A program made the position numbers and the translations under genes. The notes under the pieces are model-generated. The model was not told the DNA's origin. It made no database searches and saw only the letters and a list, made by a program, of their open reading frames with translations. Source: a virus (lineage: Duplodnaviria; Caudoviricetes). Taken from it: DNA of 64,000 bases. Location of the stretch: positions 28,157-92,156 of IMG/VR virus record IMGVR_UViG_3300032303_001195; one strand, written 5' to 3'. This document shows positions 1-64,000 of the stretch, piece after piece. How positions within the stretch are numbered: position 1 is the first letter of the stretch; each line of letters starts with the position of its first letter.

Positions 1-44
1 CTACCGTGACAGGGTAGTGCTCTAACCAACTGAGCTACAGAGCC
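1..44 (-). tRNA. tRNA-Asp(GTC), 5' part (3' end runs off the window)
   Basis: Reverse complement reads GGCTCTGTAGCTCAGTTGGTTAGAGCA-CTACC-CTGTCAC-GGTAG: canonical D-arm and anticodon stem-loop with GTC. Confidence 0.9.
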
Positions 45-58
45 ATTGTCCTATTGTA

Positions 59-220
59 TCAGGCATACTCCCGAATAGCAACCTGCTTGATTGCCCCACG
101 AGTCCTCTGACGGTTAGGTCGATTGTCGTGAGTGGTAGCCGCATTGGAACTACGCAGACCACGCATAGCAACAATGTATGCGGTGTTCTGAATCTTCTTG
201 GGTGCTGTCTTTTTCTTCAT
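59..220 (-). CDS. small basic hypothetical protein (53 aa, MKKKTAPKKIQNTAYIVAMRGLRSSNAA...), leaderless
   Basis: Hand translation; ATG lies 6 nt after a TAGTAT -10. Confidence 0.75.
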   Translation of the reverse strand: MKKKTAPKKIQNTAYIVAMRGLRSSNAATTHDNRPNRQRTRGAIKQVAIREYA

Positions 221-226
221 ATCTCA

Positions 227-248
227 ATACTAGCAGTGACCACTGACA
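227..248 (-). promoter_or_regulatory. RecA-NDp/PafBC-type promoter
   Basis: TGTCAGTG-N8-TAGTAT. Confidence 0.75.
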
Positions 249-312
249 TTGGAGGCATTTTTAGTAATATACTTAATAACATTCCGATAACGGATCGGGG
301 CGCCGCCCCCCC

Positions 313-441
313 CTAAAAGGGAGGTCGGTTCAGTAGTGCCTCATATTCGGCTTCCTTGTATTTCGTGTACAGGTACAGAATCACAAGGGTGTCGAACAGA
401 ATCACGCCCATCATTATGACGAACAGCCAAAATAGGTTCAT
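313..441 (-). CDS. small membrane protein (42 aa, MNLFWLFVIMMGVILFDTLVILYLY...)
   Basis: Hand translation; TAATG coupling to the upstream gene; one hydrophobic helix; stop abuts a GGCGCC element. Confidence 0.7.
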   Translation of the reverse strand: MNLFWLFVIMMGVILFDTLVILYLYTKYKEAEYEALLNRPPF

Positions 442-629
442 TAGTTCTCCTCGAAGTCATAGCAAGCGTTGATAAATACATTGCGTTGGAATCGCTCATT
501 GTCCTTAGCAAACATATCTGCGAAGTCATGAACAAGGTCAAGCATACGCTGTTCGTTACTGATTGGCATATCACCAATAAAATCAGCAAGAATGCTAGCG
601 GTTTCCACATAGTCTTTGCGTGTCATCAT
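441..629 (-). CDS. hypothetical phage protein (MTRKDY... type)
   Basis: ORF track; AAAGGA RBS and its own promoter upstream. Confidence 0.8.
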   Translation of the reverse strand: MMTRKDYVETASILADFIGDMPISNEQRMLDLVHDFADMFAKDNERFQRNVFINACYDFEEN

Positions 630-658
630 TTTAGTGTGTCCTTTTCTTTGTTGGTTTT

Positions 659-680
659 AGTTTACAGCAAGCCACCGACA
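659..680 (-). promoter_or_regulatory. RecA-NDp/PafBC-type promoter
   Basis: TGTCGGTG-N8-TAAACT. Confidence 0.75.
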
Positions 681-845
681 CTACGAACCGTAGACGGTCA
701 GCAGTGTGCGGTAGCCATTGGCACGACCCTCGCACCACGAAGCCATGCCTTCCATGCCAGCCTCACGGTACATGATTACATCAGCCTCGTTTTGCTCGGC
801 AAGCCACTCAAGCGATTCGACTGGGATAGTGATTGTGTTTTCCAT
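681..845 (-). CDS. hypothetical protein (54 aa, MENTITIPVES...)
   Basis: Start reassigned to ATG 845 after the conserved RBS ACGAAAGGAAAACT. Confidence 0.8.
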   Translation of the reverse strand: MENTITIPVESLEWLAEQNEADVIMYREAGMEGMASWCEGRANGYRTLLTVYGS

Positions 846-868
846 AGTTTTCCTTTCGTTGTATAACA

Positions 869-890
869 ACTGTATCAGTACCCACCGACA
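869..890 (-). promoter_or_regulatory. RecA-NDp/PafBC-type promoter
   Basis: TGTCGGTG-N8-TACAGT. Confidence 0.75.
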
Positions 891-952
891 TTGCAGGGCA
901 TTTACAGCGTGTTTCGTATAACGGTTTGATAACAGTCGGGGCGCCGCCCCTG

Positions 953-1174
953 CTAGTTGTAGCCCTCTACCCAAATATTTTCCTCTAACAGCATGTCCAC
1001 ATAGTCAGCGAAGCCACAGCGGTATGCGATTGGGTCACAGTTCTTGAGAATGTCTGCAGGGTAGAACTCTGAGTAGCCAATGGTCACAATGCCATAGCAA
1101 TCATTTAGATATGCGTCATAGTCATCTCGGGCTTGTTCTTCGGACAGGATTTCGTGCTTTGCGATTTCGTTCAT
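953..1174 (-). CDS. acidic hypothetical protein (73 aa), leaderless
   Basis: ORF track; ATG 6 nt after a TATAGT -10. Confidence 0.8.
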   Translation of the reverse strand: MNEIAKHEILSEEQARDDYDAYLNDCYGIVTIGYSEFYPADILKNCDPIAYRCGFADYVDMLLEENIWVEGYN

Positions 1175-1180
1175 ATAATG

Positions 1181-1202
1181 ACTATAACACTACCCACCGA
1201 CA
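1181..1202 (-). promoter_or_regulatory. RecA-NDp/PafBC-type promoter
   Basis: TGTCGGTG-N8-TATAGT. Confidence 0.75.
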
Positions 1203-1217
1203 GAGGTCGGCGCCCCC

Positions 1218-1430
1218 CTAATATCCATAGTCTTCGTCAGTACCCCAGCCAGCAGAGGCAAGAGCATCTGCATCCCACCAAGACTCGTCTGGCTCGTAGT
1301 CCTGAGACTCAAGAGAGTTGCCAGAGATGTCCCAATAGGCTTCGGTGTCCTCAACAGTCCACTCATTGCCGAGGTCGTCAAGGTAGGCGACAATCTCGTT
1401 ACCCTCACCAAAAATAGGCTCAAAAATCAT
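1218..1430 (-). CDS. highly acidic hypothetical protein (70 aa, ends DADALASAGWGTDEDYGY)
   Basis: ORF track; RBS ACGAAAGGATAACT. Confidence 0.8.
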   Translation of the reverse strand: MIFEPIFGEGNEIVAYLDDLGNEWTVEDTEAYWDISGNSLESQDYEPDESWWDADALASAGWGTDEDYGY

Positions 1431-1455
1431 TAGTTATCCTTTCGTTGTTATAACA

Positions 1456-1477
1456 AGAATAGCAGGGGGTACTGACA
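1456..1477 (-). promoter_or_regulatory. RecA-NDp/PafBC-type promoter
   Basis: TGTCAGTA-N8-TATTCT. Confidence 0.7.
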
Positions 1478-1518
1478 CTCCTCCGTAATTCACTTGGTAA
1501 GCGGATCGGCGCCGCCCC

Positions 1519-1611
1519 CTACCAGCGGAAGTCTTCCTGTTCGTCATACCATTCCTGGTAGACGTATTCGGTTCCACAGCCACAGCAGGGGCGGTCTTCA
1601 CATGTACACAT
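1519..1611 (-). CDS. Cys-rich micropeptide (30 aa, MCTCEDRPCCGCGTEY...)
   Basis: ATG 1611 follows RBS ACGAAAGG and its own promoter. Confidence 0.7.
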   Translation of the reverse strand: MCTCEDRPCCGCGTEYVYQEWYDEQEDFRW

Positions 1612-1638
1612 AGTGTGCCTTTCGTTTGGAGTGATAAA

Positions 1639-1660
1639 AGAATAGCAAGGGCTACCGACA
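1639..1660 (-). promoter_or_regulatory. RecA-NDp/PafBC-type promoter
   Basis: TGTCGGTA-N8-TATTCT. Confidence 0.7.
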
Positions 1661-1816
1661 CTACATGTTTCTAGTGTCAGCCTCAGCCACGATTTCCGCA
1701 TCAGGGAACACCTTGATACAGGTGGCACACAGTGCGACAGGGGTTTCTCGCAAGAAGCCAAGCTCAATAAGGTACACAGCGTCTCGGTGCTGGCAGAATT
1801 CACATTCGGGGTTCAT
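1661..1816 (-). CDS. CxxC..CxxC zinc-finger miniprotein (51 aa, MNPECEFC...LCATC...IVAEADTRNM)
   Basis: Hand translation; conserved RBS; paralogous to 2117-2287 and 3842-3988. Confidence 0.8.
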   Translation of the reverse strand: MNPECEFCQHRDAVYLIELGFLRETPVALCATCIKVFPDAEIVAEADTRNM

Positions 1817-1837
1817 AGTTTTCCTTTCGTTACCACT

Positions 1838-1859
1838 AGACTAGCATGACCCACCGACA
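1838..1859 (-). promoter_or_regulatory. RecA-NDp/PafBC-type promoter
   Basis: TGTCGGTG-N8-TAGTCT. Confidence 0.75.
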
Positions 1860-1977
1860 TTGGGGAAAATTTCCGAGGCGTTTTAATGCGCTTACGTAAA
1901 CTGATTTTGGAATGGTCGGGCGGCGCCGACCCCACCGACATTTGTCAAGCGACACGCCGATCGGGTTGACTTATTTT

Positions 1978-2109
1978 TCAGGGGCAGAAGGTCGCCCAAA
2001 ACAAAAGAATAAACCAATAGGCAGAGTACAAAATAGCAAAAGCCATACCAATGCGAACAACTGCCCTAGCGATACCACGAACAACATAGTAAGTCTTTGA
2101 GTGATTCAT
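1978..2109 (-). CDS. small membrane protein (43 aa, MNHSKTYYVVRG...)
   Basis: ATG 2109 after AGGAG RBS; hydrophobic C-terminal half. Confidence 0.7.
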   Translation of the reverse strand: MNHSKTYYVVRGIARAVVRIGMAFAILYSAYWFILLFWATFCP

Positions 2110-2116
2110 TATGCTC

Positions 2117-2287
2117 CTAGTCTGCAATCGGGAAGATATCAAGAATCGGGAAGGCAGTTTCCAATTCATCGCACACGATAGCATCGTGGCACTGTTGACA
2201 GACAGCGACAAAAGTCAGTTCGACAATTTCGGTGTCATACTCCAAGACTTCACGAGCCTCACGGTAGTCACAGATTTCACATTCCAT
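2117..2287 (-). CDS. CxxC..CxxC zinc-finger miniprotein (56 aa, MECEIC...VCQQC)
   Basis: Hand translation; conserved RBS ACGAAAGGAAAACT. Confidence 0.8.
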   Translation of the reverse strand: MECEICDYREAREVLEYDTEIVELTFVAVCQQCHDAIVCDELETAFPILDIFPIAD

Positions 2288-2312
2288 TAGTTTTCCTTTC
2301 GTTTACGTTTTG

Positions 2313-2334
2313 ATTCTAACAGCACCCACCGACA
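2313..2334 (-). promoter_or_regulatory. RecA-NDp/PafBC-type promoter
   Basis: TGTCGGTG-N8-TAGAAT. Confidence 0.75.
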
Positions 2335-2370
2335 TTCACATACGCGACACGCCGATAACCCAGAAAAAAG

Positions 2371-2401
2371 TTATCCACATCTTAAATAAAAGTTATCCAC
2401 A
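2371..2401 (+). promoter_or_regulatory. pair of perfect DnaA boxes
   Basis: TTATCCACA at 2371-2379 and 2393-2401. Confidence 0.75.
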
Positions 2402-2439
2402 GGGCGGCGCCGCCCCCTGCGACATTTGTCAAGTCCTGG

Positions 2440-2799
2440 CTAGGCGTTTCGCAAATATTCCATTGCCCTAGCGATGCGGTCTAAATCATCTTGGAACACG
2501 CCCAAGCCACGGTTACAGTTGTGGCAGATGTGTCCACGGAATGCACCTGTACCGTGGTCGTGGTCTACTACCCACACCGATGCGTTGCCACCTGTTCCCT
2601 TTAGTTCATCTTCTGACTTCAGGCAGATAGGGCAGGTGTGTCCCTGTTCGGGGTAGCCATACTCTTTACGCAGAGCACGACGCTCACTAGACAACTTACG
2701 ACCACAGTCACGGCACTCAGGTCGCAGGTACTTGCCACCAGAGGCAGGGGAGAATGAAGCGTGAGGTAGGGACTCTTGGCACTTGGAACAGGTTTTCAT
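2440..2799 (-). CDS. endonuclease VII-like (His-Me finger) nuclease with N-terminal Zn finger
   Basis: CSKC...[31 protein letters not shown] motif; leaderless ATG 2799 is 7 nt after a TAAAGT -10. Confidence 0.85.
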
Positions 2800-2806
2800 A
2801 GGTTTC

Positions 2807-2828
2807 ACTTTACGCTAGGGTACTGACA
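2807..2828 (-). promoter_or_regulatory. RecA-NDp/PafBC-type promoter
   Basis: TGTCAGTA-N8-TAAAGT. Confidence 0.7.
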
Positions 2829-2891
2829 TTGTGGTAAGCGACACGCCGATTACAGGAAAATTTTCAAGGCATTTTAATGGATCTACGTAAA

Positions 2892-2910
2892 TGTGGATAA
2901 GTTATCAACA
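2892..2910. promoter_or_regulatory. back-to-back DnaA boxes
   Basis: TGTGGATAA 2892-2900 (perfect, reverse) and TTATCAACA 2902-2910 (1 mismatch). Confidence 0.65.
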
Positions 2911-3004
2911 GGCGGCGCCGATTTTTTTGGAATACGCAAACCGACACGCCGTGTATTCCAAAATTGGCATATGCGAGAGATCCCGATTTGGGGAGGGTAG
3001 TCTG

Positions 3005-3142
3005 CTAACTAGCAAACTCGCCCTCTTCACGCATGATAGCGAAACGCTCGCTAATCAGGCAAGGCTTACAGATAAGCCATTCACCATGTGCGGACACATA
3101 GACAGTCTCTACAGACTTTTCACAAACTTCACAAATTTTCAT
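3005..3142 (-). CDS. CxxC-x17-CxxC zinc-finger miniprotein (45 aa, MKICEVC...LICKPC)
   Basis: Hand translation; RBS AGAAAGGAAAACT. Confidence 0.8.
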   Translation of the reverse strand: MKICEVCEKSVETVYVSAHGEWLICKPCLISERFAIMREEGEFAS

Positions 3143-3159
3143 TTTGAGTTTTCCTTTCT

Positions 3160-3315
3160 TTACTTGAGAGCGTCAAGCATACGCTCGAACGCCTCTTCGG
3201 TTAGTGACACGGTAGCCATGCCGATTACGAATGGGTAAGCCTCTGTGCGAGACTTGAGGTTGTACTTAGCGACACAAGCGTCAAGCACCTGATTCATCAT
3301 TTCTGATTTTTCCAT
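3160..3315 (-). CDS. hypothetical protein (51 aa, MEKSEMMNQVLDAC...SLTEEAFERMLDALK)
   Basis: Hand translation; RBS AGAAAGGT. Confidence 0.75.
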   Translation of the reverse strand: MEKSEMMNQVLDACVAKYNLKSRTEAYPFVIGMATVSLTEEAFERMLDALK

Positions 3316-3337
3316 TTTAGTTTTACCTTTCTTTAGC

Positions 3338-3426
3338 GAGTGAGACTTATTTGCTCTGAGACTTATTTGCTAGGCTCACCTTTCGGATTATTTGCTAGGC
3401 TCATTCTCTGAGGCTCATTCTCACTC
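3338..3426 (-). ncRNA. candidate structured 5' leader RNA with three copies of an internal-loop module
   Basis: Closing stem GAGUGAGA/UCUCACUC, two UGAGCCUAGCAAAUAA repeats around CC-GAAA-GG, plus a split third copy. Confidence 0.6.
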
Positions 3427-3451
3427 TGTGTAGTTTTTATCTTATGTCTTG

Positions 3452-3480
3452 AGACTATCAGACATTATCTGAAAAGTCAA
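3452..3480 (-). promoter_or_regulatory. sigma70/SigA-type promoter with upstream GACAC box
   Basis: TTGACT-N17-TAGTCT; CGACACGCCG at 3483-3492. Confidence 0.7.
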
Positions 3481-3511
3481 GCCGACACGCCGTGTTTGCG
3501 AAAAAAAGTTT

Positions 3512-3619
3512 TTATTTCTTTTCTGCCATGAATGCGACCATCAAGCCAAGCAATTCTTCCTGGCTCATGTCTTCCATGTCCTGAACACCTTCGGTGGTGA
3601 TTACCTTCATGAAACCCAT
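3512..3619 (-). CDS. micropeptide (35 aa, MGFMKVITTEGVQDMEDMSQEELLGL...)
   Basis: Hand translation; RBS GAAAGGAG and its own promoter. Confidence 0.75.
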   Translation of the reverse strand: MGFMKVITTEGVQDMEDMSQEELLGLMVAFMAEKK

Positions 3620-3645
3620 TTGGTTTCTCCTTTCTATCTGTAAAC

Positions 3646-3667
3646 AGACTAACAGTACCCACCGACA
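3646..3667 (-). promoter_or_regulatory. RecA-NDp/PafBC-type promoter
   Basis: TGTCGGTG-N8-TAGTCT. Confidence 0.75.
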
Positions 3668-3724
3668 TTCGACCCCCTGTTTTTCCATCTAGGGGAAATT
3701 TTTAGGTAAACATAAGGTAAATTC

Positions 3725-3745
3725 TTATCCACAAAGTTATCCACA
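3725..3745 (+). promoter_or_regulatory. pair of perfect DnaA boxes
   Basis: TTATCCACA at 3725-3733 and 3737-3745. Confidence 0.75.
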
Positions 3746-3841
3746 GGGGGGCGCCGCCCCCACCGACATTTGTCAAGTCGACACGCCGTGTTTGTCAAAA
3801 TTAGTTTGTGGTCGATCCACGAGCCACCAACAGGCGACACC

Positions 3842-3988
3842 CTAGTTTCGGGTATCAGCCTCAGCGACTATGTAGTGAGGCGTAGTCATGCGAGACTCGC
3901 AACGCACACACACATAGGTAGGCATGGACTCCATCATCATCATGATTTCGAGAGTAGCCTCATAGTATTCACAGAATGTACAGGTCAT
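3842..3988 (-). CDS. CxxC..CxxC zinc-finger miniprotein (48 aa, MTCTFC...VCVRC...IVAEADTRN)
   Basis: Hand translation; conserved RBS; same C-terminal IVAEADTRN as 1661-1816. Confidence 0.8.
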   Translation of the reverse strand: MTCTFCEYYEATLEIMMMMESMPTYVCVRCESRMTTPHYIVAEADTRN

Positions 3989-4011
3989 AGTTTTCCTTTC
4001 TTTGTATTTAC

Positions 4012-4033
4012 AGTATGACATAGGGTACTGACA
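4012..4033 (-). promoter_or_regulatory. RecA-NDp/PafBC-type promoter (variant -10)
   Basis: TGTCAGTA-N8-CATACT with extended TG. Confidence 0.6.
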
Positions 4034-4234
4034 CTACAGTACGGTCACCTTGTTTCCAAGGGTAGCGTAGGCAGTAGTGCCATTAGTAAAAGTAACCTGA
4101 CAGGTAGTACCGTTCAGTCCTTTCACGTTAGCGATAACACCTGTGTAGTGAAACACAGGTCCAAACGGATAAGGCTTGTTGCTGAACGCAACACGCTTTC
4201 CGATTAGGGATTTGATTTTTTGAGTGTAAGTCAT
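4034..4234 (-). CDS. basic beta-rich hypothetical protein (66 aa)
   Basis: ORF track; RBS GAAAGGAAG. Confidence 0.8.
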   Translation of the reverse strand: MTYTQKIKSLIGKRVAFSNKPYPFGPVFHYTGVIANVKGLNGTTCQVTFTNGTTAYATLGNKVTVL

Positions 4235-4256
4235 GATTGACTTCCTTTCTTTTTAG

Positions 4257-4316
4257 GAGGGATTTATTTGCTAGGCTCATTCCCGATTGGGACTTATTTG
4301 CTAGGCTCACTCCCTC
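4257..4316 (-). ncRNA. candidate structured 5' leader RNA with two copies of the internal-loop module
   Basis: GAGGGA/UCCCUC closing stem; two UGAGCCUAGCAAAUAA repeats (4264-4279, 4294-4309) around a UCCC-AAUC-GGGA hairpin. Confidence 0.6.
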
Positions 4317-4329
4317 GTGACTTACTTAC

Positions 4330-4351
4330 AGTATCGCAGTACCCACCGACA
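4330..4351 (-). promoter_or_regulatory. RecA-NDp/PafBC-type promoter (variant -10)
   Basis: TGTCGGTG-N8-GATACT with extended TG. Confidence 0.6.
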
Positions 4352-4409
4352 TTGGAGGGCATTTTAGTAGGGGTTTCACCCTATTTTTAGGTTAACGTAA
4401 GTATAAAGT

Positions 4410-4430
4410 TCATCCACAGAGTTATCCACA
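4410..4430 (+). promoter_or_regulatory. pair of DnaA boxes
   Basis: TCATCCACA 4410-4418 (1 mismatch) and TTATCCACA 4422-4430. Confidence 0.7.
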
Positions 4431-4473
4431 GGGCGGCGCCGCCGCCTCAAACATTTGTCAAGGCGACACGCCG

Positions 4474-4578
4474 TTAGGCGTTCATTTTCTTTTTGGTCAG
4501 AGCTAGCAACTCTTCGAATTCCAATTCAGTCATGTACTCACCCTTAGCAATGAGCATGAGTTCTTGATAGCGTGACAT
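4474..4578 (-). CDS. micropeptide (34 aa, MSRYQELMLIAKGEY...)
   Basis: Start reassigned to ATG 4578 after RBS ACGAAAGGT and its own promoter. Confidence 0.75.
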   Translation of the reverse strand: MSRYQELMLIAKGEYMTELEFEELLALTKKKMNA

Positions 4579-4603
4579 TAGTTTACCTTTCGTTAGTGTT
4601 TTG

Positions 4604-4625
4604 ATTTTAGCAGGTGGTACTGACA
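4604..4625 (-). promoter_or_regulatory. RecA-NDp/PafBC-type promoter
   Basis: TGTCAGTA-N8-TAAAAT. Confidence 0.7.
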
Positions 4626-4703
4626 CTAGAGTCCGAATATCTTTACCAAGATAACGAACACGAGGGTTAGTACCGATACTGTGAATGAGACGATAGCGAG
4701 CAT
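4626..4703 (-). CDS. hydrophobic micropeptide (25 aa, MLAIVSFTVSVLTLVFVILVKIFGL)
   Basis: Hand translation; RBS GAAAGGT; fills the slot between two promoters exactly. Confidence 0.65.
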   Translation of the reverse strand: MLAIVSFTVSVLTLVFVILVKIFGL

Positions 4704-4734
4704 TTGAGTTATTACCTTTCTTTGTTATGACTAT

Positions 4735-4756
4735 AGTCAATCACTAACCACCGACA
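4735..4756 (-). promoter_or_regulatory. degenerate RecA-NDp-type promoter (first of the array)
   Basis: TGTCGGTG-N8-TTGACT; an alternative TATAGT lies 5 nt further on. Confidence 0.45.
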
Positions 4757-4927
4757 TTAGCAATGCGACACGCCGATAAGTGAAAAAATAAAAAAAAGAA
4801 AGTTTTGGGGGTGTGTAGTGGTGTGCTCACTATAGTCGACCCCCCCATAGGCTATTTTTTCTGTATCGTTCATCTTTAAAAAATATTCAGATTTTCATCA
4901 AATCCAAAATAAAAAATTTTTCAGATT

Positions 4928-5041
4928 TTAGCCATACACAGATTTAAGAATCAGGATCACCAGGGTGTACGATAGGACAATAGCCACAGCACCTGCGAGG
5001 ATCAATCCGATATTTTTCAGGGCAGACAAAATCTTCGTCAT
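4928..5041 (-). CDS. small membrane protein (37 aa, MTKILSALKNIGLILAG...)
   Basis: Hand translation; ATGA coupling with the upstream gene. Confidence 0.6.
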   Translation of the reverse strand: MTKILSALKNIGLILAGAVAIVLSYTLVILILKSVYG

Positions 5042-5211
5042 GCTGTGATTGTTTCGGGGGTACGGTTAACAAGTCCATAATGCAAAGCCCATATAGTAAT
5101 AAGCTTGTATGAAACCTTCTGCTCTTTGCTGATAGCACGAACACTCTTGGTTTCTAGCTCTTTAGCGAGCCAATCTTTGTTTTCATAGTTTTTTACTTTG
5201 ACTGGATCCAT
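5038..5211 (-). CDS. small helix-turn-helix protein (57 aa, NYENKDWLAKELETKSVRAISKEQKVSYKLITIW)
   Basis: Hand translation; RBS AAGGAGAG; same pattern as 59823-59981. Confidence 0.75.
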   Translation of the reverse strand: MDPVKVKNYENKDWLAKELETKSVRAISKEQKVSYKLITIWALHYGLVNRTPETITA

Positions 5212-5221
5212 TATTCTCTCC

Positions 5222-5365
5222 TTAGAATGAGTCGGCGTCAGGAATTAAGTTTATGTCATGGCAAATGCAATATTCTGGATCTCCATTAAAGATGCAGACG
5301 CATTCTTCTGATTTGTTAAGGTTTAAAACTTCGGGGGTATCACAAGAACAATTACCATTACACAT
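5222..5365 (-). CDS. Cys-rich small protein (47 aa, MCNGNCSC...CVC...CIC)
   Basis: Hand translation; leaderless after a TATAAT -10. Confidence 0.6.
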   Translation of the reverse strand: MCNGNCSCDTPEVLNLNKSEECVCIFNGDPEYCICHDINLIPDADSF

Positions 5366-5378
5366 AGTAATAATTATA

Positions 5379-5573
5379 TCACCATTTACCAACAGGACAT
5401 GTAGCAGCTTCTAGCTTTGTTTTAAGCTTCATGAAGCATCCACACTTTGTACAAGAAACTGTTAGCTTATTCAAGAAAGGACATTCAAAACAAATTGCTA
5501 GTCTTTCTTTTTGTAATTCTTCTTTTGATCTAGGTTCATTTGGATTCAATAGGTCCCAAGGCTTAACACTCAT
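5379..5573 (-). CDS. small Cys-rich metal-binding protein (CFEC..CTKCGC..CPVGKW)
   Basis: ORF track; Cys pattern common in phages; leaderless after TGTTATACT. Confidence 0.8.
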   Translation of the reverse strand: MSVKPWDLLNPNEPRSKEELQKERLAICFECPFLNKLTVSCTKCGCFMKLKTKLEAATCPVGKW

Positions 5574-5977
5574 ATATCAAGTATAACACTTCGGATGGTT
5601 TATTTTTCGAGGGTATACAACAGCCAAAGGCTGTCTTGATCAAACACACATAGTGATAATTACTCTTGATCAAACATAAGAAATCCCCCTATACTAATAT
5701 AAGGGGAAATCTATTTGGGGGTTTGCTGGTTTCCGATTTGTTAATCAAACCTGAATGGCATGACTGGGGTCTTATCCAGGATATCACAAAAATCTCATAT
5801 CAGAGTAGCTCCGCTATCATACATATTTGTCTATTTGGATGTTTCATCTGTTTGGACATAGTGTATGGGGTACTTCTCGCCGCCGATTTTTACCGCCGAA
5901 CAATAGGAGCTTAATTAGTTATATGTTATAAACAGGGTGTGGATAACTTTATAAAATACCTGTATAATTATACTATT

Positions 5978-6280
5978 ATGCAGTGGTACGAATGGATTCC
6001 AATTCTATTAGGTATTATCGGTATAACCACAGCTATTCTTGCAGCAATCAGATTCTTTATCAAATATCATGTAAAAGAAGAGATGGAAGATATCAGGCAT
6101 GAACTCAAACCAAATGGTGGATCTTCAATAAAAGACCAAATAACCAGAGTTGAAGCCTCACAAAAAGATTTTGTAGAACGTCAACATCAAGATGATGCAA
6201 AGTTTGAAAAACGACTTGATAAACTTGAAAGTAAGATCGACGATGTGCTGAAGATTGTTATTGAGAAACTTTCTAGCTAG
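5978..6280 (+). CDS. single-TM coiled-coil membrane protein
   Basis: N-terminal TM helix then coiled coil; start reassigned to ATG 5978. Confidence 0.75.
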   Translation: MQWYEWIPILLGIIGITTAILAAIRFFIKYHVKEEMEDIRHELKPNGGSSIKDQITRVEASQKDFVERQHQDDAKFEKRLDKLESKIDDVLKIVIEKLSS

Positions 6281-6437
6281 GATTCTTTATCCTATATTCT
6301 TTCTAGCCTAATATTATTCTCTTCCCAATTATTACAATTATACACATACAATTACCGTTCTTGATATCAAAATCTCAAATATTTTATAACGATTTGATAA
6401 CAAATACATATCGTTACCAATATGTTATAATTGTTTT

Positions 6438-6495
6438 GACTAGTAACCAGGGTTTCTCTCTCACACCCACTTCCTTGGTTACTAGTCTTTTTGTT
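6438..6495 (+). ncRNA. candidate hairpin small RNA / terminator
   Basis: TGTTATAAT promoter at 6423-6431, 12-bp stem GACTAGTAACCA/TGGTTACTAGTC, CU-rich loop, U-tract. Confidence 0.45.
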
Positions 6496-6523
6496 TTAGA
6501 ATAAATGATATACTTATACTACT

Positions 6524-6909
6524 ATGAGTTTAAATTGTTGCCCCGAACCATTTGGTGCTGATCCTGCACAAATTACTTGGAATGTTGTTAGAGGAGATAC
6601 AGCATCTATTGTTATTCAGTTTTTAGAAAACGATGAAGTTACTTATACTGATACATCTGGTTGGGCTTATATAGCTACTGCTTATGATCAAAAAGCTGAT
6701 GCATATTATGAACTAGATGTACTTGAAGATTCAGGATTTGTAACTGTTACTGCATTACCTGCTGTGACTGAACAGTGGGGTACTGGTATTAAGTCTAAGG
6801 TAGCAGAATTATCATTTGATCTTCAAGTTACAACTAATGATGATATTGTTTGGACACCTGTTATTGGTGTGATTAATGTTATTGGTGACGTAACTGAGGT
6901 GACACTTTA

Positions 6910-6910
<1 letters not shown>
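6524..6910 (+). CDS. virion structural protein, BppU-like beta-sandwich
   Basis: V(V)RGDT start and FDLQVT...G.I.V..DVT end; precedes the fibre gene. Confidence 0.6.
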
Positions 6911-11882
<4,972 letters not shown>

Positions 11883-11883
<1 letters not shown>

Positions 11884-12878
11884 TGACTGGTCATTTAAAA
11901 GTTGGTGGTGCATGGAAATCTACTACAGCTATAAGTACTAAGGTATCTGGAGCCTGGAAAACAGTAACAGAAGGCTGGGTAAGAGTTGGTGGTGTTTGGA
12001 AAAAATGGTATCAACCGTTCACTGTTGACTTTCTAGTTATTGCAGGTGGTGGTAGTGGAGGTCAGTCTCAGACTCCTGCTGGTGTTGCTTCTGGTGGTGG
12101 AGGTGCTGGTGGATACAGAACATCTGTTGGAACATCTGGTGGAAGCTCATCTGCTGAGTCAGCAATAACATGTTTTTATGGTCAAACATATACCGTTACG
12201 GTTGGAGCAGGAGGAGCTGGACTCAACGCTGGTAATGGTAACAAGGGAAGTGACTCTAACTTTGGAGACTTAGTAGTTTCTACTGGTGGTGGTTTTGGGC
12301 GTAACGGTACAAATAACACTGGTGGGTCTGGTGGTTCGGCTGGTGGAAACGGTGTCGGTACAGGTGGAACTCCAGCAACAGTAACCTCTGGAACAACTGG
12401 TCAAGGAACATCTGGTGGTCTTGGATACAATGGCGGTTCAGCCTCTACAGTTGGTGCAGGTGGTGGTGGTGGAGCATCTACGTCTGGACTAAAAGATGCA
12501 ACAAGTACTAGAGCTGGTAACGGTGGAACAGGACTTGCTAACTCAATTACAACATTATCTGTAACTAGGGGTGGTGGTGGAGGAGGTGCTCCATCAACAG
12601 GCTCAACAACTTTTACTAATGGTACAGCTGGAACAGGTGGTGGATCTGCTGGTACAAGAAGTGCATCAAGCTCTAATGCAACTCAAAATACAGGTGGAGG
12701 TTCTGGTGGTTCTACTGGTTCAGGGTTTACTAGTGGTAATGGTGGCTCTGGTGTAGTGATTATTAGGTATCCAAACACCTTGCCAGCAGCTACATCAACA
12801 ACTGGATCTCCAGACATTACAAACACTGGAGGGTATAGAGTTTATGTATTTACAGGAGATGGGAGCATAACTTTCTAA
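11883..12878 (+). CDS. glycine-rich virion/fibre protein
   Basis: LVIAGGGSGG..GGGGAGG..GNGGSGVVIIRY pattern; TAATG coupling. Confidence 0.8.
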
Positions 12879-13132
12879 TGGCACACTTTGCACGACTTGA
12901 TGAAAATAATGTAGTTATTGCAGTTCATGTTGTTAATAATGACGTATTAGACCCAGACAACGAAGAAGCTTCGGGAATAGATTTTTTGACCGAACTGCAT
13001 GGTCACCAATGGTGGGTGCAGACATCTTACAATAGTAATTTTCGAGGAACATACGCTGGAGTTGGGTATACATACAACGAAGAGCAAGATATATTTATTG
13101 CTCCAGAACCTACAGAAGAAACTTTGTCGTAG
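12878..13132 (+). CDS. conserved hypothetical protein (MAHFA.LDENNVV type; fibre-associated)
   Basis: ORF track; coupled to the Gly-rich gene. Confidence 0.75.
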   Translation: MAHFARLDENNVVIAVHVVNNDVLDPDNEEASGIDFLTELHGHQWWVQTSYNSNFRGTYAGVGYTYNEEQDIFIAPEPTEETLS

Positions 13133-13152
13133 TTTGCTGTACAATAGACTTT

Positions 13153-14199
13153 ATGAAAATAGCAATTTACACTATAGCCTTAAATGAAGAACAGTTTATA
13201 GAAAAGTGGTACGAGTCTGCAAAGGATGCTGACTACTTACTTGTTGCAGATACTGGTTCTACTGACAATACCGTTGAAAAAGCAAAAGAGCTTGGTATTA
13301 ACGTTATCGGCATCTCAGTTAAGCCATGGAGATTTGACGTAGCAAGAAACGCATCTCTCGCACACATTCCAGCAGATATCGACTATTGCATTGCTCTTGA
13401 TATGGATGAAGTACTACTTCCTGGTTGGAGAGAAAAGCTAGAGGGTATGCTAGAAAAAGGAATTACTCGTCCAAGATATAAATATACATGGTCATGGAAT
13501 GAAGACGGTACACCAGGATTAGAGTATGGTGGCGACAAGATTCATGCAAGACATGGATATGTTTGGAAGCATCCTGTTCACGAAGTAATCGTTGCTGATC
13601 GAATTACTGAGGTGCAGTGTTGGAGTGATCTTGAGATTCATCATTATCCAGATCAATCAAAATCAAGAAGTCAGTATCTTCCACTTCTTGAGCTTTCTGT
13701 TAATGAAGATCCAACAGATGATAGAAATGCTTATTACTATGCTCGTGAACTATTTTTTGTCGGGGAATATGAAAAAGCAAACGAAGAATTTAAACGACAC
13801 CTATCTCTACCAAAAGCAGTATGGCAACCTGAACGTGCAGCATCAATGAGATACATTGCAAAATGTGGAATAGAAGATGCAGAATATTGGATTAAACTTG
13901 CTATTAAAGAAAGTCCTGGAAGAAGAGAGCCATTAGTTGAATTAGCACAATTATATTATAAAAATCAAGATTGGGAAAATTGCAAAATATACTGTTTAGC
14001 AGCTTTAGCTATTAAAGAAAAGCCACTAGATTATTTGTGTGAAGACTTTGCTTGGGGATATTTACCATATGACTTGCTTGCAATTTCTTACTATTATTTA
14101 GGTGATAAAGAGAATGCTTTAAAATATGGCAAAAAAGCATTTGAACTAAATAAGTCAGATCAAAGACTTATGAATAACTTATCTTTTTATAAAGGTTGA
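13153..14199 (+). CDS. family 2 glycosyltransferase with TPR repeats
   Basis: IALNEE, DTGSTD, F..ARN, LDMDE, WKHPVHE motifs; C-terminal TPRs. Confidence 0.9.
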   Translation: MKIAIYTIALNEEQFIEKWYESAKDADYLLVADTGSTDNTVEKAKELGINVIGISVKPWRFDVARNASLAHIPADIDYCIALDMDEVLLPGWREKLEGMLEKGITRPRYKYTWSWNEDGTPGLEYGGDKIHARHGYVWKHPVHEVIVADRITEVQCWSDLEIHHYPDQSKSRSQYLPLLELSVNEDPTDDRNAYYYARELFFVGEYEKANEEFKRHLSLPKAVWQPERAASMRYIAKCGIEDAEYWIKLAIKESPGRREPLVELAQLYYKNQDWENCKIYCLAALAIKEKPLDYLCEDFAWGYLPYDLLAISYYYLGDKENALKYGKKAFELNKSDQRLMNNLSFYKG

Positions 14200-14271
14200 A
14201 AAATACTAAAACGTCTGGTATATTAGAACGATACGTTGAAACTACGGGATGTCCCCCGATTGGAGTATTAC

Positions 14272-14850
14272 ATGTTACCTTTTATTTTTTCTAACCTTTT
14301 GGTTGCCGCAAATATTTTTATACCCTCGCCAGATGTGTGTGGGTCTATAACAAATCAAGAAATTGTTTATGAAAATACACAAACAATAGTTGCAACAGGA
14401 ATTGAACTAGACGCAACTCGTGGTCCTGGAATTTATACGCCCAACTTTATTTGGTCTGTAAATCACACAAAAATTGGAGAAGGATTTGGAGTTCCTCGTC
14501 CAGAAACAAATAGCATTCATATGGGATTAGATATTTTTCCTGGAGAAGGCTCAGAAATTCACGCATCTACAGATGGAACTGTTACCAAAGTAGAATATGG
14601 AACTGGTTCATATGGATATATGGTTGAAATTTATGACGGCTATGAATACTCGACACTCTATGCACATATGATTGCTGGTTCATTTGAGCAGTATGGAATT
14701 TCTGTGGGTACACAGGTAAAGCAAGGACAAGTTATTGGTCTTGTTGGTAGTACAGGACGATCATCTGCACCACATCTACATTTTGAAATTCATGATTTTG
14801 ATACTCAAGTAGATCCAGTTGCAGTCATGGCAAAATACGCAACAAACTAG
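14272..14850 (+). CDS. M23 family peptidase with N-terminal signal-like segment
   Basis: HMGLD, YAHM, GSTGRSSAPHLHFE. Confidence 0.9.
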   Translation: MLPFIFSNLLVAANIFIPSPDVCGSITNQEIVYENTQTIVATGIELDATRGPGIYTPNFIWSVNHTKIGEGFGVPRPETNSIHMGLDIFPGEGSEIHASTDGTVTKVEYGTGSYGYMVEIYDGYEYSTLYAHMIAGSFEQYGISVGTQVKQGQVIGLVGSTGRSSAPHLHFEIHDFDTQVDPVAVMAKYATN

Positions 14851-14883
14851 CATGTTATAATTAAATGAAGGAGAGTGATATTT

Positions 14884-15999
14884 ATGGGAATGAGAAACTC
14901 ATTCGAGGGTTATCCAATTACAGATGATTGGGCAGCCCACAAAGCAAGAGGTTCCCTCGGCGGTACTGACTTTGGTACACCAGTAGGAACACCAATCTAT
15001 GCACCTAATCCAGGTTATGTTTCATATGAAGCTGGCAATGGTTCTGGTGGATATATTATTACACTTGATCTAGGAAACAGTCCTGGATACAAGATGCAGT
15101 TTTTACACTGTTCCGCTTTTGAGGGCAGTGACAGAAATGTAAGCGAAGGCGAACTACTTGGATATACAGGTGGAGCAGCTGGAGCACCTGGAGCAGGTAG
15201 CTCAACAGGAGCACACGTACACGTACACTTAGTAGATCCAAACGGTGTTCGTGAAGACGTAATGCCTTGGTTTGACAATTCAACCCCTGGTTCAACCCCT
15301 AGTCCAGCACCAGCAAATGTTGACTATGTAGAAGTTCAAACACTTTTAGCACAGCGTGGGTACTACAAGGGAGATATCGACGGTCAGTTTGGACAACAGT
15401 CTTGGACAGCTGTTCAGACAGTATGTGCTGACTTCGGTTTCTATGATGCAACATACATTGATGGCGTTCCAGGTAAGAACACTTACATTGGTATGCAGAT
15501 GTATGCAGCTAAAAATGATAACTACCGTTACGACATCGATGGTATTCTTGGTCCAAACACTTGGGCTGGGTTTACACAGTCATTGCGTGAAGATGCTCCA
15601 AAGCCTACGGTTGCACCTGTTGTTGCACCTACAAAGCCACACACAGCTACAAAGCCTAAGCCAGTAACAAAGCCTAAGCCTGTTACTAAGACTAAGCCTA
15701 CAACGACAAAGCCAAATAAGGAGACAAAGCCTATGCCTACAATGAAGCCACTTCCTGCAGATGCAACAAATGCGTCACACGATGCTCTTGGAATTCTTAT
15801 TCCTAAAGCAAAGTACCGCCGACTTGCATATGCAATGTATGGTCTTGCTGCATTAGTTATCAGCAATGTTAGTGTTGCAATTATGGCTGGTGGAATTCAA
15901 GCACCAGTATGGTTGATCATGCTAACTGCTGTAGTTGGAAACCTCGCAGTTCCATTTACAACTCTTGCAATTGCAAACGCTTCTACTGCTCAAAAGTAA
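14884..15999 (+). CDS. endolysin (M23 + peptidoglycan-binding) fused to a C-terminal holin-like TM domain
   Basis: GTDFGTPVGTPIYAP..STGAHVHVH; repeated IDG..G..TW PG-binding motifs; P/T/K linker; two TM helices. Confidence 0.8.
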   Translation: MGMRNSFEGYPITDDWAAHKARGSLGGTDFGTPVGTPIYAPNPGYVSYEAGNGSGGYIITLDLGNSPGYKMQFLHCSAFEGSDRNVSEGELLGYTGGAAGAPGAGSSTGAHVHVHLVDPNGVREDVMPWFDNSTPGSTPSPAPANVDYVEVQTLLAQRGYYKGDIDGQFGQQSWTAVQTVCADFGFYDATYIDGVPGKNTYIGMQMYAAKNDNYRYDIDGILGPNTWAGFTQSLREDAPKPTVAPVVAPTKPHTATKPKPVTKPKPVTKTKPTTTKPNKETKPMPTMKPLPADATNASHDALGILIPKAKYRRLAYAMYGLAALVISNVSVAIMAGGIQAPVWLIMLTAVVGNLAVPFTTLAIANASTAQK

Positions 16000-16015
16000 A
16001 AGTTAATCAAAAGTC

Positions 16016-16048
16016 TACCCCTGGAGAAATCTGGGGGTATTCTTTTTG
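16016..16048 (+). terminator. intrinsic terminator
   Basis: TACCCCTGGA-GAAA-TCTGGGGGTA followed by TTCTTTTT. Confidence 0.75.
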
Positions 16049-16068
16049 GTTTATGGTATCATATTAAT

Positions 16069-17460
16069 ATGGCTATTAAGATGCAACAGCGTAGAGGAAC
16101 TACAGCTGAATGGAATGGTGTTGCTAGCACAGTAATATTGGCAGCAGGAGAAATTGGTTTTGTTACTTCAGGCGATGATGCTGGTAAGTTTAAGATTGGT
16201 GATGGAACAAAGACATGGAGTCAATTACCATTTTTTCAAAATGAAACAACACTTGGCTCAAATCTTCTTACAACATCTCCAGTAACAATTAGCCAAGATC
16301 CAGTAGGTGCTCAATATACAGTAGGATTTGATCAAACTGCACAAAATACTACAAATGATATCAGATATGCAAAATTAGAAGGAAATAATACTACTGCAAC
16401 GACCTTTGTTGCAAAAACAACAACTTCGATACCGCTGACTGTTAAAGGAACTGGTGTTCAAACTGGAAATTTGCAGGAATGGCAATCATCTGGATCAACA
16501 ACTCCATTAAGTAAAGTAGACTCAGCTGGTAATCTAACTGCAGCTACACTTGTCAGCAATGGAACTATTACAAGTACTGGCAATATTACTGCAGCAACAG
16601 CAACTGCATCAGCAGATAAACTTAGAGCAACAAATACAAGTGCAGATGCAAATGCATCAGATGCACCAATTGTTGCTGGAGATGTAGCTGGGGTACATAT
16701 TGGAATTTCTAAAAATGGAATTGCAGCAGTAAATAATACAGGAACTTCACCACTTAACGTTCAGCCATTTGGCGGCAATACCTTTATTAATAATGGTGCT
16801 GGTGGAAATGTTACTATTGGTACAGCTGGTACTTCAACTGTTACTATAAGTGGCACTCAGGCAACTATTGGTACTAGCACTACTACAATAAGTTCTCAAA
16901 CTATAAACATGGGAGATACAAGTGGTGGAGGACAAGCATATATTCTTGCAAATACTGTGGGGGTAGATGGAACTGCTTTAAACATAGGTACTTCAATGTC
17001 TACAAGCACTCTAAACATTGGACGAAGTGGAATTACTACTGCAATACAAGGACCTACAACAATTGCTGGTACACTGTCTGCAACTAATAAAATTGGTTAT
17101 ACACAAACTTCAAATACTGTCACACAAGGAACAAGCAAAACAACAGGTGTTACCTTAAATAACCTTTCTGGAACAATTACAACAGCTAATACAAGCTTGT
17201 CTGCCCTTGTTGTTGGTACATCACCAGCAATTACTTCTGGTGGCGTTGCGACATTTACTCTTACTAATTCATTTATTGCTGCAACAGATATTGTTTTAAT
17301 TTCGGTAGTTAGTGGTACAGCTAACTCAGCTAACGCTGCAGCATATGCCGTATCAGCTGTACCAGCAACAGGTTCTGCCGCTATTTCTATTCGAAATATT
17401 ACAGGTGGAGCACTAGCTGAAGCAGTTCAACTTAGATTTGTAGTAATTAAAACTACCTAA
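16069..17460 (+). CDS. fibre/spike protein with Mtd-N-like N-terminus
   Basis: QQRRGTTAEW..LAAGEIG..KFKIGDG; T/S/G-rich beta repeats. Confidence 0.75.
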   Translation: MAIKMQQRRGTTAEWNGVASTVILAAGEIGFVTSGDDAGKFKIGDGTKTWSQLPFFQNETTLGSNLLTTSPVTISQDPVGAQYTVGFDQTAQNTTNDIRYAKLEGNNTTATTFVAKTTTSIPLTVKGTGVQTGNLQEWQSSGSTTPLSKVDSAGNLTAATLVSNGTITSTGNITAATATASADKLRATNTSADANASDAPIVAGDVAGVHIGISKNGIAAVNNTGTSPLNVQPFGGNTFINNGAGGNVTIGTAGTSTVTISGTQATIGTSTTTISSQTINMGDTSGGGQAYILANTVGVDGTALNIGTSMSTSTLNIGRSGITTAIQGPTTIAGTLSATNKIGYTQTSNTVTQGTSKTTGVTLNNLSGTITTANTSLSALVVGTSPAITSGGVATFTLTNSFIAATDIVLISVVSGTANSANAAAYAVSAVPATGSAAISIRNITGGALAEAVQLRFVVIKTT

Positions 17461-17493
17461 TGCTTACTATGCTAAAATAGATTGTGAAACATT

Positions 17494-20400
17494 ATGAAAT
17501 CTCAATCTAACCTTTATGCAGATAGGATACTTCTAGAGCATCCTAATGCTATTTGGGCATTAGACGATACCGTTGATTTTTTATCACTTATTTATGGTGA
17601 CAAAAGAAACTTATCTTTTACGAGTTTTTGGACTGTTTCTGGGGTAAGTCCATTAAGTGTAACCCTAGAAAATGCAAGTAATATACCTACAGTTCCATTT
17701 CCAGAAGACTATATAAATAAAATAGTAAACACTTCTTCTGGATCAATTTCTTTTGCTGGAAATAATCTTATTCAAAGATCATCTTTAAGTGAAGATTTAG
17801 AAAATATAACACTAAGTTTTTATACATACATTGAGGGATCTGTTGGTTCAAATACAAAAGCAAAACTAGGTTTTGACTATGGAGATTACTCAGTTAGACA
17901 AGAAATAGATATAGATGTTGCTAATACTTGGGTATTTATTTCTAAAACATTTGAGTTACCTAGTTACACATATTATCCAGATAATTATTTTGAACCATTT
18001 ATTGGTTTTACAAATTTAAATAATTCTAATAAAAAGATCTATGTAAATGGAATTACTTTTGGTCAATTATCAGAAGAGTTTGCTCCAACATCTTTGGGTT
18101 CTATTTCAACTTTTACATACCCTTCAGATTTCCCAATTAATTTAGGTAGTACTGGAGTAGTTGCAAAAAAATATGGAAACTTTAAAACAGACCCACAAGT
18201 AAGCGATGGGGTATATGTTATCGAAAATGGTAAAATTTTAGCAAAAAATTCGGGAATACCGATGATCTATGGTGCTAAAAATGTTACTATGCTTAGTCCT
18301 AGTAGTTCTGAAAATCCATCACTAGTTTTACCTGGTTTTGGATTTCTTCATAACTCAGGCAAAAACAGAGATATGTCTATTGATTTTTGGTTAAGAATAA
18401 ATCCACATACCTCAATTCCTAAGAAAATTTTTGGACCAATAGCTTCTAGTGATGGACTCTACGTTGATGGATCATTTTTAATTTGGAAAATTGGAAAATA
18501 CTTTGGGTCATACTATGTTTCAGAATGGTATAGACCAATGCTTGTTAGCTTAATATACACAGCATCACATTCATCTGTAATGGTTAATGGAAAAGAAGTT
18601 ATACTTTTAAATTTTGAATATGACGATAAAACTAATACAAATGATTTAGATTTTCCAAAAAATAAATTTGAAGTAAATAATTCTGGAGCTACTATAAAAA
18701 CCAAAAACTATAACTGGCTAGGTTTTTATTGTTATGAAGATATTTTTCAAATGGAGCTAGACTGTGTTGGTATTTATTCATATGAAATTCCGTCCACATT
18801 ATCCAAAAGAAGATGGGCATATGGACAAGCAGTTGAATTTCCAGAAGGTATTATTTCAGATAATGGAGGAACATCAACTGTAGTAGATTTTCCATCTGCA
18901 AATTATGTAAATAATTTTAACTACCCAGCACAAAATAAATGGGAACATGGAATTATGGATGCAGTTGCATCTATCAATGACACACTATCTTCTACAGCTT
19001 ATTCAGCACCAGAAGTCTACTTTGATAATAAAACAGAAGTTGAATGGCAAGCCACGATACAGGATACTAAAAATATTTGTTTAGTACCGACTCCAGACTG
19101 GGAAAATACAAACGGATATATAACATTTGGAAAGTTAAGATCTTTTAGAGATAATATCGTTTCTATTTATGGAGTTTTTCAAATACCAATTAACTTAACC
19201 TCTACACAAATTCTTTTTAAGTTATTTGATGAAAATACAGGCAGCTATCTACAATCAACCATTGACTCAACTGGTAGTCAGTTACAATATGACTTTTATT
19301 CTGCATATACTGATCTTCACACTACTTGGTCTTATGACAATATATCTGATATAGATTTAAGAGGTACAAGCATTAATGCAGGTATATGTTTTAATTCTTT
19401 AACTACTACTGATGGAAACCAACAAGAGTTAGCAAACTTTATTAATAATAAACAAAGACTTTCTGTTTATGTTGGTGGAAATGAACTTTTTACAAATACA
19501 TTTACTGGAGTTATTGAAAATTTCTCATTCGTAAATAATAGAAATTTCTTAGAGTTAGACGGATCTCCATTTATTAATTCTGCAGGATTCTTTTTTAACA
19601 ATATCCAGTACAATAGCTCAATACTAATTTATGATGGTGGATCATATAATACAAGTACCTGGGATTTTGATGTAGATGGAGGTAGTCCAGAAACTACATA
19701 TATTTATAATGACTCAGCTTCACCAACATCAGTTCCAGAAACATATACAGTAATTGATGGTGAGAATTTCAATACAGAAAGTCTATCTATTGTAGATGGT
19801 GGAAGTTATAATACAACATCTTGGACATCTATTTATGATGCTGGAACTCCAGTATTACAAATTTCTGGCGGTATGTTAAACAATAGCCTAATGGATCGCT
19901 ATGCAACATACTCATTATTTGGAAAATCATACCTAGAAAGTTTTGAATTATCTATTGCATCTAATGGATATTGGGAAGACTATATTCCACTGAAATCGTT
20001 AGCTAAAAAAATAAATGATTCTACTTATGATCTGTCTTATCTTCAGTTCAATGTTGGTTATCCAAAACCAGTAAAATATCTTTCATCTACTGCATATGAC
20101 ACTACAAAGTCTTCTGTAAGAACATATATAAGCTTTCAACAAAACAATGCAAACAGAAATCTTGTTTTTACCACAACAGTAGAGCCAAAGATTCAGGGTC
20201 TTCATAATATCAATAACACAATGATTCAGTCAGATAAAAGATTTGAGGTTGTTGATGGTGACGTAATTAATATAGTTGACTTAACAACACAAGAAATTGA
20301 AAATCTTTATCTCGTTATTCATGTTGAACTTAATAGTCCAGATATTTTAACTAGACCAATTAGAATAAAGAGTCTACAAATTGCAGGTAAAACAAATACA

Positions 20401-21180
20401 GTTAATACAGCTAATCCAATTGGAACAAAATTTGGATCAAATATTTATCAGTATGAGCAAGATTCTAATTTAGTAAATGTTAATGCAAATCCATTTACAA
20501 TTGGAAAACAAATGACTCCATACCTATATTTGACAAGATCTAGTGGAATTAAGTCAGTCTCAGGAAATCTGGAAACATCTGGACTTGCTGTGCCTGTCAA
20601 TACAAATAAAGATACTGAGTATAAGTTGTCTTCTTTTGTTGCATCTATAAGATATGACGAAAACTATTTTCCAAATAAAGAAAGTAAAATTGCAACAATT
20701 AAATATGCAACAGATTATGTTGACTTTTATATTAGTCCATATAACTCAAAATTAACTCGTGCAAAAATTTATGCAAAGTTAAGAAGCACTGGAGCATCCT
20801 TTACTAATTTGCAATATTTTATTAATGGAAGACTTGTTTCTAATCCAGTGATAAATGTTTATGAGTGGAACAACTTCGGGGTATTGTTTAACTCCCCAAT
20901 AAACATGTATAATTCATCTGATGATATGTTTATTGCTTTTGTAAATAAGTTTACTTTCAATAATGTTGTTTGCTATAAGTCTCTTGCTTATATCTCTAGT
21001 AATGAAGGAATGGATCTTACATATTATTATGGAGTTTCTCCAAATAGAACAAATAATTTATTGATTAGACCAAAGAAAGTTGTAATTGAAGATAAAGGAA
21101 CTCCATTATCTGCCAATTCTTACTCATTAAGATACTATAAGGACATCTCAACTACCACAAAAACCCTGACTCCTGCATAA
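17494..21180 (+). CDS. large virion structural protein (LamG-like domains)
   Basis: YADRILLEHPNAIWALDD start; beta-rich; located in the structural operon. Confidence 0.65.
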   Translation: MKSQSNLYADRILLEHPNAIWALDDTVDFLSLIYGDKRNLSFTSFWTVSGVSPLSVTLENASNIPTVPFPEDYINKIVNTSSGSISFAGNNLIQRSSLSEDLENITLSFYTYIEGSVGSNTKAKLGFDYGDYSVRQEIDIDVANTWVFISKTFELPSYTYYPDNYFEPFIGFTNLNNSNKKIYVNGITFGQLSEEFAPTSLGSISTFTYPSDFPINLGSTGVVAKKYGNFKTDPQVSDGVYVIENGKILAKNSGIPMIYGAKNVTMLSPSSSENPSLVLPGFGFLHNSGKNRDMSIDFWLRINPHTSIPKKIFGPIASSDGLYVDGSFLIWKIGKYFGSYYVSEWYRPMLVSLIYTASHSSVMVNGKEVILLNFEYDDKTNTNDLDFPKNKFEVNNSGATIKTKNYNWLGFYCYEDIFQMELDCVGIYSYEIPSTLSKRRWAYGQAVEFPEGIISDNGGTSTVVDFPSANYVNNFNYPAQNKWEHGIMDAVASINDTLSSTAYSAPEVYFDNKTEVEWQATIQDTKNICLVPTPDWENTNGYITFGKLRSFRDNIVSIYGVFQIPINLTSTQILFKLFDENTGSYLQSTIDSTGSQLQYDFYSAYTDLHTTWSYDNISDIDLRGTSINAGICFNSLTTTDGNQQELANFINNKQRLSVYVGGNELFTNTFTGVIENFSFVNNRNFLELDGSPFINSAGFFFNNIQYNSSILIYDGGSYNTSTWDFDVDGGSPETTYIYNDSASPTSVPETYTVIDGENFNTESLSIVDGGSYNTTSWTSIYDAGTPVLQISGGMLNNSLMDRYATYSLFGKSYLESFELSIASNGYWEDYIPLKSLAKKINDSTYDLSYLQFNVGYPKPVKYLSSTAYDTTKSSVRTYISFQQNNANRNLVFTTTVEPKIQGLHNINNTMIQSDKRFEVVDGDVINIVDLTTQEIENLYLVIHVELNSPDILTRPIRIKSLQIAGKTNTVNTANPIGTKFGSNIYQYEQDSNLVNVNANPFTIGKQMTPYLYLTRSSGIKSVSGNLETSGLAVPVNTNKDTEYKLSSFVASIRYDENYFPNKESKIATIKYATDYVDFYISPYNSKLTRAKIYAKLRSTGASFTNLQYFINGRLVSNPVINVYEWNNFGVLFNSPINMYNSSDDMFIAFVNKFTFNNVVCYKSLAYISSNEGMDLTYYYGVSPNRTNNLLIRPKKVVIEDKGTPLSANSYSLRYYKDISTTTKTLTPA

Positions 21181-21198
21181 TATGGTATACTAGTGTTC

Positions 21199-21567
21199 AT
21201 GGAAAAGATTATGAAGGGTCAAATTGGTGAAACCAAGATCCAATTTGTTAATGATAACCTTACAAATGCTGGTGTTTATGTATGGAAAAAGTCTAATGGT
21301 AAGTTTTTTACCGATAATGATAATAATGTTTTAAACATTCCATCAATGCGTGGCGATCAATCTAAGATTGCAGAACTTAAAAAGGCAGCAGCTTATTACG
21401 GTGAACCTGACGGTGAAGCCGTATTTTTTGAGGGTACTGCAAGAATCTCAGATGAAGAATATTCAGAACAAAAGGACCGTATGTCACAAGGTCTAATCCC
21501 ATCCATGAATGACCTTGGTGCAGTTATTGCAGCCAAGAAGACCTTGGAGATGTATGGCGATGAATGA
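21199..21567 (+). CDS. conserved hypothetical protein upstream of portal
   Basis: ORF track; TGGTATACT promoter just upstream. Confidence 0.75.
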   Translation: MEKIMKGQIGETKIQFVNDNLTNAGVYVWKKSNGKFFTDNDNNVLNIPSMRGDQSKIAELKKAAAYYGEPDGEAVFFEGTARISDEEYSEQKDRMSQGLIPSMNDLGAVIAAKKTLEMYGDE

Positions 21568-23158
21568 GATAACTAAGATTGCAATTCCAATTAGAGATGA
21601 TTCATATCTTGATCAAGATGTTGTTGTAAATAATGATCCATTTACAAAAACGTGGGATGAAATTAAGAACTATTCTGGGATAGACCCAAACTTTAAACGT
21701 CGTGAATCTCGCATGGAAAAAGCAGCAATGACTGATGCTTACATGGATTCTGCAAGTGCAATTGATTCTGGTCGTGAAGATGCAAAATCAAAGAAACTAA
21801 ATCCAGGAGCCGTATATCGTAATGCCTACGGTATTTTTGATATCATTACGCCACCATATGATGTATATCAGCTTGCTGGATACTACGATACTTCATTTGC
21901 TAACCACGCAGCCATTGATGCTAAGGTGGAAAACATTGTTGGTCTTGGATATGACTTTGTTGTTGCAGATAGAACTCTAATGCGTCTTGAAGCAGAAGAG
22001 GATTCAGAAAAGGTTACTCGTGCTCGTAAGCGCATTGAGCGAGCAAAGATCGAGCTACGTGATTGGATGGAAAGTCTTAATTCAGATGATAGCTTTACCA
22101 CTACAATGGAAAAAGTTTATACAGATGTTCAAGCAACAGGTAACGGCTACATTGAAGTAGGTCGTACAGTAAACGGACAGATTGGTTATATTGGTCACAT
22201 TCCTGCCACTACTGTTCGAGTTCGTCGTTTGCATGATGGTTTTGTTCAGATCATTGCAAATAAGGTTGTTTACTTCCGTAATTTCGGGGCAACTAATGCA
22301 AACCCAGTAACACAAGATCCACGTCCTAATGAGATTATTCACATTAAGGATTACTCTCCTCTAAATACTTTTTATGGTGTTCCAGATGTTATTTCTGCAA
22401 TGCCCTCTTTGATCGGTGATGGATTTGCATCACAGTACAACATAGACTACTTCCAAAATAAGGCTGTCCCTCGTTACATTGTTACATTAAAGGGAGCACA
22501 GCTGTCACAGGAGGCTGAAGACAAGCTGTTTAGATTCCTTCAGACAGGAATGAAGAGCCAGAACCACCGTACACTTTATATCCCACTCCCAGGTGATTCT
22601 GATATGAATAAGGTTGAGTTTAAGATGGAGCCAATTGAGGCAGGTGTTCAGGAAGGATCATTCCACCAATACCGTCAACAGGTTCGTGATGATATCCTTA
22701 TTGCACACCAGGTTCCACTTTCAAAGCTTGGTGGTGGAGAAGCTGCAAACATTGCTGCAGCACTTGCACAGGACCGTACATTTAAGGAACAGGTTGCAAG
22801 ACCTGCACAGCGTAATCTTGAAAAGATTCTTAACAAGATCATTCGTGAAAAAACAGATGTTCTTGAGCTTAAGTTTAATGAGCTTACTCTTACAGATGAA
22901 CTTGCACAATCTCAGATTATGACTAACTACGTTAAGAATCAGATTATGTCTCCTAACGAAGTCCGTGATGCACTTAATTTACCACAGCGTCCAGACAGCG
23001 ATAAGATGATTGTTCCAACACCAAGACAGGCAACTGATGCAAATGCGAATAATGAACAGAATAGAACTCGTGATGCTGAACGCCAGCAAAACCAAGCTGA
23101 TAATACTGCTACCACCTCTGGAAGAAATCCAAAAGGTGAAGGCAGATCATCATCTTAA
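21560..23158 (+). CDS. portal protein
   Basis: TGNGYIEV.R, HIPA..VR, NEIIH, YGVP, YFQN.AVP, I..AHQVP, PNEVR motifs. Confidence 0.92.
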   Translation: MNEITKIAIPIRDDSYLDQDVVVNNDPFTKTWDEIKNYSGIDPNFKRRESRMEKAAMTDAYMDSASAIDSGREDAKSKKLNPGAVYRNAYGIFDIITPPYDVYQLAGYYDTSFANHAAIDAKVENIVGLGYDFVVADRTLMRLEAEEDSEKVTRARKRIERAKIELRDWMESLNSDDSFTTTMEKVYTDVQATGNGYIEVGRTVNGQIGYIGHIPATTVRVRRLHDGFVQIIANKVVYFRNFGATNANPVTQDPRPNEIIHIKDYSPLNTFYGVPDVISAMPSLIGDGFASQYNIDYFQNKAVPRYIVTLKGAQLSQEAEDKLFRFLQTGMKSQNHRTLYIPLPGDSDMNKVEFKMEPIEAGVQEGSFHQYRQQVRDDILIAHQVPLSKLGGGEAANIAAALAQDRTFKEQVARPAQRNLEKILNKIIREKTDVLELKFNELTLTDELAQSQIMTNYVKNQIMSPNEVRDALNLPQRPDSDKMIVPTPRQATDANANNEQNRTRDAERQQNQADNTATTSGRNPKGEGRSSS

Positions 23159-23221
23159 AAATAGTGTATAATTATAACAAAATAGTAACTTTTTACAAAA
23201 AGGCAATATAATTAGATTAGT

Positions 23222-24511
23222 ATGACTATTCAAAAAGCACGTTGGGAATCTGAAGGCGACAATGTTCGTCTTTCAATGCCGTTCAGTAAAGTAGATCAAG
23301 AGAGACGTCTTGTCTCTGGTTTTGCTACTTTAGACAACATCGATAAGCAGTCCGATGTGGTTACAACAGAAGCATCTTTAAAAGCGTTTGCTAAATTCCG
23401 TGGCAATATTCGTGAAATGCACCAACCAATGGCGGTAGGTAAGATGGTTAACTTTAAAGAAGACAAGTACTTTGACCCAGAGACAAAGAAGTTCTATAAT
23501 GGTGTATTTGTTTCTGCTTATGTTTCAAAGGGTGCTCAGAATACCTGGGAAAAGGTTCTTGATGGAACACTTTCAGGTTTCTCCATTGGTGGAAAGATGA
23601 ACAAGTGGGATGATGGTTATGACGAAAAGATGGATACATCAATTCGTATTATTAAAGACTATGACTTAGTTGAACTTTCACTTGTTGATAATCCTGCTAA
23701 TCAATTTGCAAACGTTATCTCTATTGAGAAGAATCAGGCTGGTGATACAGTAGTAAAGGGAGAGGTCGCAGATCTTAAAATTGAAAATGTATTTTGGGAT
23801 AAAGAATCTGGACTAGTTATGGTTTCAGATAATGAAGTTGAAGTTAGCCCAACAAGTGGTATTCCAATGCAGAACATTGGTTTTGTTGAAAAGTCAGATT
23901 CTGACAAAGTAGACATGATTAAATTCTTGGTTAATAGTGCTAAAGGCATTAAGAATACTGAGATTAACAAGGAGGATAATATGACAGATGAAACAACAAA
24001 TGTTGAAGAAGTCGAAATCGCTCCAGAGGCAGATGCCGCAATTGAAGAGGTTGTCGAAGAAACTACAGAGGTCATAGAGGCTGATGTAGAAAAGGCAACT
24101 AATGATGTTGTACCAGCAAAGCCTGAGTCAGAGGATGAAATGTCAACCGATGACGAGCAGGAAGATGCTGAAGAGGATATGAAGCCAGTTTCAAAGTCAG
24201 ACGAGGAAATTGTGGAAACAATTACTGACATGAAAAATACTCTTACATCAGCCTTTAGCGATATGGCAACAATGGTTAAGTCACTTAGCGATGAAGTTGC
24301 TGCACTAAAGAAGTCACTTGGATATGTCAACGAGGTTCTCGGGGATGCAGAAAAGGACTTTAACAATCTTGGAAAGCGTATCGATGCAGTAGAAGCAGAT
24401 ACAGCTTTCCGCAAGTCTGGCGATCTAGGCGAGATCGTACAGGAACCAGCAATGGTTGAAAAATCAGTATGGGGCGGACGTTTCCTCACAAATGCCGATC
24501 TACTGAAATAA
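23222..24511 (+). CDS. prohead maturation protease with C-terminal scaffold domain
   Basis: IREMH, GFSIGG, ELSLVDNPAN; acidic coiled-coil C-terminus. Confidence 0.88.
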   Translation: MTIQKARWESEGDNVRLSMPFSKVDQERRLVSGFATLDNIDKQSDVVTTEASLKAFAKFRGNIREMHQPMAVGKMVNFKEDKYFDPETKKFYNGVFVSAYVSKGAQNTWEKVLDGTLSGFSIGGKMNKWDDGYDEKMDTSIRIIKDYDLVELSLVDNPANQFANVISIEKNQAGDTVVKGEVADLKIENVFWDKESGLVMVSDNEVEVSPTSGIPMQNIGFVEKSDSDKVDMIKFLVNSAKGIKNTEINKEDNMTDETTNVEEVEIAPEADAAIEEVVEETTEVIEADVEKATNDVVPAKPESEDEMSTDDEQEDAEEDMKPVSKSDEEIVETITDMKNTLTSAFSDMATMVKSLSDEVAALKKSLGYVNEVLGDAEKDFNNLGKRIDAVEADTAFRKSGDLGEIVQEPAMVEKSVWGGRFLTNADLLK

Positions 24512-24541
24512 AAAATAAAAAATCACTTGGAGGTGAAATAT

Positions 24542-25654
24542 ATGTCAGAAGAAATCATTAAGAATATCCCTGGAACAGGCGGAGCGTTTCCTAACTCAGA
24601 CGGTCAGTTTGCTGCAGGTGGTATCGGTGGTGTAGCAGATCCTGCTTTTGCTTTTGTTGGTAACAATGTACCAGGCGAAGCAAACTATGGATCAACAGAA
24701 GGTATTAACGCTGTTAACCCTTCCTACACCGATAGCCCTAACTACCCAGGTGCTGGTATCCTGCGTCCCGAACAAGCTCGTCGTTTTATCGACTACATTT
24801 GGGATGCGACAACCCTCGCTAACGATGGACGTCGCGTTACGATGCGAGCCAACACAATGGAGCTAGAGAAGGTTAACGTTGGTGAGCGTGTTGTTCGTGC
24901 TGCAAATCAGGGCGACCCATCATTCACTAACGCAGGAGCAACCTTTACTAAGGTTGAACTCACAACAAAGAAGCTACGTCTCGACTGGGAAGTCTCAGCC
25001 GAAGCTCTCGAAGACAATATTGAAGGAGGTGCTCTTGAGGACCACTTGGTTCGTCTCATGACCACCGCTTTCGGTAACGACATCGAGGACCTTGCCATCA
25101 ATGGTCTTGGTTCAGGCTCAGGCGATGACTTCCTTGGTATTATGCAGGGTTTTGTTGATCGTGTCCAGAACGATGGATTCGCTCACGAAGCTACTGTTGA
25201 CCAAGGAGATGCTAACTGGACAGTACACGATATGCAGAAGCTAGTTCTAGCTATGCCACGTCGTTACCGTGCGCTCCAGACAGGACTTAAGTTCTATGCT
25301 GGAACAGACACATTTGCTAACATTGTCAAGAACAACGGTACAGTCTTTGACTCTATCGGTTCAACTGAGGCTGCTCGTGGTTCATACCTCGGCGGTGTCG
25401 ATCAGACAGTTGGCGGTGCTCGTCAAACTCGCGTTCTCGGTATTCCAGTGCTTGAAGTTCCTTACTACCCTGCGGATTACGTAGACCTTACGTTCCCACA
25501 GAACCGTATCTGGGGCTTCCAGCGTGACATTACTGTCAACCGCTTCTACGTTCCCAAGAAGGACACCATTGAGTACACTGTATTCGTACGCTTTGGTATC
25601 AACTGGGAAGAGCAGGATGCTATCGCTTACGCGACAAAGCCAGCTCAGTCCTAA
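24542..25654 (+). CDS. major capsid protein (HK97 fold)
   Basis: G.LRPEQARRFID, EALEDNIE, DIEDLAING; GGAGGTG RBS; biased codon usage; terminator follows. Confidence 0.92.
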   Translation: MSEEIIKNIPGTGGAFPNSDGQFAAGGIGGVADPAFAFVGNNVPGEANYGSTEGINAVNPSYTDSPNYPGAGILRPEQARRFIDYIWDATTLANDGRRVTMRANTMELEKVNVGERVVRAANQGDPSFTNAGATFTKVELTTKKLRLDWEVSAEALEDNIEGGALEDHLVRLMTTAFGNDIEDLAINGLGSGSGDDFLGIMQGFVDRVQNDGFAHEATVDQGDANWTVHDMQKLVLAMPRRYRALQTGLKFYAGTDTFANIVKNNGTVFDSIGSTEAARGSYLGGVDQTVGGARQTRVLGIPVLEVPYYPADYVDLTFPQNRIWGFQRDITVNRFYVPKKDTIEYTVFVRFGINWEEQDAIAYATKPAQS

Positions 25655-25667
25655 GTAGAACAATCTT

Positions 25668-25706
25668 GAGGGGGTGAGGACAATAGTCCTCGCCCCTTCT
25701 TTATTT
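25668..25706 (+). terminator. intrinsic terminator
   Basis: GGGGTGAGGAC-AATA-GTCCTCGCCCC followed by a T-rich tail. Confidence 0.8.
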
Positions 25707-25740
25707 GTGTTGTATAATTAATTAAGGAGTTTGATATTTT

Positions 25741-26700
25741 ATGGAAGTTTTAAGAGTGCCACCATATCCCATTACAACTACATGGGATGTTCCAGAAGCG
25801 AACGCAGCTTACACACTTTATGTGGAGGATTTGGTTGATCACTCATTTGAAACATCTACTGTAACATCAGATGCCAACTCAAAAATAACATATATTCTTC
25901 CAAGGTCTAAGGTTCAGTTTGATAGAGACTTTCTTTTTCGTGCATATGAAGTAGATCTTAATGGTGAAATTGTTATAGATGAAAATCTAACAGTTTATAG
26001 ACCATATGTAGATCCAAATATGCTTGGTACAACTGCATCAGAAATTGCAGAATACAAAGAACTTGAAATTGTTGCTCGATCAATTATTGATACATTTCTT
26101 CAAGAAGGATCAGGTACTGGTGGAGCCTTTTATAACCACAAACTTATCATTCAGCAAGTAGGGCAGGGAACAGATTATTTTCCTCTTTGGCACAACACAA
26201 ACCGTGTATTAAAGGTATATGAAAACAATGTACTAGTATTTGATTATGAGACAAAGGCAGACTGGGAATTTCAGTACGCAGTAACTCTTGATAATACTAG
26301 TATTTATAGATATTCAACATCAGAACTAACTAATCCAGTAATTTCAGGATACAACAGATTAGAGTATAATCCAACAACACTTCCAGTTGCAATGGGAGAT
26401 CTTGGATTCTACGGTAGAAGTGGATATGGAGTAGCATTTCCAAAAGGCTATGACTATATCTTTATTCTTGATGCTGGATATAAAGCTATACCACCAGATG
26501 TAGAGCTTGCAGCTAAATACTTGATTGAAGACATTAAGTGTGGAAACAATGAATACTGGAAGAGATTTATAACTCAATACAATACAGATCAGTTTAACAT
26601 TAAGTTTGCCCCACAATTTTTGGAGGGAACTGGCAATATTATTGTAGATAAGATTCTTACTAACTATAAGGGTAATCTGCTTAAGCCAGGAATAATGTAA
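25741..26700 (+). CDS. head-tail adaptor/connector
   Basis: Position after capsid; AGYKAIPPDVELAA motif. Confidence 0.7.
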   Translation: MEVLRVPPYPITTTWDVPEANAAYTLYVEDLVDHSFETSTVTSDANSKITYILPRSKVQFDRDFLFRAYEVDLNGEIVIDENLTVYRPYVDPNMLGTTASEIAEYKELEIVARSIIDTFLQEGSGTGGAFYNHKLIIQQVGQGTDYFPLWHNTNRVLKVYENNVLVFDYETKADWEFQYAVTLDNTSIYRYSTSELTNPVISGYNRLEYNPTTLPVAMGDLGFYGRSGYGVAFPKGYDYIFILDAGYKAIPPDVELAAKYLIEDIKCGNNEYWKRFITQYNTDQFNIKFAPQFLEGTGNIIVDKILTNYKGNLLKPGIM

Positions 26701-27152
26701 TGAACATTGTATGTGAGAAAACAAACGTAATCTACCCACTTCTTGCAGATGTTTATTATCCAACTGTAGAACAAAGTGCCTATGGCGATACTCGTAAAAC
26801 ATGGATGCTTGATGCAACAATAGCTTGTTTTTTTGCACCAGCAGGTAGAAAATATCTACAAGAGGTCAGTACAAATCCAAACATTACAATTGATAATTCT
26901 TTAGTTGGACGAACAAGAAGTGATATAAGAATTTCTAGCAGAGCAGCAGCTACATCAATTACAAACATCATATTGACAAATATTCGTGACACTAATGGAA
27001 ATCCAATCTATATTGAAACTGCTGGAGTCAGGGCAGGAAAGTCAACAGTATTTGAAATAGCAACTAATGAGCCAATTGTAGGTGCTTTTGGAAAAGTAGA
27101 ATACTATAAGGTAGTAATCAGAAGATCTGATAATCAGGCGGTAGATGTATAA
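26700..27152 (+). CDS. head-tail stopper/closure protein
   Basis: Synteny and size. Confidence 0.55.
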   Translation: MNIVCEKTNVIYPLLADVYYPTVEQSAYGDTRKTWMLDATIACFFAPAGRKYLQEVSTNPNITIDNSLVGRTRSDIRISSRAAATSITNIILTNIRDTNGNPIYIETAGVRAGKSTVFEIATNEPIVGAFGKVEYYKVVIRRSDNQAVDV

Positions 27153-27823
27153 TGTTTAGAGTTGAAACAAAATATGAACAATCTATGAAAGATATGAAAA
27201 ATCTTATTGCATATTCTGAAGGATTTTTAGAAGGTGCTAAAAGAAACAAAACTGTTTTTCTAGATGGTTTGGGATTACAACTTAAAGAAACTTTAGGGCA
27301 GTATATTGACTCTATGGCAAGGGTAGATCCACAAAGTCTCCATCATGTGTATGAATGGTATAAAACAGGTAGTTCTGATGCAAGACTATTTGACATAGAT
27401 TATACAGTTTCTGGCGTTGGTCTTTCAATTTATGGAACTTTGACTCAATCAAAAACAGTTGCAGAAGGATCTAAAGAACCTTTTTATAATAAAGCAAGAG
27501 TTATGGAGTCTGGAAGTTCTGTAACAATTAAACCAAAAACTGCTTCAAAGCTTAAGTTTAATATAGATGGAAGAGACATATATTCTTCTGGTCCAATTAC
27601 TGTAACTAATCCTGGAGGAAACCAGGTTAGAGGATCTTTTCATAATACATTTAAGCAGTTTATGGAATCATACCTATCTCAATCATTATTGGACATAAGT
27701 GGTTTTTCTAGAAATCTTGCAAATCCAATAGACTTTAAAGAAAATATTTTATCTGGAATTCGTGGCGGTAGATCTGTAGGAATCAGAGTAGGCATGAATT
27801 GGATAGCAAAAGGAGTAGCATAA
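27152..27823 (+). CDS. neck/tail completion protein
   Basis: Synteny; TIKPK...LKF motif. Confidence 0.55.
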   Translation: MFRVETKYEQSMKDMKNLIAYSEGFLEGAKRNKTVFLDGLGLQLKETLGQYIDSMARVDPQSLHHVYEWYKTGSSDARLFDIDYTVSGVGLSIYGTLTQSKTVAEGSKEPFYNKARVMESGSSVTIKPKTASKLKFNIDGRDIYSSGPITVTNPGGNQVRGSFHNTFKQFMESYLSQSLLDISGFSRNLANPIDFKENILSGIRGGRSVGIRVGMNWIAKGVA

Positions 27824-28383
27824 TGACAAATCCAGTAGCAATATCATATCCCCCAGTATTACTCAATGAGTACCTTGCTGAAAAAATTGTAGAAAGAATA
27901 CCACACAGATTCGATAGCGATGTTTTAAGATTCTTTCCAACAATGCCAACAGACATAACTGCTTTAACAGAAAACTTCCCAGAAGCAGCAAATGATGTTT
28001 TTGTAGTTTATGACAGAATGTTTCAGATGCGTAGAGGTCCATTCCCACACATTAAGTCAGAGCAACTATTATATTATTTTTATAAAATCAATAGCGATCC
28101 AGAAGCACTTTTTGAAACAACACAAATTGTAGCAGACCTACTTGATCGTGGAGATGAATCAGCACAAGAAGTTAATGAATGGATAGAGTCAAAAGCAAAT
28201 GGAGGACTTGTAATTTTTGGAACTGGATCATTAGCAAGAACATTCAAACCAGTATTCTTTCATGACATTAAAATATTTCAACTTCAAGAAACAAAAGACG
28301 TCATTGATTTTAATACTGTTAGAACTTTTACAGGAAATAAAGTCATTATCGATTATCGTTATCATACTCAGGATTATTTATAA
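27823..28383 (+). CDS. tail terminator-like protein
   Basis: Synteny directly before the tail tube gene. Confidence 0.5.
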   Translation: MTNPVAISYPPVLLNEYLAEKIVERIPHRFDSDVLRFFPTMPTDITALTENFPEAANDVFVVYDRMFQMRRGPFPHIKSEQLLYYFYKINSDPEALFETTQIVADLLDRGDESAQEVNEWIESKANGGLVIFGTGSLARTFKPVFFHDIKIFQLQETKDVIDFNTVRTFTGNKVIIDYRYHTQDYL

Positions 28384-28446
28384 ATGAATGATAAACTTTA
28401 AATGAGGAAACGCCCCAAATTCTAAGAAAAATGAGGTGAAATAAAT

Positions 28447-29157
28447 ATGGCAAATTATTCAAGAGGAACAAGTGCAAACATCATCGTTGGTGCTGCCGCA
28501 CTTTTCACTTACGAAAGTGGTCCAATTGGTCAAACTACATCTGGTGCAATTACCGATCTAGAGGCTGAAAAGGATCTTCCAAACGTTGTAGGAGCAGGTG
28601 GAGGAGAGTCTTACAAAGAGACGCTCTCTAAGCCAGCCTACAAAGGTGTCTTTAGAAACGTTGGTTACACATCAAACGGTCTTGAACTTCAGTTCCAGCC
28701 TGACTTCGGTGAAGTTAAGGTTGACCAGATCCTTGACGTAGCCAGACTCTACAAGCAGGGTATGAAGGTAAACATGAAGACTTCATTCGCTGAATCAACG
28801 CTTGAGAACCTTCTGTTTGCAGTCGCTGGTCAGGGTACTGACCTTAGCGTTCCAACAGGTGGCTCTTTTGCTGGAAACAACGTTCTCCGTATGTCAGCAG
28901 GTGACATTGGTGAATGTCCAGTTGAGCGTGGTCTTGTAGCTGTTGGTCCAGGTACAGGTAACTGTGCTGCAGGATCATCCATCGAGCGTATCTATATTGC
29001 ATACCGTGCTCTCTCAATTGAGAGTGTTACAGTATCAGCAAAGCGTGAAGAGGCTACTATGTTTGAGGTTTCATTCCGACTCCTTCCAAACGACAATAGC
29101 TCCTATGGTAAGATTGTGGATCACACACTCACAACCACTGGCTCTTCAGCAGCGTAA
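28447..29157 (+). CDS. major tail (tube) protein
   Basis: NIIVGAA, VGYTSNG, VDQ, AESTLENL; strong RBS and terminator. Confidence 0.85.
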   Translation: MANYSRGTSANIIVGAAALFTYESGPIGQTTSGAITDLEAEKDLPNVVGAGGGESYKETLSKPAYKGVFRNVGYTSNGLELQFQPDFGEVKVDQILDVARLYKQGMKVNMKTSFAESTLENLLFAVAGQGTDLSVPTGGSFAGNNVLRMSAGDIGECPVERGLVAVGPGTGNCAAGSSIERIYIAYRALSIESVTVSAKREEATMFEVSFRLLPNDNSSYGKIVDHTLTTTGSSAA

Positions 29158-29171
29158 TCTAACTTAATAAT

Positions 29172-29208
29172 GGGATTGCCCAGACTTCGGTCTGGGCTTT
29201 TCCTTTTG
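29172..29208 (+). terminator. intrinsic terminator with cUUCGg loop
   Basis: GCCCAGAC-TTCG-GTCTGGGC followed by TTTTCCTTTT. Confidence 0.85.
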
Positions 29209-29225
29209 TTTGATACAATTAGTTA

Positions 29226-29909
29226 ATGGCAACAAAAATATATAAAAGCATGTCTGTTACGTTTTTAAATGGACAAGAACTATTCATGACTCCACTAAAG
29301 ATAAAATATCTTAGAGACTTTATGGATGCCTTCGCAATAGTAAAGCAATCAAGAAATGATGAAGAAGCAATTGACTATCTTATTGATTGTGTAGTTATTG
29401 CAATGAAACAATATTGCCCAGAGATCGCTACAAAAGAATCTGTAGAAGATCTGTGTGACCTAGCTATGATTTATGCGGTCATTGAAGCAGCAGCAGATAT
29501 TAAAATGAAAGAAGACTCTAAAGATAGCGTTGCAAACCAAGCTGAAAAAGGCGGAAGCTGGATGGACTTTGATTTAGCAAAACTTGAATCAGAATTGTTT
29601 TTATCTGGTATTTGGAAAAACTATGAAGAACTAGAATCTTCAGTTTCTTTACCAGAATTAATCATAACGCTAGAATCAAAGAGAGATCTTGACTATCAAG
29701 AAAAAAGATTTTTAGCAGCAATTCAGGGGGTAGATCTTGATTCTCAGTCTGGTAAAGAACCAGAACAAAATGCATGGGAAAAGCTCAAAGCAAAAGTATT
29801 TAGTAATAATGGCACAGAAGATCCAAATGACATTCTTGCTTTGCAAGGTGTAAATGCAGAACAAGCAGGATTTGGTATCGGTATGGGTATTGAATATACA
29901 AAGCTATAA
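29226..29909 (+). CDS. tail assembly chaperone, long (GT-like) form
   Basis: Between tube and tape measure; N-half paralogous to 29963-30274. Confidence 0.7.
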   Translation: MATKIYKSMSVTFLNGQELFMTPLKIKYLRDFMDAFAIVKQSRNDEEAIDYLIDCVVIAMKQYCPEIATKESVEDLCDLAMIYAVIEAAADIKMKEDSKDSVANQAEKGGSWMDFDLAKLESELFLSGIWKNYEELESSVSLPELIITLESKRDLDYQEKRFLAAIQGVDLDSQSGKEPEQNAWEKLKAKVFSNNGTEDPNDILALQGVNAEQAGFGIGMGIEYTKL

Positions 29910-29962
29910 AAACAAAAGACTGTCTATGTTATAATTAATAAGACAATACAAGGAGGAAATTA

Positions 29963-30274
29963 ATGTCAACAAATATTAATGAAGAAGAAAAGGTCACTCT
30001 TATAGATGGAACTGACATCATGGTTAGACCACTAAAGATCTCGCTTCTTCGACCATTTATGAAAAAGTTTGAGCAATTGGCGGAGGTAGCAGAAGATAAC
30101 GATAAGTCTATGGATGTTCTAATTGAGTGCGTTCAGATTGCTATGAAGCAATACAATGAACAGCTTTCTCTAGACATTAAGGCTCTTGAGGACAACGTAG
30201 ACCTTCCAACGGTTTACAAGATTGTGGAAGCAGCATCTGGCGTTAAGCTTGGTGAACTACCTGGTCTAAATTAA
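29963..30274 (+). CDS. tail assembly chaperone, short (G-like) form
   Basis: PLKI..LR.FM..F, LI.CV.IAMKQY shared with the upstream gene; AAGGAGG RBS. Confidence 0.7.
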   Translation: MSTNINEEEKVTLIDGTDIMVRPLKISLLRPFMKKFEQLAEVAEDNDKSMDVLIECVQIAMKQYNEQLSLDIKALEDNVDLPTVYKIVEAASGVKLGELPGLN

Positions 30275-30294
30275 TATAAGGATGGTGTAAATGA

Positions 30295-33200
30295 ATGGCT
30301 GATGTAAATTCTAATATCAATATAAATATTGATAGCGGAAACTCTATAGCAGAGCTAAAGAGACTCCAATCAGAATTATCAGCTTTTTACACTAGCATGG
30401 CTAAAGGCGGTGCTGCTGCTGCCGCTTCTGCAAGTAATCTACAGAATAATTTAATTAATTCTGTTAATGCTAGTGGTCAGTTTACTGCTTCAATGAAGCG
30501 TATTTCTACCACTACTGAATCATTTACAACTGCCCTTGAAAAAAATAAGCTCTCTATGGGGCAATATTTTAAATATTCAATGGGCAGTTTTCAGGCTTTT
30601 AGCAAGGTATTTTCAAGTGAGTTTTCAACCATTGAAAAAGTTGCTCGTGAAAGAGTAAAGACCCTACAAACTCAGTACATTCAGCTTGGTCGTGATGCTA
30701 CTGGTGCAATGAAGGCAATTGCTATCAGACCACAGGTTCTAGATATGAATGATCTAGGAACTAAAACAGCAATGGCTGCACAAAAAATGCAGATTCTAAA
30801 CCAGCTTGTTTCTCAAGGATCTACAAATCTTCTAAACTTTGGTAAAAATACTCAGTGGGCTGGTCGCCAGCTTATGGTTGGTTTTTCTATTCCACTTGGA
30901 ATTGCAGGAGCTGCTGCTGCTAAAGAGTTTATGAAACTTGAAGAGCAGTCAATTAGATTTAAACGTGTATATGGTGATACATTTACACCAACATCTGAAG
31001 CAGATGCAATGGTTAATCAGATTAAAGATTTGGCTAATGCATATACTGCATATGGAATTTCTGTAGATAAGACAATGGGACTAGCAGCTGATGCTGCTGC
31101 TATGGGTAAGCAAGGTGCAGATCTTTTAGCTCAGGTCAATGAAGCATCGAGACTGTCTGTTCTTGGTGGGGTAGATCAACAAAAAGCACTTGAGACAACT
31201 ACATCTCTTACTAATGCTTTTGGTATTGCAACAAAAGATCTTGCTAAAGAAATCAACTTCCTTAACGGAGTTGAAAACCAAACTGTTACATCTATTGATG
31301 ATTTGACCACTGCTATTCCAACTGCTGCTCCAGTTATTCAACAACTTGGTGGTAATGTTCAGGACCTTGCATTCTTTTTAACAGCTATGCGTGAAGGTGG
31401 CATCGATGCCTCTGAAGGTGCTAACGCACTTAAATCAGGTCTTGCTTCTATTATTAATCCAACAACTGAAGCAACTAATATGCTTGCAAGTTTTGGCATT
31501 AATTTGCAGGGCATTGTTGACAAAGATAAAGGTAATGTTAAAAACCTAGTTATAGATTTAGCAAATGCTCTTAATCAACTTGACCCAACAAATAGAGCAC
31601 AAGCTATTGAGCAAATGTTTGGAAAGTTCCAATTTGCTCGTATTTCAACTCTATTCCAGAACGTAACAAAAGAAGGATCTCAGGCAAGTCGTGTTCTTGA
31701 CTTAACTGCAAGATCAACAACAGAGCTTGCTATTTTATCACAACGAGAAATGCAGAAAATTTCTGATTCTCCAATGTATAAGTTCCAGGGTGCTGTTGAA
31801 AAATTCCAGGCATCTCTTGCTCCATTAGGAGAGGCATTTCTAAAAGCTGTAACTCCAATTGTTGAATTCGGTACAAAACTTCTTGAACAGTTTAACAAGT
31901 GGGATGAAGGCACAAAGAATATTGCAATTATTATTGCAGGAGCAATTGGTGGAATTGCGCCAATTCTTCTTATGTCTTTTGGTCTTGTTGCTAACGGTGT
32001 AGCTAACCTTATTAAATTCTTCTCTGGTCTAACTAGAATTTTTATGGGGGTAGGAAGAGATTCAAATATTCTGGGCAATCAACTAGGATACATGACACAA
32101 CAACAACTAGAAGCTGCTGCAGTCGCTGCATCACTAGATCAATCACACAATAATCTTATTCAAACATTTACCTCTGAAGCTGGAGCAGTACACAACTTAG
32201 CACTAGCATATGAAAGAGCAGCTGCTGCTGCGTCAAGAATTGCTATTGGTGGAGTATCTAGAGGTGCTGCAGGTAAGAAGATGGCTACTGGTGGTATCAT
32301 TAGTGGTCCTGGTGGTCCCAAGTCTGATTCAGTACCAGCTATGCTTTCAAATGGCGAAGCTGTTATTCCTGCTGAAGTAGTTAAAAAATATCCTGGACTT
32401 GTTAATGGTCTTATTGCTGGTAATGTTGGGCATCATGCAGATGGTAATATGCAGTTTGCACACATTGGTCCAGGAGTTAATGAAACAGCTAGTCAGGCAC
32501 TAGCTCAAAGTGGTTCAAGAAATTATACAGGAAAAGCATTAAAAGCTATTGAAACACTTGTAAGATTAAAGGTAGAAGGAGAAGTTGTTAGGCTTCAACA
32601 TGCTTGGGGTATGTCAATGTCTGGATCTGTAAATGCTAATCTTGCAAAACCAAAAGGTGCTGATATTACACAGGTAGGTTCACAATTTGCTGGTAAAAAA
32701 GAAGGCGTTGCTGGTAGATGGCAAGAAAGCTTAAAATTATCTGGACAAGAGGCTAGTCAAAGATTATTACAAGAATTAAATAATTATGAAAAAGCAATGT
32801 CAGCAAAAATTAGAGATCTTAAAAATAGAGGTATTCAAAGAATTGTTGATACTGATAAACAATTAGAGCAAATTCCAAAAGAACAAAGAAAACTTTATGC
32901 ATCATTAGAATCATTAGATAGACAGGTAATTCAAGAAATCGGTGCAGAAAATAAAAAACTTGTTGAAGCAAGAAAAAAGGGTCTTGGAACAATTAGAGAT
33001 GTTCGTGTAGATGTTGCTTCAGGTTCCGCAGCAGACAAAAAAATTCGAGCAGATAAAAATGCTAGTGCATTATTTATAAGAAGAAGGAGTAGTCAGTCTG
33101 ATGGCACAAGAGCTGGAGTTAGTGTTCAATCAGGTTCTGCTGGTGGAATGGGTGCTATGCCAGCTCAAACAAGAACTGTTTCAGAAGTTACTGGTGGTAA

Positions 33201-36200
33201 AGAAAGTCAGACAAGGGCTAGAAAAATTTCTGAAGCAGATGCTCGTGCCTCTATGACACCAGCACAAAAACGTAAATATACAATGGCTGATGAAGCAGGA
33301 AAGAAAGCTTTACTAGCTGCACAACGTAAACAAATTCGTGCAGCTGAAGAAGAGGCTACTATTGCACAACGTCAAGCGGCAGCAGCAAAACGATCTGAGG
33401 CTGCTCGTAAGGGTGTTGAAACACGTAGACTTAATGCAGAAAGAAAAGCAGCCGAAGCTGCAGAAGCAGAAGCTAGAGGAAGGCAAAAGCCAAGTTTTGG
33501 TTCCAGAATAAGGGGTATGGGTCAACGTGGTGGCGGTATGGCTGGAATGGCTTTATCTGGAGCCATGATGATGGGATCTATGGCTGGTGGTCCTGCTGGA
33601 GATGCTATGGGTGCAATTGCTGGTCCTTTGATGGGTGTAGCGTCAATGATGTCTATGATACCTGGACCTGCAGGATTAGTAGTTGGTGCTCTTGCTGGTG
33701 TTGGGATGGCGGCACTTGCAGTAAATCAAGCTATGAATGATGCAAGAGATAAAGCACTTGCATTTGGTAATGCTATGGGTGCTGGTACGGCAAACATGGA
33801 AAAGCTTGCATCGTTTACTGGACAAGTTACAGATAGTCAGGTAAAAGCAAAAGAACGCTTAGATATTATGACACAAGGAAAAGCAGCAAACGGTGCTGCT
33901 GATAGTGTTGGTGGTCAATTCCTTGCTTCAGATACTGGTAAAGCATTAACAGATTCAATTGCTGCAAGCATTAAAAATGTAGACATGGCAACAATTAAAG
34001 AACAGATTTATCAGCAAATGGCAACAGCAGTTACCACAGGAGCGATGGATACTGCAACAGCTAAGAGCATTGTAGATGCATTAGGACAAAAACTTAAAGA
34101 TCCTGCTTTTGCAGTAACAATTAATGCAAAACTAAGTGATCTTTTAGGTCCAAATGGTGAAAAATTAGAGGGTGACAAACTTAACGTTGTAGCAGAATTA
34201 AGTAAACAATCAGTGACAAGTGTTCAAGGGCAGATCTCTCAATTGACATCAACGCTTCCAGACGCAGGACTTAACTGGGCTAGAATTTCTGAAGTAGCAG
34301 GACTTACAGTTTCAACAGGAGTACAGGCAATTGAACAGCAAAAACAACTTCTTGACTCTCTTGATGTTGAGTATGAAAAGAGAATGGCAAATGCAAAAGC
34401 TACTGGAGCAAGTGCTAGTGAACAACAAAAAATAACTGATGAATATAAAAAATCAAGAGATGAAAATATTAAAGCTCAAAATGAAACTTTAAACCCAGTA
34501 GCTGACCCATATGCAGCTGCTGTAGGAATTAATTTAAAAACAGGAAATCTTTTAAGAACTTCAAATAGCATTGCTGCTGGTGAAATGGGTAAGGCAATGG
34601 ATACCCAAATTGAAAATAAGTATAAAGATGATGCAATTCAACTAGAACTTGCAAAACAGGCTAGAGATAAAATTGTTGGCAGTGAAGGAAACAATCCTGG
34701 TGCTATGACAAAACAAGAGCAAGCACAAGCTCAAGTAAGAGAATATAAACTTAAAGCGGTTCTTGCTGAAGGAGATATTCCTCCTCAAGCATTCTTAGAT
34801 CTTCTTAAAGGCACAGAAGGAAATGAAGCAGCTGCATCAAAACAAAATCAATTTGTTGTAGATATTATTGGAAAAGTTGGTAATGCCGATGGTGCAATGA
34901 TGGTTCAAATGGCTTCTGCAATGAATGAACCTCAAAAATTAGCATTTGAAGCAACTTTGACTGGAGATCCAGAAAAGGTAAAGCAAATGACAGATATGTA
35001 TCAAGAAATATACAAATCTGGAGGGCAAGAAGCAGTAAACTTAGTGGCAAATCTTGAAGTTAAGTCCCAGGGTCAAGGCGCTGATGCTCAACAAGCAACA
35101 ACCAGACTTGCAAAATTGAAACAAGGGTTTAAGGATATTGCTGAACTTACTGCAAATGGTCCAATAACAATGGAAACCCTTATTAAAACTAATGGAGATT
35201 TTGAGGGATTAAAGGATCAGGCAGAGTATTTTAATAGTTTACCAGCAGCACAACAAAAAGTATTTGTTGAAAGATATCTTACTGTATACGATACCGTTTC
35301 TCCTGCAGAAGCAACTGCTTGGATGCGAGATCAAACTGGTCAAACTACAGGAACTATGCTTGCAAGAGATAATGCAGGAAGAGGACAAACCTTTACTCAG
35401 GAAGAAGCAATGCAAGCTTATGCTGCAAATTCAGCTAGAGAATTTACTAATGCAATTGGTGGTGCAAGTGGATTAAATGAAGACAATAATAACTCAGATG
35501 GTGGCGGAGGTGGAGGTGGAGGAACTCCAGCAAAAACTATTGAAGATGTGATCTCTGCACAGCAAAAACTTATAACTCAAACTAATGATCAAAAACAGGC
35601 AATTCAAAGTCTTGTTTCTTCTGGACTAAGCCTTGCAGATGCATATAAGGTTGCATCAAATGCTGAAGATGCAGCATTAATTGCTCATGGTGCTAATACA
35701 GAACAAATTCAAAGACTTACAGAAGCAACTAAAGAAGCTGAAAAAGCAACAAAGAGTTTTGCAGCAGCACAGAATCTTGCACAATCTGTACAAGAAAATA
35801 TTGATAAAAAAGCACTTGCTCTAAAATTAGCAGCAGATAGCACATTAACAAATACTCAAAAACAAGCCATTGTAGATAATAAAGATCTTGCTAATCTTTA
35901 TATGAATCCTACCTTTGATCCTACTACACTTCAAAAAGCTCTTGATGATGCTGCAAATGCTAGGTCTTACGAACTTCAAATTAAGAAACTAACTATTTCA
36001 GGTATGCAAGATATCTGGAAACAAGGATTTGACAAAGCAAGCCAAGCTTTTAGTGCTCAACAAAATGTAATTGAGATTAAGTTTAAAGCTGCAAAGTCTC
36101 CATTTGAAAACATTGTAAAAGCAGGTCAAAGAGCTATTGAAGATATTCAGAATAGACCAGGTGGTCTTGATGATCTTGATGCAGACCTACAGAGAATTTC

Positions 36201-37350
36201 TGATAAAGAACAAGATATTAATAAAGCCTATGATGATAAAGTAAAAGCTCTTGAGCAAGTTTCAAAAGTTAATGACAAAATCATTGCCCAGCAAAAATCA
36301 CAACTAACTCTTGCAGACGCATTAACACAGGGTGATATAGCTGCTGCAGCTAAAGCAGCACAAGATATGCGAGCACAGGACGTATCTTCTGGAATGCAAA
36401 GCCAAAGAGAAATGCTTGATCAAAGTAGAAAGAACGAGATTGATTCTTTGACAGGCAATAGTGGAATGACAAGGGATCAGATTGAGGAAAAAGTTCGTGA
36501 CCTAAAAGCAGAAGTTCTTGCAATTGAAGAAAACTCTATTGAACCTGCACAAAGACGTATTGCATTGCTTGATAGACAAATGCAAGATCAGATTGATACT
36601 CTTACTGTTCTTGGAAAAACAAAAGAAAAGTGGGACGCAATTAATGCAAGTCTTGAACTAGCAAATACTAAAACAAAAGAATTCCAAGATGCAATGAGAG
36701 AAGCTCTTAATATTGCTAGTACTTTGGGAACTGCTCTTACTACAGGCGTTGTACCTACTGTTGGTGGACTTACTACTCCAACAACTCCTACGGCTCCTAC
36801 AGCACCTGCTAGAGCAGAATATGTTTATCCAGGAGAAGCAACATGGGGATCTGGATCAGATGTTGTAAAGAAACTTCAAACAGCACTTAATAAAGGTGGT
36901 GCTGGATTAACTGTAGATGGAGTATTTGGTCCATTAACTGCTGCAGCACTTAAAAACTTCCAGTCTAGTAATGGGCTTGTTGCTGATGCTGATGCTGGTC
37001 CACTTACTTGGAGAAAACTTTATGATGTTGGTTATTACGCTAAGGGTGGAATGGTTCCATACATGGCTTCTGGCGGAATGGCAAAAATGCTTGCAAAGGG
37101 AACAGATACAATTCCTGCAATGCTTTCTGCAGGAGAATTTGTAATGAAGAAATCTGCGGTAGATCAAATTGGGGCTTCTAAATTAGCTCAAATGAACGAT
37201 GGCAAATATCAGCATCAAGAAGCATCCAATTCAGTGTATAATATTAATGTACAGGCTCAAACAGACGCAAGTCCAGAAGATATTGCTCGTGTAGTAATGC
37301 AGAAGATGGCATCTGTTGACCGATACCGTACAACAGGGAATAGGTTCTAA
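30295..37350 (+). CDS. tape measure protein with C-terminal peptidoglycan-binding domain
   Basis: 2351 aa, Ala-rich helical, TP901-like core; VKKLQTALN..VDGVFGPLT..LKNFQ domain. Confidence 0.92.
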   Translation: MADVNSNININIDSGNSIAELKRLQSELSAFYTSMAKGGAAAAASASNLQNNLINSVNASGQFTASMKRISTTTESFTTALEKNKLSMGQYFKYSMGSFQAFSKVFSSEFSTIEKVARERVKTLQTQYIQLGRDATGAMKAIAIRPQVLDMNDLGTKTAMAAQKMQILNQLVSQGSTNLLNFGKNTQWAGRQLMVGFSIPLGIAGAAAAKEFMKLEEQSIRFKRVYGDTFTPTSEADAMVNQIKDLANAYTAYGISVDKTMGLAADAAAMGKQGADLLAQVNEASRLSVLGGVDQQKALETTTSLTNAFGIATKDLAKEINFLNGVENQTVTSIDDLTTAIPTAAPVIQQLGGNVQDLAFFLTAMREGGIDASEGANALKSGLASIINPTTEATNMLASFGINLQGIVDKDKGNVKNLVIDLANALNQLDPTNRAQAIEQMFGKFQFARISTLFQNVTKEGSQASRVLDLTARSTTELAILSQREMQKISDSPMYKFQGAVEKFQASLAPLGEAFLKAVTPIVEFGTKLLEQFNKWDEGTKNIAIIIAGAIGGIAPILLMSFGLVANGVANLIKFFSGLTRIFMGVGRDSNILGNQLGYMTQQQLEAAAVAASLDQSHNNLIQTFTSEAGAVHNLALAYERAAAAASRIAIGGVSRGAAGKKMATGGIISGPGGPKSDSVPAMLSNGEAVIPAEVVKKYPGLVNGLIAGNVGHHADGNMQFAHIGPGVNETASQALAQSGSRNYTGKALKAIETLVRLKVEGEVVRLQHAWGMSMSGSVNANLAKPKGADITQVGSQFAGKKEGVAGRWQESLKLSGQEASQRLLQELNNYEKAMSAKIRDLKNRGIQRIVDTDKQLEQIPKEQRKLYASLESLDRQVIQEIGAENKKLVEARKKGLGTIRDVRVDVASGSAADKKIRADKNASALFIRRRSSQSDGTRAGVSVQSGSAGGMGAMPAQTRTVSEVTGGKESQTRARKISEADARASMTPAQKRKYTMADEAGKKALLAAQRKQIRAAEEEATIAQRQAAAAKRSEAARKGVETRRLNAERKAAEAAEAEARGRQKPSFGSRIRGMGQRGGGMAGMALSGAMMMGSMAGGPAGDAMGAIAGPLMGVASMMSMIPGPAGLVVGALAGVGMAALAVNQAMNDARDKALAFGNAMGAGTANMEKLASFTGQVTDSQVKAKERLDIMTQGKAANGAADSVGGQFLASDTGKALTDSIAASIKNVDMATIKEQIYQQMATAVTTGAMDTATAKSIVDALGQKLKDPAFAVTINAKLSDLLGPNGEKLEGDKLNVVAELSKQSVTSVQGQISQLTSTLPDAGLNWARISEVAGLTVSTGVQAIEQQKQLLDSLDVEYEKRMANAKATGASASEQQKITDEYKKSRDENIKAQNETLNPVADPYAAAVGINLKTGNLLRTSNSIAAGEMGKAMDTQIENKYKDDAIQLELAKQARDKIVGSEGNNPGAMTKQEQAQAQVREYKLKAVLAEGDIPPQAFLDLLKGTEGNEAAASKQNQFVVDIIGKVGNADGAMMVQMASAMNEPQKLAFEATLTGDPEKVKQMTDMYQEIYKSGGQEAVNLVANLEVKSQGQGADAQQATTRLAKLKQGFKDIAELTANGPITMETLIKTNGDFEGLKDQAEYFNSLPAAQQKVFVERYLTVYDTVSPAEATAWMRDQTGQTTGTMLARDNAGRGQTFTQEEAMQAYAANSAREFTNAIGGASGLNEDNNNSDGGGGGGGGTPAKTIEDVISAQQKLITQTNDQKQAIQSLVSSGLSLADAYKVASNAEDAALIAHGANTEQIQRLTEATKEAEKATKSFAAAQNLAQSVQENIDKKALALKLAADSTLTNTQKQAIVDNKDLANLYMNPTFDPTTLQKALDDAANARSYELQIKKLTISGMQDIWKQGFDKASQAFSAQQNVIEIKFKAAKSPFENIVKAGQRAIEDIQNRPGGLDDLDADLQRISDKEQDINKAYDDKVKALEQVSKVNDKIIAQQKSQLTLADALTQGDIAAAAKAAQDMRAQDVSSGMQSQREMLDQSRKNEIDSLTGNSGMTRDQIEEKVRDLKAEVLAIEENSIEPAQRRIALLDRQMQDQIDTLTVLGKTKEKWDAINASLELANTKTKEFQDAMREALNIASTLGTALTTGVVPTVGGLTTPTTPTAPTAPARAEYVYPGEATWGSGSDVVKKLQTALNKGGAGLTVDGVFGPLTAAALKNFQSSNGLVADADAGPLTWRKLYDVGYYAKGGMVPYMASGGMAKMLAKGTDTIPAMLSAGEFVMKKSAVDQIGASKLAQMNDGKYQHQEASNSVYNINVQAQTDASPEDIARVVMQKMASVDRYRTTGNRF

Positions 37351-37922
37351 TGCCAGATAATGAAAGTTATATTTTAGGAAGAAAGAAATATGGTCGCCCA
37401 CAGGCGATGCTTTTTTCAGATAACCCTGGAGTAATTTCTGAAAATGGTTTATATGTACCATCTGGTACAGAAAATACAAACTTTATAGTACTGTCAGATG
37501 ACAATCGTTCTGATATAAGCATTAGAGAAAATCGTATAGAAACTCGTAAGAGAATGGTTAATGGCAATATGCGATCACATCATATTGCAGACAAGGTTAT
37601 AATTTCAACATCTTGGGATATGCTTCCATCTCGTAGCTCTTCTACTGGACCAGTTGATCTTAATGCTTACTCTTATACAAGTGATCATGGTGCAGGTGGC
37701 GTACAACTACTAGATTGGTATGCAAAAAACGCTGGTTCTTTCTGGGTATTCTTAGCATATGACAAATACAGTAATTTTGCAAGCCAAGGAACTACTCCAT
37801 CACTACAACAATACAATGAAGTAATTGAAGTATACTTCTCTGATTTTTCATATACAGTTAAAAAACGTGGTCACTATCTTCATGACTATTGGTCAATAGA
37901 CTTGAGCCTGGAAGAGGTATAA
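37350..37922 (+). CDS. distal tail-like protein
   Basis: Immediately after the tape measure; ends LSLEEV. Confidence 0.6.
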   Translation: MPDNESYILGRKKYGRPQAMLFSDNPGVISENGLYVPSGTENTNFIVLSDDNRSDISIRENRIETRKRMVNGNMRSHHIADKVIISTSWDMLPSRSSSTGPVDLNAYSYTSDHGAGGVQLLDWYAKNAGSFWVFLAYDKYSNFASQGTTPSLQQYNEVIEVYFSDFSYTVKKRGHYLHDYWSIDLSLEEV

Positions 37923-40900
37923 TGTTTAATAATAATGACTTGAAGACAGAGTTTAAAACTTCTTCTACTGTAGAAAGTAAGGCACAAGTTCTTGTTGAAT
38001 GGAATATGAATGTATCATCAAATATTGATGTCATAGGAAATTACCGCTACAGACCAACAATTGCTAATCCAACAGAGGCAAATTTTGGTGTACTAAAAAC
38101 AACTTTTGTAAAGGAAATAGAGTCTTCAAATCCAGCATATTACTATGGGGCTACACTATCTGATACAGTTATTGATGGAGGTTCTGAGTATGATGCCCAA
38201 ACTGATCAACCAGTACCCCTTGCTTTTACGTCAGTTAAAGAAAATGAAAAATTTCTATATTCGTTAGAAGACTGCTTTAATAGATTTAGACCAAGATCTG
38301 GAATTAATAAATTAAGATATTTTGATAATAGATATACTCATTATTTTAATGAACATTTAATAGAACGTCCAAGATACTATATTGCTGATAGACAAGATAA
38401 GTTTAAATACTGGACTTCTTATCGTCAAGATTCTGGGGTAGAGCGTGGAATATCATTTGTAAAAAGTAATAAAAACTATATCGATGATGCATCTCCTTTT
38501 GTTGTTTATAAAAATCAAATTCCTACAAATAGAATTGTGCTTAAAACACAAACAAATGTAGGAACATATGATATGGTTGGATTTTCAAATCTGTATGAAA
38601 CATTTGATGATCCATTTTTTGGAGATGAACATAAGACTACACCAGTAAGATGGAAGGTACAATATTTAACTTCTGACAATACGTGGACAGATGCCACAGC
38701 CTTTACCACTGATGTATTTGGTGCAGATGGATATGCTGAAATAGTTTATGGACTAAAGAAACCTACTGCATTATCAGAGTCATTGTCTAATGCTTATTAT
38801 TATGCTGGTAAGTCAACAGTTAAAGAGTTACCTTCTAGCCCTCCAATAGGATATGCATTTTTAATTAATGCTACAAGTGGTAATGCAGGAACAATTTATC
38901 TTTGGAACGGTAGCACATATCAACAATCTACAGCAACATATGGATGGTCTATTAAATCAGAATCTAATTTAGATATGACTGGAGTTGCTACTGAACTATT
39001 ATTAAGCAAATCAGAAAAATATAACTCAACTAATTATCGTGAATTTTGTTATATTAAGGGTATTCGTGTTGTTGTAGAAACAATGAATGTCAGAGATTGT
39101 ACATTTGATCTTATTGAGCTATCTCCAAGATTTTTACTAGATGCCTCAAAAATTACAGAATCTTTTACATTTACTAAAAGTATGTCAGATCTTGGACTAG
39201 ATGGCTTACCAGTAGGTCAATTAATTCCAGGTGCTGGTCAAATAACTATATTTGATACTGATGATGCTTTTAACATAAACAATGAAGATAGCATCATTGC
39301 TAATCATCTATTCTCTAAATTTCAAGTAAAGTTTTATGAAAAAGTTGTTTTAAATAATAATCAAGAAATTACGGTTCCACTTAAAACTTTATACTCAGAC
39401 CTTATGCCGCAACAAGATGCAGAGGATAGAAGTGTTGTCCTAGACCTTAAAGACCTAATGTTTTATTTTGATTCATTAACTGCACCACAACTAATGCTTG
39501 AAAATGTTTCTTTAAATACTGCAATCTCAATATTGCTAGACGCTATTGGTTTTTCTAATTATAAATTTAAAAAATTAGCTAAGGATATTGATCCAGTAAT
39601 TCCTCACTTTTTTGTTGGTCCAGATACAACAGTCTCACAGATTCTACAAGAGCTTGCAATTTCAACACAAAGTGCAATGTATTTTGATGAAGACAATAAC
39701 TTAATAATTGTGCATAAAAACTATATGTTGCCAACCAGTTCATCTGATAGAGCAACAGATATAACTTTGCTTGGAACACAAGAAAGAGAAAAAGATCATG
39801 CATACAAAAATAAATTAATTGATACTAATAATGTTAATCTTTCAAATATCATATCCGTTAATACTCATACAAATACTGTATATAATGGCGGAACAATTAG
39901 ATATGATAGAAGACACATTCAACGTTCTTATGCGTCAATTAAACAAGCTAGCGTGACTGATAAAGAAAAGAATTGGACCTATAAGCCAGCACTTCTTTGG
40001 GAAGTATCTGGAACAGAAGCCACAAAGTCTAAAAACAATGAAGCTGCAACACAGTCTTCTTATGTTCTCACTGCAATTCCTCTAGCAACAGACCTTTCTA
40101 GTAATTTGCCAACGGTAGTTAATGGTGTAATGACCAATAATATTATGGACCTAGGTCAAGGTATTCAAAATGTTGCACGTTATAATGGATACTTTTTTGC
40201 TAATGGAGAAATTATTAAATATGACGCAGTAGAGTTTAGTGTTGATCGTATTGGTAATGTATGGATTAGCAGCAATAACGAATATCAAAATTACTTTTCT
40301 AAGATTTCTTTTAATGGCAAGATTTACCCAACTGGTCGTGTAAGAATTTTTTCAGAGCCTCAATACTCTGTATCAAATGGTGTAGCCACAATAAAAAATG
40401 GTATAGCAAGTCGCCATGGTAGAGGTCAATTTAATACTACAGTGGTATCACATAAAGCAGGTCTAGCAGCACACTGGTCTAACAATGCAAATGTGCGTGG
40501 TATGCAAATGGATTCATATCGTTTATTTGGTAAACAAAAATCTTATCAAGCAGAAAATGTATACTCAAAAATTGTTGGGGATGGATTCTCTAAAACAATT
40601 CTTATGGTTCCAGATGCAAGTTTGATTAATGTTGGAGATACAGTTACTCTTGTCGCTGGAACAGGCAAGTTTGCAGAAAAAACAAGAGTCTCTTCTATAT
40701 CCTATTCAACTACTCAAGATACCCCAGATGAAGTGAAAATAAGCAAGAACGTTCTTGAAAGATTATATAAGACAGATCCAAATACGGATGAAGCATTTAA
40801 CAACATAGTTCTTTTTGATGATGTTGTATACACAACAAAAGGAAAGTCTGGATATAGTTCTTTAAACATAGCAAAATCAACACTGTCAAAAAGAAGTGGA

Positions 40901-42556
40901 ATTATTAAAAACTTCTTGAGCACAGAGTATCTTGATGAAAAAGAGCCAACAAAGCTAGTACCAGGAACTATTCAATCTTCTGCATTTGTATTTAAGGGTC
41001 CAGAGTTTTCAAATAATGATGGTATTAACTTTATATCTTATGTAACTAAAAAGATTAATGATGATAGACCACAAACTCCTAATAACTTTACTCATTTTGG
41101 AACAAGACTACGTATCATTGGAGATATTTTAGCAACAGACAAAGAGTCTGGAGATAGTAAACAAATCCCTCTTGGATCATCTAGATATTTTGAAACATTA
41201 GATAGCGTTAATACTAAAGTAGAGTTTCGTGGAGGATCTGCTGGCATTGCAATTCTAACAAATCCAGAAACAAATAGTGGATATTTTTTAGAGTTGATTG
41301 CATTGACAGAAAGCAATGTATCAAAATATTCAAATAATTCTAATATTAATAATTTAATTCTTTACAAAACTACTCGTCAAAAACAAGATGATACATTTGA
41401 GCCAACAGTTCTTGATTCCCAACCATCAGTACCAGTTAAACTTTGGGGTGGAATAACTTCCGTACTTGTTGATAATGGAAAGTTTACTGGTCAATATCGT
41501 CAGACTAATGAGCAAAATCCAACGGTATATGATATTGCTGTTGAGTATGAAGAGGTAGATGATAAGACAAGAAAGTTCTATGTATACCTTAATAGTAATC
41601 TTGTAGGAGTAGCAGTAGATACAGATAAGCTACCAGCATATGGTGGAACATCTTTGTTTGTTCGTGGATCTACAAAAGCAATGTTTGAAAATGTTTATGC
41701 TCTAGCAAAGAACTACAGTATTGATTCTACAACTGAACTAAATACTCCTGTTAATGCAGTATTTGGAGACACAGATATTACATTTAATGAAGCATTTAGA
41801 AAATATTCAATTTCTGGCTTGATTCAATCTGTATACTTGTCAAATATTGGAGCAAATACTGGTCCAAAATACAACATTTATTATGATGAATTTGGAACTA
41901 TTATGCGTGAAGCGGCATACTTCAATGTTAAATATGACAAAGCTTTTCCAGCACTATATGCAAAAATGTCACCAACTTTTAATGATATTAAGGGGTACAC
42001 AGTTTCTGGATTTATTGCAAGTGCATATAGTGCAGAATTTTTAATTTTTAATAATACAGATACCGTACTAAGCCTTGACGAAACTTCTGGAAACTATTTA
42101 AGAATTCAGGGTGTGACATTTACTCAGCAATCAGAGCATGACTTTACAATGGACGATTACTTTTCACAACTAAGCAGTCTTTCAGATATTAACTTTGGCT
42201 CCTCTGATCCATTGGAAAATGCAATTAATGCTAAACAAACATATCAAGATATTAAAAATAGTAGAATCTCTTATGGAAGAAATGATTTTTCTCTACAAGC
42301 TACGTATTTACAAACACAAGATCTAGCAGAAGAGATGATGGAATGGTTAGTGTCAAAAATTACCAAGCCAAGAAAGTCATTGGGTCTTGAAATATTTAGT
42401 ATGCCTCATATTCAATTAGGAGATGTTGTCAAGGTAGATTACTCGTTTGATGATATTGATCAAGTAAATCAAAGTCGATATGTAGTTTATAGCGTACAGT
42501 ATACTAGAGATATGTCTGGTCCAAATATGACGATATATTTAAGTGAGGTAACATAA
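37922..42556 (+). CDS. large tail tip/baseplate hub protein
   Basis: Synteny; ILQELA..YFDE and PHIQLGDVV motifs. Confidence 0.7.
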   Translation: MFNNNDLKTEFKTSSTVESKAQVLVEWNMNVSSNIDVIGNYRYRPTIANPTEANFGVLKTTFVKEIESSNPAYYYGATLSDTVIDGGSEYDAQTDQPVPLAFTSVKENEKFLYSLEDCFNRFRPRSGINKLRYFDNRYTHYFNEHLIERPRYYIADRQDKFKYWTSYRQDSGVERGISFVKSNKNYIDDASPFVVYKNQIPTNRIVLKTQTNVGTYDMVGFSNLYETFDDPFFGDEHKTTPVRWKVQYLTSDNTWTDATAFTTDVFGADGYAEIVYGLKKPTALSESLSNAYYYAGKSTVKELPSSPPIGYAFLINATSGNAGTIYLWNGSTYQQSTATYGWSIKSESNLDMTGVATELLLSKSEKYNSTNYREFCYIKGIRVVVETMNVRDCTFDLIELSPRFLLDASKITESFTFTKSMSDLGLDGLPVGQLIPGAGQITIFDTDDAFNINNEDSIIANHLFSKFQVKFYEKVVLNNNQEITVPLKTLYSDLMPQQDAEDRSVVLDLKDLMFYFDSLTAPQLMLENVSLNTAISILLDAIGFSNYKFKKLAKDIDPVIPHFFVGPDTTVSQILQELAISTQSAMYFDEDNNLIIVHKNYMLPTSSSDRATDITLLGTQEREKDHAYKNKLIDTNNVNLSNIISVNTHTNTVYNGGTIRYDRRHIQRSYASIKQASVTDKEKNWTYKPALLWEVSGTEATKSKNNEAATQSSYVLTAIPLATDLSSNLPTVVNGVMTNNIMDLGQGIQNVARYNGYFFANGEIIKYDAVEFSVDRIGNVWISSNNEYQNYFSKISFNGKIYPTGRVRIFSEPQYSVSNGVATIKNGIASRHGRGQFNTTVVSHKAGLAAHWSNNANVRGMQMDSYRLFGKQKSYQAENVYSKIVGDGFSKTILMVPDASLINVGDTVTLVAGTGKFAEKTRVSSISYSTTQDTPDEVKISKNVLERLYKTDPNTDEAFNNIVLFDDVVYTTKGKSGYSSLNIAKSTLSKRSGIIKNFLSTEYLDEKEPTKLVPGTIQSSAFVFKGPEFSNNDGINFISYVTKKINDDRPQTPNNFTHFGTRLRIIGDILATDKESGDSKQIPLGSSRYFETLDSVNTKVEFRGGSAGIAILTNPETNSGYFLELIALTESNVSKYSNNSNINNLILYKTTRQKQDDTFEPTVLDSQPSVPVKLWGGITSVLVDNGKFTGQYRQTNEQNPTVYDIAVEYEEVDDKTRKFYVYLNSNLVGVAVDTDKLPAYGGTSLFVRGSTKAMFENVYALAKNYSIDSTTELNTPVNAVFGDTDITFNEAFRKYSISGLIQSVYLSNIGANTGPKYNIYYDEFGTIMREAAYFNVKYDKAFPALYAKMSPTFNDIKGYTVSGFIASAYSAEFLIFNNTDTVLSLDETSGNYLRIQGVTFTQQSEHDFTMDDYFSQLSSLSDINFGSSDPLENAINAKQTYQDIKNSRISYGRNDFSLQATYLQTQDLAEEMMEWLVSKITKPRKSLGLEIFSMPHIQLGDVVKVDYSFDDIDQVNQSRYVVYSVQYTRDMSGPNMTIYLSEVT

Positions 42557-43587
42557 TGTCTAATTCAAAAGAAGGACGTAAAGCAAAAAAGAGCGTTTAT
42601 GATATTGTCCCAATACCTCTTTATATTCCAAAACCAACTCCAACAACAAAGCCCAGACAACCAGTAAAAATTGCTACGCCAGATTTACTTTTACCATTAA
42701 AAGAGTCTACTATCCCAGTAGAAACAATGGAGTCATTAATCTTTGAACAAATTGGTGGTCAAGAAATACTTGATGTGACTCGTACAGATTTAATGGGTGA
42801 TATTGATATTGAATATCAACCAGTGTCTAATCTAAAAGATATTTATCTAAATAATGAACAAACTAGTTTAACTGGTTTTGTAGATGAAGGAACCTCATAT
42901 TTTAATAGTTTCCCAGTTGACATAAATGATTATCTTGTTTATGAAAATACAATTTCCAATGTTTCATATGTTGTTACAAAAGATAATGTTATACCAATTA
43001 TAAATGCTGTTGGAGATGGAACATACGTAACATACGAAACCCCATATGCTCACGGTATATCTGAAGAAGATGTAGTATCAGTTAGAGGTTCATATCCAGA
43101 TAGTTTTAATCTTGAAAATGCAACTGTATTTGGAATTGTAGACAACACAAAGTTTATTTTGTCTAACAATACTACCCTAACCTTTCAAAGCTCAAACATC
43201 TCATATGTTGATCCAGTAACAGGAGAAATTGTTATTGAAGTAAACGATGTGCCATATGGATATAAACTAGAATTAGAGGTCTTGTATCCTAAAGATTCTT
43301 ATAATAGTTTGCTCCCAGAAGATGGTAACGCATTCCCGATAGATGCTATAACTAGTGTAAATAATATACAAATTTTTGGATCTCATAGTATTGTTGTAAA
43401 TAACTATGTAACTTTTTATAATGTTGAAAACCCAACATTTGACTTTTTAAATGGACAATTTTTCAGGGTAAAAAGTGTTAGTGGCAATATAATAAGCATT
43501 GATTCAACTAACTCTGGTACTGCAATAGATACAGATGCTCCAGGATCTATTGTTGGATATGTATCTAAAACTACTAAGCCACTTTAA
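42556..43587 (+). CDS. minor tail protein
   Basis: Synteny; T..AHG...D.V.V.G beta-barrel repeats. Confidence 0.6.
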   Translation: MSNSKEGRKAKKSVYDIVPIPLYIPKPTPTTKPRQPVKIATPDLLLPLKESTIPVETMESLIFEQIGGQEILDVTRTDLMGDIDIEYQPVSNLKDIYLNNEQTSLTGFVDEGTSYFNSFPVDINDYLVYENTISNVSYVVTKDNVIPIINAVGDGTYVTYETPYAHGISEEDVVSVRGSYPDSFNLENATVFGIVDNTKFILSNNTTLTFQSSNISYVDPVTGEIVIEVNDVPYGYKLELEVLYPKDSYNSLLPEDGNAFPIDAITSVNNIQIFGSHSIVVNNYVTFYNVENPTFDFLNGQFFRVKSVSGNIISIDSTNSGTAIDTDAPGSIVGYVSKTTKPL

Positions 43588-43612
43588 TGTTTAATGATAT
43601 ACTAGAATTGCA

Positions 43613-45106
43613 ATGATTACACAACTTGGACAATCTCTTATTGCAAGCTATCTAGCTGGCAAAGCTCCTACATATGCAACCCATATAGCTTTAGGCTGTG
43701 GTTCAAAACCAGGAATTTTTAGTTCATACAATACTCTTTTTTATAAAGATGAACTTGACTTTGAAATGTTTAGAGTACCAATTACCTCTAAGTCTCCAGG
43801 ATTAGACAATGATGGAATGTCAATTATTTCTTTGGGTGCAGATCTTCCAACCCAAAATACATACAACTTTACAGAAATTGGAATATTCTCTGGTGCTGAA
43901 AATCCTGCTGCAGGTTCAAACGGTAGCAAGGTATTGTTTTCATTTACGCAATCAGAAGCATGGCAATTCCATAGCGATCTAACAACTCCAGTAGTACAGA
44001 CAGCATTAAATAAACCAATTTTAGAATCGCTAGATAATGCTGCATCACCAACAAACACAATACGAAATCTTGAATCATTGGACCCAACAAACTATATTCC
44101 AGTAATTCAAACAAGTATCAATAATCCAATTTTTGCAAACACTGATAGAATGCAAAGATATGAAACTTGTAGATTTTTTAACACTGCAATAGCTATGCCT
44201 GGCGATACTGCAAATATTTTAAGTCAAAGTGGTACTCTTTCTGTATCTGATGTTGTGTTTGGTCAAACATACTCTGTTTCAAAAGGCAAGATTCAAGATG
44301 ATGGATCAAACAGTTTAGTAACAATTACTACATCAGAAAATAACAAAATTCTTCCTGGAGATTATGTAAAATTTGGCGGATTTGATAATGCTAGTTTTAC
44401 ATATTTAAATAGTGGTAAATATAAAATTAAGTCAGCTACAGACAATACCATTTCTTTTAATACTTCTAAAAAAACACCAGTTACAGAAGTAACTTTAACA
44501 TCTGATAGTGCAATTGTTTCTGTTGAAAAAATGTCTTCTCACCTTCATTTAAAAAATGATCAAACAATTAAAACTTTAGATGTAAATCAAGCAAATCAAG
44601 ATGATGAAATTCGTCTAGCTTTTTCTATAGTAAACAGAGTAGGAGCTAATACTTCAAATGCTGGAATTATAGAACAGCCATCTGCTGTAAAAATAATTGT
44701 TGAGTTTTCAACTAATGATTCTACAACAAATCGTCAAGTTGCAAAGATGAATATTGAACTAAATAACGGTCAAAATGGTATTGACTTTTCATTAAATAGA
44801 TATTTTGTTATATCTAAAAAAATGAGTGAGTTAGTTCGTAGCACATCATTTGCCTGGACTAATGTTAATGTTGTAAGAATTTATGGATGTGTTATTAATC
44901 AAGCTGGAGTACCAAGTAATGACTTCTATATATTTTTTGATGGCATGAGATTAGAAAATAAAACTGCTGTTTCACCACTATATGGTCTTTCTGGATACTC
45001 TGTTGTAAATTTTTCAAATCAAATGCCAGTAGAAAAATTAGCAAATACTAAAAACGCTGTTGAATTTCAGTTCCGTCTTAGTACAGTTGATCCAGGTGGT
45101 CCATAA
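43613..45106 (+). CDS. minor tail/baseplate protein
   Basis: MITQLG..IALGCG..EIGIF fibre-collar-like N-terminus. Confidence 0.6.
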   Translation: MITQLGQSLIASYLAGKAPTYATHIALGCGSKPGIFSSYNTLFYKDELDFEMFRVPITSKSPGLDNDGMSIISLGADLPTQNTYNFTEIGIFSGAENPAAGSNGSKVLFSFTQSEAWQFHSDLTTPVVQTALNKPILESLDNAASPTNTIRNLESLDPTNYIPVIQTSINNPIFANTDRMQRYETCRFFNTAIAMPGDTANILSQSGTLSVSDVVFGQTYSVSKGKIQDDGSNSLVTITTSENNKILPGDYVKFGGFDNASFTYLNSGKYKIKSATDNTISFNTSKKTPVTEVTLTSDSAIVSVEKMSSHLHLKNDQTIKTLDVNQANQDDEIRLAFSIVNRVGANTSNAGIIEQPSAVKIIVEFSTNDSTTNRQVAKMNIELNNGQNGIDFSLNRYFVISKKMSELVRSTSFAWTNVNVVRIYGCVINQAGVPSNDFYIFFDGMRLENKTAVSPLYGLSGYSVVNFSNQMPVEKLANTKNAVEFQFRLSTVDPGGP

Positions 45107-46740
45107 TGGCAAAATCTGTTAGACTAAGCCCATCAGAATTTACTAGTAAAAATAGTATTAAAAATGTTGAACTAGTAGATCTTAAGCGTTCAGTGCAATT
45201 GGCAAAAAGATCAATAACATCTAATCAAGTTTCTTTAAATACAACTAGTGCTCACAATTTTATTCAAAATAATGATGTAGTTATTGAAGGTATCCCAACA
45301 CTTGATTTGGGAAGTGCAATAAAAGTAAAAGTTCTAGCTGATGGATCTTTTCAATTAATTACTGGAACTCTTGCATCTATTGGACTTGTCAATCGTGATG
45401 TTGTTATCTTTAAAAGCGGTCCTCCAACTAATGCAACAGCCAATAGATCTTATTACATAAAAGTTTTAAATACAAATACTTTTGAACTTCATGATTCATT
45501 GCAATCAGTAGCAACTGCAACCTCTAGGATCAAATGTGTTGGTCCTACAACAACAATTTATTATTTGTATAAGGTTGTTGATGTTAATAGTCCTTATTAT
45601 GAATATGTCTCAAACCTAGCTTCCACAGGAAAAACATATAATTTTATAAAATTAAAACTTCAAAGTAATTTACTTACAGTTACTTTTCCTGTAAATACAA
45701 CAAAATTTTTTATTGAAGCTGATTCTGTTTTATTTTCAGGAATAACTAACCCTAGTTTTGTTTTTTTAAATTCAATCGACCCTAACTCACCTTTAAAAGT
45801 AAAGTCAATAACTGATACAACACTTACGTTTCAAATAACAAAAGCAAATATTGCAGAAGTTGCAGCAACAGGTATTGCTGAAAATAGAAGGGTTCATTCT
45901 AATGGAACTGAGAGTGAAGTTTTATCTGGTGCTGGCAAAAATGCTAATAAAAATGTTATTACTTATCAAACAGATGGACCTCACTTATTTAATATTGGAG
46001 ACAGTGTAACAATTTCTGGAACAAAAACAACTTCTGGTACTGGAGATACTTCTATTTTTAATTTGACTAATGCTGTAATTGTTTCTGTAAATTTTCTTAG
46101 AACTAACTTTACTGTAAATATTGCACCAGATACTAGGCTTGGTGGGGCTATAGGTGGTACTGCAAGGGTAGTTCGCAGAAAACCGTTTACAGTAACAAGT
46201 ATTCCAACGCCATATTCGTTTACGTATAACCTATTACAGCATCCACTAAACGCTGTTAGCACTATAGCAATTCAAAATAATGAAAACAAGTACGAAGGAT
46301 CAAGTGCAAAAATTTATTACACTTCACCAGATGCAAGATATTTTATTAGGTATACAACAGAGCTTCCACATAATTTAATTGCAGGAGACTTAATAAGTGT
46401 TTACGAAGTTACTCCAGCAAGATATAACTTTAAAAATAAAATAGTTACAAACAATAAAGAACTTGTAACTCAGCGTTCATTTTGTATAGATGTTACTTTT
46501 TCAGAATCATTAGAAAAAAATACTAATTTGTATTTAAAAAAGATACCAGTAGAGCCAACCGATTCAGACTATACCTATACAATCGGTGGGTTTATAAACT
46601 CTTTACGCTATTTTGTTAGATATAGATTAGTTTCAGATGATTCGAATCAAAAATCTAATTGGTCAAAAATTTTTCCAATTAGTAGTAGTTATCAAAACAT
46701 TGCAAATAATAATAATTTTGACGGAGGAAGTCTTGGTTGA
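45106..46740 (+). CDS. minor tail protein with repeated beta-barrel domains
   Basis: Repeated H.F..GD.V.I.G units. Confidence 0.6.
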   Translation: MAKSVRLSPSEFTSKNSIKNVELVDLKRSVQLAKRSITSNQVSLNTTSAHNFIQNNDVVIEGIPTLDLGSAIKVKVLADGSFQLITGTLASIGLVNRDVVIFKSGPPTNATANRSYYIKVLNTNTFELHDSLQSVATATSRIKCVGPTTTIYYLYKVVDVNSPYYEYVSNLASTGKTYNFIKLKLQSNLLTVTFPVNTTKFFIEADSVLFSGITNPSFVFLNSIDPNSPLKVKSITDTTLTFQITKANIAEVAATGIAENRRVHSNGTESEVLSGAGKNANKNVITYQTDGPHLFNIGDSVTISGTKTTSGTGDTSIFNLTNAVIVSVNFLRTNFTVNIAPDTRLGGAIGGTARVVRRKPFTVTSIPTPYSFTYNLLQHPLNAVSTIAIQNNENKYEGSSAKIYYTSPDARYFIRYTTELPHNLIAGDLISVYEVTPARYNFKNKIVTNNKELVTQRSFCIDVTFSESLEKNTNLYLKKIPVEPTDSDYTYTIGGFINSLRYFVRYRLVSDDSNQKSNWSKIFPISSSYQNIANNNNFDGGSLG

Positions 46741-48118
46741 TTCAAATATATTACAGATTAAAAGAGGTAGCTCTTCTTACTGGTTATCAGAAAATCCAAC
46801 ATTAGCAGATGGTGAACCAGGGTATGTTACAGATACAAATAAATTAAAAATTGGCGATGGCAAAACGTTCTGGAATCTTTTACCATATGTAAATCAACCA
46901 ATTGATAATTATATAATTAACGGTGGATTTGATATTTGGCAAAGAGGATCAGTATTCAATTCTCCATTTGTAGTAACTCCTGCTGAACTTAGTTTTCTTA
47001 ATGCTACAGTTTATCCAGGTGATTTTTGTGCAGACAGGTGGAGACTAGACTATAAAGAAGAAGACTTTACACCTATTACTATTACTAAAGAAAGGCTAGA
47101 TGTTGAATCTTTTCATCAATTAGGACCTAGTACAGAGTCTGGATATGAAGGACAAAATTATTTAAGATTTTTTGTTTTTGGAGTATATGAAGAAAATCCA
47201 ATTACAGATAGAATATTAATTCGTCAGCCAATTGAAGATGTAACAACATTTTCAAATCAACATGTAACAATGTCTTTTTATGCAAGAGCTGATGTTGATT
47301 CAGATATAGAAAATAATCAAAATAGAAATATTAAAATATCAATGGAACAGAATTTTGGTGCTACTAGATATGGTACGGTTCTTGGAGAAGGAGGAACTTT
47401 ATATGATCCACCAACAAGTTCACCAATAGAAACACAAAGAGTAGAGTTTGAATTAACCACAACATGGAAAAGATATGTTGCAACTTTCTTTTTACCAAGC
47501 ATAGATACTGCAATAATTAATGATTATAATACAACTTATATAAATGCAACAATTTTTTTTCCACAAGAAAATTTTGATACATCATATCAAATAGATATAT
47601 GGGGTGTCCAAGTTGAGGCATCTGACTCTCCATCATTATCATTTAAAAGAAACTCTAACACCCTGGCTCAAGAATTGGCTGCATGTCAAAGATATTTTTC
47701 TAAATCGCTTGATAAAAAAGAAAGTATTGAAGTAAGTGATTTAACAAAAACTTATAATACTAAAGTAGGTTCAATTTATATGAAAGCAAACGGTGCTGGA
47801 GATATATTTACTGTTTATTTTCCAGTTCAAATGAGGGCAGCACCATCTAGTGAAACAACATATAGAGGAGGGGCTTCTCGTTTACAAAATAGATTTAAGG
47901 TTTATCCATCTAAACAATTGTCAAATACAGGTCAGTCATTGATTACTCCAAATGAACCAGAAACTGGATTTGTTTACGATATTAGTGGGAATAAATTTTT
48001 ATTAGTTCAAGCTTATAATGCTGGAGATAAAAACTATTCTTTCCAATTACGAGAAGACCCATCAAGTCCAAACTCTCAAATTGGATTTTTTTGGATTGCA
48101 GATGCAGAGCTTTACTAG
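46733..48118 (+). CDS. tail fibre/receptor-binding protein with Mtd-N-like N-terminus
   Basis: QIKRG..W..ENPTLADGEPG..KLKIGDG; NYIINGGFDIWQRG; ELAACQRYF; TTG start after GGAGG. Confidence 0.75.
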   Translation: MVDSNILQIKRGSSSYWLSENPTLADGEPGYVTDTNKLKIGDGKTFWNLLPYVNQPIDNYIINGGFDIWQRGSVFNSPFVVTPAELSFLNATVYPGDFCADRWRLDYKEEDFTPITITKERLDVESFHQLGPSTESGYEGQNYLRFFVFGVYEENPITDRILIRQPIEDVTTFSNQHVTMSFYARADVDSDIENNQNRNIKISMEQNFGATRYGTVLGEGGTLYDPPTSSPIETQRVEFELTTTWKRYVATFFLPSIDTAIINDYNTTYINATIFFPQENFDTSYQIDIWGVQVEASDSPSLSFKRNSNTLAQELAACQRYFSKSLDKKESIEVSDLTKTYNTKVGSIYMKANGAGDIFTVYFPVQMRAAPSSETTYRGGASRLQNRFKVYPSKQLSNTGQSLITPNEPETGFVYDISGNKFLLVQAYNAGDKNYSFQLREDPSSPNSQIGFFWIADAELY

Positions 48119-48133
48119 TGCTATAATATAAGT

Positions 48134-48583
48134 ATGTCAAAAATTCCATTGCCTCAAAGAGGTCAGCCACTAGATATGTCTTATTTGTATACTATTGCAA
48201 AAGCAATAAATGATCTTTCTGATCAAGGTGCTGCAATGGCACAATCAAATAATTTTGTTATTACAGATAGACTTGGATCTAAGAAAAGCTCTAAAATTAT
48301 TGGTGGACAAATCTATGGTGATTATGTTACAATTTATGCAGCTGGAGCTACAAATAGTTCTAACGAAAGATCTCAAACAATTAACTTTAAGCCAGCTTTT
48401 GCTTCACCACCTATTGTAACTGCAACTGTTGTAAATACTAGTACAACAAGTACTGGAACAGACGTATCCTTAGTTGTTCAAAATGTAACATCAGACTCAT
48501 GCACAGTTGTTGTAAAGTTTGGATCTTCTGGTTTAGCATCAGTTGGTGTAAATATTATTGCAGTCGGATTCCCAACTAAATAA
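48134..48583 (+). CDS. H-type-lectin-like structural protein
   Basis: F.PAFASPPIVTAT..NVT...V..IAVG pattern. Confidence 0.55.
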   Translation: MSKIPLPQRGQPLDMSYLYTIAKAINDLSDQGAAMAQSNNFVITDRLGSKKSSKIIGGQIYGDYVTIYAAGATNSSNERSQTINFKPAFASPPIVTATVVNTSTTSTGTDVSLVVQNVTSDSCTVVVKFGSSGLASVGVNIIAVGFPTK

Positions 48584-49107
48584 TGATTAGCCTTGATGAA
48601 TATAATGATGCCCCAATAATAAGAGGTAGCAAAACTGTTTGGTTTTTAAACGGCGACCTCGTTCGTGTTCATCACCTTAGCCGTGCTAATGGAATTGTGT
48701 CTATTTATAATATTAATAAAGGACAAATAGAATCTTGCCTACTTTCTGATTTTAAAAAGGGAAGACAGAGAGCTTATACTGTAAAAGAAACAGCAAAGTT
48801 AGTAAATAGAAATCAAAAATATTTGCCAGACTTAATGAAGTCAGGGTTAATTCCTTTGCCAACAGGATCTTCAGTTGGAAAAGTACGTGGCTGGCAAATT
48901 AGATCTTATTACTCAGAATCCCAGGTACTTGAAATTCGTGATATACTTGCTAAACAAAATATTGGTAGACCTCGTAAAGATGGTTTGATTAATAATAATT
49001 CGACACCTACTAAACAGGAGTTGACACGACGTATGGGAGATGGTATCCTTACGTATACAAAGAATTCAGATGGAGAATTTATCCCTGTCTGGAGTGAAAC
49101 ACTATAA
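48583..49107 (+). CDS. MerR-like HTH DNA-binding protein
   Basis: YTVKETAKLVNR..GLIP..RSYYSESQV. Confidence 0.7.
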   Translation: MISLDEYNDAPIIRGSKTVWFLNGDLVRVHHLSRANGIVSIYNINKGQIESCLLSDFKKGRQRAYTVKETAKLVNRNQKYLPDLMKSGLIPLPTGSSVGKVRGWQIRSYYSESQVLEIRDILAKQNIGRPRKDGLINNNSTPTKQELTRRMGDGILTYTKNSDGEFIPVWSETL

Positions 49108-49122
49108 GTGGAAAGAGAGAAA

Positions 49123-49329
49123 ATGGAAAACGATAACACAAAGATTAATGTTACCCTTGGATATACGCTTAATCTTGGTAACTTTCAGTCACTACGTATT
49201 GATCTTGGTATTGTAGATTCAAAACGTGATGGTGAGAATATTGACGAGGCATTTAGTCGTGTCTACAGCTTTGTCGAAGACAAGCTCATTGCAAAAATTA
49301 ACGACGCAAAGAGTGAAGTAGACGAGTAA
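49123..49329 (+). CDS. conserved phage hypothetical protein (GYTLNLGNFQSLRID)
   Basis: ORF track; motif typical of phage replication regions. Confidence 0.75.
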   Translation: MENDNTKINVTLGYTLNLGNFQSLRIDLGIVDSKRDGENIDEAFSRVYSFVEDKLIAKINDAKSEVDE

Positions 49330-49637
49330 TGGCTGAACGCAAAGACCGTATGGCTTTGCTCAGTCGCTATTCTAAGCTACATACCGCACGGTATGAGCAA
49401 AGACCATCGTATAATATTAATGTCGAACAGTGGGCAGCAGATGCTCTCATTGAATCATATGGTATCTCACAGTGCTATGATCTGTTAGATTATTATTTTT
49501 ATGTTGCAGAATCTCCTACATGGAAGTTCTTTGCTAACTATACAGACAAGCTCGTTGATGCCAGAGAACAAGTAGAACAAGATAAGAGGGAACGTGAAGT
49601 TCGTCGCAAGCAAGCAAAGGAGTGGCTAGGTGAATAA
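49329..49637 (+). CDS. hypothetical protein (possible helicase loader)
   Basis: Coupled directly upstream of the helicase. Confidence 0.6.
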   Translation: MAERKDRMALLSRYSKLHTARYEQRPSYNINVEQWAADALIESYGISQCYDLLDYYFYVAESPTWKFFANYTDKLVDAREQVEQDKREREVRRKQAKEWLGE

Positions 49638-50850
49638 TGTAGAGTCAAAACTTATTTCTGCTGTGCTAGAAGATAAGCAGATGCATGTATTGCTACAGGC
49701 AAACGCCGATAAGCTTCTTCGTACACACGGAGATATCTGGACCTTTATCCGCAACTACTTTGAGCAAAACAGTGCAATGCCACCAACCTCTCTTATTGTA
49801 GAGAAGTTTCGTGACTTTGAGCCAGTTGCTGGGGTAGGATCAACAAAGCATCACCTAGATGAATTACAGGCAGAATACCTAAATGATAGCCTTAAGGATA
49901 TCCTTCGTAATGCTGCCAGTGAAGTACAGGGTGGCAAGGGTGTAGAGGCTCTTGAGGGACTAATTTCTAAGACGTCCGAGCTAAAGAAGGATACGTCTGT
50001 TATTCGAGATGTTGATGTAACTGACCTTGAGTCTGCTGTAGCATACTATGAGAATGTACAAAAGCAGAATGAGTTAGGACAAATTGGAATCAAGACTGGT
50101 CTTCCAGGGTTTGATAACTATCTACCTGCTGGCATCATGCCAGGACAGTTAGGAGTATTTCTTGCCTATCCTGGTATTGGTAAGTCATGGCTATCTCTTT
50201 ACTTTGCTGTACAGGCATGGAAGCAAGGCAAGTCACCTCTTATTATCAGTCTTGAAATGAGTGAGACTGAGGTTCGTAACCGTGTGTTTACAATTATGGG
50301 AGAAGGGCTTTGGTCACACCGTCAACTTTCTGCAGGTAATGTGGAGATTGATACACTCAAGATGTGGCATAAAAAGCATGTAGAAGGTCGCCCAGAGTTC
50401 CATATTATTTCTAACGATTCAGGTGGAGAAGTTACACCATCTGTTATTCGTGGAAAGATTGACCAGTATAGTCCTGATCTAGTTATTGTTGACTACCTTC
50501 AGCTTATGTCTCCCAACCAAAAGTCAGAGTCTGAGGTTGTTCGTATGAAGAACTTGTCTCGTGAATTAAAGCTTCTGGCTATCTCAGACGAGATTCCAAT
50601 TATTGCTATCTCTTCTGCTACACCAGATGATGTTAATAAGCTTGATACTGTTCCAACACTGGGGCAGACTTCATGGTCACGACAGATTGCATATGATGCT
50701 GACTGGGTAATGGCACTCGGACGAGGTACAAACTCTGATATCATTGAGTGTGTCTTCCGTAAGAACCGTAATGGATTTATGGGAGAGTTCCTAGTACAAG
50801 TTGATTTCGACAAGGGATTCTATAAGTACAAGGATTATGAAGATGGTTAG
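49630..50850 (+). CDS. dnaB: DnaB-like replicative helicase
   Basis: AYPGIGKS Walker A, SLEM, VDYLQLM, IAYDAD, KNRNG. Confidence 0.92.
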   Translation: MNNVESKLISAVLEDKQMHVLLQANADKLLRTHGDIWTFIRNYFEQNSAMPPTSLIVEKFRDFEPVAGVGSTKHHLDELQAEYLNDSLKDILRNAASEVQGGKGVEALEGLISKTSELKKDTSVIRDVDVTDLESAVAYYENVQKQNELGQIGIKTGLPGFDNYLPAGIMPGQLGVFLAYPGIGKSWLSLYFAVQAWKQGKSPLIISLEMSETEVRNRVFTIMGEGLWSHRQLSAGNVEIDTLKMWHKKHVEGRPEFHIISNDSGGEVTPSVIRGKIDQYSPDLVIVDYLQLMSPNQKSESEVVRMKNLSRELKLLAISDEIPIIAISSATPDDVNKLDTVPTLGQTSWSRQIAYDADWVMALGRGTNSDIIECVFRKNRNGFMGEFLVQVDFDKGFYKYKDYEDG

Positions 50851-50862
50851 TATAATTAAACT

Positions 50863-51189
50863 ATGGAAAATGTCCACCACAAAGCACTTAAAAGATTTGG
50901 TCTTGACGGTACAATAAAAGACGAATCGGCAATTGGTAGACTCAGAAATGAGTACACAAGATTGCTTATAATAGAAATGCGATTGAGTGGATATGTTCCT
51001 AGGTTAGACATTAATCCAGATTTTACAATTTATTACAATCCAGAAAAAGAATATTTTGAATTTATACTGTCAATGTATGGCGTACACGTAGGAAAGAAGA
51101 AGAGCGAATGGATAGTAGGGGTAGACGAAACACGAATGGTCTATACACAGAAGAGCAAGTCAAACGAGTTATCGTCGGCAGTGGAATAA
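50863..51189 (+). CDS. hypothetical protein
   Basis: ORF track; leaderless after TATAAT. Confidence 0.7.
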   Translation: MENVHHKALKRFGLDGTIKDESAIGRLRNEYTRLLIIEMRLSGYVPRLDINPDFTIYYNPEKEYFEFILSMYGVHVGKKKSEWIVGVDETRMVYTQKSKSNELSSAVE

Positions 51190-52052
51190 ATATTGAAACT
51201 GAGGTCGATTCAGACTTCATTGTATTTTGCCCATTCCATGGTAATCACCGTACACCTGCTGGTGAAGTAGATAAACGATCTGGCATCTTCTTTTGTTTTT
51301 CTTGTCACAAGGCATGTGATCTTATTGAATTAATTATGCATACCTCTGGTCGGACATACTTTGAATCAGCTAGGTATATCAAGAGTAAAGAACAACAAAG
51401 TACAATTGAAAATGATATTAATCGTCAATTAGTTGAGAAACCACTCTATACTCAGTTTGATGAATTTACAATTAGAAGACTCAACAATGCAGCACTTGAA
51501 TCTCCAAGAGCTGTAACCTATTATCAAGGTCGCCGTATATCAAAAGAATCAGTAAATAGATTTTTACTTGGATATTCAGAAAAACAGGACATGGTAACAA
51601 TCCCAGTTCATGCACCAGATGGTATGCTGGTAGGCTTTGTGGGGCGATCTGTGGAGGGTAAAGAGTTCAAGAACACTCCAGGACTACCTAAAGGTAAGGT
51701 TCTATTTAATCTACATAGAGTAAAGGTCGCTCCTAGAGTATACGTAGTAGAATCATCATTTGATGCTATTAGGCTTGATCAGTGTGGCTTTCCAGCAGTT
51801 GCCACATTAGGTGCAAATGTTTCTAATTTTCAAATAGACTTGCTTCAAAAATATTTCAATGATATTGTTGTCATTGCAGATAATGATGAAGCTGGCGGTA
51901 ACATGAAAGATAGGCTTGTAGAAAGGCTTGGCAATCGTGTAACTGTAATACAACTAAATAAAGAATATAAAGATATCGGTGACATGGACGATGATGCTAT
52001 CAAGAATATCGATGTATCATTTGACAAATCTATTGATGCCATGCTAAACTGA
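51108..52052 (+). CDS. dnaG: DNA primase (Zn finger + TOPRIM)
   Basis: CPFH..CFSC; GFVGR; VVES.FD; ADNDEAG; KDIGD. Confidence 0.9.
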   Translation: MDSRGRRNTNGLYTEEQVKRVIVGSGINIETEVDSDFIVFCPFHGNHRTPAGEVDKRSGIFFCFSCHKACDLIELIMHTSGRTYFESARYIKSKEQQSTIENDINRQLVEKPLYTQFDEFTIRRLNNAALESPRAVTYYQGRRISKESVNRFLLGYSEKQDMVTIPVHAPDGMLVGFVGRSVEGKEFKNTPGLPKGKVLFNLHRVKVAPRVYVVESSFDAIRLDQCGFPAVATLGANVSNFQIDLLQKYFNDIVVIADNDEAGGNMKDRLVERLGNRVTVIQLNKEYKDIGDMDDDAIKNIDVSFDKSIDAMLN

Positions 52053-52081
52053 TAAACCCTAGAAAAATAAGGAGAAATAAA

Positions 52082-52747
52082 ATGAGCGTAATTAAGGGAC
52101 TCAAAAATATCAATGCCCTGCTTGACAAACCAAAGTATGACGAGGATTCACCACGAGTTCGTTGGCTTAAGATTGCTGACGGACAGGCAGTAAAGATCCG
52201 TTTCATCGAAGAGTTGGATGAAGATTCAGCTAACTACTCTGCAGACCGTGGTCTTGCACTTGTAGTAAAGGAACACACCAATCCAAAGGACTACAAGCGT
52301 AAGGCTGTAGACACAATGGACTCAGAGGGTCGTGACTGGGCTGAAGAAATGTACCGTAAGGACTTCAAGAACAATGCAGGTTGGAAGGCTCGCCTTCGCT
52401 TCTACTGCAACGTACTTGTTGATGATGGTATTGAAGACCCCTATGTTGCCATTTGGTCAATGGGAGTCGGAAAGCAGTCAGCGTTCAATACAATTCGTGA
52501 GTACGCTCTTGAGACTGGAAGCATTTCCAATATTACTTGGAAGCTTAAGCGTAATGGAGTAAGCACTGAAACCAGCTACACGCTGATTCCTTCTGCTCCA
52601 GATGCAGAGCCTTTTGATTGGGGTAGCTTTAAGCCATACCCACTTGAGTCTGCACTCAAGAACATTCCATATGCAGAACAGGAGGCATTCTATCTTGGAT
52701 TTGATACGCCTTCATCTGCATCATCCACATCCAGCATCGACTGGTAA
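52082..52747 (+). CDS. single-stranded DNA-binding protein (gp32-like)
   Basis: IRF..KLKRNG..TSY pattern; S-rich tail ending DW; between primase and polymerase. Confidence 0.7.
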   Translation: MSVIKGLKNINALLDKPKYDEDSPRVRWLKIADGQAVKIRFIEELDEDSANYSADRGLALVVKEHTNPKDYKRKAVDTMDSEGRDWAEEMYRKDFKNNAGWKARLRFYCNVLVDDGIEDPYVAIWSMGVGKQSAFNTIREYALETGSISNITWKLKRNGVSTETSYTLIPSAPDAEPFDWGSFKPYPLESALKNIPYAEQEAFYLGFDTPSSASSTSSIDW

Positions 52748-52754
52748 TTAACTT

Positions 52755-52790
52755 GGGGGGTGGACTGAATACAGTCTGCCCCCCTACCTT
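52755..52790 (+). terminator. stem-loop (terminator/stabiliser)
   Basis: GGGGGGTGGACTG-AATA-CAGTCTGCCCCCC; weak U tail. Confidence 0.6.
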
Positions 52791-52808
52791 CTAACAGAAA
52801 GACTTTAA

Positions 52809-55800
52809 ATGAGTTACGCTGGACTACACGTTCACACCCACTACTCGCTATTTGACGGAATTGCTACACCACAGGAATACGTGGATCGTGCCGTCGCATT
52901 AGGAATGCCAGCCATTGCTATTACCGATCATGGTTCTCTGTCTGGACACCGTGAAATGTATCGTGCTGCAAAAGAGGCAGGTATTAAACCTATTCTCGGT
53001 ATCGAGGGGTACATTACCAAAGACCGTCTTGAGCACGAAGATAAGAAAGAAAAGAATGATCCTCTAGACCTTAACTATAACCACCTTATTATTCTTGCTA
53101 AGAATGCCAAGGGGCTAGAGAATCTTAATAAGCTTAATGAACTTGCATGGACAGAAGGTTTCTATAAGAAGCCACGTATTGATTGGACTATTCTTGAGCA
53201 ATATAAAAAGGGTCTTATCATTACATCAGGTTGTCTCAGTGGCGTTCTTGCTAAAGCTATTGAAGCTGGAGAACTTGCATATGCAAAGGAGCATATCAAG
53301 TGGTGTAAGGAAACCTTTGGTGATGATTACTACCTTGAGGTAATGCCTCACAATCCTGCAGAGATTAATCAGACTATCTTGGATCTTGCAGACGAGTTTG
53401 GCATCAAGCCTGTAGTTACCCCAGACTGTCACCACTCTGACCCTGCTCAGAAGGAAATCCAAGAGCTTAAGCTTATCCTTAACTCATACTCTAACAAGAC
53501 TGAGAAGGATGTTACATACGAGAAGTCTCGTGAGTATGACAACCTTATGGATCGACTTGACTACCTTTATGGTGCAGACCGCCAGATGTCATTTAACAAG
53601 TTTGAGATTCATCTTTTGTCAGACGAAGAGATGCACGATGCCATGAAAGCTCAGGGTATTGACCGTGAAGACATGTATGAGGCTACTCTTGAGATTGTAG
53701 ATAAGATTGAAGACTACGATATTCAGGACCACATTGACCTGCTTCCTGCACAATACCGTGACCCTGATGGAGAGATTCGTACTCTTGCTATGGAAGGTCT
53801 GACTGCTCGTGGTCTAGTAGATAATCAAGAATACCTTGACCGTCTAGATGAAGAGCTTGAAATTATCAAGGATAAAAAGTTTGCGCCATACTTTTTGGTG
53901 GTTCGCAATATGATTAACTGGGCAAAGAAAGAAGGTATTCTCGTTGGTCCAGGTCGTGGTTCTGCTGCTGGCTCTCTACTGTGTTATGCTCTTGGTATCA
54001 CAGATATTGATCCAATCATTCATGGTCTTCTATTCTTTCGCTTTATCAATCCAGAGCGAAATGATTTTCCAGATATTGATACTGATATTCAAGACTCTCG
54101 CCGTGATGAAGTAAAAGAATATCTAGTTAAGCAATACCGTCACGTTGCATCTATTGCTACATTCTTGCAGTTTAAGGATAAGGGTGTTGTGCGAGACATT
54201 GCTCGTGTGCTTCACATTCCACTGCCAGAAGTAAACAAGGTCATGAAATTAATTGACACTTGGGATGATTACTGCAATTCAAAGTCCACTGCTGAGTTCC
54301 GTGAGAAGTATCCAGAGATTGAGAAATATGGAGAGCAACTGCGTGGTCGAATTCGTGGTACTGGTATCCATGCTGCTGGTGTTGTAACTGCAAAGGAGCC
54401 TATCTTTAAGTATGCTCCAATGGAGACTCGCACCTCACCAGGAACCAAGGAACGTATTCCTGTAGTTGCTGTTGACATGGCAGAGGCAGAGCGTATTGGT
54501 CTTATCAAGATCGATGCTCTTGGTCTTAAGACTCTTAGTGTGCTTGATGATACTATTAAGATTATTAAGGAACGCCACGGTATCCAGATTGAGCCATTGA
54601 AGATTGACATGGATGATTCCAATGTCTACCAGATGCTCTCAGATGGCTACACAAAGGGTGTATTCCAGTGTGAAGCTACGCCATATACAAACCTGCTAGT
54701 AAAGATGGGTGTAAAGAACTTTGATGAACTTGCAGCATCTAATGCTCTCGTTCGTCCAGGTGCTATGAATACAATCGGTAAGGACTACATTGCTCGCAAG
54801 CAGGGTCGCCAAGCCATTGGGTTCAAGCACAAGATTATGAAGGACTTCACATCTGATACCTATGGCTGTATTCTTTATCAGGAGCAGGTTATGCTTGCTT
54901 GTACAAACCTCGGCGGTATGACAATGGCTGAGGCTGATAAAGTTCGTAAGATTATTGGTAAGAAGAAGGATGCTAAAGAATTCGATCAGTTCCAGGACCA
55001 GTTTGTACAGGGTGCTTCACAGTATCTTGGAGAAGAGGGTGCTCGTGACCTGTGGCATGACTTTGAAGCACACGCTGGCTACTCATTTAACAAGAGCCAC
55101 GCTGTAGCCTATTCTACGCTGTCTTACTGGACTGCATGGCTAAAGTATCACTACCCAATTGAGTTTATGTTTGCTCTTCTTAAGAATGAGAAGGACAAGG
55201 ATGCTCGTACGGAATACCTCATTGAGGCAAAGCGTATGAATATTCCTGTACGTCTTCCTCACGTTAACGAGTCTGACATTGATTTCAAGATTGAGGGCAA
55301 AGGTATTCGATTTGGACTTAGTGCTATCAAGTTTGTATCTGACAATATTGCGTCTAAGTACATCGCTGCCCGACCTTTTAACTCATATAAGGAAGTAGAA
55401 GAGTTCACATTTGGCAAGGGTAACGGAGTCAATAGTCGTGCTCTATCATCTATGCGACTAATTGGTGCTACTGCCTTTGATGATAATCCTGCTAACCAGG
55501 ACGAGATTCGTGAGAACTTATACGAGTATCTAAACTTGCCAGAGTTTAATATGTCAGTACCAACTCATTTTCATGCATTTATCGATACTGCAGAAGATTA
55601 TGAGGAAAAGGGTTCTTTCATTCTTATGGGTATGGTCAAGAACATTAAGCGTGGCAAGGGCTGGAGCCGTGTAGAGATCCTAGATAAGACTGGTCTTGTA
55701 GGTATCTTTGATGATGAACAGTCTACGATTGAGGCAGGTCGTACATACATCATTCTTGCTAGTGATAATCGTGTGCTATCTGCTGTACCTGTAGATGAAG

Positions 55801-56084
55801 CCAAGGGATCTAATTCTGCACTGATTAAGTTCTTAAATTACAAGCAGTTGCCTTATACAGATGATGAAATGTATGTAGTATCTTTTAAGTCACGAGTTAC
55901 AAAAGCTGGTAAGAAAATGGCATACCTGACCCTTGCAGATACTGCACGAGACTTGCACCCAGTAACAGTATTCCCATTGCAATATGCAAAGGCATACATG
56001 AAGATTGAGGAAGGCAAGGCTTATAAGTTTAGCTTTAACAAAACTAAAGATGGAACAACAATATTGGAGGATGTAAATGTTTGA
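52809..56084 (+). CDS. dnaE: DNA polymerase III alpha subunit (family C)
   Basis: LHVHTHYS PHP, GRGSAAGS, FPDIDTD, HAAG, KIDALGL, YSFNKSH. Confidence 0.97.
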   Translation: MSYAGLHVHTHYSLFDGIATPQEYVDRAVALGMPAIAITDHGSLSGHREMYRAAKEAGIKPILGIEGYITKDRLEHEDKKEKNDPLDLNYNHLIILAKNAKGLENLNKLNELAWTEGFYKKPRIDWTILEQYKKGLIITSGCLSGVLAKAIEAGELAYAKEHIKWCKETFGDDYYLEVMPHNPAEINQTILDLADEFGIKPVVTPDCHHSDPAQKEIQELKLILNSYSNKTEKDVTYEKSREYDNLMDRLDYLYGADRQMSFNKFEIHLLSDEEMHDAMKAQGIDREDMYEATLEIVDKIEDYDIQDHIDLLPAQYRDPDGEIRTLAMEGLTARGLVDNQEYLDRLDEELEIIKDKKFAPYFLVVRNMINWAKKEGILVGPGRGSAAGSLLCYALGITDIDPIIHGLLFFRFINPERNDFPDIDTDIQDSRRDEVKEYLVKQYRHVASIATFLQFKDKGVVRDIARVLHIPLPEVNKVMKLIDTWDDYCNSKSTAEFREKYPEIEKYGEQLRGRIRGTGIHAAGVVTAKEPIFKYAPMETRTSPGTKERIPVVAVDMAEAERIGLIKIDALGLKTLSVLDDTIKIIKERHGIQIEPLKIDMDDSNVYQMLSDGYTKGVFQCEATPYTNLLVKMGVKNFDELAASNALVRPGAMNTIGKDYIARKQGRQAIGFKHKIMKDFTSDTYGCILYQEQVMLACTNLGGMTMAEADKVRKIIGKKKDAKEFDQFQDQFVQGASQYLGEEGARDLWHDFEAHAGYSFNKSHAVAYSTLSYWTAWLKYHYPIEFMFALLKNEKDKDARTEYLIEAKRMNIPVRLPHVNESDIDFKIEGKGIRFGLSAIKFVSDNIASKYIAARPFNSYKEVEEFTFGKGNGVNSRALSSMRLIGATAFDDNPANQDEIRENLYEYLNLPEFNMSVPTHFHAFIDTAEDYEEKGSFILMGMVKNIKRGKGWSRVEILDKTGLVGIFDDEQSTIEAGRTYIILASDNRVLSAVPVDEAKGSNSALIKFLNYKQLPYTDDEMYVVSFKSRVTKAGKKMAYLTLADTARDLHPVTVFPLQYAKAYMKIEEGKAYKFSFNKTKDGTTILEDVNV

Positions 56085-56394
56085 TGATTTATGCGAAGAG
56101 CTTCATGCTACTGCAGTAGAGAAGGGATTCTGGTCAGAAGAGGTAGACGATATCTTTATTACCAAACAACTTATGATGATTGTGTCAGAGACTGTAGAGG
56201 TAATGGAAGCTATCCGCAAGGATAAAGGTGAACATGCTATTTCAGATGAAATGGCAGACATTCTTATCCGTACCTTGGACTTATATGCTGGTCTAGTTGA
56301 GCATGGCTACACTCGTGTATCACTTGACCACGCACTAGCAAACAAAGCTGGCTTTAATAAGACTCGACCAGAAAAAAATGGGGTGCGTTTCTAA
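56077..56394 (+). CDS. MazG-like NTP pyrophosphohydrolase
   Basis: SE..E..EAIRK...DEMADILIR.LD. Confidence 0.8.
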   Translation: MFDDLCEELHATAVEKGFWSEEVDDIFITKQLMMIVSETVEVMEAIRKDKGEHAISDEMADILIRTLDLYAGLVEHGYTRVSLDHALANKAGFNKTRPEKNGVRF

Positions 56395-57407
56395 TGGCAA
56401 TGACAATGGAAGACGTTATCGCAAAGCTTGATCCTAAGCTTCGTAAGAATCTATTTATTGGAGACGAGACGCCAGAGACTATTTTACAGCCTACAGCAAG
56501 CTACGGTCTTAATCGTGCTCTTGGTGGAGGGCTTCCCTATGGTCGCCAGGTGCTTATCTGGGGCAGTAAGTCATCTGCTAAGTCATCTATGTGCCTTCAA
56601 ATGATTGGTCTTGCACAGCAGGAAGGTAAGGTCTGTGCATGGATTGATGCTGAGATGTCATACGATAAAGGATGGGCTACTCGTTTGGGGGTAGATACAT
56701 CAAAGCTTATCTACTCACAGGCTCGTACAATTAACGAGATGGTAGACGTAGGTACAAAACTTATGAATGCAGGTGTGGACCTCATTGTAGTTGATTCAAT
56801 TACATCACTGCTTCCTGCTATCTATTTTGAAAAGGGTAGCGATGAACTAAAGGATCTTGAGAACACTAAGCAGATTGGTGCTGAGTCACGAGACTTTAGT
56901 AATGCATGGAAGATGATTAACTATGCTAACAATAAGCCAAAGCCTACTTTGTTCGTACTTATTAGTCAGAGTCGTAATAACATCTCTGCCATGTACACCT
57001 CACAACAGCCTACAGGCGGTCAAGCAACAAAGTTCTATTCGTCTACAGTCATTAAACTGTTCTCGTCTGAGTCTGACAATCAGGCTATCAAGGGCAAGAT
57101 TCCTGTAGGAGATAAACTCATTGAAGAGAAGATTGGTCGTAAGGTTCGATGGGAAGTTCAGTTTTCTAAGACCTCTCCAGGTTTCCAGTCTGGTGAGTAT
57201 GACTTCTACTTCCGTGGTCCATTCGTTGGCGTAGACGCCATTGGTGACCTTGTAGACACTGCAGAGCTTGCTGGTATTGTAGAGCGTACAGGTGCTTGGT
57301 ATGTTGTATCTCCAGAGAAAAAAGTTCAGGGTAGAGATGCATTCATTACATATGTTCGTGAGAATGATGAATTCCGCAAGTCTATTGAGGATCAGTTGAA
57401 TGGCTAA
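56394..57407 (+). CDS. recA: RecA-like recombinase
   Basis: LGGGLPYGR, WIDAE, IVVDS, ISQ.R, TGG.A.KFYSS, GAWY, QGR. Confidence 0.92.
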   Translation: MAMTMEDVIAKLDPKLRKNLFIGDETPETILQPTASYGLNRALGGGLPYGRQVLIWGSKSSAKSSMCLQMIGLAQQEGKVCAWIDAEMSYDKGWATRLGVDTSKLIYSQARTINEMVDVGTKLMNAGVDLIVVDSITSLLPAIYFEKGSDELKDLENTKQIGAESRDFSNAWKMINYANNKPKPTLFVLISQSRNNISAMYTSQQPTGGQATKFYSSTVIKLFSSESDNQAIKGKIPVGDKLIEEKIGRKVRWEVQFSKTSPGFQSGEYDFYFRGPFVGVDAIGDLVDTAELAGIVERTGAWYVVSPEKKVQGRDAFITYVRENDEFRKSIEDQLNG

Positions 57408-57585
57408 GTATAATATTTATCCAGGCTCATTCCCATGTCACACATGTGGAATTGAAGTTAAAACAATTAGAAGTTATCCAGGACTTAAAAGACTTTCTTG
57501 GATGTGTCCAGATCGTCACCTTACAGAAGTCAGCTTAGAAACTAAAAAGGATAAGAAAGATTATGAGCGAGAAGAACGAGAGTAA
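57400..57585 (+). CDS. small Zn-ribbon protein
   Basis: CHTC...CPDRH; overlapping coupling. Confidence 0.7.
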   Translation: MAKYNIYPGSFPCHTCGIEVKTIRSYPGLKRLSWMCPDRHLTEVSLETKKDKKDYEREERE

Positions 57586-57877
57586 GCGTATTGGTGCTAC
57601 TCAGCATAAGAACTCTGGTCGCAATACAAAGAAGGGTGATGCCAAATGGCATAACTTCTGCGTAGACTTTAAAGAGGTCGGCAAATCATTTACACTAAAT
57701 AAAGAAGTCTGGGCTAAGGCAACAACAGATGCAATCAAGAATAAACTTGATCCTGCTATTGTAGTTGTGATTGGTGATGGAGAACAGAAGACTCGTTTAG
57801 CAGTCGTAGAATTTTCTATCCTTGAGCAAATGATTGAAGAATTAGCCTTCCTAAATTACACAGATAACCCAGAGTAA
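57563..57877 (+). CDS. PD-(D/E)xK Holliday-junction-resolvase-like nuclease
   Basis: E....NSG..KGD..VDFK. Confidence 0.65.
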   Translation: MSEKNESKRIGATQHKNSGRNTKKGDAKWHNFCVDFKEVGKSFTLNKEVWAKATTDAIKNKLDPAIVVVIGDGEQKTRLAVVEFSILEQMIEELAFLNYTDNPE

Positions 57878-57892
57878 GGTATACTAGATATA

Positions 57893-58195
57893 ATGGAAAA
57901 TACAACAACAATTGACATGGTAAATGGTCTAAGTGAAATTGCAGACTATATGGATGATAAGGAACTTACAGAAGCCCTTACTATGATCGCTAAACTAATT
58001 ATCAAACCAGATATTCCTCTGGCTGTTGCTACAATCGAGATCGTTCGGTTACAAGCAATTGCTGCCAAGATGCAATTCCGTGCAACTTGGCTTACCAACG
58101 TAGACAAGGGAGACAGAGCGAAGAAGAATATCTATTATACTGCAGCTGAATCAATTAATAATTTGGTTTCCGCATTGAAGTATATTACTCGCTAA
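57893..58195 (+). CDS. hypothetical helical protein
   Basis: ORF track; leaderless-type promoter. Confidence 0.7.
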   Translation: MENTTTIDMVNGLSEIADYMDDKELTEALTMIAKLIIKPDIPLAVATIEIVRLQAIAAKMQFRATWLTNVDKGDRAKKNIYYTAAESINNLVSALKYITR

Positions 58196-58197
58196 AT

Positions 58198-59004
58198 ATG
58201 ATTATGAAAAATTTACTAAACCAGGTAATGGAAAAAGCAGATGTCAAAGGCACTGTAGTTGAAGGCATTGATCCAGACGCTCTTATTGAAAAGATTAAGT
58301 CTGGCTATATTGCTAATCGTGGTCCACGCCATCAACAAAAGAAAACATTTGCACCATCTACAATTGCATACGGACATGGTGAGTGTGCTCGCTATTGGTA
58401 TCTTGCATTTGAGGGCGGTACATTTGAAGATAATGCAGATGCATTTGCAGGTGCTAATATGACCAATGGTACTAAAAGCCATGAGCGTATTCAGCAAGCA
58501 ATGCAAGATGCAGGATTCCTTGTTGATTCAGAGTTTAAGATTACATATCAGGATCCACCTATTTTTGGATATGGTGATGTATTGCTTGATTGGGAAGGCG
58601 AAGAGCTTCTCGGTGAAATCAAAACTATGATGAATGAGGGTTTTGAGTATCGTAAGTTAAATAGAAAGCCAAAGGTAGGACACCTTGTTCAGCTTCTTAT
58701 TTACATGAAGATTCTCAAGAAGAGAAAAGCTGTTCTTATTTATGAAAACAAGAATAACCATGAACTATTGGTGCTTCCTGTTGAAGTAAATGATTACTAT
58801 ATCAAGTGGGTTGACCAAGCATTTGAATGGATGCGTACGGTTCGTAAGGCATGGGAGAACAAGACCTTACCAGAAAAGAACTATCGATCTAATTCAAAAA
58901 TCTGTAAGAACTGTCCTCTATCAAAGGTATGTGCAGACGCTGGCAAGGGAGATATAAAAATAAATCGCCTGGAGCCAATAGATGAAAACATGCCAATGGT
59001 GTGA
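58198..59004 (+). CDS. Cas4-like PD-(D/E)xK exonuclease
   Basis: PS....C.R, GT..H, D..GEIKT, QLLIY, CKNCP...C. Confidence 0.85.
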   Translation: MIMKNLLNQVMEKADVKGTVVEGIDPDALIEKIKSGYIANRGPRHQQKKTFAPSTIAYGHGECARYWYLAFEGGTFEDNADAFAGANMTNGTKSHERIQQAMQDAGFLVDSEFKITYQDPPIFGYGDVLLDWEGEELLGEIKTMMNEGFEYRKLNRKPKVGHLVQLLIYMKILKKRKAVLIYENKNNHELLVLPVEVNDYYIKWVDQAFEWMRTVRKAWENKTLPEKNYRSNSKICKNCPLSKVCADAGKGDIKINRLEPIDENMPMV

Positions 59005-59278
59005 TGCTGGGTTTACTCCCAAAGTCTCATATCAAATATACTGCTCTGATGAATGTCGTGAAGCAGCAACTAAAGAAAAGATAGCGCAAAAATATGCTAT
59101 TGCAAGACGTAACAAGTTGATGAATAAAAAAAAGACTTGTACGGCTTGTGGTGTATTGCTATCTGTTTATAATGATGAAGATCTTTGTACAACATGCTTA
59201 GTCAATCCAAAAGATGTTTCTAAAACACTAAAAGAAATCAAGGGTAGGGCAAATGGTAAATTTAAAGAAACTGAATAA
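58982..59278 (+). CDS. zinc-finger protein
   Basis: CQWC..YCSDEC..CTAC..CTTC. Confidence 0.75.
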   Translation: MKTCQWCDAGFTPKVSYQIYCSDECREAATKEKIAQKYAIARRNKLMNKKKTCTACGVLLSVYNDEDLCTTCLVNPKDVSKTLKEIKGRANGKFKETE

Positions 59279-59813
59279 TAAGCCATCTAAAATATGTGCT
59301 ATTGATGCCAGCACCAACAGTCTAGCCTTTGCTATCTTTCATAAAGAAGAATTAATTTATTGTGGAAAAATTAACTTTGCAGGGAAAGATGTTTATGAAA
59401 AAGTTGCTGACGCAGGACGCAAGACAAAGGGTTTCTTTGATGCTCTTGGTGATTTTGATGCTGTAGTTATTGAACATACTGTTTTTATTAATAGTCCTAA
59501 GACTGCTGCAGATCTTGCATTGGTTCAAGGTGCAATTCTTGGGGGTATCGCAGCAGCTAACGGAGCATCAGTATCATCAGTATCTCCTATGACATGGCAA
59601 AATTTTATTGGCAATAAACGTCTAAGCACAGTTGAGAAGCTAGAGGTATTGGCAAACAATCCTGGAAGGTCAGAATCATGGATTAAATCACATGAACGAG
59701 AGCTTCGAAAACAGCGTACAATTAAATTTGTAAATACAATATATGATAAAGCTGTAAAGGATAATGATGTGGCAGATGCTATTGCCATTGGGCATTGGGC
59801 AGTTAATAGTTGA
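59253..59813 (+). CDS. RuvC-like Holliday junction resolvase
   Basis: AIDAS, VIE, QGA, DVADAIAIG. Confidence 0.85.
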   Translation: MVNLKKLNNKPSKICAIDASTNSLAFAIFHKEELIYCGKINFAGKDVYEKVADAGRKTKGFFDALGDFDAVVIEHTVFINSPKTAADLALVQGAILGGIAAANGASVSSVSPMTWQNFIGNKRLSTVEKLEVLANNPGRSESWIKSHERELRKQRTIKFVNTIYDKAVKDNDVADAIAIGHWAVNS

Positions 59814-59822
59814 CATGGAGGT

Positions 59823-59981
59823 ATGATGGCTGCTAAACTGTATACTAATGAGATGTGGTTGCGTAAGCGATTCCACCTTGACCGCAAGACTCCTGAAGAG
59901 ATTGCAAAAGAGTGTGGCGTATCTGTTGAAACAATCTATGTCTACCTCGCTAAATTTGGATTAAGGAAATCAAAACGTTGA
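59823..59981 (+). CDS. small HTH protein (52 aa, LYTNEMWLRKRF..TPEEIAKECGVSVETIYVYL)
   Basis: Hand translation; GGAGG RBS. Confidence 0.85.
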   Translation: MMAAKLYTNEMWLRKRFHLDRKTPEEIAKECGVSVETIYVYLAKFGLRKSKR

Positions 59982-60271
59982 GTAACAGAAAACTTGAAGA
60001 AGCTCTTATTGAGCAAGAAACTAAACAGCAAGAAATTTTGCGTGGTATGCGAGAGCGTGGTCAAGATATGGTTAACCACCCAAAGCATTACACGTCTGAT
60101 CCTTCTGGAGTAGAATGTATTCAAATTACTCGTCACCGTAACTTTAACATTGGTAACGCATTTAAATACCTTTGGCGAGCAGGTATTAAGGATGATACAA
60201 AGACTATTGAAGACCTAAAGAAAGCTATCTTTTATATTAGTGATGAAATTAATCGTTTGGAGAATATGTAA
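59978..60271 (+). CDS. DUF3310-type protein
   Basis: VNHPKHY..ECI..GNAFKYLWRAG.K..EDLKKA.FY. Confidence 0.85.
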   Translation: MSNRKLEEALIEQETKQQEILRGMRERGQDMVNHPKHYTSDPSGVECIQITRHRNFNIGNAFKYLWRAGIKDDTKTIEDLKKAIFYISDEINRLENM

Positions 60272-60570
60272 TGGGTCGCCGTAAAAAGTTTGTAGCACCA
60301 GCAATTGCAAATAAGTTCCAGCGTGAGTTTGTGGCAGAGTTGCCCAACGGTAGAACTATTGAGGCTGGAGAAAACATTAAAATTATTGGTGAACATGGAA
60401 TGGTCTTTAGGTTTCATGCACTAACAACTAATATTGAAACTGGTGTTTCTTGGATTGATTGTCACCAGATTGAAAAGACACGAATCGCAGCTTTACGTTC
60501 ATTCTCTATTGATCGTGTCAAGAAGATTCCTGTAAGGAGGAAACGTGTCAAACGAGAACCAAATAGTTGA
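60271..60570 (+). CDS. hypothetical protein (SH3-like)
   Basis: ORF track; TAATG coupling. Confidence 0.7.
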   Translation: MGRRKKFVAPAIANKFQREFVAELPNGRTIEAGENIKIIGEHGMVFRFHALTTNIETGVSWIDCHQIEKTRIAALRSFSIDRVKKIPVRRKRVKREPNS

Positions 60571-61078
60571 ACACCTAGATCAGATGAATAAAGTCGTTGC
60601 CAAGTATCTTGAGGGTAGCGATCCAACAAAGATTTCTAAAGAGCTTTCACTTCCACGAACTAAGGTAGTCGCATATCTAGAAGAGTGGAAGATTATGGCA
60701 TCTAACAATGCTGCTATTCGTGAACGAGCACGAGAGGCTTTGGTAGCTGCTGATACTCATTATAACAAGTTGATCCAGCAGACCTATGAGGTGATTGATG
60801 ATGCCACTACTACTGCTAATCTTAGTGCAAAGACAACAGCAATTAAACTAGTACTTGATATTGAATCACGTCGTATTGATATGCTACAAAAGGCAGGTCT
60901 TCTTGAGAATAAGGAACTTGCAGAAGAAATGATGGAGATTGAAAACCGACAGCAGATTCTTATGAATATCCTTAAAGACATTGCTGCAGAACATCCAGAG
61001 GTACGAGACAAGATTATGCGTCGCCTATCTGAAGCTTCAAAGAGCAATGAGGTGATAACAGTTGTCAGCGATGTTTGA
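60545..61078 (+). CDS. terminase small subunit (probable)
   Basis: N-terminal HTH and coiled coil, immediately upstream of TerL. Confidence 0.65.
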   Translation: MSNENQIVEHLDQMNKVVAKYLEGSDPTKISKELSLPRTKVVAYLEEWKIMASNNAAIRERAREALVAADTHYNKLIQQTYEVIDDATTTANLSAKTTAIKLVLDIESRRIDMLQKAGLLENKELAEEMMEIENRQQILMNILKDIAAEHPEVRDKIMRRLSEASKSNEVITVVSDV

Positions 61079-62852
61079 TGATTTTCTTGAGGTACTCAAG
61101 GATAACTATTTTGCAGAAACTCCTGTAAATGTAAAAACATTTGTTGAGGGTGAAGAGTTTTTAGGTCAGCCACCGTTGTCACAGGTACAGTATGACATTG
61201 TAGAAGCTATGAGCCAGGTGTATAAGCTTCCAGAGCTTCAAGATCTTATGGGTACTGCTGAGGGTACAGCATATTACAAAAAGTATACTAAGAATGAAGT
61301 TATTCTTCAGCTTGGTAAGGGTAGTGGTAAAGACTTTACATCTACCGTTGCTTGTGCCTATATTGTATACAAACTCCTGTGTCTAAAAGATCCAGCACGT
61401 TACTTTGGTAAGCCGTCTGGTGACGCTATTGATATTATTAACGTGGCTATTAACGCACAACAGGCTAAGAACGTCTTCTTCAAAGGATTCAAAACTAAGA
61501 TTGAGAAGTCACCATGGTTTGCTGGTAAGTTTTATGCTAAGGCAGACTCTATTGAGTTTGACCATGCTATCACAGTTTACTCTGGTCACTCTGAACGAGA
61601 GTCTCACGAGGGTCTAAACCTTATCCTAGCTGTTCTTGACGAGATTTCTGGTTTTGCTCAGGAAGTTGGAACAGGAAACGATCAGGGTAAGACCGCTGAT
61701 AACATCTATAAAGCCTTCCGTGCCTCTGTGGACTCACGTTTCCCAGATGTTGGCAAGGTAGCACTACTGTCATTCCCTCGCTATCCAGGAGACTTTATCT
61801 CTCAACGTTATGATGATGTTATTGCTGAAAAAGAAGTTATCACAAAGCATCATAAGTTTGTTATGAACCCAGATCTTCCAGAAGATTCCGAGGGTAACAG
61901 TCTTGAAATTGAATGGGATGAAGACACTATTCTTAATTATAAGTATCCAGGAGTGTTTGCCCTAAAACGTCCTACATGGGTAGTAAATCCTACAAGACAG
62001 ATTGATGATTTCAAGCTTGCCTTTTATACAGACATTGGTGACGCAATGCAACGTTTCGCTTGTGTCCCTACCTTTAGTTCTGATGCATTCTTTAAGCAAC
62101 AGGAAAAGGTTCGTGCTGCTATGACACTAAGAAATCCACTAGATAATTTCCGTCGCTTTGATGAAACGTTTGTGCCTGATCCAGATAAAATTTATTTTGT
62201 TCATGCTGACCTTGCACAAAGACATGATAAGTGTGCTGTAGCAATTGCCCATGTAGATAAGTGGGTAAACATCCAGGTGATTAAAGACTACCAGCAGGTT
62301 GCCCCCATCGTCGTAGTAGATGCCGTAGCGTGGTGGGAACCTAGGGTAGAGGGTCCTGTAAACCTTTCTGAGGTAAAACAGTGGATTCAAAATCTTAGAC
62401 GCTTAGGATTCAATATAGGGATGGTCAGCTTTGACCGCTGGCAATCATTTGATATTCAGAATGAACTAAAACAGGTTGGCATGAGAACTGAAACTGTATC
62501 TGTTGCTAAGAAGCATTATGAAGATATGGCTATGCTTATATATGAAGATCGTCTAGCTATGCCAGCAATTGACCTTCTATTTGAAGAGCTTACAGAGCTT
62601 AAGATTGTAAAACAAAATCGTGTCGATCACCCTCGTAAATCTTCTAAGGACTTGGCAGATGCTGTATGTGGAGCTATCTTTGGGGCTATCTCTCATACTC
62701 CAAAAAGTCTTAATCCAGTAATTGAGATTCATCAATTTTCTGGTGACAAGAAAAAGAAAGATGAATTTGACCTACCAGGCGAAAATGTGATAAGCTATGA
62801 ACCTCATAGAGTAGAAATGCCCATGTGGTACGACAAAATGAACTTAATGTAA
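61071..62852 (+). CDS. terL: terminase large subunit
   Basis: LGKGSGKD Walker A, VLDE Walker B, HADLA, FDRWQS, KDLADA. Confidence 0.92.
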   Translation: MFDDFLEVLKDNYFAETPVNVKTFVEGEEFLGQPPLSQVQYDIVEAMSQVYKLPELQDLMGTAEGTAYYKKYTKNEVILQLGKGSGKDFTSTVACAYIVYKLLCLKDPARYFGKPSGDAIDIINVAINAQQAKNVFFKGFKTKIEKSPWFAGKFYAKADSIEFDHAITVYSGHSERESHEGLNLILAVLDEISGFAQEVGTGNDQGKTADNIYKAFRASVDSRFPDVGKVALLSFPRYPGDFISQRYDDVIAEKEVITKHHKFVMNPDLPEDSEGNSLEIEWDEDTILNYKYPGVFALKRPTWVVNPTRQIDDFKLAFYTDIGDAMQRFACVPTFSSDAFFKQQEKVRAAMTLRNPLDNFRRFDETFVPDPDKIYFVHADLAQRHDKCAVAIAHVDKWVNIQVIKDYQQVAPIVVVDAVAWWEPRVEGPVNLSEVKQWIQNLRRLGFNIGMVSFDRWQSFDIQNELKQVGMRTETVSVAKKHYEDMAMLIYEDRLAMPAIDLLFEELTELKIVKQNRVDHPRKSSKDLADAVCGAIFGAISHTPKSLNPVIEIHQFSGDKKKKDEFDLPGENVISYEPHRVEMPMWYDKMNLM

Positions 62853-62862
62853 GTGGGGTATA

Positions 62863-63252
62863 ATGATAGATATCGTTTACTACTCAAATCGTTCGGGTAA
62901 TACTAAAAGGTTTGTAGAGAGTTTAGGTTATGAAAACGCCTATTCAGTGTATGACATAATGTCAGCAAAAAATGAATATGTGCTTTTTGTCCCCACCTAC
63001 GGTGCTGGGGCTGGAGACTATGCAGTCCCTAGAGCAGTCGCTACATTTTTAAATATTAAGAGTAATAGAGATTTGCTTCGAGGTGTTGTTGGTTTTGGAA
63101 ACACAAACTTTGGAAAAGATTTTTGTAAAGCTGCAAAGATTATTTCCAAAAAAACTGGTGTGCCTATTTTAGGTAAAGTAGAATTATTCGGGACTCCCGA
63201 AGATGTAATAGAAATCAAAGAAAGGTTGGAGATGTTTAATGACACAGTATAG
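62863..63252 (+). CDS. nrdI: class Ib RNR flavodoxin NrdI
   Basis: [27 protein letters not shown]. Confidence 0.93.
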
Positions 63253-64000
63253 TTATCACGAGCTAAACGCCATGCTGAATTTGTATGGTCCTAATGGCGA
63301 AATTCAATTTGACAAGGACAGGGAGGCAGCTAAGGCATACTTCCTGGATCATGTTAATCAGAATACCGTGTTTTTCCACAGCCTTGAAGAGAAGCTTGAC
63401 TATCTAGTAAAGAATGATTACTACGAAAAAGAGGTTCTTGATCTGTATGACTTTGAATTTATCAAGTCACGATTCAAGCAAGCATATGCAGTTAAGTTTC
63501 GATTCCCTGCATTCCTTGGGGCATACAAGTTCTATACTTCCTATGCACTAAAGACATTTGATGGTAACCGTTACCTAGAACGTTTTGAAGATCGTGTTGT
63601 CATGAATGCTTTGATGCTTGCTAAGGGCGACAAGAAGCTCGCTACTCAACTTGTAGATGAAATTATTTCAGGTCGTTTCCAACCAGCGACTCCAACATTC
63701 CTTAATTCTGGTAAGAAGCAGCGAGGTGAGTTTGTATCTTGCTTCCTTTTGCGTGTTGAAGATAATATGGAATCAATTGCTCGTGCAATTAACTCTTCTC
63801 TTCAACTATCTAAGCGTGGTGGTGGTGTTGCACTTAACCTTACAAATCTTCGTGAGACAGGTGCTCCAATCAAAAAGATTGAGAACCAGTCTTCTGGTGT
63901 GCTTCCAGTAATGAAACTACTTGAAGACTCATTCTCATACGCAAATCAACTAGGTGCTCGTCAGGGTGCAGGTGCAGTTTATCTTAATGCTCACCACCCA
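63239..64000 (+). CDS. nrdE: class Ib ribonucleotide reductase alpha subunit, 5' part (runs off the window)
   Basis: Hand translation [61 protein letters not shown]. Confidence 0.95.

Follow-up and report, generated by a model that had tools for sequence, protein, structure and literature searches.

The window, by which we mean the whole 64-kb stretch of DNA analysed, corresponds to G000:28157-92156 of a virus contig of 92,156 bp and carries on its minus strand an array of mini-genes, listed here with its predicted promoters and with the gene at its upstream head.

59-4703, minus strand: mini-gene array, ~18 ORFs of 25-119 aa, mostly orphans
227-248, minus strand: TGTCAGTG-N8-TAGTAT, ATG 6 nt past the hexamer, leaderless 53-aa gene 59-220
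659-680, minus strand: TGTCGGTG-N8-TAAACT, 23-nt leader, gene 441-629
869-890, minus strand: TGTCGGTG-N8-TACAGT, 17-nt leader, ribosome-binding site ACGAAAGGAAAAC, gene 681-845
1181-1202, minus strand: TGTCGGTG-N8-TATAGT, leaderless gene 953-1174
1456-1477, minus strand: TGTCAGTA-N8-TATTCT, 19-nt leader, gene 1218-1430
1639-1660, minus strand: TGTCGGTA-N8-TATTCT, 21-nt leader, gene 1519-1611
1838-1859, minus strand: TGTCGGTG-N8-TAGTCT, 15-nt leader, zinc-ribbon mini-gene 1661-1816
2313-2334, minus strand: TGTCGGTG-N8-TAGAAT, GGCGTGTCG box 10 nt upstream, 19-nt leader, gene 2117-2287
2807-2828, minus strand: TGTCAGTA-N8-TAAAGT, GGCGTGTCG box upstream, endonuclease VII gene 2440-2799 with its ATG after 7 nt
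3646-3667, minus strand: TGTCGGTG-N8-TAGTCT, 20-nt leader, gene 3512-3619
4012-4033, minus strand: TGTCAGTA-N8-CATACT (first hexamer base C), 17-nt leader, zinc-ribbon mini-gene 3842-3988
4330-4351, minus strand: TGTCGGTG-N8-GATACT, long leader with GAGCCTAGCAAATAA repeats, gene 4034-4234
4604-4625, minus strand: TGTCAGTA-N8-TAAAAT, 19-nt leader, gene 4474-4578
4735-4756, minus strand: degenerate site with TGTCGGTG, a GGCGTGTCG box upstream, TTGACT as hexamer and TATAGT 4 nt further; doubtful as a functional promoter
5038-5211, minus strand: gene for a 57-aa three-helix HTH protein, without a TGTC-type promoter of its own

The array genes include one endonuclease VII and several CxxC...CxxC zinc-ribbon paralogues, and a GC palindrome centred on GGCGCC follows most of the in-window ORFs. 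Eleven exact matches to TGTCRGTR-N8-TAnnnT were found in the window, all on the minus strand, compared to a mean of 0.19 (maximum 3) in the shuffled window. These are the eleven TAnnnT sites of the first-pass annotation, whose two nATACT sites, degenerate site and three leaderless ATGs (6 nt after the hexamer at 227 and 1181, 7 nt at 2807) were likewise recovered. The annotation had also seen no such motif before the structural or replication genes, in agreement with which those genes lie on the plus strand, where the window has no TGTCRGTR-N8-TAnnnT site. The array proved to be bigger than the annotation had described, as it runs beyond the window to G000:23265. Across the whole 92-kb contig, 15 strict and ~21 relaxed sites occupy 9.7 kb (~1 per 0.6 kb), giving a total of ~30 tiny genes served by ~21 promoters. 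A second box, GGCGTGTCG, is conserved in the clade (46 distinct copies, 12 of 18 arrays), and the window holds these further elements:

1950-1959, minus strand: CGGCGTGTCG box, then TTGACA-AA-TGTCGGTG, with a GC palindrome in place of the -10
2345-2354, minus strand: CGGCGTGTCG box, 10 nt upstream of promoter 2313-2334
2839-2848, minus strand: CGGCGTGTCG box, 10 nt upstream of promoter 2807-2828
2942-2951, minus strand: CGGCGTGTCG box, then TTGCGT
3452-3480, minus strand: sigma-70-type promoter TTGACT-N17-TAGTCT, directly downstream of a GGCGTGTCG box
3483-3492, minus strand: CGGCGTGTCG box, 2 nt upstream of the -35 of promoter 3452-3480
3779-3788, minus strand: CGGCGTGTCG box, then TTGACA-AA-TGTCGGTG, without a -10
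4464-4473, minus strand: CGGCGTGTCG box, then TTGACA, a GC palindrome and DnaA-box-like sites
4766-4775, minus strand: CGGCGTGTCG box, 9 nt upstream of degenerate site 4735-4756

The canonical promoter at 3452-3480 indicates that the array also contains ordinary -35/-10 promoters.

Co-oriented arrays of the same motif were identified in at least 16 related uncultured phages (7-25 sites per whole record in 15 of them), whose DnaE, where present, is 78-98% identical to that of the contig. In one complete relative, G422, the array extends into an 8.5-kb direct terminal repeat. Near-consensus TATAAT hexamers are frequent among the promoters of these phages, and a full -35, spaced 17 nt from the -10, accompanies some of their sites. 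CGAAC-N4-GTTCG sites were also noted inside the arrays of some relatives. The nearest cultured kin are Streptomyces phages; the motif was missing from all four of these relatives tested, and thus does not characterise the wider family.

The geometry of the motif and a start-site signature make the array sites look like real promoters. In a 41-site profile, conservation extended to positions independent of the search: A at -30 (38/41), G at -21 and -20 (34 and 35/41), an extended -10 with TG at -15/-14 (35 and 37/41) and A at +1, 7 nt past the hexamer (38/41), where an ATG begins exactly in 11 of the 41 sites. Over 177 distinct sites from 19 loci, the distance from box to hexamer is exactly 8 nt, G at -20 reaches 92% and A at +1 86%, and an ATG follows at a gap of exactly 6 nt in 38 sites, the corresponding numbers for gaps of 5 and 7 nt being 0 and 1. 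This phasing of the ATG implies both a fixed start site and leaderless mRNAs. Leaderless mRNAs are common in actinobacteria, in which promoters often lack a -35.

The published consensus of PafBC promoters is tGTCgg(N10)tA(N3)T, with the box at -28 to -23 and no -35 (PMC8635444). Such PafBC-dependent promoters (RecA-NDp, recA P1-type) work by 'sigma adaptation' in Mycobacterium, Streptomyces and further actinobacteria (PMC8635444, PMC6789036, PMC11804915), and RNAP-SigA alone does not use them in vitro (PMC8635444). A likeness to RecA-NDp promoters had been proposed from the window, and the -26 box and spacing of the phage sites do agree with the published consensus (PMC8635444) and with a motif enriched in actinobacterial chromosomes. 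The same pattern gave 44, 9 and 32 matches in genomes of Streptomyces, Arthrobacter and Actinosynnema, respectively (the reversed control giving 0, 1 and 0), all three of which have an HTH_PafC gene. Each of the three also contains a single copy of the 22-nt phage version, TGTCGGTGGGTACTGnTAnnnT, intergenic and aimed at a gene, with the ATG 7 nt past the hexamer for two of the target genes; in Arthrobacter the copy precedes a DUF2188 and TIR-domain gene pair. The Actinosynnema sites share the phage extension, with G at -20 in 20/32 and GGTC in 14/32 (counted by eye). Of the Actinomycetota sampled, only about two-thirds yielded an HTH_PafC gene, with none in the smallest genomes (1.3-1.6 Mb), and the strict motif was not enriched in many genomes that bear the gene.

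The extended -10s and the TATAAT hexamers of the kin could alternatively mark promoters that the housekeeping sigma uses constitutively, through a -10 or extended -10 and without an activator, an explanation that accords with the common lack of a -35 in actinobacterial promoters and that would leave the box another purpose. The box could act as a decoy, titrating PafBC and so blunting the DNA-damage and defence response of the host, or a shared junction at which gene cassettes recombine. Boxes do occur without promoters, as those at 1919-1940 and 3747-3768 have a GC palindrome where the -10 is expected; the phage density far exceeds the one site per 170-570 kb of the three host-type genomes, as a sponge requires; and the TIR pair of Arthrobacter is a hint that defence genes which it would pay to blunt can fall under promoters of PafBC type. 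However, the exact 8-nt distance held across the 177 sites would be needless for a decoy or a recombination site, and the inactivity of RNAP-SigA alone at PafBC promoters (PMC8635444) also counts against this explanation, which we judge improbable.

A phage-encoded WYL mimic, which the first-pass annotation had offered as a possible reader of the promoters, found no support: no WYL domain was detected in the contig or in 15 relatives (two complete). The part of that interpretation concerning promoters of PafBC/RecA-NDp type was supported, and the part concerning the mimic was not. Searches also detected no HTH_PafC domain in the contig, no PafBC-like protein in the contig or four relatives, both complete genomes included, and no Sigma70_r2 in the contig or seven kin.

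The HTH gene at 5038-5211 may nonetheless encode a phage regulator of the array. Its homologues head the arrays in at least eight related phages, lying just upstream of the first array promoter in G409, G411, G412, G414, G415, G421 and G422 and, as a weaker match, in G417; G410 also encodes one. They are 34-65% identical to the window protein, with a nearly invariant predicted third helix, VSYKLI(N)VW. The protein bears a weak likeness to Sigma70_r4_2, HTH_23 and GerE and was modelled as a three-helix HTH (mean pLDDT 79). It is conceivable, if rather unlikely, that this 57-68 aa protein, as the best candidate among phage products, reads the TGTCRGTGG box in place of host PafBC, in which case the PafBC likeness would reflect mimicry, competition with PafBC or coincidence. 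It could activate by substituting for the -35 contact, like MotA at T4 middle promoters, or could repress from within the promoter spacer and switch the array off; at those kin promoters in which a complete -35/-10 pair flanks the box, a bound protein would more likely repress. Its position, the modelled fold and the near-invariant helix, which fits a DNA target that, like the box, does not vary across the clade, argue for such a reader. Against it, chance is very unlikely to have produced agreement with the host motif over 9-10 bases and at the exact spacing; the box occurs singly and lacks symmetry, whereas small HTH repressors have repeated or palindromic operators; and the GGCGTGTCG box is as good a target for the HTH as the TGTCRGTGG box. 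Moreover, no homologue was detected (E <= 0.01) in G003 or in the 99%-complete G418, and a fold search with the model returned generic HTH matches only.

A host outside the actinobacteria, or a box that an alternative host sigma uses as its -35-like element, would make the PafBC likeness irrelevant. The G+C content of the phage, ~38% and far under that of typical actinobacteria, is in keeping with the former. However, the phage carries actinophage hallmarks that we take as signs of an actinobacterial host: leaderless phasing, a Gp88-family gene in the contig, nearest cultured kin that infect Streptomyces, and WhiB, which is present in the contig and in 6/16 related records (each >45% complete, both complete genomes included) and among control genomes was matched in Corynebacterium only. 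An alternative sigma is at odds with the housekeeping-type TAnnnT hexamer and with a 10-nt gap between hexamers, too short for a sigma-70-family -35/-10 pair. We therefore regard either possibility as very improbable.

The reading we favour, and consider somewhat better than an even bet, is that the phage borrows host PafBC, a single-stranded-DNA alarm, for its array. The array would then be a series of compact terminator-promoter-gene units transcribed by host RNA polymerase with the housekeeping sigma factor. Each promoter combines a normal TAnnnT -10, often extended by TG, with (A)ATGTCRGTGG at -30 to -20 in place of the -35; this box is the -26 element of actinobacterial PafBC-dependent (RecA-NDp) promoters, and host PafBC, activated by single-stranded DNA, would slot between sigma region 4 and the box. 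Transcription would begin from the A that lies 7 nt past the hexamer, yielding mRNAs that are leaderless or have 15-23 nt leaders. Given that no phage sigma factor or PafBC-like protein was found, the ~30 small genes would rely on a host factor. We infer, rather than observe, PafBC binding, the single-stranded-DNA trigger in infection, the early timing and the gene functions. The many extended -10s and the full -35s at 17 nt in some kin mean that the promoters may fire independently of PafBC; the phage appears lytic and would need some means of activating PafBC at the very onset of infection; and the HTH protein with its conserved helix could be the true reader. Should the host belong to a streamlined lineage without PafBC, the PafBC reading fails.

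Like PafBC promoters, the array sites have a TGTCRG box (then GTG, often G), a 10-nt gap, a housekeeping TAnnnT, no -35 in most cases and a start ~7 nt past the hexamer. They differ in that host sites are scattered before repair genes, whereas the phage packs 15-25 co-oriented sites into ~10 kb before tiny orphan genes and adds the upstream GGCGTGTCG box and an A at -30/-29. T4 middle promoters (MotA box at -30, sigma-70 -10, MotA/AsiA 'sigma appropriation') likewise serve a phage gene class, keep the host -10 and replace the -35 by a box for an adaptor protein, but T4 uses its own adaptors and another box sequence, whereas here the box is the host's own and the uncharacterised small HTH is the only adaptor candidate found. 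The host-takeover module of Bacillus phage SPO1 sits in the terminal redundancy and comprises dozens of very small genes in or near the terminal repeat, which have individual promoters and terminators and are transcribed by the host polymerase. The entry of the G422 array into its terminal repeat is a parallel; yet the early promoters of SPO1 have the canonical -35/-10 form, unlike the boxed and mostly -35-less array promoters, and in the tests made the array genes showed no homology to the takeover genes of SPO1. Lastly, LexA, the host SOS repressor, controls some phage genes, such as antirepressors of temperate phages, in a circuit that governs prophage induction. Phage genes would in both cases be coupled to a host DNA-damage regulator, but the regulator of the array would be an activator and its phage looks lytic.

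Eleven exact matches to TGTCRGTR-N8-TAnnnT were found in the window, all on the minus strand, compared with a mean of 0.19 and a maximum of 3 in shuffled sequences. The 11 sites with a TAnnnT hexamer proposed in the first-pass annotation were all located where it had placed them on that strand, and its two nATACT sites (4012-4033 and 4330-4351) and one degenerate site (4735-4756) were likewise recovered. Its statement that the motif does not precede structural or replication genes also held: the genes for the tail fibre, portal, protease, DnaE polymerase and terminase-like proteins are on the plus strand, where the motif had no match. The array runs past the window (28157-92156 of contig G000), upstream to position 23265 of the contig (92,156 bp, IMG/VR, rated 85% complete). 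In its entirety it spans 9.7 kb and has 15 sites by the strict pattern and about 21 by the relaxed one, 100% of them on the minus strand. When the collagen-like tail-fibre repeats are set aside, TGTCGGTGGG is the commonest 10-mer of the contig. The box and the gene with those repeats are as follows:

array promoters, minus strand: TGTC box, sequence form TGTCGGTGG
6910-11883, plus strand: 1657-aa tail-fibre protein, largely collagen-like GxT/GxQ triplets, the source of most other repeated 10-mers

To describe the promoters, 41 sites from contig G000 and two close relatives were aligned as a site profile, and 177 distinct sites from 19 loci as a clade profile. TGTCRG was present in every site, and the adjoining GTG(G) was conserved although it lay outside the search pattern. 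Other positions that the pattern did not fix were also strongly biased, with A at -30 in 38 of the 41 sites and G at -21 and -20 in 34 and 35, respectively. There is an extended -10 element (T at -15 in 35/41 and G at -14 in 37/41), the hexamer has T at -12 in 31/41 and A at -9 in 32/41, and the seventh base 3' of the hexamer is A in 38/41 sites and in 86% of the 177 clade sites. The gap between TGTCRG and TAnnnT is exactly 10 nt in the 11 strict sites of the window, the 15 of the contig and the 177 of the clade, with close to no matches to a reversed-pattern control. A -35 consensus is absent, no base reaching 50% at any position from -35 to -31 in the 41 sites. The in vivo consensus for PafBC is tGTCgg(N10)tA(N3)T, with the box at -28 to -23 and no -35 element, and the invariant GTC triplet of this -26 element is read by PafB (PMC8635444). 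The earlier assignment of the motif to the RecA-NDp/PafBC class is thus supported at the level of sequence, as both its bases and its spacing are identical to the published consensus (PMC8635444). Streptomyces is among the actinobacteria in which the RecA-NDp promoter has been conserved (PMC5087735, PMC6789036).

The positions of start codons provided a second view of the promoters. An ATG lies exactly at the conserved A in 11 of the 41 sites, and among the 177 sites of the 19 loci the gap between hexamer and ATG is 6 nt in 38, 5 nt in none and 7 nt in one. This sharp phasing fixes the predicted -10 register and start site, as the first-pass annotation had argued from the placement of ATG codons, and implies that the predicted mRNAs are leaderless where ATG starts at the conserved A. 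For most of the remaining genes of the contig's array the leader is 15-23 nt long, with a ACGAAAGGAAAAC-type ribosome-binding site at its end, and a GGCGCC-centred GC palindrome closes most array genes. Based on these short leaders and terminal palindromes, the array can be described as a chain of terminator-promoter-gene units. The encoded proteins are 25-120 aa long and nearly all are orphans, the exception in the window being an endonuclease VII; a PHROG scan of ten of the mini-proteins returned this endonuclease and unnamed families only. Genes of the DUF932 and Gp88 families sit upstream of the window. Several further elements were observed within or beside the array:

3842-3988, 3005-3142, 2117-2287 and 1661-1816, minus strand: four zinc-ribbon mini-protein paralogues (CxxC...CxxC, 45-56 aa), two of which share an AEADTRN tail
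3363-3402 and 4264-4308, minus strand: long 5' leaders of the genes at 3160-3315 and 4034-4234, each with two copies of GAGCCTAGCAAATAA (chance expectation none), a sequence also found in the relatives G003 and G411
2371-2401, 2892-2900, 3725-3745, 4422-4430 and 5938-5946: copies of TGTGGATAA, the DnaA-box consensus (seven versus 0.92 expected, six inside the array), those of the array mostly paired and adjoining GC palindromes
about 4800-4930, minus strand: conserved non-coding element with repeats of AAATCTGAA(A/T)A, then AAAGATG(T/A)A(T/C)GATAC and TATAGTGAGCACAC, located in most relatives examined between the HTH and membrane-peptide genes and the first array promoter

Related arrays were sought by scanning IMG/VR for the leaderless form TGTCGGTG-N8-TAnnnT-N6-ATG. 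At least 119 loci contain it, and among the matches listed 17 are arrays, with 3-12 strict sites on one strand. Counted over the whole record, 15 such contigs have 7-25 strict sites each, co-oriented, with controls near zero. Where the gene is present, the DnaE of array-bearing relatives is 78-98% identical to that of contig G000. What varies between phages of the clade is the spacer and the inner hexamer bases; TGTCRGTGG is constant, as is its distance from the hexamer. In the complete relative G422 (124.5 kb) three sites are repeated at both ends (464/1442/2635 and 116487/117465/118658), from which we conclude that its array extends into an 8.5-kb direct terminal repeat. CGAAC-N4-GTTCG palindromes, which match the actinobacterial LexA box, occur inside the arrays of three relatives (L088 at 3006, 4083 and 6877; L104 at 2814; L109 at 3262) and there are none in the array of contig G000.

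No near-identical DNA was found among cultured phages, and the closest cultured relatives are Streptomyces phages of the Stanwilliamsviridae (DnaE ~56% and portal ~47% identical). Since none of the four of these tested (BillNye, Coruscant, Wakanda and Yaboi) was enriched for the motif, the wider family is not its source. Genes of the contig include those for a WhiB-family protein, a tmRNA, three tRNAs, ThyX, ribonucleotide reductase and glycosyltransferases, and WhiB was found in six array-bearing records, all >45% complete and including both complete genomes. The WhiB protein, the Gp88 family, the leaderless starts and the kinship to Streptomyces phages speak for an actinobacterial host, even though the contig's G+C is low (~38%, rising to 46-49% in the array); Streptomyces phage relatives also lie far below their own hosts in G+C. 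The same four features weigh against the reading that the host is non-actinobacterial or that another sigma factor is involved, which we consider very improbable. In a protein atlas the WhiB protein was placed in viral clusters only, and comparison of the tmRNA with 401 actinobacterial genomes gave matches in 11 of them, confined to the conserved 3' end. The RNA genes lie at the following contig positions:

G000:13378-13709 (outside the window) and G000:28047-28200 (reaching window 1-44), minus strand: genes for a tmRNA, with the tag ADKSSYALAA, and for the neighbouring tRNA-Asn and tRNA-Asp
window 1-44: final tRNA gene, interrupted by the window start

Among 185,579 species genomes, the 22-mer TGTCGGTGGGTACTGnTAnnnT had ten single matches, none of them on a phage-like contig. 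Three of the ten are in actinobacteria (Streptomyces, Arthrobacter and Actinosynnema), each intergenic and directed at a gene, and in two of these three genes the ATG is 7 nt 3' of the hexamer. The general pattern is abundant in the same three genomes (44, 9 and 32 matches, versus 0, 1 and 0 for the reversed control), all of which have an HTH_PafC gene. The phage's extension of the box is shared by the host sites: those of Actinosynnema, counted by eye, have G at -20 in 20/32 and GGTC in 14/32, and of the 177 sites of the phage clade 92% have G at -20 and 56% have T at -19. Actinomycetota were sampled more widely, with 151 genomes, 146 of them published; only 15 of these 146 had at least 8 matches with no more than 4 control matches, the unpublished genomes G008, G025, G055, G089, G095, G127 and G155 being left out of the Actinomycetota counts. 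HTH_PafC was detected in 95 of 144 published genomes and not in the smallest, of 1.3-1.6 Mb. Both counts call for caution in the comparison with the host motif. Judged by their gene neighbours in Arthrobacter and Streptomyces, PafBC-type promoters also appear to drive defence-like and mobile genes:

L025 5161-6412, Arthrobacter sp. KNU40: 22-nt promoter string ahead of DUF2188 and CAP12/Pycsar-type TIR-domain genes
L024 2780-4014, Streptomyces sp. NBC_00727: 22-nt promoter string ahead of a leaderless IS605 OrfB/TnpB gene

The first-pass annotation had allowed for a WYL mimic encoded elsewhere in the phage genome, and this idea was not upheld: no WYL domain was found in contig G000 or 15 relatives, two of them complete, and a fused PafBC from Arthrobacter used as query had no match in five phage genomes, a search with no phage positive control. 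Nothing scored above cut-off for the HTH_PafC, HTH_11 and Sigma70_r2/r4 families in contig G000, and Sigma70_r2 was not detected in the contig or seven relatives. With these searches negative, host PafBC would be the simplest reader of the box, and that the array promoters are of the PafBC class and read by the host protein through sigma adaptation is the explanation towards which we lean, by a modest degree. SiwR, a second mycobacterial activator that acts at -26, was considered as the reader and set aside, since SiwR recognizes a GGA triplet (PMC10693628).

A phage protein could be the reader instead, the most likely one being a small HTH, and we regard this as unlikely but deserving of consideration. 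In its favor, at least eight relatives have a syntenic homologue at the array head, 34-65% identical to the contig's protein; these proteins diverge except in the predicted third, or recognition, helix, VSYKLI(N)VW, which hardly changes. The 57-aa protein is modeled as a three-helix HTH (mean pLDDT 79) with weak likeness to Sigma70_r4_2, HTH_23 and GerE, and a fold search returned generic HTH matches only. The HTH could read the TGTC box or, equally, a second clade-wide box, GGCGTGTCG, which is present in 46 distinct copies in 12 of 18 arrays, always preceding either TGTCRGTG by 9-10 nt or a TTGACA -35 by 2 nt, and is probably the site of a second regulator. The relevant features of the window are:

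5038-5211, minus strand: 57-aa HTH gene at the upstream head of the array, without a TGTC-type promoter
59823-59981, plus strand: second small HTH gene (52 aa, weak Sigma70_r4/HTH_11 likeness) upstream of terminase-like genes, its product distantly similar to the head-of-array HTH
1950-1959, 2345-2354, 2839-2848, 2942-2951, 3483-3492, 3779-3788, 4464-4473 and 4766-4775, minus strand: eight CGGCGTGTCG boxes (second box)

Not all boxes fit the common architecture. A few sites in kin have the form TTGACA-N1-TGTCGGTG-N8-TAnnnT, in which the box occupies the 17-nt spacer of a full -35/-10 promoter, and the window has one clear canonical -35/-10 promoter, at 3452-3480. Two further boxes (1919-1940 and 3747-3768, minus strand) consist of TTGACA-AA-TGTCGGTGGGG followed by a GC palindrome in place of a -10, and are possibly decoys or recombination scars without a promoter. 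The full -35/-10 variants and the boxes lacking a -10 leave room for a repressor or decoy role. A reading in which the promoters fire unaided and the box is a decoy or cassette junction we judge improbable.

Mycobacteria and related bacteria have PafBC as their principal DNA-damage regulator. If host PafBC does read the array, it could be activated early in infection by single-stranded DNA, whether this arises when genome ends are processed, when host DNA is broken down or during replication; in that case the array genes might be delayed-early or middle rather than immediate-early. We speculate, with some hesitation, that the whole clade consists of lytic actinophages that have dispensed with their own transcription factors for the small-gene arm, in which the damage signal of infection, via host PafBC, switches on ~30 phage genes, the 20-25 high-affinity sites per genome copy titrate PafBC from host repair and defence genes, and the small HTH and GGCGTGTCG box tune or end the phase. 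To our knowledge, PafBC has been known solely as a host defence and repair switch. A link of pafBC to mycobacteriophage resistance has reportedly been found (Rafique et al. 2025, as cited in PMC12848934). Titles and abstracts on PafBC and phage, RecA-NDp, and sigma adaptation and phage yielded no paper on phage promoter arrays of this type. Should the clade use PafBC as a transcription switch, this would be the first instance of a virus making use of sigma adaptation, nature would have supplied ~180 PafBC-type promoters of diverse sequence with which to study the mechanism, and pafBC status would be predicted to alter phage susceptibility. Being compact and of graded strength, the predicted promoters might find a further use in actinobacterial genetics as damage-inducible parts.

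Among known systems, the PafBC-dependent promoters share with the phage sites the tGTCgg -26 element, the 10-nt gap, TAnnnT and the absent -35. The middle promoters of T4, read by MotA/AsiA, have a box (TGCTTtA) centred at -30, whereas the phage box, TGTCRGTGG, spans -28 to -20; T4 uses an activator and a co-activator to remodel sigma region 4, while in contig G000 and the relatives searched one conserved small HTH and no sigma-like or WYL protein was found. The early promoters of SPO1 are canonical -35/-10 promoters, and most array promoters lack a -35. In SPO1-like phages the takeover module groups small genes, each with a promoter and a terminator, in the terminal redundancy; the layout of the contig's array would be compatible with such a module, and in the complete relative G422 the array runs into the terminal repeat.

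Follow-up and report, generated by a model that had tools for sequence, protein, structure and literature searches.

A conserved GGCGCC word in a shuffled array of early mini-gene cassettes from an uncultured lake actinophage

RESULTS AND DISCUSSION

Nine GGCGCC elements in an array of promoter-bearing small genes

The window analyzed here is a 64,000-nt stretch (positions 28157-92156) of a 92,156-bp IMG/VR contig record that is ~85% complete and derives from an uncultured actinobacterial phage of lake origin, a siphovirus with relatives among Streptomyces phages. A minus-strand block of small genes, encoding 25 to 122 amino acids (aa) each, occupies positions 59-5211 and is the window's share of an array in which each gene or every few genes has its own promoter and a GAAAGGA-type Shine-Dalgarno (SD) sequence. 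No informative Pfam match was found for the small array proteins.

GGCGCC occurs nine times in the window, with starts exactly where the initial annotation had placed them (299, 940, 1209, 1508, 1922, 2406, 2914, 3750, and 4435), compared with a mean of 1.84 and a maximum of 5 in 100 dinucleotide-preserving shuffles, none of which reached nine. All nine sites lie within 299-4440, and the earlier impression that the word is missing from the other ~59 kb was correct, as no copy was found in the remaining 59.5 kb of the window. Contig-wide, 17 of 17 sites fall in contig positions 19828-32596; the GGCGCC array runs 8.3 kb further left than the window edge, and the whole array comprises ~13 kb of early mini-gene cassettes.

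The elements differ in form and setting. E09 (299-304), which is followed by CCGATCCGTTATCGG, and E08 (940-945) both have the form GGGGC-GGC-GCCCC and lie 8 and 7 nt past a minus-strand TAG stop codon, respectively; E07 (1209-1214; GGCGCCGACC form) lies 3 nt past a TAG and 6 nt ahead of a promoter block, and E06 (1508-1513; GGCGCCGATC form) lies 5 nt past a TAG. These four are the copies that had been noted beside stop codons. Four of the remaining elements lie within longer repeated blocks. On the minus strand, the E05 hexamer (1922-1927) lies within a 43-nt block (1918-1959) that reads CGGCGTGTCG-CTTGACAAATGTCGGTGGGG-hexamer and is 93% identical to the block of E02, while the E04 hexamer (2406-2411), part of the 14-bp perfect palindrome GGGCGGCGCCGCCC, lies within a 47-nt repeated block (2389-2435) followed by two TGTGGATAAC boxes. 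E03 (2914-2919) has the form AAAAAATC-GGCGCC-GCC and no stem; together with E04 it flanks a minus-strand gene for a 122-aa endonuclease VII (EndoVII)-family protein (2440-2808) and its promoter. The hexamers of E02 (3750-3755) and E01 (4435-4440; palindrome GGCGGCGCCGCC) lie within 94-nt minus-strand composite repeats (3698-3789 and 4383-4474) that are 85% identical to each other, and E01 is followed by two TGTGGATRA boxes.

Twelve promoter blocks of the pattern TGTCRGTR-N8-YAnnnT, all on the minus strand, are distributed between 227 and 4625 (227-248, 659-680, 869-890, 1181-1202, 1456-1477, 1639-1660, 1838-1859, 2313-2334, 2807-2828, 3646-3667, 4012-4033, and 4604-4625). The pattern occurs 13 times in the window, against 0.33 expected, and the 12 occurrences in the window's part of the array are all on the coding strand. 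By sequence, these promoters conform to the RecA-NDp/PafBC-type consensus published for actinobacteria, tTGTCRgtg-8 nt-TannnT (PMC5656591); a profile search of the ~85% complete contig found no WYL-domain gene.

Read on the minus strand, a module consists of a GC dyad, factor-type boxes (TGTGGATAAC pairs, TTACG, and CGGCGTGTCG), a RecA-NDp-like extended -10 promoter, an SD sequence, and one to five small genes, with the dyad ahead of the promoter by 6 to over 90 nt and often preceded by a separate gene-end hairpin. This established anatomy agrees in its order with the unit proposed by the initial annotation, running from one GGCGCC through boxes, promoter, ribosome-binding site, and genes to the next, with the qualification that promoter blocks outnumber elements. 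Many internal promoters begin directly at a stop codon with no GGCGCC, and no recognizable promoter block follows the last element (contig 19828).

The hexamer is conserved and the stem is dispensable

The hexamer is intact at 20 of 20 orthologous slots compared with the relatives L007 and L008, whereas the 30-nt flanks of the same slots are 70.6% identical (892 of 1,264 columns). At flank substitution rates, 20 intact hexamers have a probability of ~7e-19, a value to be read with the caveat that the slots are not phylogenetically independent. The six letters are under purifying selection.

Among 48 surveyed elements (17 + 15 + 16), Watson-Crick stems reach at least 5 bp in 17, 4 bp in 14, and at most 3 bp in 17. 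Thus, 31 elements can form a stem of 4 bp or more, usually GGGGC-GGC-GCCCC, and the other 17 cannot. Several elements read AAAAAATC-GGCGCC-GCC, and five of the seven copies in L088 are the loop-less 10-bp palindrome GGGGCGCCCC. A GAYC extension is found on the 3' side in 20 of the 48 and, as TC, on the 5' side in 11, and its presence on either side indicates that the orientation of the element is not fixed. The flanks are G rich on the 5' side (48% G) and C rich on the 3' side (40% C), giving the consensus GGG(C)-GGCGCC-(G/C)CCC; 16 of the 48 elements lie no more than 12 nt from a stop codon. The conserved part of the element is the hexamer and not a hairpin.

In these arrays, the 40-nt stretch upstream of each hexamer tends to fold more stably than random windows do (median, -8.2 versus -5.6 kcal/mol; P = 2.6e-8). 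In a scan of L005 for intrinsic terminators, no GGCGCC element scored as a minus-strand stem plus T-run, and the sole match adjoining an element was the neighboring CCGATCCGTTATCGG stem. In L050 and L068, a canonical terminator with a T-run stands immediately upstream of the GC word.

The slot word varies with the avoidance of GC palindromes

Palindromic GC 4-mers are strongly purged from the contig, with 0 GGCC, 0 CCGG, 5 CGCG, and 28 GCGC (17 of the 28 within elements), against expectations of 137 by composition and 37 to 96 by Markov models; nonpalindromic GC 4-mers stand at 0.18 to 0.97 in the same comparison. Outside the elements, GCGC is depleted about 10-fold. The selection on the hexamer in the face of this contig-wide purge supports the earlier suggestion of sites retained on purpose. 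Of the hexamer palindromes made only of G and C, GGCGCC alone contains none of GGCC, CCGG, and CGCG, and we propose that it was chosen because no other is compatible with avoiding these three. The choice of word seems to be forced by the phage's purge of restriction-type palindromes.

Across lineages, the slot word varies in step with the GC-palindrome purge. In the close relative L009 (GP88, 94% identical), GCGC and CGCG are purged instead, and GGCC/CCGG-rich words have taken the place of the core between conserved flanks, with stems of 8 to 10 bp in these slots. Where the purge profile is different again, the slot holds GGGCCC, RGCGCY, or TCGA- or GCCGAC-type words, and the L030 word is nonpalindromic and present in both orientations. 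GGCGCC is missing from 65 of 80 loci, and many relatives have few or no GC-hexamer palindromes. The purge rule would permit several words in L050 and L070, and yet both use only GGGCCC, which that rule does not explain on its own.

Cassettes are shuffled between relatives along extended repeats

The initial annotation described self-contained cassettes that are gained, lost, and reordered, and comparison of relatives bears this out. Cassettes 1 to 4 of this contig correspond to cassettes 3, 5, 4, and 6 of L007, and the unit [GGCGCC]-promoter-EndoVII-[GGCGCC] has a different context in each of three genomes and is not present in other relatives.

Its further proposal, that the GGCGCC elements themselves are the crossover points, is not supported. 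Several homology breaks do fall at the hexamer edge: contigs of relatives have loose ends at 1214 (E07, the exact point at which the homology of one relative's contig ends) and at 3749/3751 (E02), homology restarts at 2911 (E03), and high-scoring segment pair (HSP) ends at contig positions 31911, 30568, 29374, and 32599 coincide with hexamer edges. Of 89 distinct HSP ends, 14 lie near an element, against 5.9% expected, although part of this enrichment is trivial because elements sit just past stops; comparisons that span an element show rearranged adjacency in 11 of 35 cases, versus 4 of 36 elsewhere. However, bare promoters with no GGCGCC are sites of exchange as well. The hexamers of reordered cassettes lie in blocks of 43 to 94 nt that are 85 to 94% identical to one another, with E01, E02, E04, and E05 being clearly paralogous repeats, whereas most hexamers bordering collinear cassettes share only 12 to 24 nt, and the cassettes bordered by bare hexamers (E06 and E08 to E15) are collinear in three genomes. 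Reordering therefore tracks extended repeat homology, and, given that it takes place at bare promoters too, the hexamer does not suffice as a crossover site.

Comparison with known cassette systems

Among known systems, the array most closely resembles the mobile regulatory units of T4-type phages known as promoter-early stem-loop (PeSL) cassettes (Arbiol et al. 2010, PMC2839356; Comeau et al. 2014, PMC4122927); it is an analogue of these cassettes and not one of them. Going by the portions of these accounts drawn on here, both systems have repeated intergenic composites that extend from the upstream stop codon to the SD or start and combine a GC dyad (G-tracts followed by C-tracts) with a strong early promoter. 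Both lie in a plastic region of small ORFans in which close relatives differ by cassette insertion, deletion, or replacement, and no dedicated recombinase is known for either. PeSL recombination proceeds via ~100 bp of conserved sequence, as it appears to do here via the 43- to 94-nt repeats, so that the shuffling idea is not new in kind (PMC2839356). The systems differ in that PeSL belongs to T4-type myoviruses and has sigma-70 consensus promoters, whereas this array belongs to an actinobacterial siphovirus with RecA-NDp-like extended -10 promoters. The PeSL dyad lies within the promoter, and here it lies upstream of it. The PeSL composite includes a stem-loop; here promoter, stop, and SD are present, as is a stem of 4 bp or more in 31 of the 48 copies. 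What is conserved here is a palindromic word of 6 bp that endures even where no stem can form, is lineage specific, and follows the restriction-type palindrome purge. Formation of mini-circles is a further trait ascribed to PeSL cassettes.

Among cultured phages, Streptomyces BE1 phages have a counterpart of the array in their ~11-kb terminal-repeat early module. The part of the genome announcement of Mildred21 (MF155946; cluster BE1, Stanwilliamsviridae) considered here mentions no motifs (PMC5764925). Its DnaE-type polymerase and portal are 55% and 46% identical, respectively, to those of this phage, and both genomes carry, in syntenic order on one strand, ThyX, an HNH gene, numerous small genes, a GP88-like gene, and the gene for a 340-aa protein. 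The gaps in both (110 to 230 nt) contain a gene-end GC hairpin, a GC-rich palindrome, boxes, and an extended -10 promoter. In Mildred21, 14 of 15 gaps carry the sequence-invariant, palindrome-like TGTCCGG-S-CCGGACA and 11 of 15 carry a UUCG/GAAA-loop hairpin with a variable stem, indicating that hairpin and palindrome are separate parts there. Unlike this contig, Mildred21 has a 15-bp palindrome full of CCGG, conventional -35/-10 promoters, and no purge of GC palindromes (87 GGCC and 77 CCGG in 12 kb).

Integron attC arrays similarly have small cassettes in a row, and the imperfect palindrome repeated between them is uniform inside any one array but not from lineage to lineage. However, attC repeats measure 57 to 141 bp and border promoterless cassettes, whereas here the repeats measure 6 to 13 bp, each cassette has a promoter, and reordering depends on extended homology. 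Integrons also have an adjacent tyrosine-recombinase integrase; as the initial annotation had supposed, none was found here in a PF00589 search of the 92-kb contig, which is ~85% complete. In the temperate cluster A mycobacteriophages, the repressor sites known as stoperators are 13 bp long, asymmetric, and orientation dependent. Like the elements described here, these short sites are numerous and lie close to gene ends within an actinophage early arm, and cluster A mycobacteriophages also carry a GP88-like gene; this contig differs in its symmetric 6-mer and in having no integrase or HTH_3 repressor match.

Interpretation of the element

We tentatively favor the reading that selection maintains GGCGCC as the core of a short dyad, made only of G and C, that marks the upstream border of each complex regulatory module. 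The hexamer would function in double-stranded form, as a palindrome recognized by a putative dimeric protein of phage or host, which might insulate or silence the module border or nick or resolve DNA there. Shuffling would be ordinary homologous recombination between repeated modules, of which the hexamer is the best-conserved stretch, and the array would be the actinophage analogue of PeSL cassettes. A search for candidate readers on the ~85% complete contig gave no match to an integrase, a C5 or N4/N6 methyltransferase, HTH_3, WYL, sigma region 4, or Lsr2. Against a protein reader, 6 bp is short for a regulator's operator, and a specific reader would need a new specificity at each change of purge profile. 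More speculatively, and in our estimation rather improbably, GC-only border palindromes (GGCGCC, GGGCCC, CCCGGG, CCGG/GGCC-rich, and TCGA centered) could serve phage early modules in general as a punctuation code, read by a putative structure- or sequence-specific protein (phage or host encoded, with a resolvase, nickase, or restriction fold) to insulate and exchange cassettes and rewritten at every slot when the host restriction repertoire changes. Regulatory punctuation would then co-evolve with restriction avoidance; the many relatives with few or no GC-hexamer palindromes imply that punctuation of this kind is not universal.

The stems, the G-rich and C-rich flanks, and the proximity to stops also fit an RNA hairpin, and it is possible, if somewhat unlikely, that the element is the RNA (or single-stranded DNA) stem-loop half of a PeSL-type cassette, in which a G-run/C-run hairpin attenuates read-through or protects a 3' end and the hexamer is merely the center. 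In the relevant part of the PeSL study, PeSL stem-loops were shown to terminate transcription, and those with polyG...polyC arms lowered lacZ expression like a strong terminator; its authors also described GGGG...CCCC stems and speculated that a specific DNA-binding protein targets them (PMC2839356). Arms of G-run/C-run type are found in one lineage after another around a center that ranges from 0 to ~11 nt, and L009 has its 8- to 10-bp stems at these slots. The RNA reading fits poorly, however, with the 17 elements whose stems are 3 bp or less, with the conservation of the hexamer letters and not the arms, and with the lack of a coding-strand T-run after the element. The loop-less L088 form and the L030 word speak against it as well, and where a separate terminator or UUCG hairpin is present, the GC word comes after it.

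The initial annotation's reading, in which GGCGCC by itself would serve as a dedicated joint for crossover or insertion that a putative enzyme cuts or pairs, with no integron integrase, would account for the homology breaks at hexamer edges, the excess of HSP ends and rearranged adjacencies, and the element-bounded EndoVII unit. The PeSL authors raised the same idea and, in the portion of their paper used here, cited T4 deletions at GGGC...GCCC (PMC2839356). We nonetheless consider such a joint improbable, given the collinearity of the bare-hexamer cassettes, the long homology shared by reordered ones, the exchanges at promoters without elements, and the absence of a recombinase match on the ~85% complete contig; moreover, 6 bp is far below known site-specific recombination sites. 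Retention as a restriction/modification target (NarI/KasI type), serving as a methylation-sensing switch or a source of restriction breaks that stimulate exchange, would fit a type II-like palindrome under selection amid a GC-palindrome purge and the different type II-like words kept by different lineages, but seems very unlikely. Profile searches of the ~85% complete contig for methyltransferases (PF00145 and PF01555) found nothing, and sites for a host enzyme would be costly: the depletion of GCGC outside the elements suggests that the phage meets GCGC-cutting hosts, which would make the 17 retained sites a liability and not a tool. Finally, the paralogous repeats at E01, E02, E04, and E05 are what would be expected if a functionless hexamer had been copied with duplicated regulatory modules and homogenized by gene conversion. 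We disfavor this account as scarcely credible, since the hexamer is 100% conserved among flanks that for most copies are either unrelated or just 71% conserved, has withstood a strong purge, and in L009 had its core exchanged in place.

Layout of the GGCGCC array and depletion of GC palindromes

The GGCGCC array is strongly non-random. All nine copies listed in the initial annotation of the window (at 299, 940, 1209, 1508, 1922, 2406, 2914, 3750, and 4435) are exact, with none in the rest of the 64-kb window, and dinucleotide-preserving shuffles gave a mean of 1.84 and a maximum of 5 copies. The window covers bases 28157 to 92156 of a 92,156-bp IMG/VR record. That record holds 17 copies, all inside contig positions 19828 to 32596, and the array extends 8.3 kb past the left edge of the window. 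As had been noticed at the outset, four of these nine copies sit close to a stop codon, and the order within a unit, read on the minus strand, runs from the element through boxes, promoter, and RBS to small genes. The four copies are 3 to 8 nt past a TAG, the genes of this stretch are on the minus strand, the SD is of the GAAAGGA type, and a unit holds one to five small genes. Promoter blocks outnumber elements, and many internal promoters start right at a stop codon without GGCGCC. Small minus-strand ORFs continue to about position 5573, and plus-strand genes start near 5939; an AT-rich, gene-poor stretch at 4780 to 5000, close to the head of that block, contains a G-run/C-run inverted repeat (GGGGGTGTG...CCCCCCC).

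GGCC and CCGG are absent from the contig, CGCG occurs 5 times, and GCGC occurs 28 times (17 of them within the elements), against expectations for each of 137 by composition and 37 to 96 by a Markov model; among GC-only 4-mers, the non-palindromic ones reach 0.18 to 0.97 of expectation. Further, 21 hexamer palindromes are absent despite expectations of at least 5, including CACGTG, CTCGAG, GAGCTC, GCATGC, GGTACC, and GTGCAC, and the only enriched ones are CTGCAG and GGCGCC. CTGCAG, with 32 copies versus 12.6 expected, is spread across the genome. We infer that the purge of GC palindromes represents restriction-site avoidance. Among the eight GC-only hexamer palindromes, GGCGCC alone contains none of GGCC, CCGG, and CGCG.

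Words at cassette borders in related viruses

Relatives were sampled as 80 loci fetched with the GP88-like protein, and 598 related stretches were confirmed in IMG/VR. Among the 80 loci, L007 and L008 alone have GGCGCC arrays; 13 others have one or two copies, and 65 have none. Other words hold the slots (cassette-border positions with a GC word) elsewhere: GGGCCC in L034 to L036, L050, and L070, GGGCCC together with CCCGGG in L068, GGCCGG...CCGGCC in L009, RGCGCY in L012 and L073, GGGGTCGAYCCCC in L024, and GCTGCCGACC, in both orientations, in L030. The GC-palindrome word GGCCGGCC, from unchecked notes on other phage DNA, is not used as evidence here.

The purge profile is lineage specific, and the slot word is compatible with the profile of its own lineage. 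The clearest case of a word following the profile is L009, whose GP88 is 94% identical: GCGC and CGCG are purged, GGCC and CCGG are allowed, and at orthologous slots a CCGG/GGCC-rich core substitutes for GGCGCC in place, with conserved flanks. The purge rule accounts for the choice of word, not for the need of one. In L050 and L070, three words are permitted, and GGGCCC alone is used. It is a testable point that the slot word should be predictable from a phage's purge of restriction-type palindromes. Upstream of one element, a conserved stretch at contig positions 24590 to 24680 (window about −3570 to −3480), CCTGAG...GTCTA.GTAAACTGCTCA, follows a 149-aa gene and is also present at the matching slots in L007 to L009.

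Selection on the hexamer rather than the stem

We examined 48 elements (17 from the source contig, 15 from L007, and 16 from L008). The common form, GGGGC-GGC-GCCCC, could fold into a 5-bp stem and a 3-nt loop, and yet Watson-Crick pairing extends to 5 bp or more in only 17 of the 48, to 4 bp in 14, and to 3 bp or fewer in 17; some of the stem-less elements read AAAAAATC-GGCGCC-GCC. The profile over all 48, GGG(C)-GGCGCC-(G/C)CCC, loses information rapidly beyond the hexamer, with a GAYC extension 3′ of it in 20, the mirror (TC) 5′ in 11, and TGTGGATAA-type boxes after the element in 12. Orthologous slots were compared where the arrays are collinear: 20 of 20 comparisons show an intact hexamer, and the 30-nt flanks are 70.6% identical; at flank rates, 20 intact hexamers would have P ~7e-19, a value computed over slot comparisons that are non-independent. 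In L088, five of seven copies are a loop-less, perfect 10-bp palindrome, GGGGCGCCCC.

A canonical intrinsic terminator was rejected, as no T-run follows the element on the coding strand, and an Rfam search (E ≤ 0.1) over contig positions 14001 to 34000 returned tRNAs only, with no family at the elements. A hairpin promoter for a virion RNA polymerase, of the N4- or crAss-like kind, might be read into GGGGC-GGC-GCCCC; it was set aside because the phage is a siphovirus and encodes both a tape measure and a DnaE-type polymerase. Because the hexamer is kept while its flanks diverge, the stem is often missing, and the T-run is lacking, selection acts on the six letters rather than on a stem, and does so even where the stem cannot form.

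Structure is concentrated on one side of the word. Upstream of the hexamer, the adjoining 40 nt have a median folding energy of −8.2 kcal/mol, versus −5.6 kcal/mol in random array windows (p = 2.6e-8), and reach −10 kcal/mol or lower in 19 of the 48 elements; no such excess of structure is seen in the 40 nt downstream. Immediately ahead of the GC word, L050 and L068 carry a canonical terminator. At the tightest slots, 3 to 8 nt past a stop, the G-run, hexamer, and C-run may double as a gene-end hairpin.

The phage and its cultured relatives

The contig is linear and about 85% complete (CheckV). Plus-strand genes of the window specify a 2351-aa tape measure, a portal, a protease, a collagen-like tail fibre, and a DnaE-type polymerase, and the nearest named relatives are Streptomyces siphoviruses of about 130 kb (55% identity for the polymerase and 46% for the portal). 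Genes for tRNAs and a tmRNA are present on the contig as well; the tmRNA gene (contig 13378 to 13709, minus strand) and a WhiB-like gene (contig 4964 to 5134, plus strand), both left of the window, fit an actinobacterial host and BE1-type relatives. Metagenomes containing DNA of the array stretch are from freshwater and lakes, with small shares in most.

Array genes include those for a DUF932 protein, a GP88-family protein, and an endonuclease VII-family protein, with ThyX further down; among ten small array proteins, DUF6171 was the sole Pfam match. A family of paralogous 45- to 56-aa proteins with two CxxC pairs (zinc-ribbon-like) has three to four members in the array (minus strand, 3842 to 3988, 3005 to 3142, 2117 to 2287, and 1661 to 1816) and also occurs in relatives. 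The GP88-like gene is found in cluster A mycobacteriophages as well, and in Streptomyces BE1 phages it occurs twice per record, 4 to 5 kb from the genome end. BE1 phages are described as having direct terminal repeats of about 11 kb with 20 to 25 small ORFs (PMC5764925). With the GP88-like gene so placed, the array is the counterpart of the terminal-repeat early module of actinobacterial phages.

In one such cultured phage, Streptomyces phage Mildred21, the terminal 12 kb (record positions 1 to 12059) have a palindrome-like site, TGTCCGG-S-CCGGACA, in 14 of 15 gaps longer than 60 nt. In 11 of these 15 gaps, the palindrome is closely preceded or overlapped by a GC stem whose loop is UUCG, UCCG, or GAAA; CGGACAT boxes come after the palindrome, as does an extended −10 of the form TGnTAGACT. 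The hairpin stems vary in sequence and keep their pairing, and the palindrome keeps its letters; gene-end hairpin and palindrome are here two separate parts. The available portion of the Mildred21 announcement mentions neither palindrome, hairpins, boxes, nor promoters (PMC5764925). The upstream structure in our arrays and the terminator ahead of the word in L050 and L068 favor GGCGCC as the probable counterpart of this invariant palindrome. As their syntenic array keeps hairpin and palindrome separate, the cultured BE1 phages offer a laboratory system for finding any reader of the palindrome.

Cassette shuffling

To follow the cassettes, the arrays of the source contig, L007, and L008 were cut at GGCGCC and the pieces were matched. 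Cassettes 6 to 16 are collinear in all three, with the element retained at every border, and cassettes 1 to 4 of the source contig correspond to cassettes 3, 5, 4, and 6 in L007 and to 4, 3, 5, and 4 in L008. A unit of element, promoter, endonuclease VII-family gene, and element occurs in three different contexts, with 99% amino acid identity between the source contig and L007; L009 lacks it, as do relatives in three metagenome runs. Judged from these comparisons, the gene (window 2440 to 2808, minus strand) behaves as a mobile unit. In other freshwater metagenome contigs, window positions of about 2335 to 2911 are missing, with homology back at 2911, and homology breaks off at the element edges 1214 and 3749/3751; these breakpoints were read with several short-sided joints between repeated motifs (such as 4474 to 3725 and 3751 to 4764) left out.

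Rearranged adjacencies number 11 of 35 across an element versus 4 of 36 elsewhere, scored only as rearranged or not because the ORF caller places spurious ORFs in long regulatory regions and makes indel classes unreliable. A test of HSP end points was diluted, as most HSPs lie within two conserved genes, and was partly trivial, as elements follow stops. Exchange is also seen at bare promoters (families f13, f14, and f15 are split in L007), and further breaks fall at promoters and repeated leader/SD sequences. The reordered elements E01, E02, E04, and E05 are embedded in blocks of 43 to 94 nt that are 85 to 94% mutually identical, versus 12 to 24 nt in common with any other element for E03, E06, E08, E09, and E12 to E15, so that reordering tracks extended homology, as proposed for the promoter-early stem-loop (PeSL) cassettes of T4-type phages. 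The initial proposal of a shuffling array is therefore borne out insofar as cassettes are reordered between relatives, but GGCGCC is not a sufficient crossover site, given the exchange at bare promoters and the extended homology.

Relation to known systems

Readings of the array as an integron, a stoperator system, intrinsic terminators, or targets of a phage-encoded restriction-modification system each fall short on a defining feature. A scan of the contig for a lysogeny repressor/stoperator system, phage methylase, WYL, sigma factor, and Lsr2 found none of these, and only the WhiB-like gene was recovered. The closest known arrangement is the PeSL, in which an upstream stop is followed by a stem-loop (often polyG and then polyC) with a sigma-70 early promoter and then by SD and start; PeSLs lie in ORFan regions and are conserved over about 100 bp, and they are described as terminators of transcription in a reporter assay and as mediators of modular shuffling and of mini-circles (PMC2839356). 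By analogy, our array may work like a PeSL system, and the concept of portable linkers that shuffle genes matches what is already known as PeSL. The array is not itself a PeSL member: it belongs to another type of phage and uses another class of promoter, its dyad stands apart from the promoter, and its word is retained in stem-less copies.

What is new is that selection acts at the level of the hexamer, that the word depends on a restriction-type purge, that the promoters are of the RecA-NDp type, and that the array is linked to the terminal-repeat module of cultured Streptomyces phages. In the openly accessible article texts searched on intergenic GGCGCC in phages, on intergenic repeats of actinophages, and on terminal repeats of Stanwilliamsviridae or cluster BE, the elements of this array are undescribed. 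The PeSL principle, in which portable promoter/dyad linkers shuffle small early genes, is extended here from T4-type myoviruses to actinobacterial siphoviruses, in a clade that is large and mostly uncultured.

Promoters and regulatory boxes

The window contains 13 copies of the motif TGTCRGTR-N8-YAnnnT, versus 0.33 expected; 12 are minus-strand copies within the array. Blocks matching TGTCRGTG-N8-TAnnnT number about 30, at window positions 227 to 4625 on the minus strand and contig positions 21980 to 28024, and are predicted to drive the early mini-genes. The array promoter blocks fit the RecA-NDp consensus, quoted as tTGTCRgtg-8nt-TannnT (PMC5656591), and PafBC is reported to act via this motif (PMC6789036). 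This suggests that the phage may use a PafBC-type, LexA-independent DNA-damage promoter class of its host for its first genes.

Element-to-promoter distances, examined for helical phasing, cluster largely owing to orthology. A fixed TTGACA-GGCGCC spacing was rejected as a rule: it is 15 nt in four copies because these are paralogous, and 13 to 28 nt in other lineages. Pairs of TGTGGATAAC boxes, which we take to resemble the E. coli DnaA box, directly follow four elements (window 2371 to 2400, 2895 to 2911, 3725 to 3746, and 4410 to 4431); in L050, L068, and L070, their position is occupied by TGTGA-N6-TCACA, presumably a CRP/GlxR-like site. The CGGCGTGTCG box, usually just ahead of TTGACA, has eight copies, all on the minus strand at 1950 to 4775 and confined to the promoter-proximal part of the array. 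Repeated TTATTTGCTAGGCTCA-type units are found in two 5′ leaders (window 3338 to 3420 and 4262 to 4316), and contigs from four of four metagenome runs break or diverge at such units.

Follow-up and report, generated by a model that had tools for sequence, protein, structure and literature searches.

A covarying RNA hairpin built from one reusable internal loop, proposed as a multivalent docking site at the entry of phage early operons

The stretch of phage DNA considered here (the window, 64,000 nt, with positions counted from its start) carries on its minus strand two short leaders, which a sequence-only reading had described as modular structured RNAs and whose sequence and coordinates proved exact (Table 1). 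Both leaders are built around a 16-mer composed of UGAGC, a CUAG helix strand and CAAAUAA, which occurs in the window, always on the minus strand, as four exact copies and a further split one. With three mismatches tolerated, the number of 16-mer matches found in the window was equalled in none of 100 dinucleotide shuffles. Each leader is followed by a small open reading frame (ORF), with a ribosome-binding site (RBS) about 10 nt 5' of the ATG in the case of leader A, and each is preceded by a promoter. The promoter of leader A approaches the PafBC-type consensus tGTCgg(N10)tA(N3)T (PMC8635444), from which it departs at the first base of the -10 hexamer, a G where the motif has a T. The surrounding array of gene cassettes contains 11 PafBC-type motifs in the window, most cassettes having a promoter of their own.

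Table 1. Positions of the two leaders, their parts and the neighbouring features in the window
Feature	Position	Strand	Description
Leader A promoter	4330..4351	-	tGTCgg box, 10 nt, GATACT; near PafBC-type motif
Leader A hairpin	4257..4316	-	Two-loop form: two 16-mers, outer stem and apical hairpin
Leader A outer stem	4311-4316 pairing with 4257-4262	-	From RNAfold and the covariance model
Leader A 16-mer copy 1	4294..4309	-	Exact; outer-loop UGAGC, CUAG strand, inner-loop CAAAUAA
Leader A apical hairpin	4280-4293	-	Between both 16-mers
Leader A 16-mer copy 2	4264..4279	-	Exact; inner-loop UGAGC, CUAG strand, outer-loop CAAAUAA
First ORF past leader A	4034..4234	-	66 aa, no family matched
Leader B promoter	3452..3480	-	Sigma-A type: TTGACT, 17 nt, TAGTCT, extended -10 TG
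Leader B hairpin	3338..3426	-	Three-loop form
Leader B split third loop, 5' half	3411..3417	-	UGAGC and closing CU
Leader B 16-mer copy 1	3388..3403	-	Exact match
Leader B 16-mer copy 2	3363..3378	-	Exact match
Leader B split third loop, 3' half	3347..3355	-	Closing AG and CAAAUAA
First ORF past leader B	3160..3315	-	51 aa, no family matched

When folded with RNAfold, both leaders return long nested hairpins, as they had been drawn in the sequence-only reading; the single-sequence z-scores (-2.1 and -1.2) are modest, so that the predicted fold is by itself weak proof and the proof has to come from relatives. Against the covariance model R1, leader A scores 70.1 bits (E = 3e-16) and the core of leader B 67.5 bits. 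From the outside in, leader B consists of an 8-bp outer stem, the loop formed by the split copy, a middle stem of 3+4 bp with a single A·A mismatch, and a two-copy core whose apex is CC-GAAA-GG; a module search found two nested, outward-facing modules in it. The asymmetric loop UGAGC/CAAAUAA is thus confirmed as the unit of both hairpins, occurring twice in leader A and three times in leader B, where the third copy is split between the two arms. This split design is not confined to the window, as it recurs in six relatives (L031, L034, L041, L052, L054 and L065).

Relatives are plentiful. The 16-mer is carried by more than 120 IMG/VR contigs at the least, among the matches listed, and the phage group itself comprises at least 600 related contigs in IMG/VR; the portal protein encoded in the window shares only 59-72% identity with those of the carriers. 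The listed matches include 98 unique two-copy elements, with 59 different sequences in the outer stem and 52 in the apical hairpin, which bears out the view that the closing and apical stems differ in sequence and still pair. The proportion of paired cells in the 98-element alignment is 87.9%, as against 62.0% in shuffles, and the covariation score is 0.561, as against 0.127 in shuffles, none of 500 of which attained it; controls in which the alignment was slid gave scores of at most 0.14. Pairing of the two repeats with each other through CUAG, which had been proposed from the window, is borne out as well, for the helix is kept in relatives by at least five kinds of compensatory change or added base pair, with loss of repeat identity (copy 1/copy 2: CUAC/GUAG, CUAAG/CUUAG, CUUAG/CUAAG, CUAGG/CCUAG and CUAAU/AUUAG). 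Taken at the level of sequence comparison, these relatives demonstrate that a nested hairpin fold of a single strand is under selection, and the description of the leaders as a structured, modular element stands with them. The distance from repeat to repeat takes the values 25, 26, 27, 28, 29, 30, 31, 33 and 34 nt, and both 16-mers are separated by a hairpin whose length (9 to 18 nt) and sequence vary. A tandem-repeat RNA of the type III antitoxin or CRISPR-like kind was considered and rejected, given that the spacer is a variable hairpin, that the flanks pair together and that there is no fixed period. Tandem hairpins are present in L030 and L039. Five contigs (L047, L057, L068, L089 and L113) stop at or within the element, which we attribute to assembly breaking off at a conserved island and not to the limits of the genome. 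Twelve large related contigs were also surveyed for the element; they are only 45-84% complete, so that its absence there carries no weight.

The alignment also defines the loop module, 5'-(R)UGAGC opposite 5'-CAAAUAA(R'), an asymmetric internal loop with C-G and U-A closing pairs at one end and, at the other, either an A·G or G·A apposition or the stem directly. Each hairpin holds one to three such loops, embedded in helices that are otherwise free to vary. The common form has two loops facing each other across the CUAG helix of 4 bp (rarely 5 bp), and single-loop, same-orientation double and three-loop versions are all found among the relatives. UGAGC and UAA are invariant in all 98 unique elements listed, and in the same set variation within CAAAUAA is confined to positions 2 and 4. 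The closing purine apposition covaries (A·G 59 times, G·A 30 times, A·A five times, G·G never), and the strand that enters UGAGC is purine-rich in both orientations, by 36 to 9 in outer stems and by 15 to 4 in apical stems. Among the relatives, 26 have as their apical hairpin the CRP/GlxR-type palindrome TGTGA-N6-TCACA, probably a DNA site.

Two known RNA motifs invite comparison with this loop. The UAA/GAN motif (Lee, Gutell and Russell 2006, via PMC2615604) resembles the element in that UAA faces GAG, and in the element these triplets lie on opposite strands and are invariant in both copies of all 98 listed elements. Its published signature (PMC2615604) reads ccUAAg / uGAagg with a UA_handle X1:X5 pair, and the core described there is flanked directly by Watson-Crick pairs; these flanking pairs are absent from the element, which has an extra CAAA before UAA and an extra C between GAG and the CUAG helix, and in which the A before the U is partnerless. 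A kink-turn, for which we took as criterion a three-base bulge followed by tandem sheared G·A/A·G pairs with G at 1b and A at 1n, was rejected by inspection: an AAA bulge does give an opposite G-A beside the helix, but U-A comes next on the bulged strand, so that position 1b is occupied by U instead of G.

Regarding genomic position, there are one to three hairpins per genome of about 100 kb (one or two in complete genomes), corresponding to one to six loops per genome. In six of six genomes the element sits at a strand switch and heads a co-directional arm of at least 10 kb, while loci of the L022 type have elements on both divergent arms. The idea of a general gene leader is replaced by that of a low-copy element heading an early transcription arm. 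DnaA boxes are concentrated within 500 nt upstream, with 71 over 121 loci as against 2 to 8 per background bin, and L062 shows an oriC-like cluster of them; the window's leader B is not directly preceded by such a box.

The transcriptional context is equally regular. A promoter motif is present upstream in 108 of 120 contexts (90%), ends 8 to 55 nt before the element and runs in the direction of the flanking genes; every module in the genome is likewise on the gene strand. Since these promoters are so close and co-directional with the genes, the hairpin is taken to form the 5' portion of an early RNA, in which 8 to 20 nt of single-stranded, A/U-rich sequence come before it. Sigma-A type promoters drive 45 of the 120 elements, and the remainder of the array uses the PafBC type. 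Wobble-pair statistics help neither in choosing the strand nor in deciding between RNA and DNA. In the model alignment, A·C appositions outnumber G·U wobbles by 57 to 16, an excess that stems from register slips of one stem class, and a register-free count gives 4 against 4; because the counts do not discriminate between the strands, the strand assignment follows from promoters and gene direction only. The antisense strand has a slightly better minimum free energy, yet its register is broken by the compensatory variants.

Placement between a promoter and an RBS, which had been described for each of the two leaders, holds for both, but only about 60% of the contexts among relatives have an RBS directly after the element and about 40% lack one. 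In 32 of 121 elements another promoter comes before any RBS, and some transcription units seemingly contain the element alone. The downstream ORFs are short (28-70 aa) and fall into 38 unrelated clusters, the largest of which holds 22 of 119 after HMM iteration; neither BLAST clustering nor HMM iteration revealed a common downstream gene. Across 89 leaders, the Shine-Dalgarno core has a predicted mean unpaired probability of 0.74, with values below 0.5 in 3%, and the predicted pairing gave no sign that the outer stem's 3' strand masks the RBS; an RBS predicted to be open counts against simple translational occlusion. An intrinsic terminator was rejected, the sequence after either hairpin being A-rich and free of a U-run, and a terminator scan giving no minus-strand site.

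Searches for known counterparts were uniformly negative, in agreement with the original impression of an unrecognized family. Rfam 15, applied to the full window at the gathering score, returned only a truncated tRNA at 1-44, and over positions 3300-4350, with E values up to 10, four chance-level eukaryotic matches, none of them on the element. When the region and leader B were compared by blastn with 50,697 GenBank phage records, no match emerged, and the element sequence was not found in the searched literature. As judged by these comparisons, the element appears absent from, and would be an RNA motif new to, Rfam 15, GenBank phages and the searched literature. The nearest cultured relatives are Streptomyces phages of the Stanwilliamsviridae (portal 44-47% and DnaE 53-56% identity), and model R1 had no match in the genomes of Wakanda, BoomerJR and Coruscant; the carriers are uncultivated phages, probably of actinobacteria. 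In bacterial genomes, the two-copy pattern was met on four short MAG contigs only, with conflicting taxon labels, which are probably mis-binned phage, and this search yielded neither a prophage nor a host clue. Pfam and PHROGs scans of the phage genome identified structural, replication, nucleotide-metabolism and glycosyltransferase genes, including DnaB, DnaG and DnaE-type replication proteins. The scans, covering about 60 proteins of the genome, gave no RNA-binding domain, and the early-region ORFs of the window include no small arginine-rich, N-like basic protein.

What, then, might such a hairpin do? That it serves as a macromolecule-binding platform of some kind is in our view somewhat more probable than the contrary. 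The best explanation overall, to which we would assign a probability of roughly 45%, is a multivalent docking hairpin acting at operon entry. Each loop would be a docking site for a conserved macromolecule, be it a host or phage protein or RNA polymerase, and the hairpin as a whole a multivalent platform, acting most likely in cis where the operon is entered, as nut and put sites do. The platform would act on the transcription complex, by loading or altering it, or would tag the transcript begun there, and RNA marked in this way may be handled unlike the RNAs from the many internal promoters, in terms of read-through, stability or timing. A role in cis at operon entry is thought likeliest because the hairpin heads a long one-directional early arm, and both arms in some relatives. 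Its most specific form, with an antitermination-like outcome in cis, is possible but a good deal more doubtful: most cassettes of the window's array have their own promoters and the GC palindromes between them have no U-runs, so that a need for antitermination is not apparent. Moreover, the recurrence of one identical loop at changing intervals is easier to reconcile with separate binding sites than with a single exact fit to RNA polymerase, and the DnaA-box clusters upstream suit an origin-linked role equally well.

Several known systems resemble the proposed docking hairpin in part. HK022 putL and putR are cis-acting antiterminator RNAs of a lambdoid phage, each with two adjacent stem-loops, which make RNA polymerase read through terminators further on with no need of protein factors. 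Like the element, they are structured RNAs of about 60-90 nt located just after an early promoter, one or two to a genome and one per divergent arm, in which stems matter by pairing, unpaired bases are conserved and the identity of the next gene is irrelevant; the element shares this put-type position, being promoter-proximal, low in copy and at the head of an early arm. The two differ, in a comparison by description only, in that put has adjacent stem-loops where the element has nested copies of one internal loop. The nutL and nutR sites of lambda, made up of boxA and boxB, are likewise RNA recruitment sites that tether a factor at the entrance of early operons. Their boxB is a simple hairpin whose terminal loop is read by the arginine-rich N peptide, whereas the element conserves internal loops, in one to three copies. 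The closest architecture is that of the RAT hairpin, which is bound by dimers of LicT/SacY/BglG-type antiterminators, overlaps a terminator and controls sugar operons. RAT is a short hairpin in which two asymmetric internal loops resemble each other and are placed with quasi two-fold symmetry, and its 3' strand is A-rich; the element departs from it in its loop sequence, in having no overlapping terminator, and in its single-loop forms and its third loop, the distance of which can vary. The CsrB/RsmZ sponges and the HIV RRE also repeat one short motif in unpaired positions of variable helices, but CsrB has many more sites and the RRE nucleates oligomers on a much larger RNA, as compared with the one to six loops per genome of the element. 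Actinobacteria are not known to have CsrA or Hfq, nor ProQ. Finally, Cluster K mycobacteriophages have SAS, a box of 13 bp that lies at the start codon and numbers 11-19 per genome, and ESAS, with sequence-conserved 17-bp inverted arms around a variable spacer (PMC3203893). These are short, conserved intergenic sequences of actinophages, oriented with transcription upstream of unrelated non-structural genes, as is the element; membership in SAS/ESAS was rejected on account of the element's low copy number, its variable distance to the start codon and its arms, which vary freely and covary.

Other functions have to be weighed against a docking hairpin at operon entry. The RNA itself could be the product, an immediate-early multivalent decoy, sponge or activator of a conserved host nucleic-acid-binding protein, for instance a defence or RNA-decay factor, one candidate being the WYL-domain activator PafBC; location in a leader would then merely secure expression of the RNA. 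We regard this as unlikely. It would accommodate the one to three identical sites per hairpin and the occasional tandem hairpins, the 40% of elements without a direct RBS and the units that seem to consist of the element only, the unrelated downstream genes, the invariance of the loops in phages that have diverged, and the use of sigma-A type promoters at 45 of 120 elements within an otherwise PafBC-type array. However, the copy number is low for a sponge, and no terminator or processing site delimits a discrete small RNA. The version that names PafBC is quite improbable: the hairpin would occupy the WYL (Sm-fold) domains, imitate the damage signal given by single-stranded DNA and switch on the early promoters of the phage, so that a hairpin often made from a sigma-A promoter heading the array would turn on at least 10 PafBC-type promoters of the phage's early cassettes without DNA damage. 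If true, this would be a case of an RNA hijacking a host stress activator. PafBC requires at least 6 nt of single strand and binds a single-stranded stretch between hairpins, which favours the idea, but a 12-nt single-stranded RNA failed to activate M. smegmatis PafBC (PMC11804915), and its single-strand binding is not reported to be sequence-specific, which would leave the invariant loops unexplained.

An origin-linked role is improbable to a similar degree. Here the transcript, or a hairpin in the displaced or lagging DNA strand, would help replication start near the DnaA boxes, whether by serving as a primer, by forming an R-loop, by signalling priming or helicase loading, or because transcription activates the origin. 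The 71 upstream boxes and the cluster at L062, the position at the point of divergent transcription in six of six genomes, the presence of one or two elements per genome, sometimes one on each arm, the encoded replication proteins and the ability of the stems to form equally in DNA all point this way. Against them stand the co-directional promoter 8 to 55 nt upstream and the RBS in 60% of contexts, which suggest an mRNA leader, the lack of a box directly upstream of leader B, and the probable cost of extruding 5/7-nt loops and stems of 12 to 16 bp from duplex DNA.

The chances are a little smaller still for a processing or stability element addressed to general host RNases without a dedicated partner, that is, a site attacked by RNase III or by RNase E/J, or else a barrier fixing the 5' end and half-life of the first early transcript. 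The hairpin is promoter-proximal within a leader, and RNase III sites of the T7 type, which lie between early genes, are irregular hairpins with asymmetric internal loops. General RNases, however, have no need of 12 invariant loop bases over such divergence, the A/U-rich lead-in of 8 to 20 nt means that there is no protective stem at the 5' terminus, and the helices are short and interrupted. Very unlikely is a riboswitch-like sensor, in which a small ligand would occupy each loop and cooperativity would arise from loops in tandem. Invariant internal loops within covarying helices are compatible with it, and tandem arrangements occur in several riboswitch classes, but an expression platform is lacking: the hairpin is not followed by a U-run, and the Shine-Dalgarno sequence stays accessible regardless of it; furthermore, the 38 unrelated clusters of tiny ORFs indicate no single pathway, a 5/7-nt loop is small for a selective pocket, and one-, two- and three-loop forms at variable spacing oppose a single composite pocket. 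Finally, a double-stranded DNA site, in the form of direct-repeat operators or iterons independent of the stems, is suggested by two exact direct repeats near promoters and DnaA boxes and by the CRP/GlxR-type palindrome of the 26 relatives, but is refuted as the main explanation because, where the CUAG core varies, the copies become complementary and not identical, and further because the spacing shows no helical phasing and takes all values from 25 to 34 nt but 32, the flanks covary as stems, and split and single-loop versions retain the loop and lose the 16-mer.

Whatever its partner, the hairpin is an unusually well-supported RNA motif, with about a hundred distinct natural variants, and its design is rare, one small internal loop being reused once, twice (face to face or nested) or thrice. 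It therefore offers a test case for a single internal loop as a portable recognition module. Its fixed site, after the first promoter, at the strand switch, near clusters of DnaA boxes and heading arrays with PafBC-type promoters, suggests involvement in the earliest decisions of an infection; the phages probably have actinobacterial hosts, and early regulation there is nearly unstudied. The partner of the proposed docking hairpin could reveal a new mechanism of antitermination or take-over, the manipulation of a host regulator by RNA, or an orthogonal RNA-protein tool.

On a minus-strand reading, the sequence of both leaders agrees exactly with that given in the sequence-only reading, and each contains two exact copies of the 16-mer, which holds both strands of the loop together with CUAG. 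Four exact copies are far beyond chance: 0.9 are expected even at 3 mismatches, and the observed number was reached in 0 of 100 shuffles. Across the whole 92-kb virus record no further copy is found and every copy lies on the gene strand, the window's genome carrying two hairpins with five loops in total. The nested fold that had been proposed was returned by RNAfold for both leaders, though with modest z-scores, so that these single-sequence folds suggest the structure rather than prove it. The 16-mer includes UGA, UAG and UAA, and stop codons shut all three frames across the hairpin in 78 of 99 distinct elements; therefore, the element also bars translation arriving from upstream.

Positions of the elements and of neighbouring features (window coordinates unless a related IMG/VR locus, L-number, is named)
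Feature	Position	Strand	Remarks
Leader A	4316-4257	minus	6-bp outer stem, two exact 16-mers, small apical hairpin between
Leader A 16-mers	4294-4309 and 4264-4279 (together 4264-4309)	minus	exact copies
Leader B	3426-3338	minus	leader A-type core with CC-GAAA-GG apex, wrapped in a further stem and third loop
Leader B 16-mers	3388-3403 and 3363-3378 (together 3363-3403)	minus	exact copies
Leader B third loop	UGAGC-CU 3411-3417; AG-CAAAUAA 3347-3355	minus	halves on opposite arms
Single-loop hairpins	L095:1562-1603, L071:2799-2843, L066:211-259		among variants recovered by the covariance model; L095: UGAGC-CUC, GAAA tetraloop, GAG-CAAAUAA within 7-bp outer stem
Nested loops	L049:2766-2837		two loops, same orientation
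PafBC-type motif starts	4625, 3667, 2828, 2334, 1859, 1660, 1477, 1202, 890, 680, 248	minus	tGTCgg-N10-tAnnnT
10-nt box (CGGCGTGTCG)	4775, 4473, 3788, 3492, 2951, 2848, 2354, 1959	minus	recurrence
TGTGA-N6-TCACA apical examples	L005:5093-5162, L006:3699-3768, L013:2663-2732		related loci
Paired DnaA boxes	4430/4418, 3745/3733, 2401/2379	minus	abut GC-rich GGCGCC-centred palindromes
tRNA gene	1-44	minus	cut by window edge (Rfam tRNA, 33.3 bits)
122-aa Endonuclease VII-domain protein	2440-2808	minus	inside small-gene array
1657-aa protein	6910-11883	plus	seven collagen triple-helix repeat stretches, C-terminal phage tail-fibre repeat; opens the arm that diverges from the early array
Replication/recombination block	49630-59004	plus	DnaB-like helicase, DnaG-type primase, DnaE-type Pol III alpha (53-56% identical to Streptomyces phage homologues), RecA, Cas4-like exonuclease

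IMG/VR was searched by exact match to the 16-mer, and among the matches listed there were more than 120 contigs, in most of which pairs of 16-mers lie 25-34 nt apart. Once duplicates were removed, 98 distinct two-copy elements were obtained from these listed matches, representing 59 versions of the outer stem and 52 of the apical hairpin, and the covariance model built on them recovered 123 elements from 100 sources. In the resulting alignment, whose fitting to the model favours structure (the variety of stems is nonetheless evident in the raw sequences), standard pairs occupy 87.9% of cells versus 62.0% when shuffled, and the covariation score is 0.561 versus 0.127, matched by 0 of 500 shuffles and dropping to at most 0.14 when partners are slid by 1-3 columns. 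The check for covariation in homologs thus came out far over both controls. The pairing of the CUAG of copy 1 with that of copy 2, likewise proposed from the sequence, is upheld by complementary changes that keep the helix (CUAC/GUAG, CUAAG/CUUAG, CUUAG/CUAAG, CUAGG/CCUAG and CUAAU/AUUAG), its innermost pair being G-C in 86 elements, C-G in 6, A-U in 2 and U-A in 1. The spacing of the repeats takes every value from 25 to 34 except 32.

Besides the two-copy form, there are single-loop hairpins, two nested loops in the same orientation, three-loop forms resembling leader B (L031, L034, L041, L052, L054 and L065), with the outer loop 3-8 bp from the core, and side-by-side double hairpins (L030 and L039). 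Given these designs, the recurring unit is the loop, 5'-(R)UGAGC-3' opposite 5'-CAAAUAA(R')-3', rather than the 16-mer; a detector requiring the loop and both helices found 159 modules in the fetched loci versus 3 in shuffled copies. The loop had been described as invariant, which holds across 98 unique elements for UGAGC and the final UAA but not for two positions of CAAAUAA, to which variation is confined: position 2 is A or G, and position 4 is A, G or U. Since the carriers are well diverged (portal proteins 59-72% identical to the window's, most early proteins not recognisably in common), the invariance of twelve loop bases reflects a real constraint. The inner side is closed by C-G and then U-A, while on the outer side the purine before UGAGC covaries with the base after CAAAUAA (A.G 59, G.A 30, A.A 5, G.G never); a second class of elements is missing this extra purine. 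Purines prevail in the helix strand entering UGAGC, whichever way the loop is oriented (36 versus 9 in outer stems, 15 versus 4 in apical ones), and therefore the polarity of the module goes beyond pairing alone. Upstream of the hairpin by 5-25 nt, the motif AAWUARR, usually AAAUAAG and hence the same word as in the loop 3' strand, was seen in 80 of the 99 distinct upstream windows versus a background of 6%; it is absent from both leaders of the window, and may represent either a further copy of the site in single-stranded form or a piece of the initially transcribed sequence.

Wobble-pair counts do not discriminate between strands or between RNA and DNA, and the complementary strand is able to form the same stems; it is the context, namely promoters, gene direction and ribosome-binding sites (RBS), that points to a sense RNA. 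A same-strand promoter motif is present in 108 of 120 distinct upstream contexts, ending 8-55 nt before the first UGAGC: 51 are of the tGTCgg-N10-tAnnnT type, 45 combine a TTGAY -35 with a TAnnnT -10, and 12 have both. The element is always oriented as its flanking genes, including on the opposite arms of L022, and an RBS with start codon follows within 75 nt in 73 of 121 downstream contexts. Published work gives tGTCgg-N10-tAnnnT as the consensus for PafBC-dependent (RecA-NDp) promoters in Actinobacteria (PMC8635444; PMC6789036). The window has 11 such motifs, all in minus-strand sequence from 248 to 4625; its plus strand has none over the full 64 kb, and the fetched related loci contain 770. 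Transcription of the phage's small early cassettes seems to rely on the host's DNA-damage promoter type, and an actinobacterial host is likely because the nearest cultured relatives are Streptomyces phages of Stanwilliamsviridae and the promoters are of PafBC type.

The 10-nt box, kept in many related loci, sits just upstream of the -35 in many early promoters, where it frequently supplies the 3' arm of a small ACGCC-UAAC-GGCGU hairpin; it might act as a cassette boundary, as a weak terminator or as a factor site. The apical hairpin of 26 relatives forms a perfect TGTGA-N6-TCACA palindrome (CRP/GlxR-type) with conserved, not covarying, arms, centred about 60-65 nt upstream of the start of a second, PafBC-type promoter, and in 14 others a GTGA-N6-TCAC unit lies directly 3' of the element. 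The palindrome is probably a site for a regulator acting on DNA, contained within the RNA element.

In this genome and in five relatives that are complete or nearly so, the element is situated 0.3-2.2 kb past a switch of coding strand: upstream there is almost no coding on its strand, downstream this is the main or only coding strand in most 2-kb bins over 10-16 kb or more, and same-strand PafBC-type motifs are almost all on the downstream side. The arm it heads is opposite the structural genes in four of these genomes and leads to them in two (G003 and G004), and some loci bear elements on both arms. Clustering of the downstream genes (28-70 aa) gave 38 unrelated groups, of which the largest accounts for 22 of 119 even after HMM iteration. 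A second, PafBC-type promoter precedes any RBS in 32 of 121 contexts, folding predictions leave the Shine-Dalgarno sequence open (unpaired with a mean probability of 0.74), and a U-run was looked for after the hairpin and not found. Five contigs (L047, L057, L068, L089 and L113) stop inside the element or at most 80 nt from it, for which the simplest explanation is that assembly broke at a conserved island between strain-variable flanks.

That the element was not recognised as a known family agrees with Rfam 15, which gave no match at the gathering score or at E up to 10; the GenBank phage records gave no match to the element, and the 16-mer was not found in the literature searched. The put and nut sites of lambdoid phages appear nearest in behaviour, multivalent protein-binding RNAs such as CsrB nearest in logic, and the RAT hairpin nearest in architecture. 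The latter has two similar asymmetric loops clamped by a protein dimer. A kink-turn reading of the loop fails at position 1b. Its invariant bases, UAA and GAG, are reminiscent of the UAA/GAN internal loop, which is GNRA-like and displays stacked adenines (PMC2615604), but the element is without the flanking Watson-Crick pairs of the published signature. Conserved intergenic motifs with no assigned function have a precedent among actinophages in the SAS/ESAS repeats of Cluster K mycobacteriophages (PMC3203893), although these differ in copy number and position, and their arms are conserved whereas those of the element covary.

The element is modular, strand-oriented and base-paired, with invariant unpaired bases, and stands promoter-proximal at the head of an early arm. 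Absolute conservation, repetition at variable spacing, a covarying purine-purine closing pair and purine polarity of the adjoining helix, which are to be expected of a recognition module but not of a merely stabilising hairpin, suggest that one conserved macromolecule docks at the loops, and a binding platform of this kind is the reading we prefer (probability roughly 0.6). Multivalency, and units that seem to hold the element alone, would suit an RNA effector or decoy produced for its own sake, an unlikely reading that is weakened by the low copy number of one or two elements per complete relative of 100-110 kb; against its PafBC version there is also the failure of a 12-nt RNA to activate PafBC (PMC11804915). 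Somewhat less likely still is an origin-linked role of the transcript or of a single-stranded DNA form, in line with the strand switch and with clustered DnaA boxes: 71 in the 500-nt bin before the element versus 2-8 per bin elsewhere (121 loci), at -120 to -300 and in both orientations, with an oriC-like cluster in L062. This concentration at the switch may represent the phage origin. A plain RNase target or barrier is slightly more doubtful again, and a riboswitch is improbable, having neither expression platform nor gene association. A duplex DNA site, be it operator or iteron, is virtually eliminated, since the CUAG changes keep the helix and break repeat identity, and the spacing is unphased.

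As to what binding to the platform would achieve, a cis role at operon entry, of the nut/put kind, is favoured because the element is low-copy, tied to no gene, leaves the RBS untouched and occupies the entry point to one arm or both; an antitermination-like outcome is put forward tentatively, and the fact that most cassettes in this genome own a promoter counts against it. The first promoter is often of sigma-A type, without need for PafBC. RNA polymerase, or the transcript begun at this promoter, would be marked, and the marked complex might then be handled differently from complexes begun at internal promoters. The element would thus class as a structured recognition RNA, encoded in cis on the early transcripts of phages and belonging to no described family.
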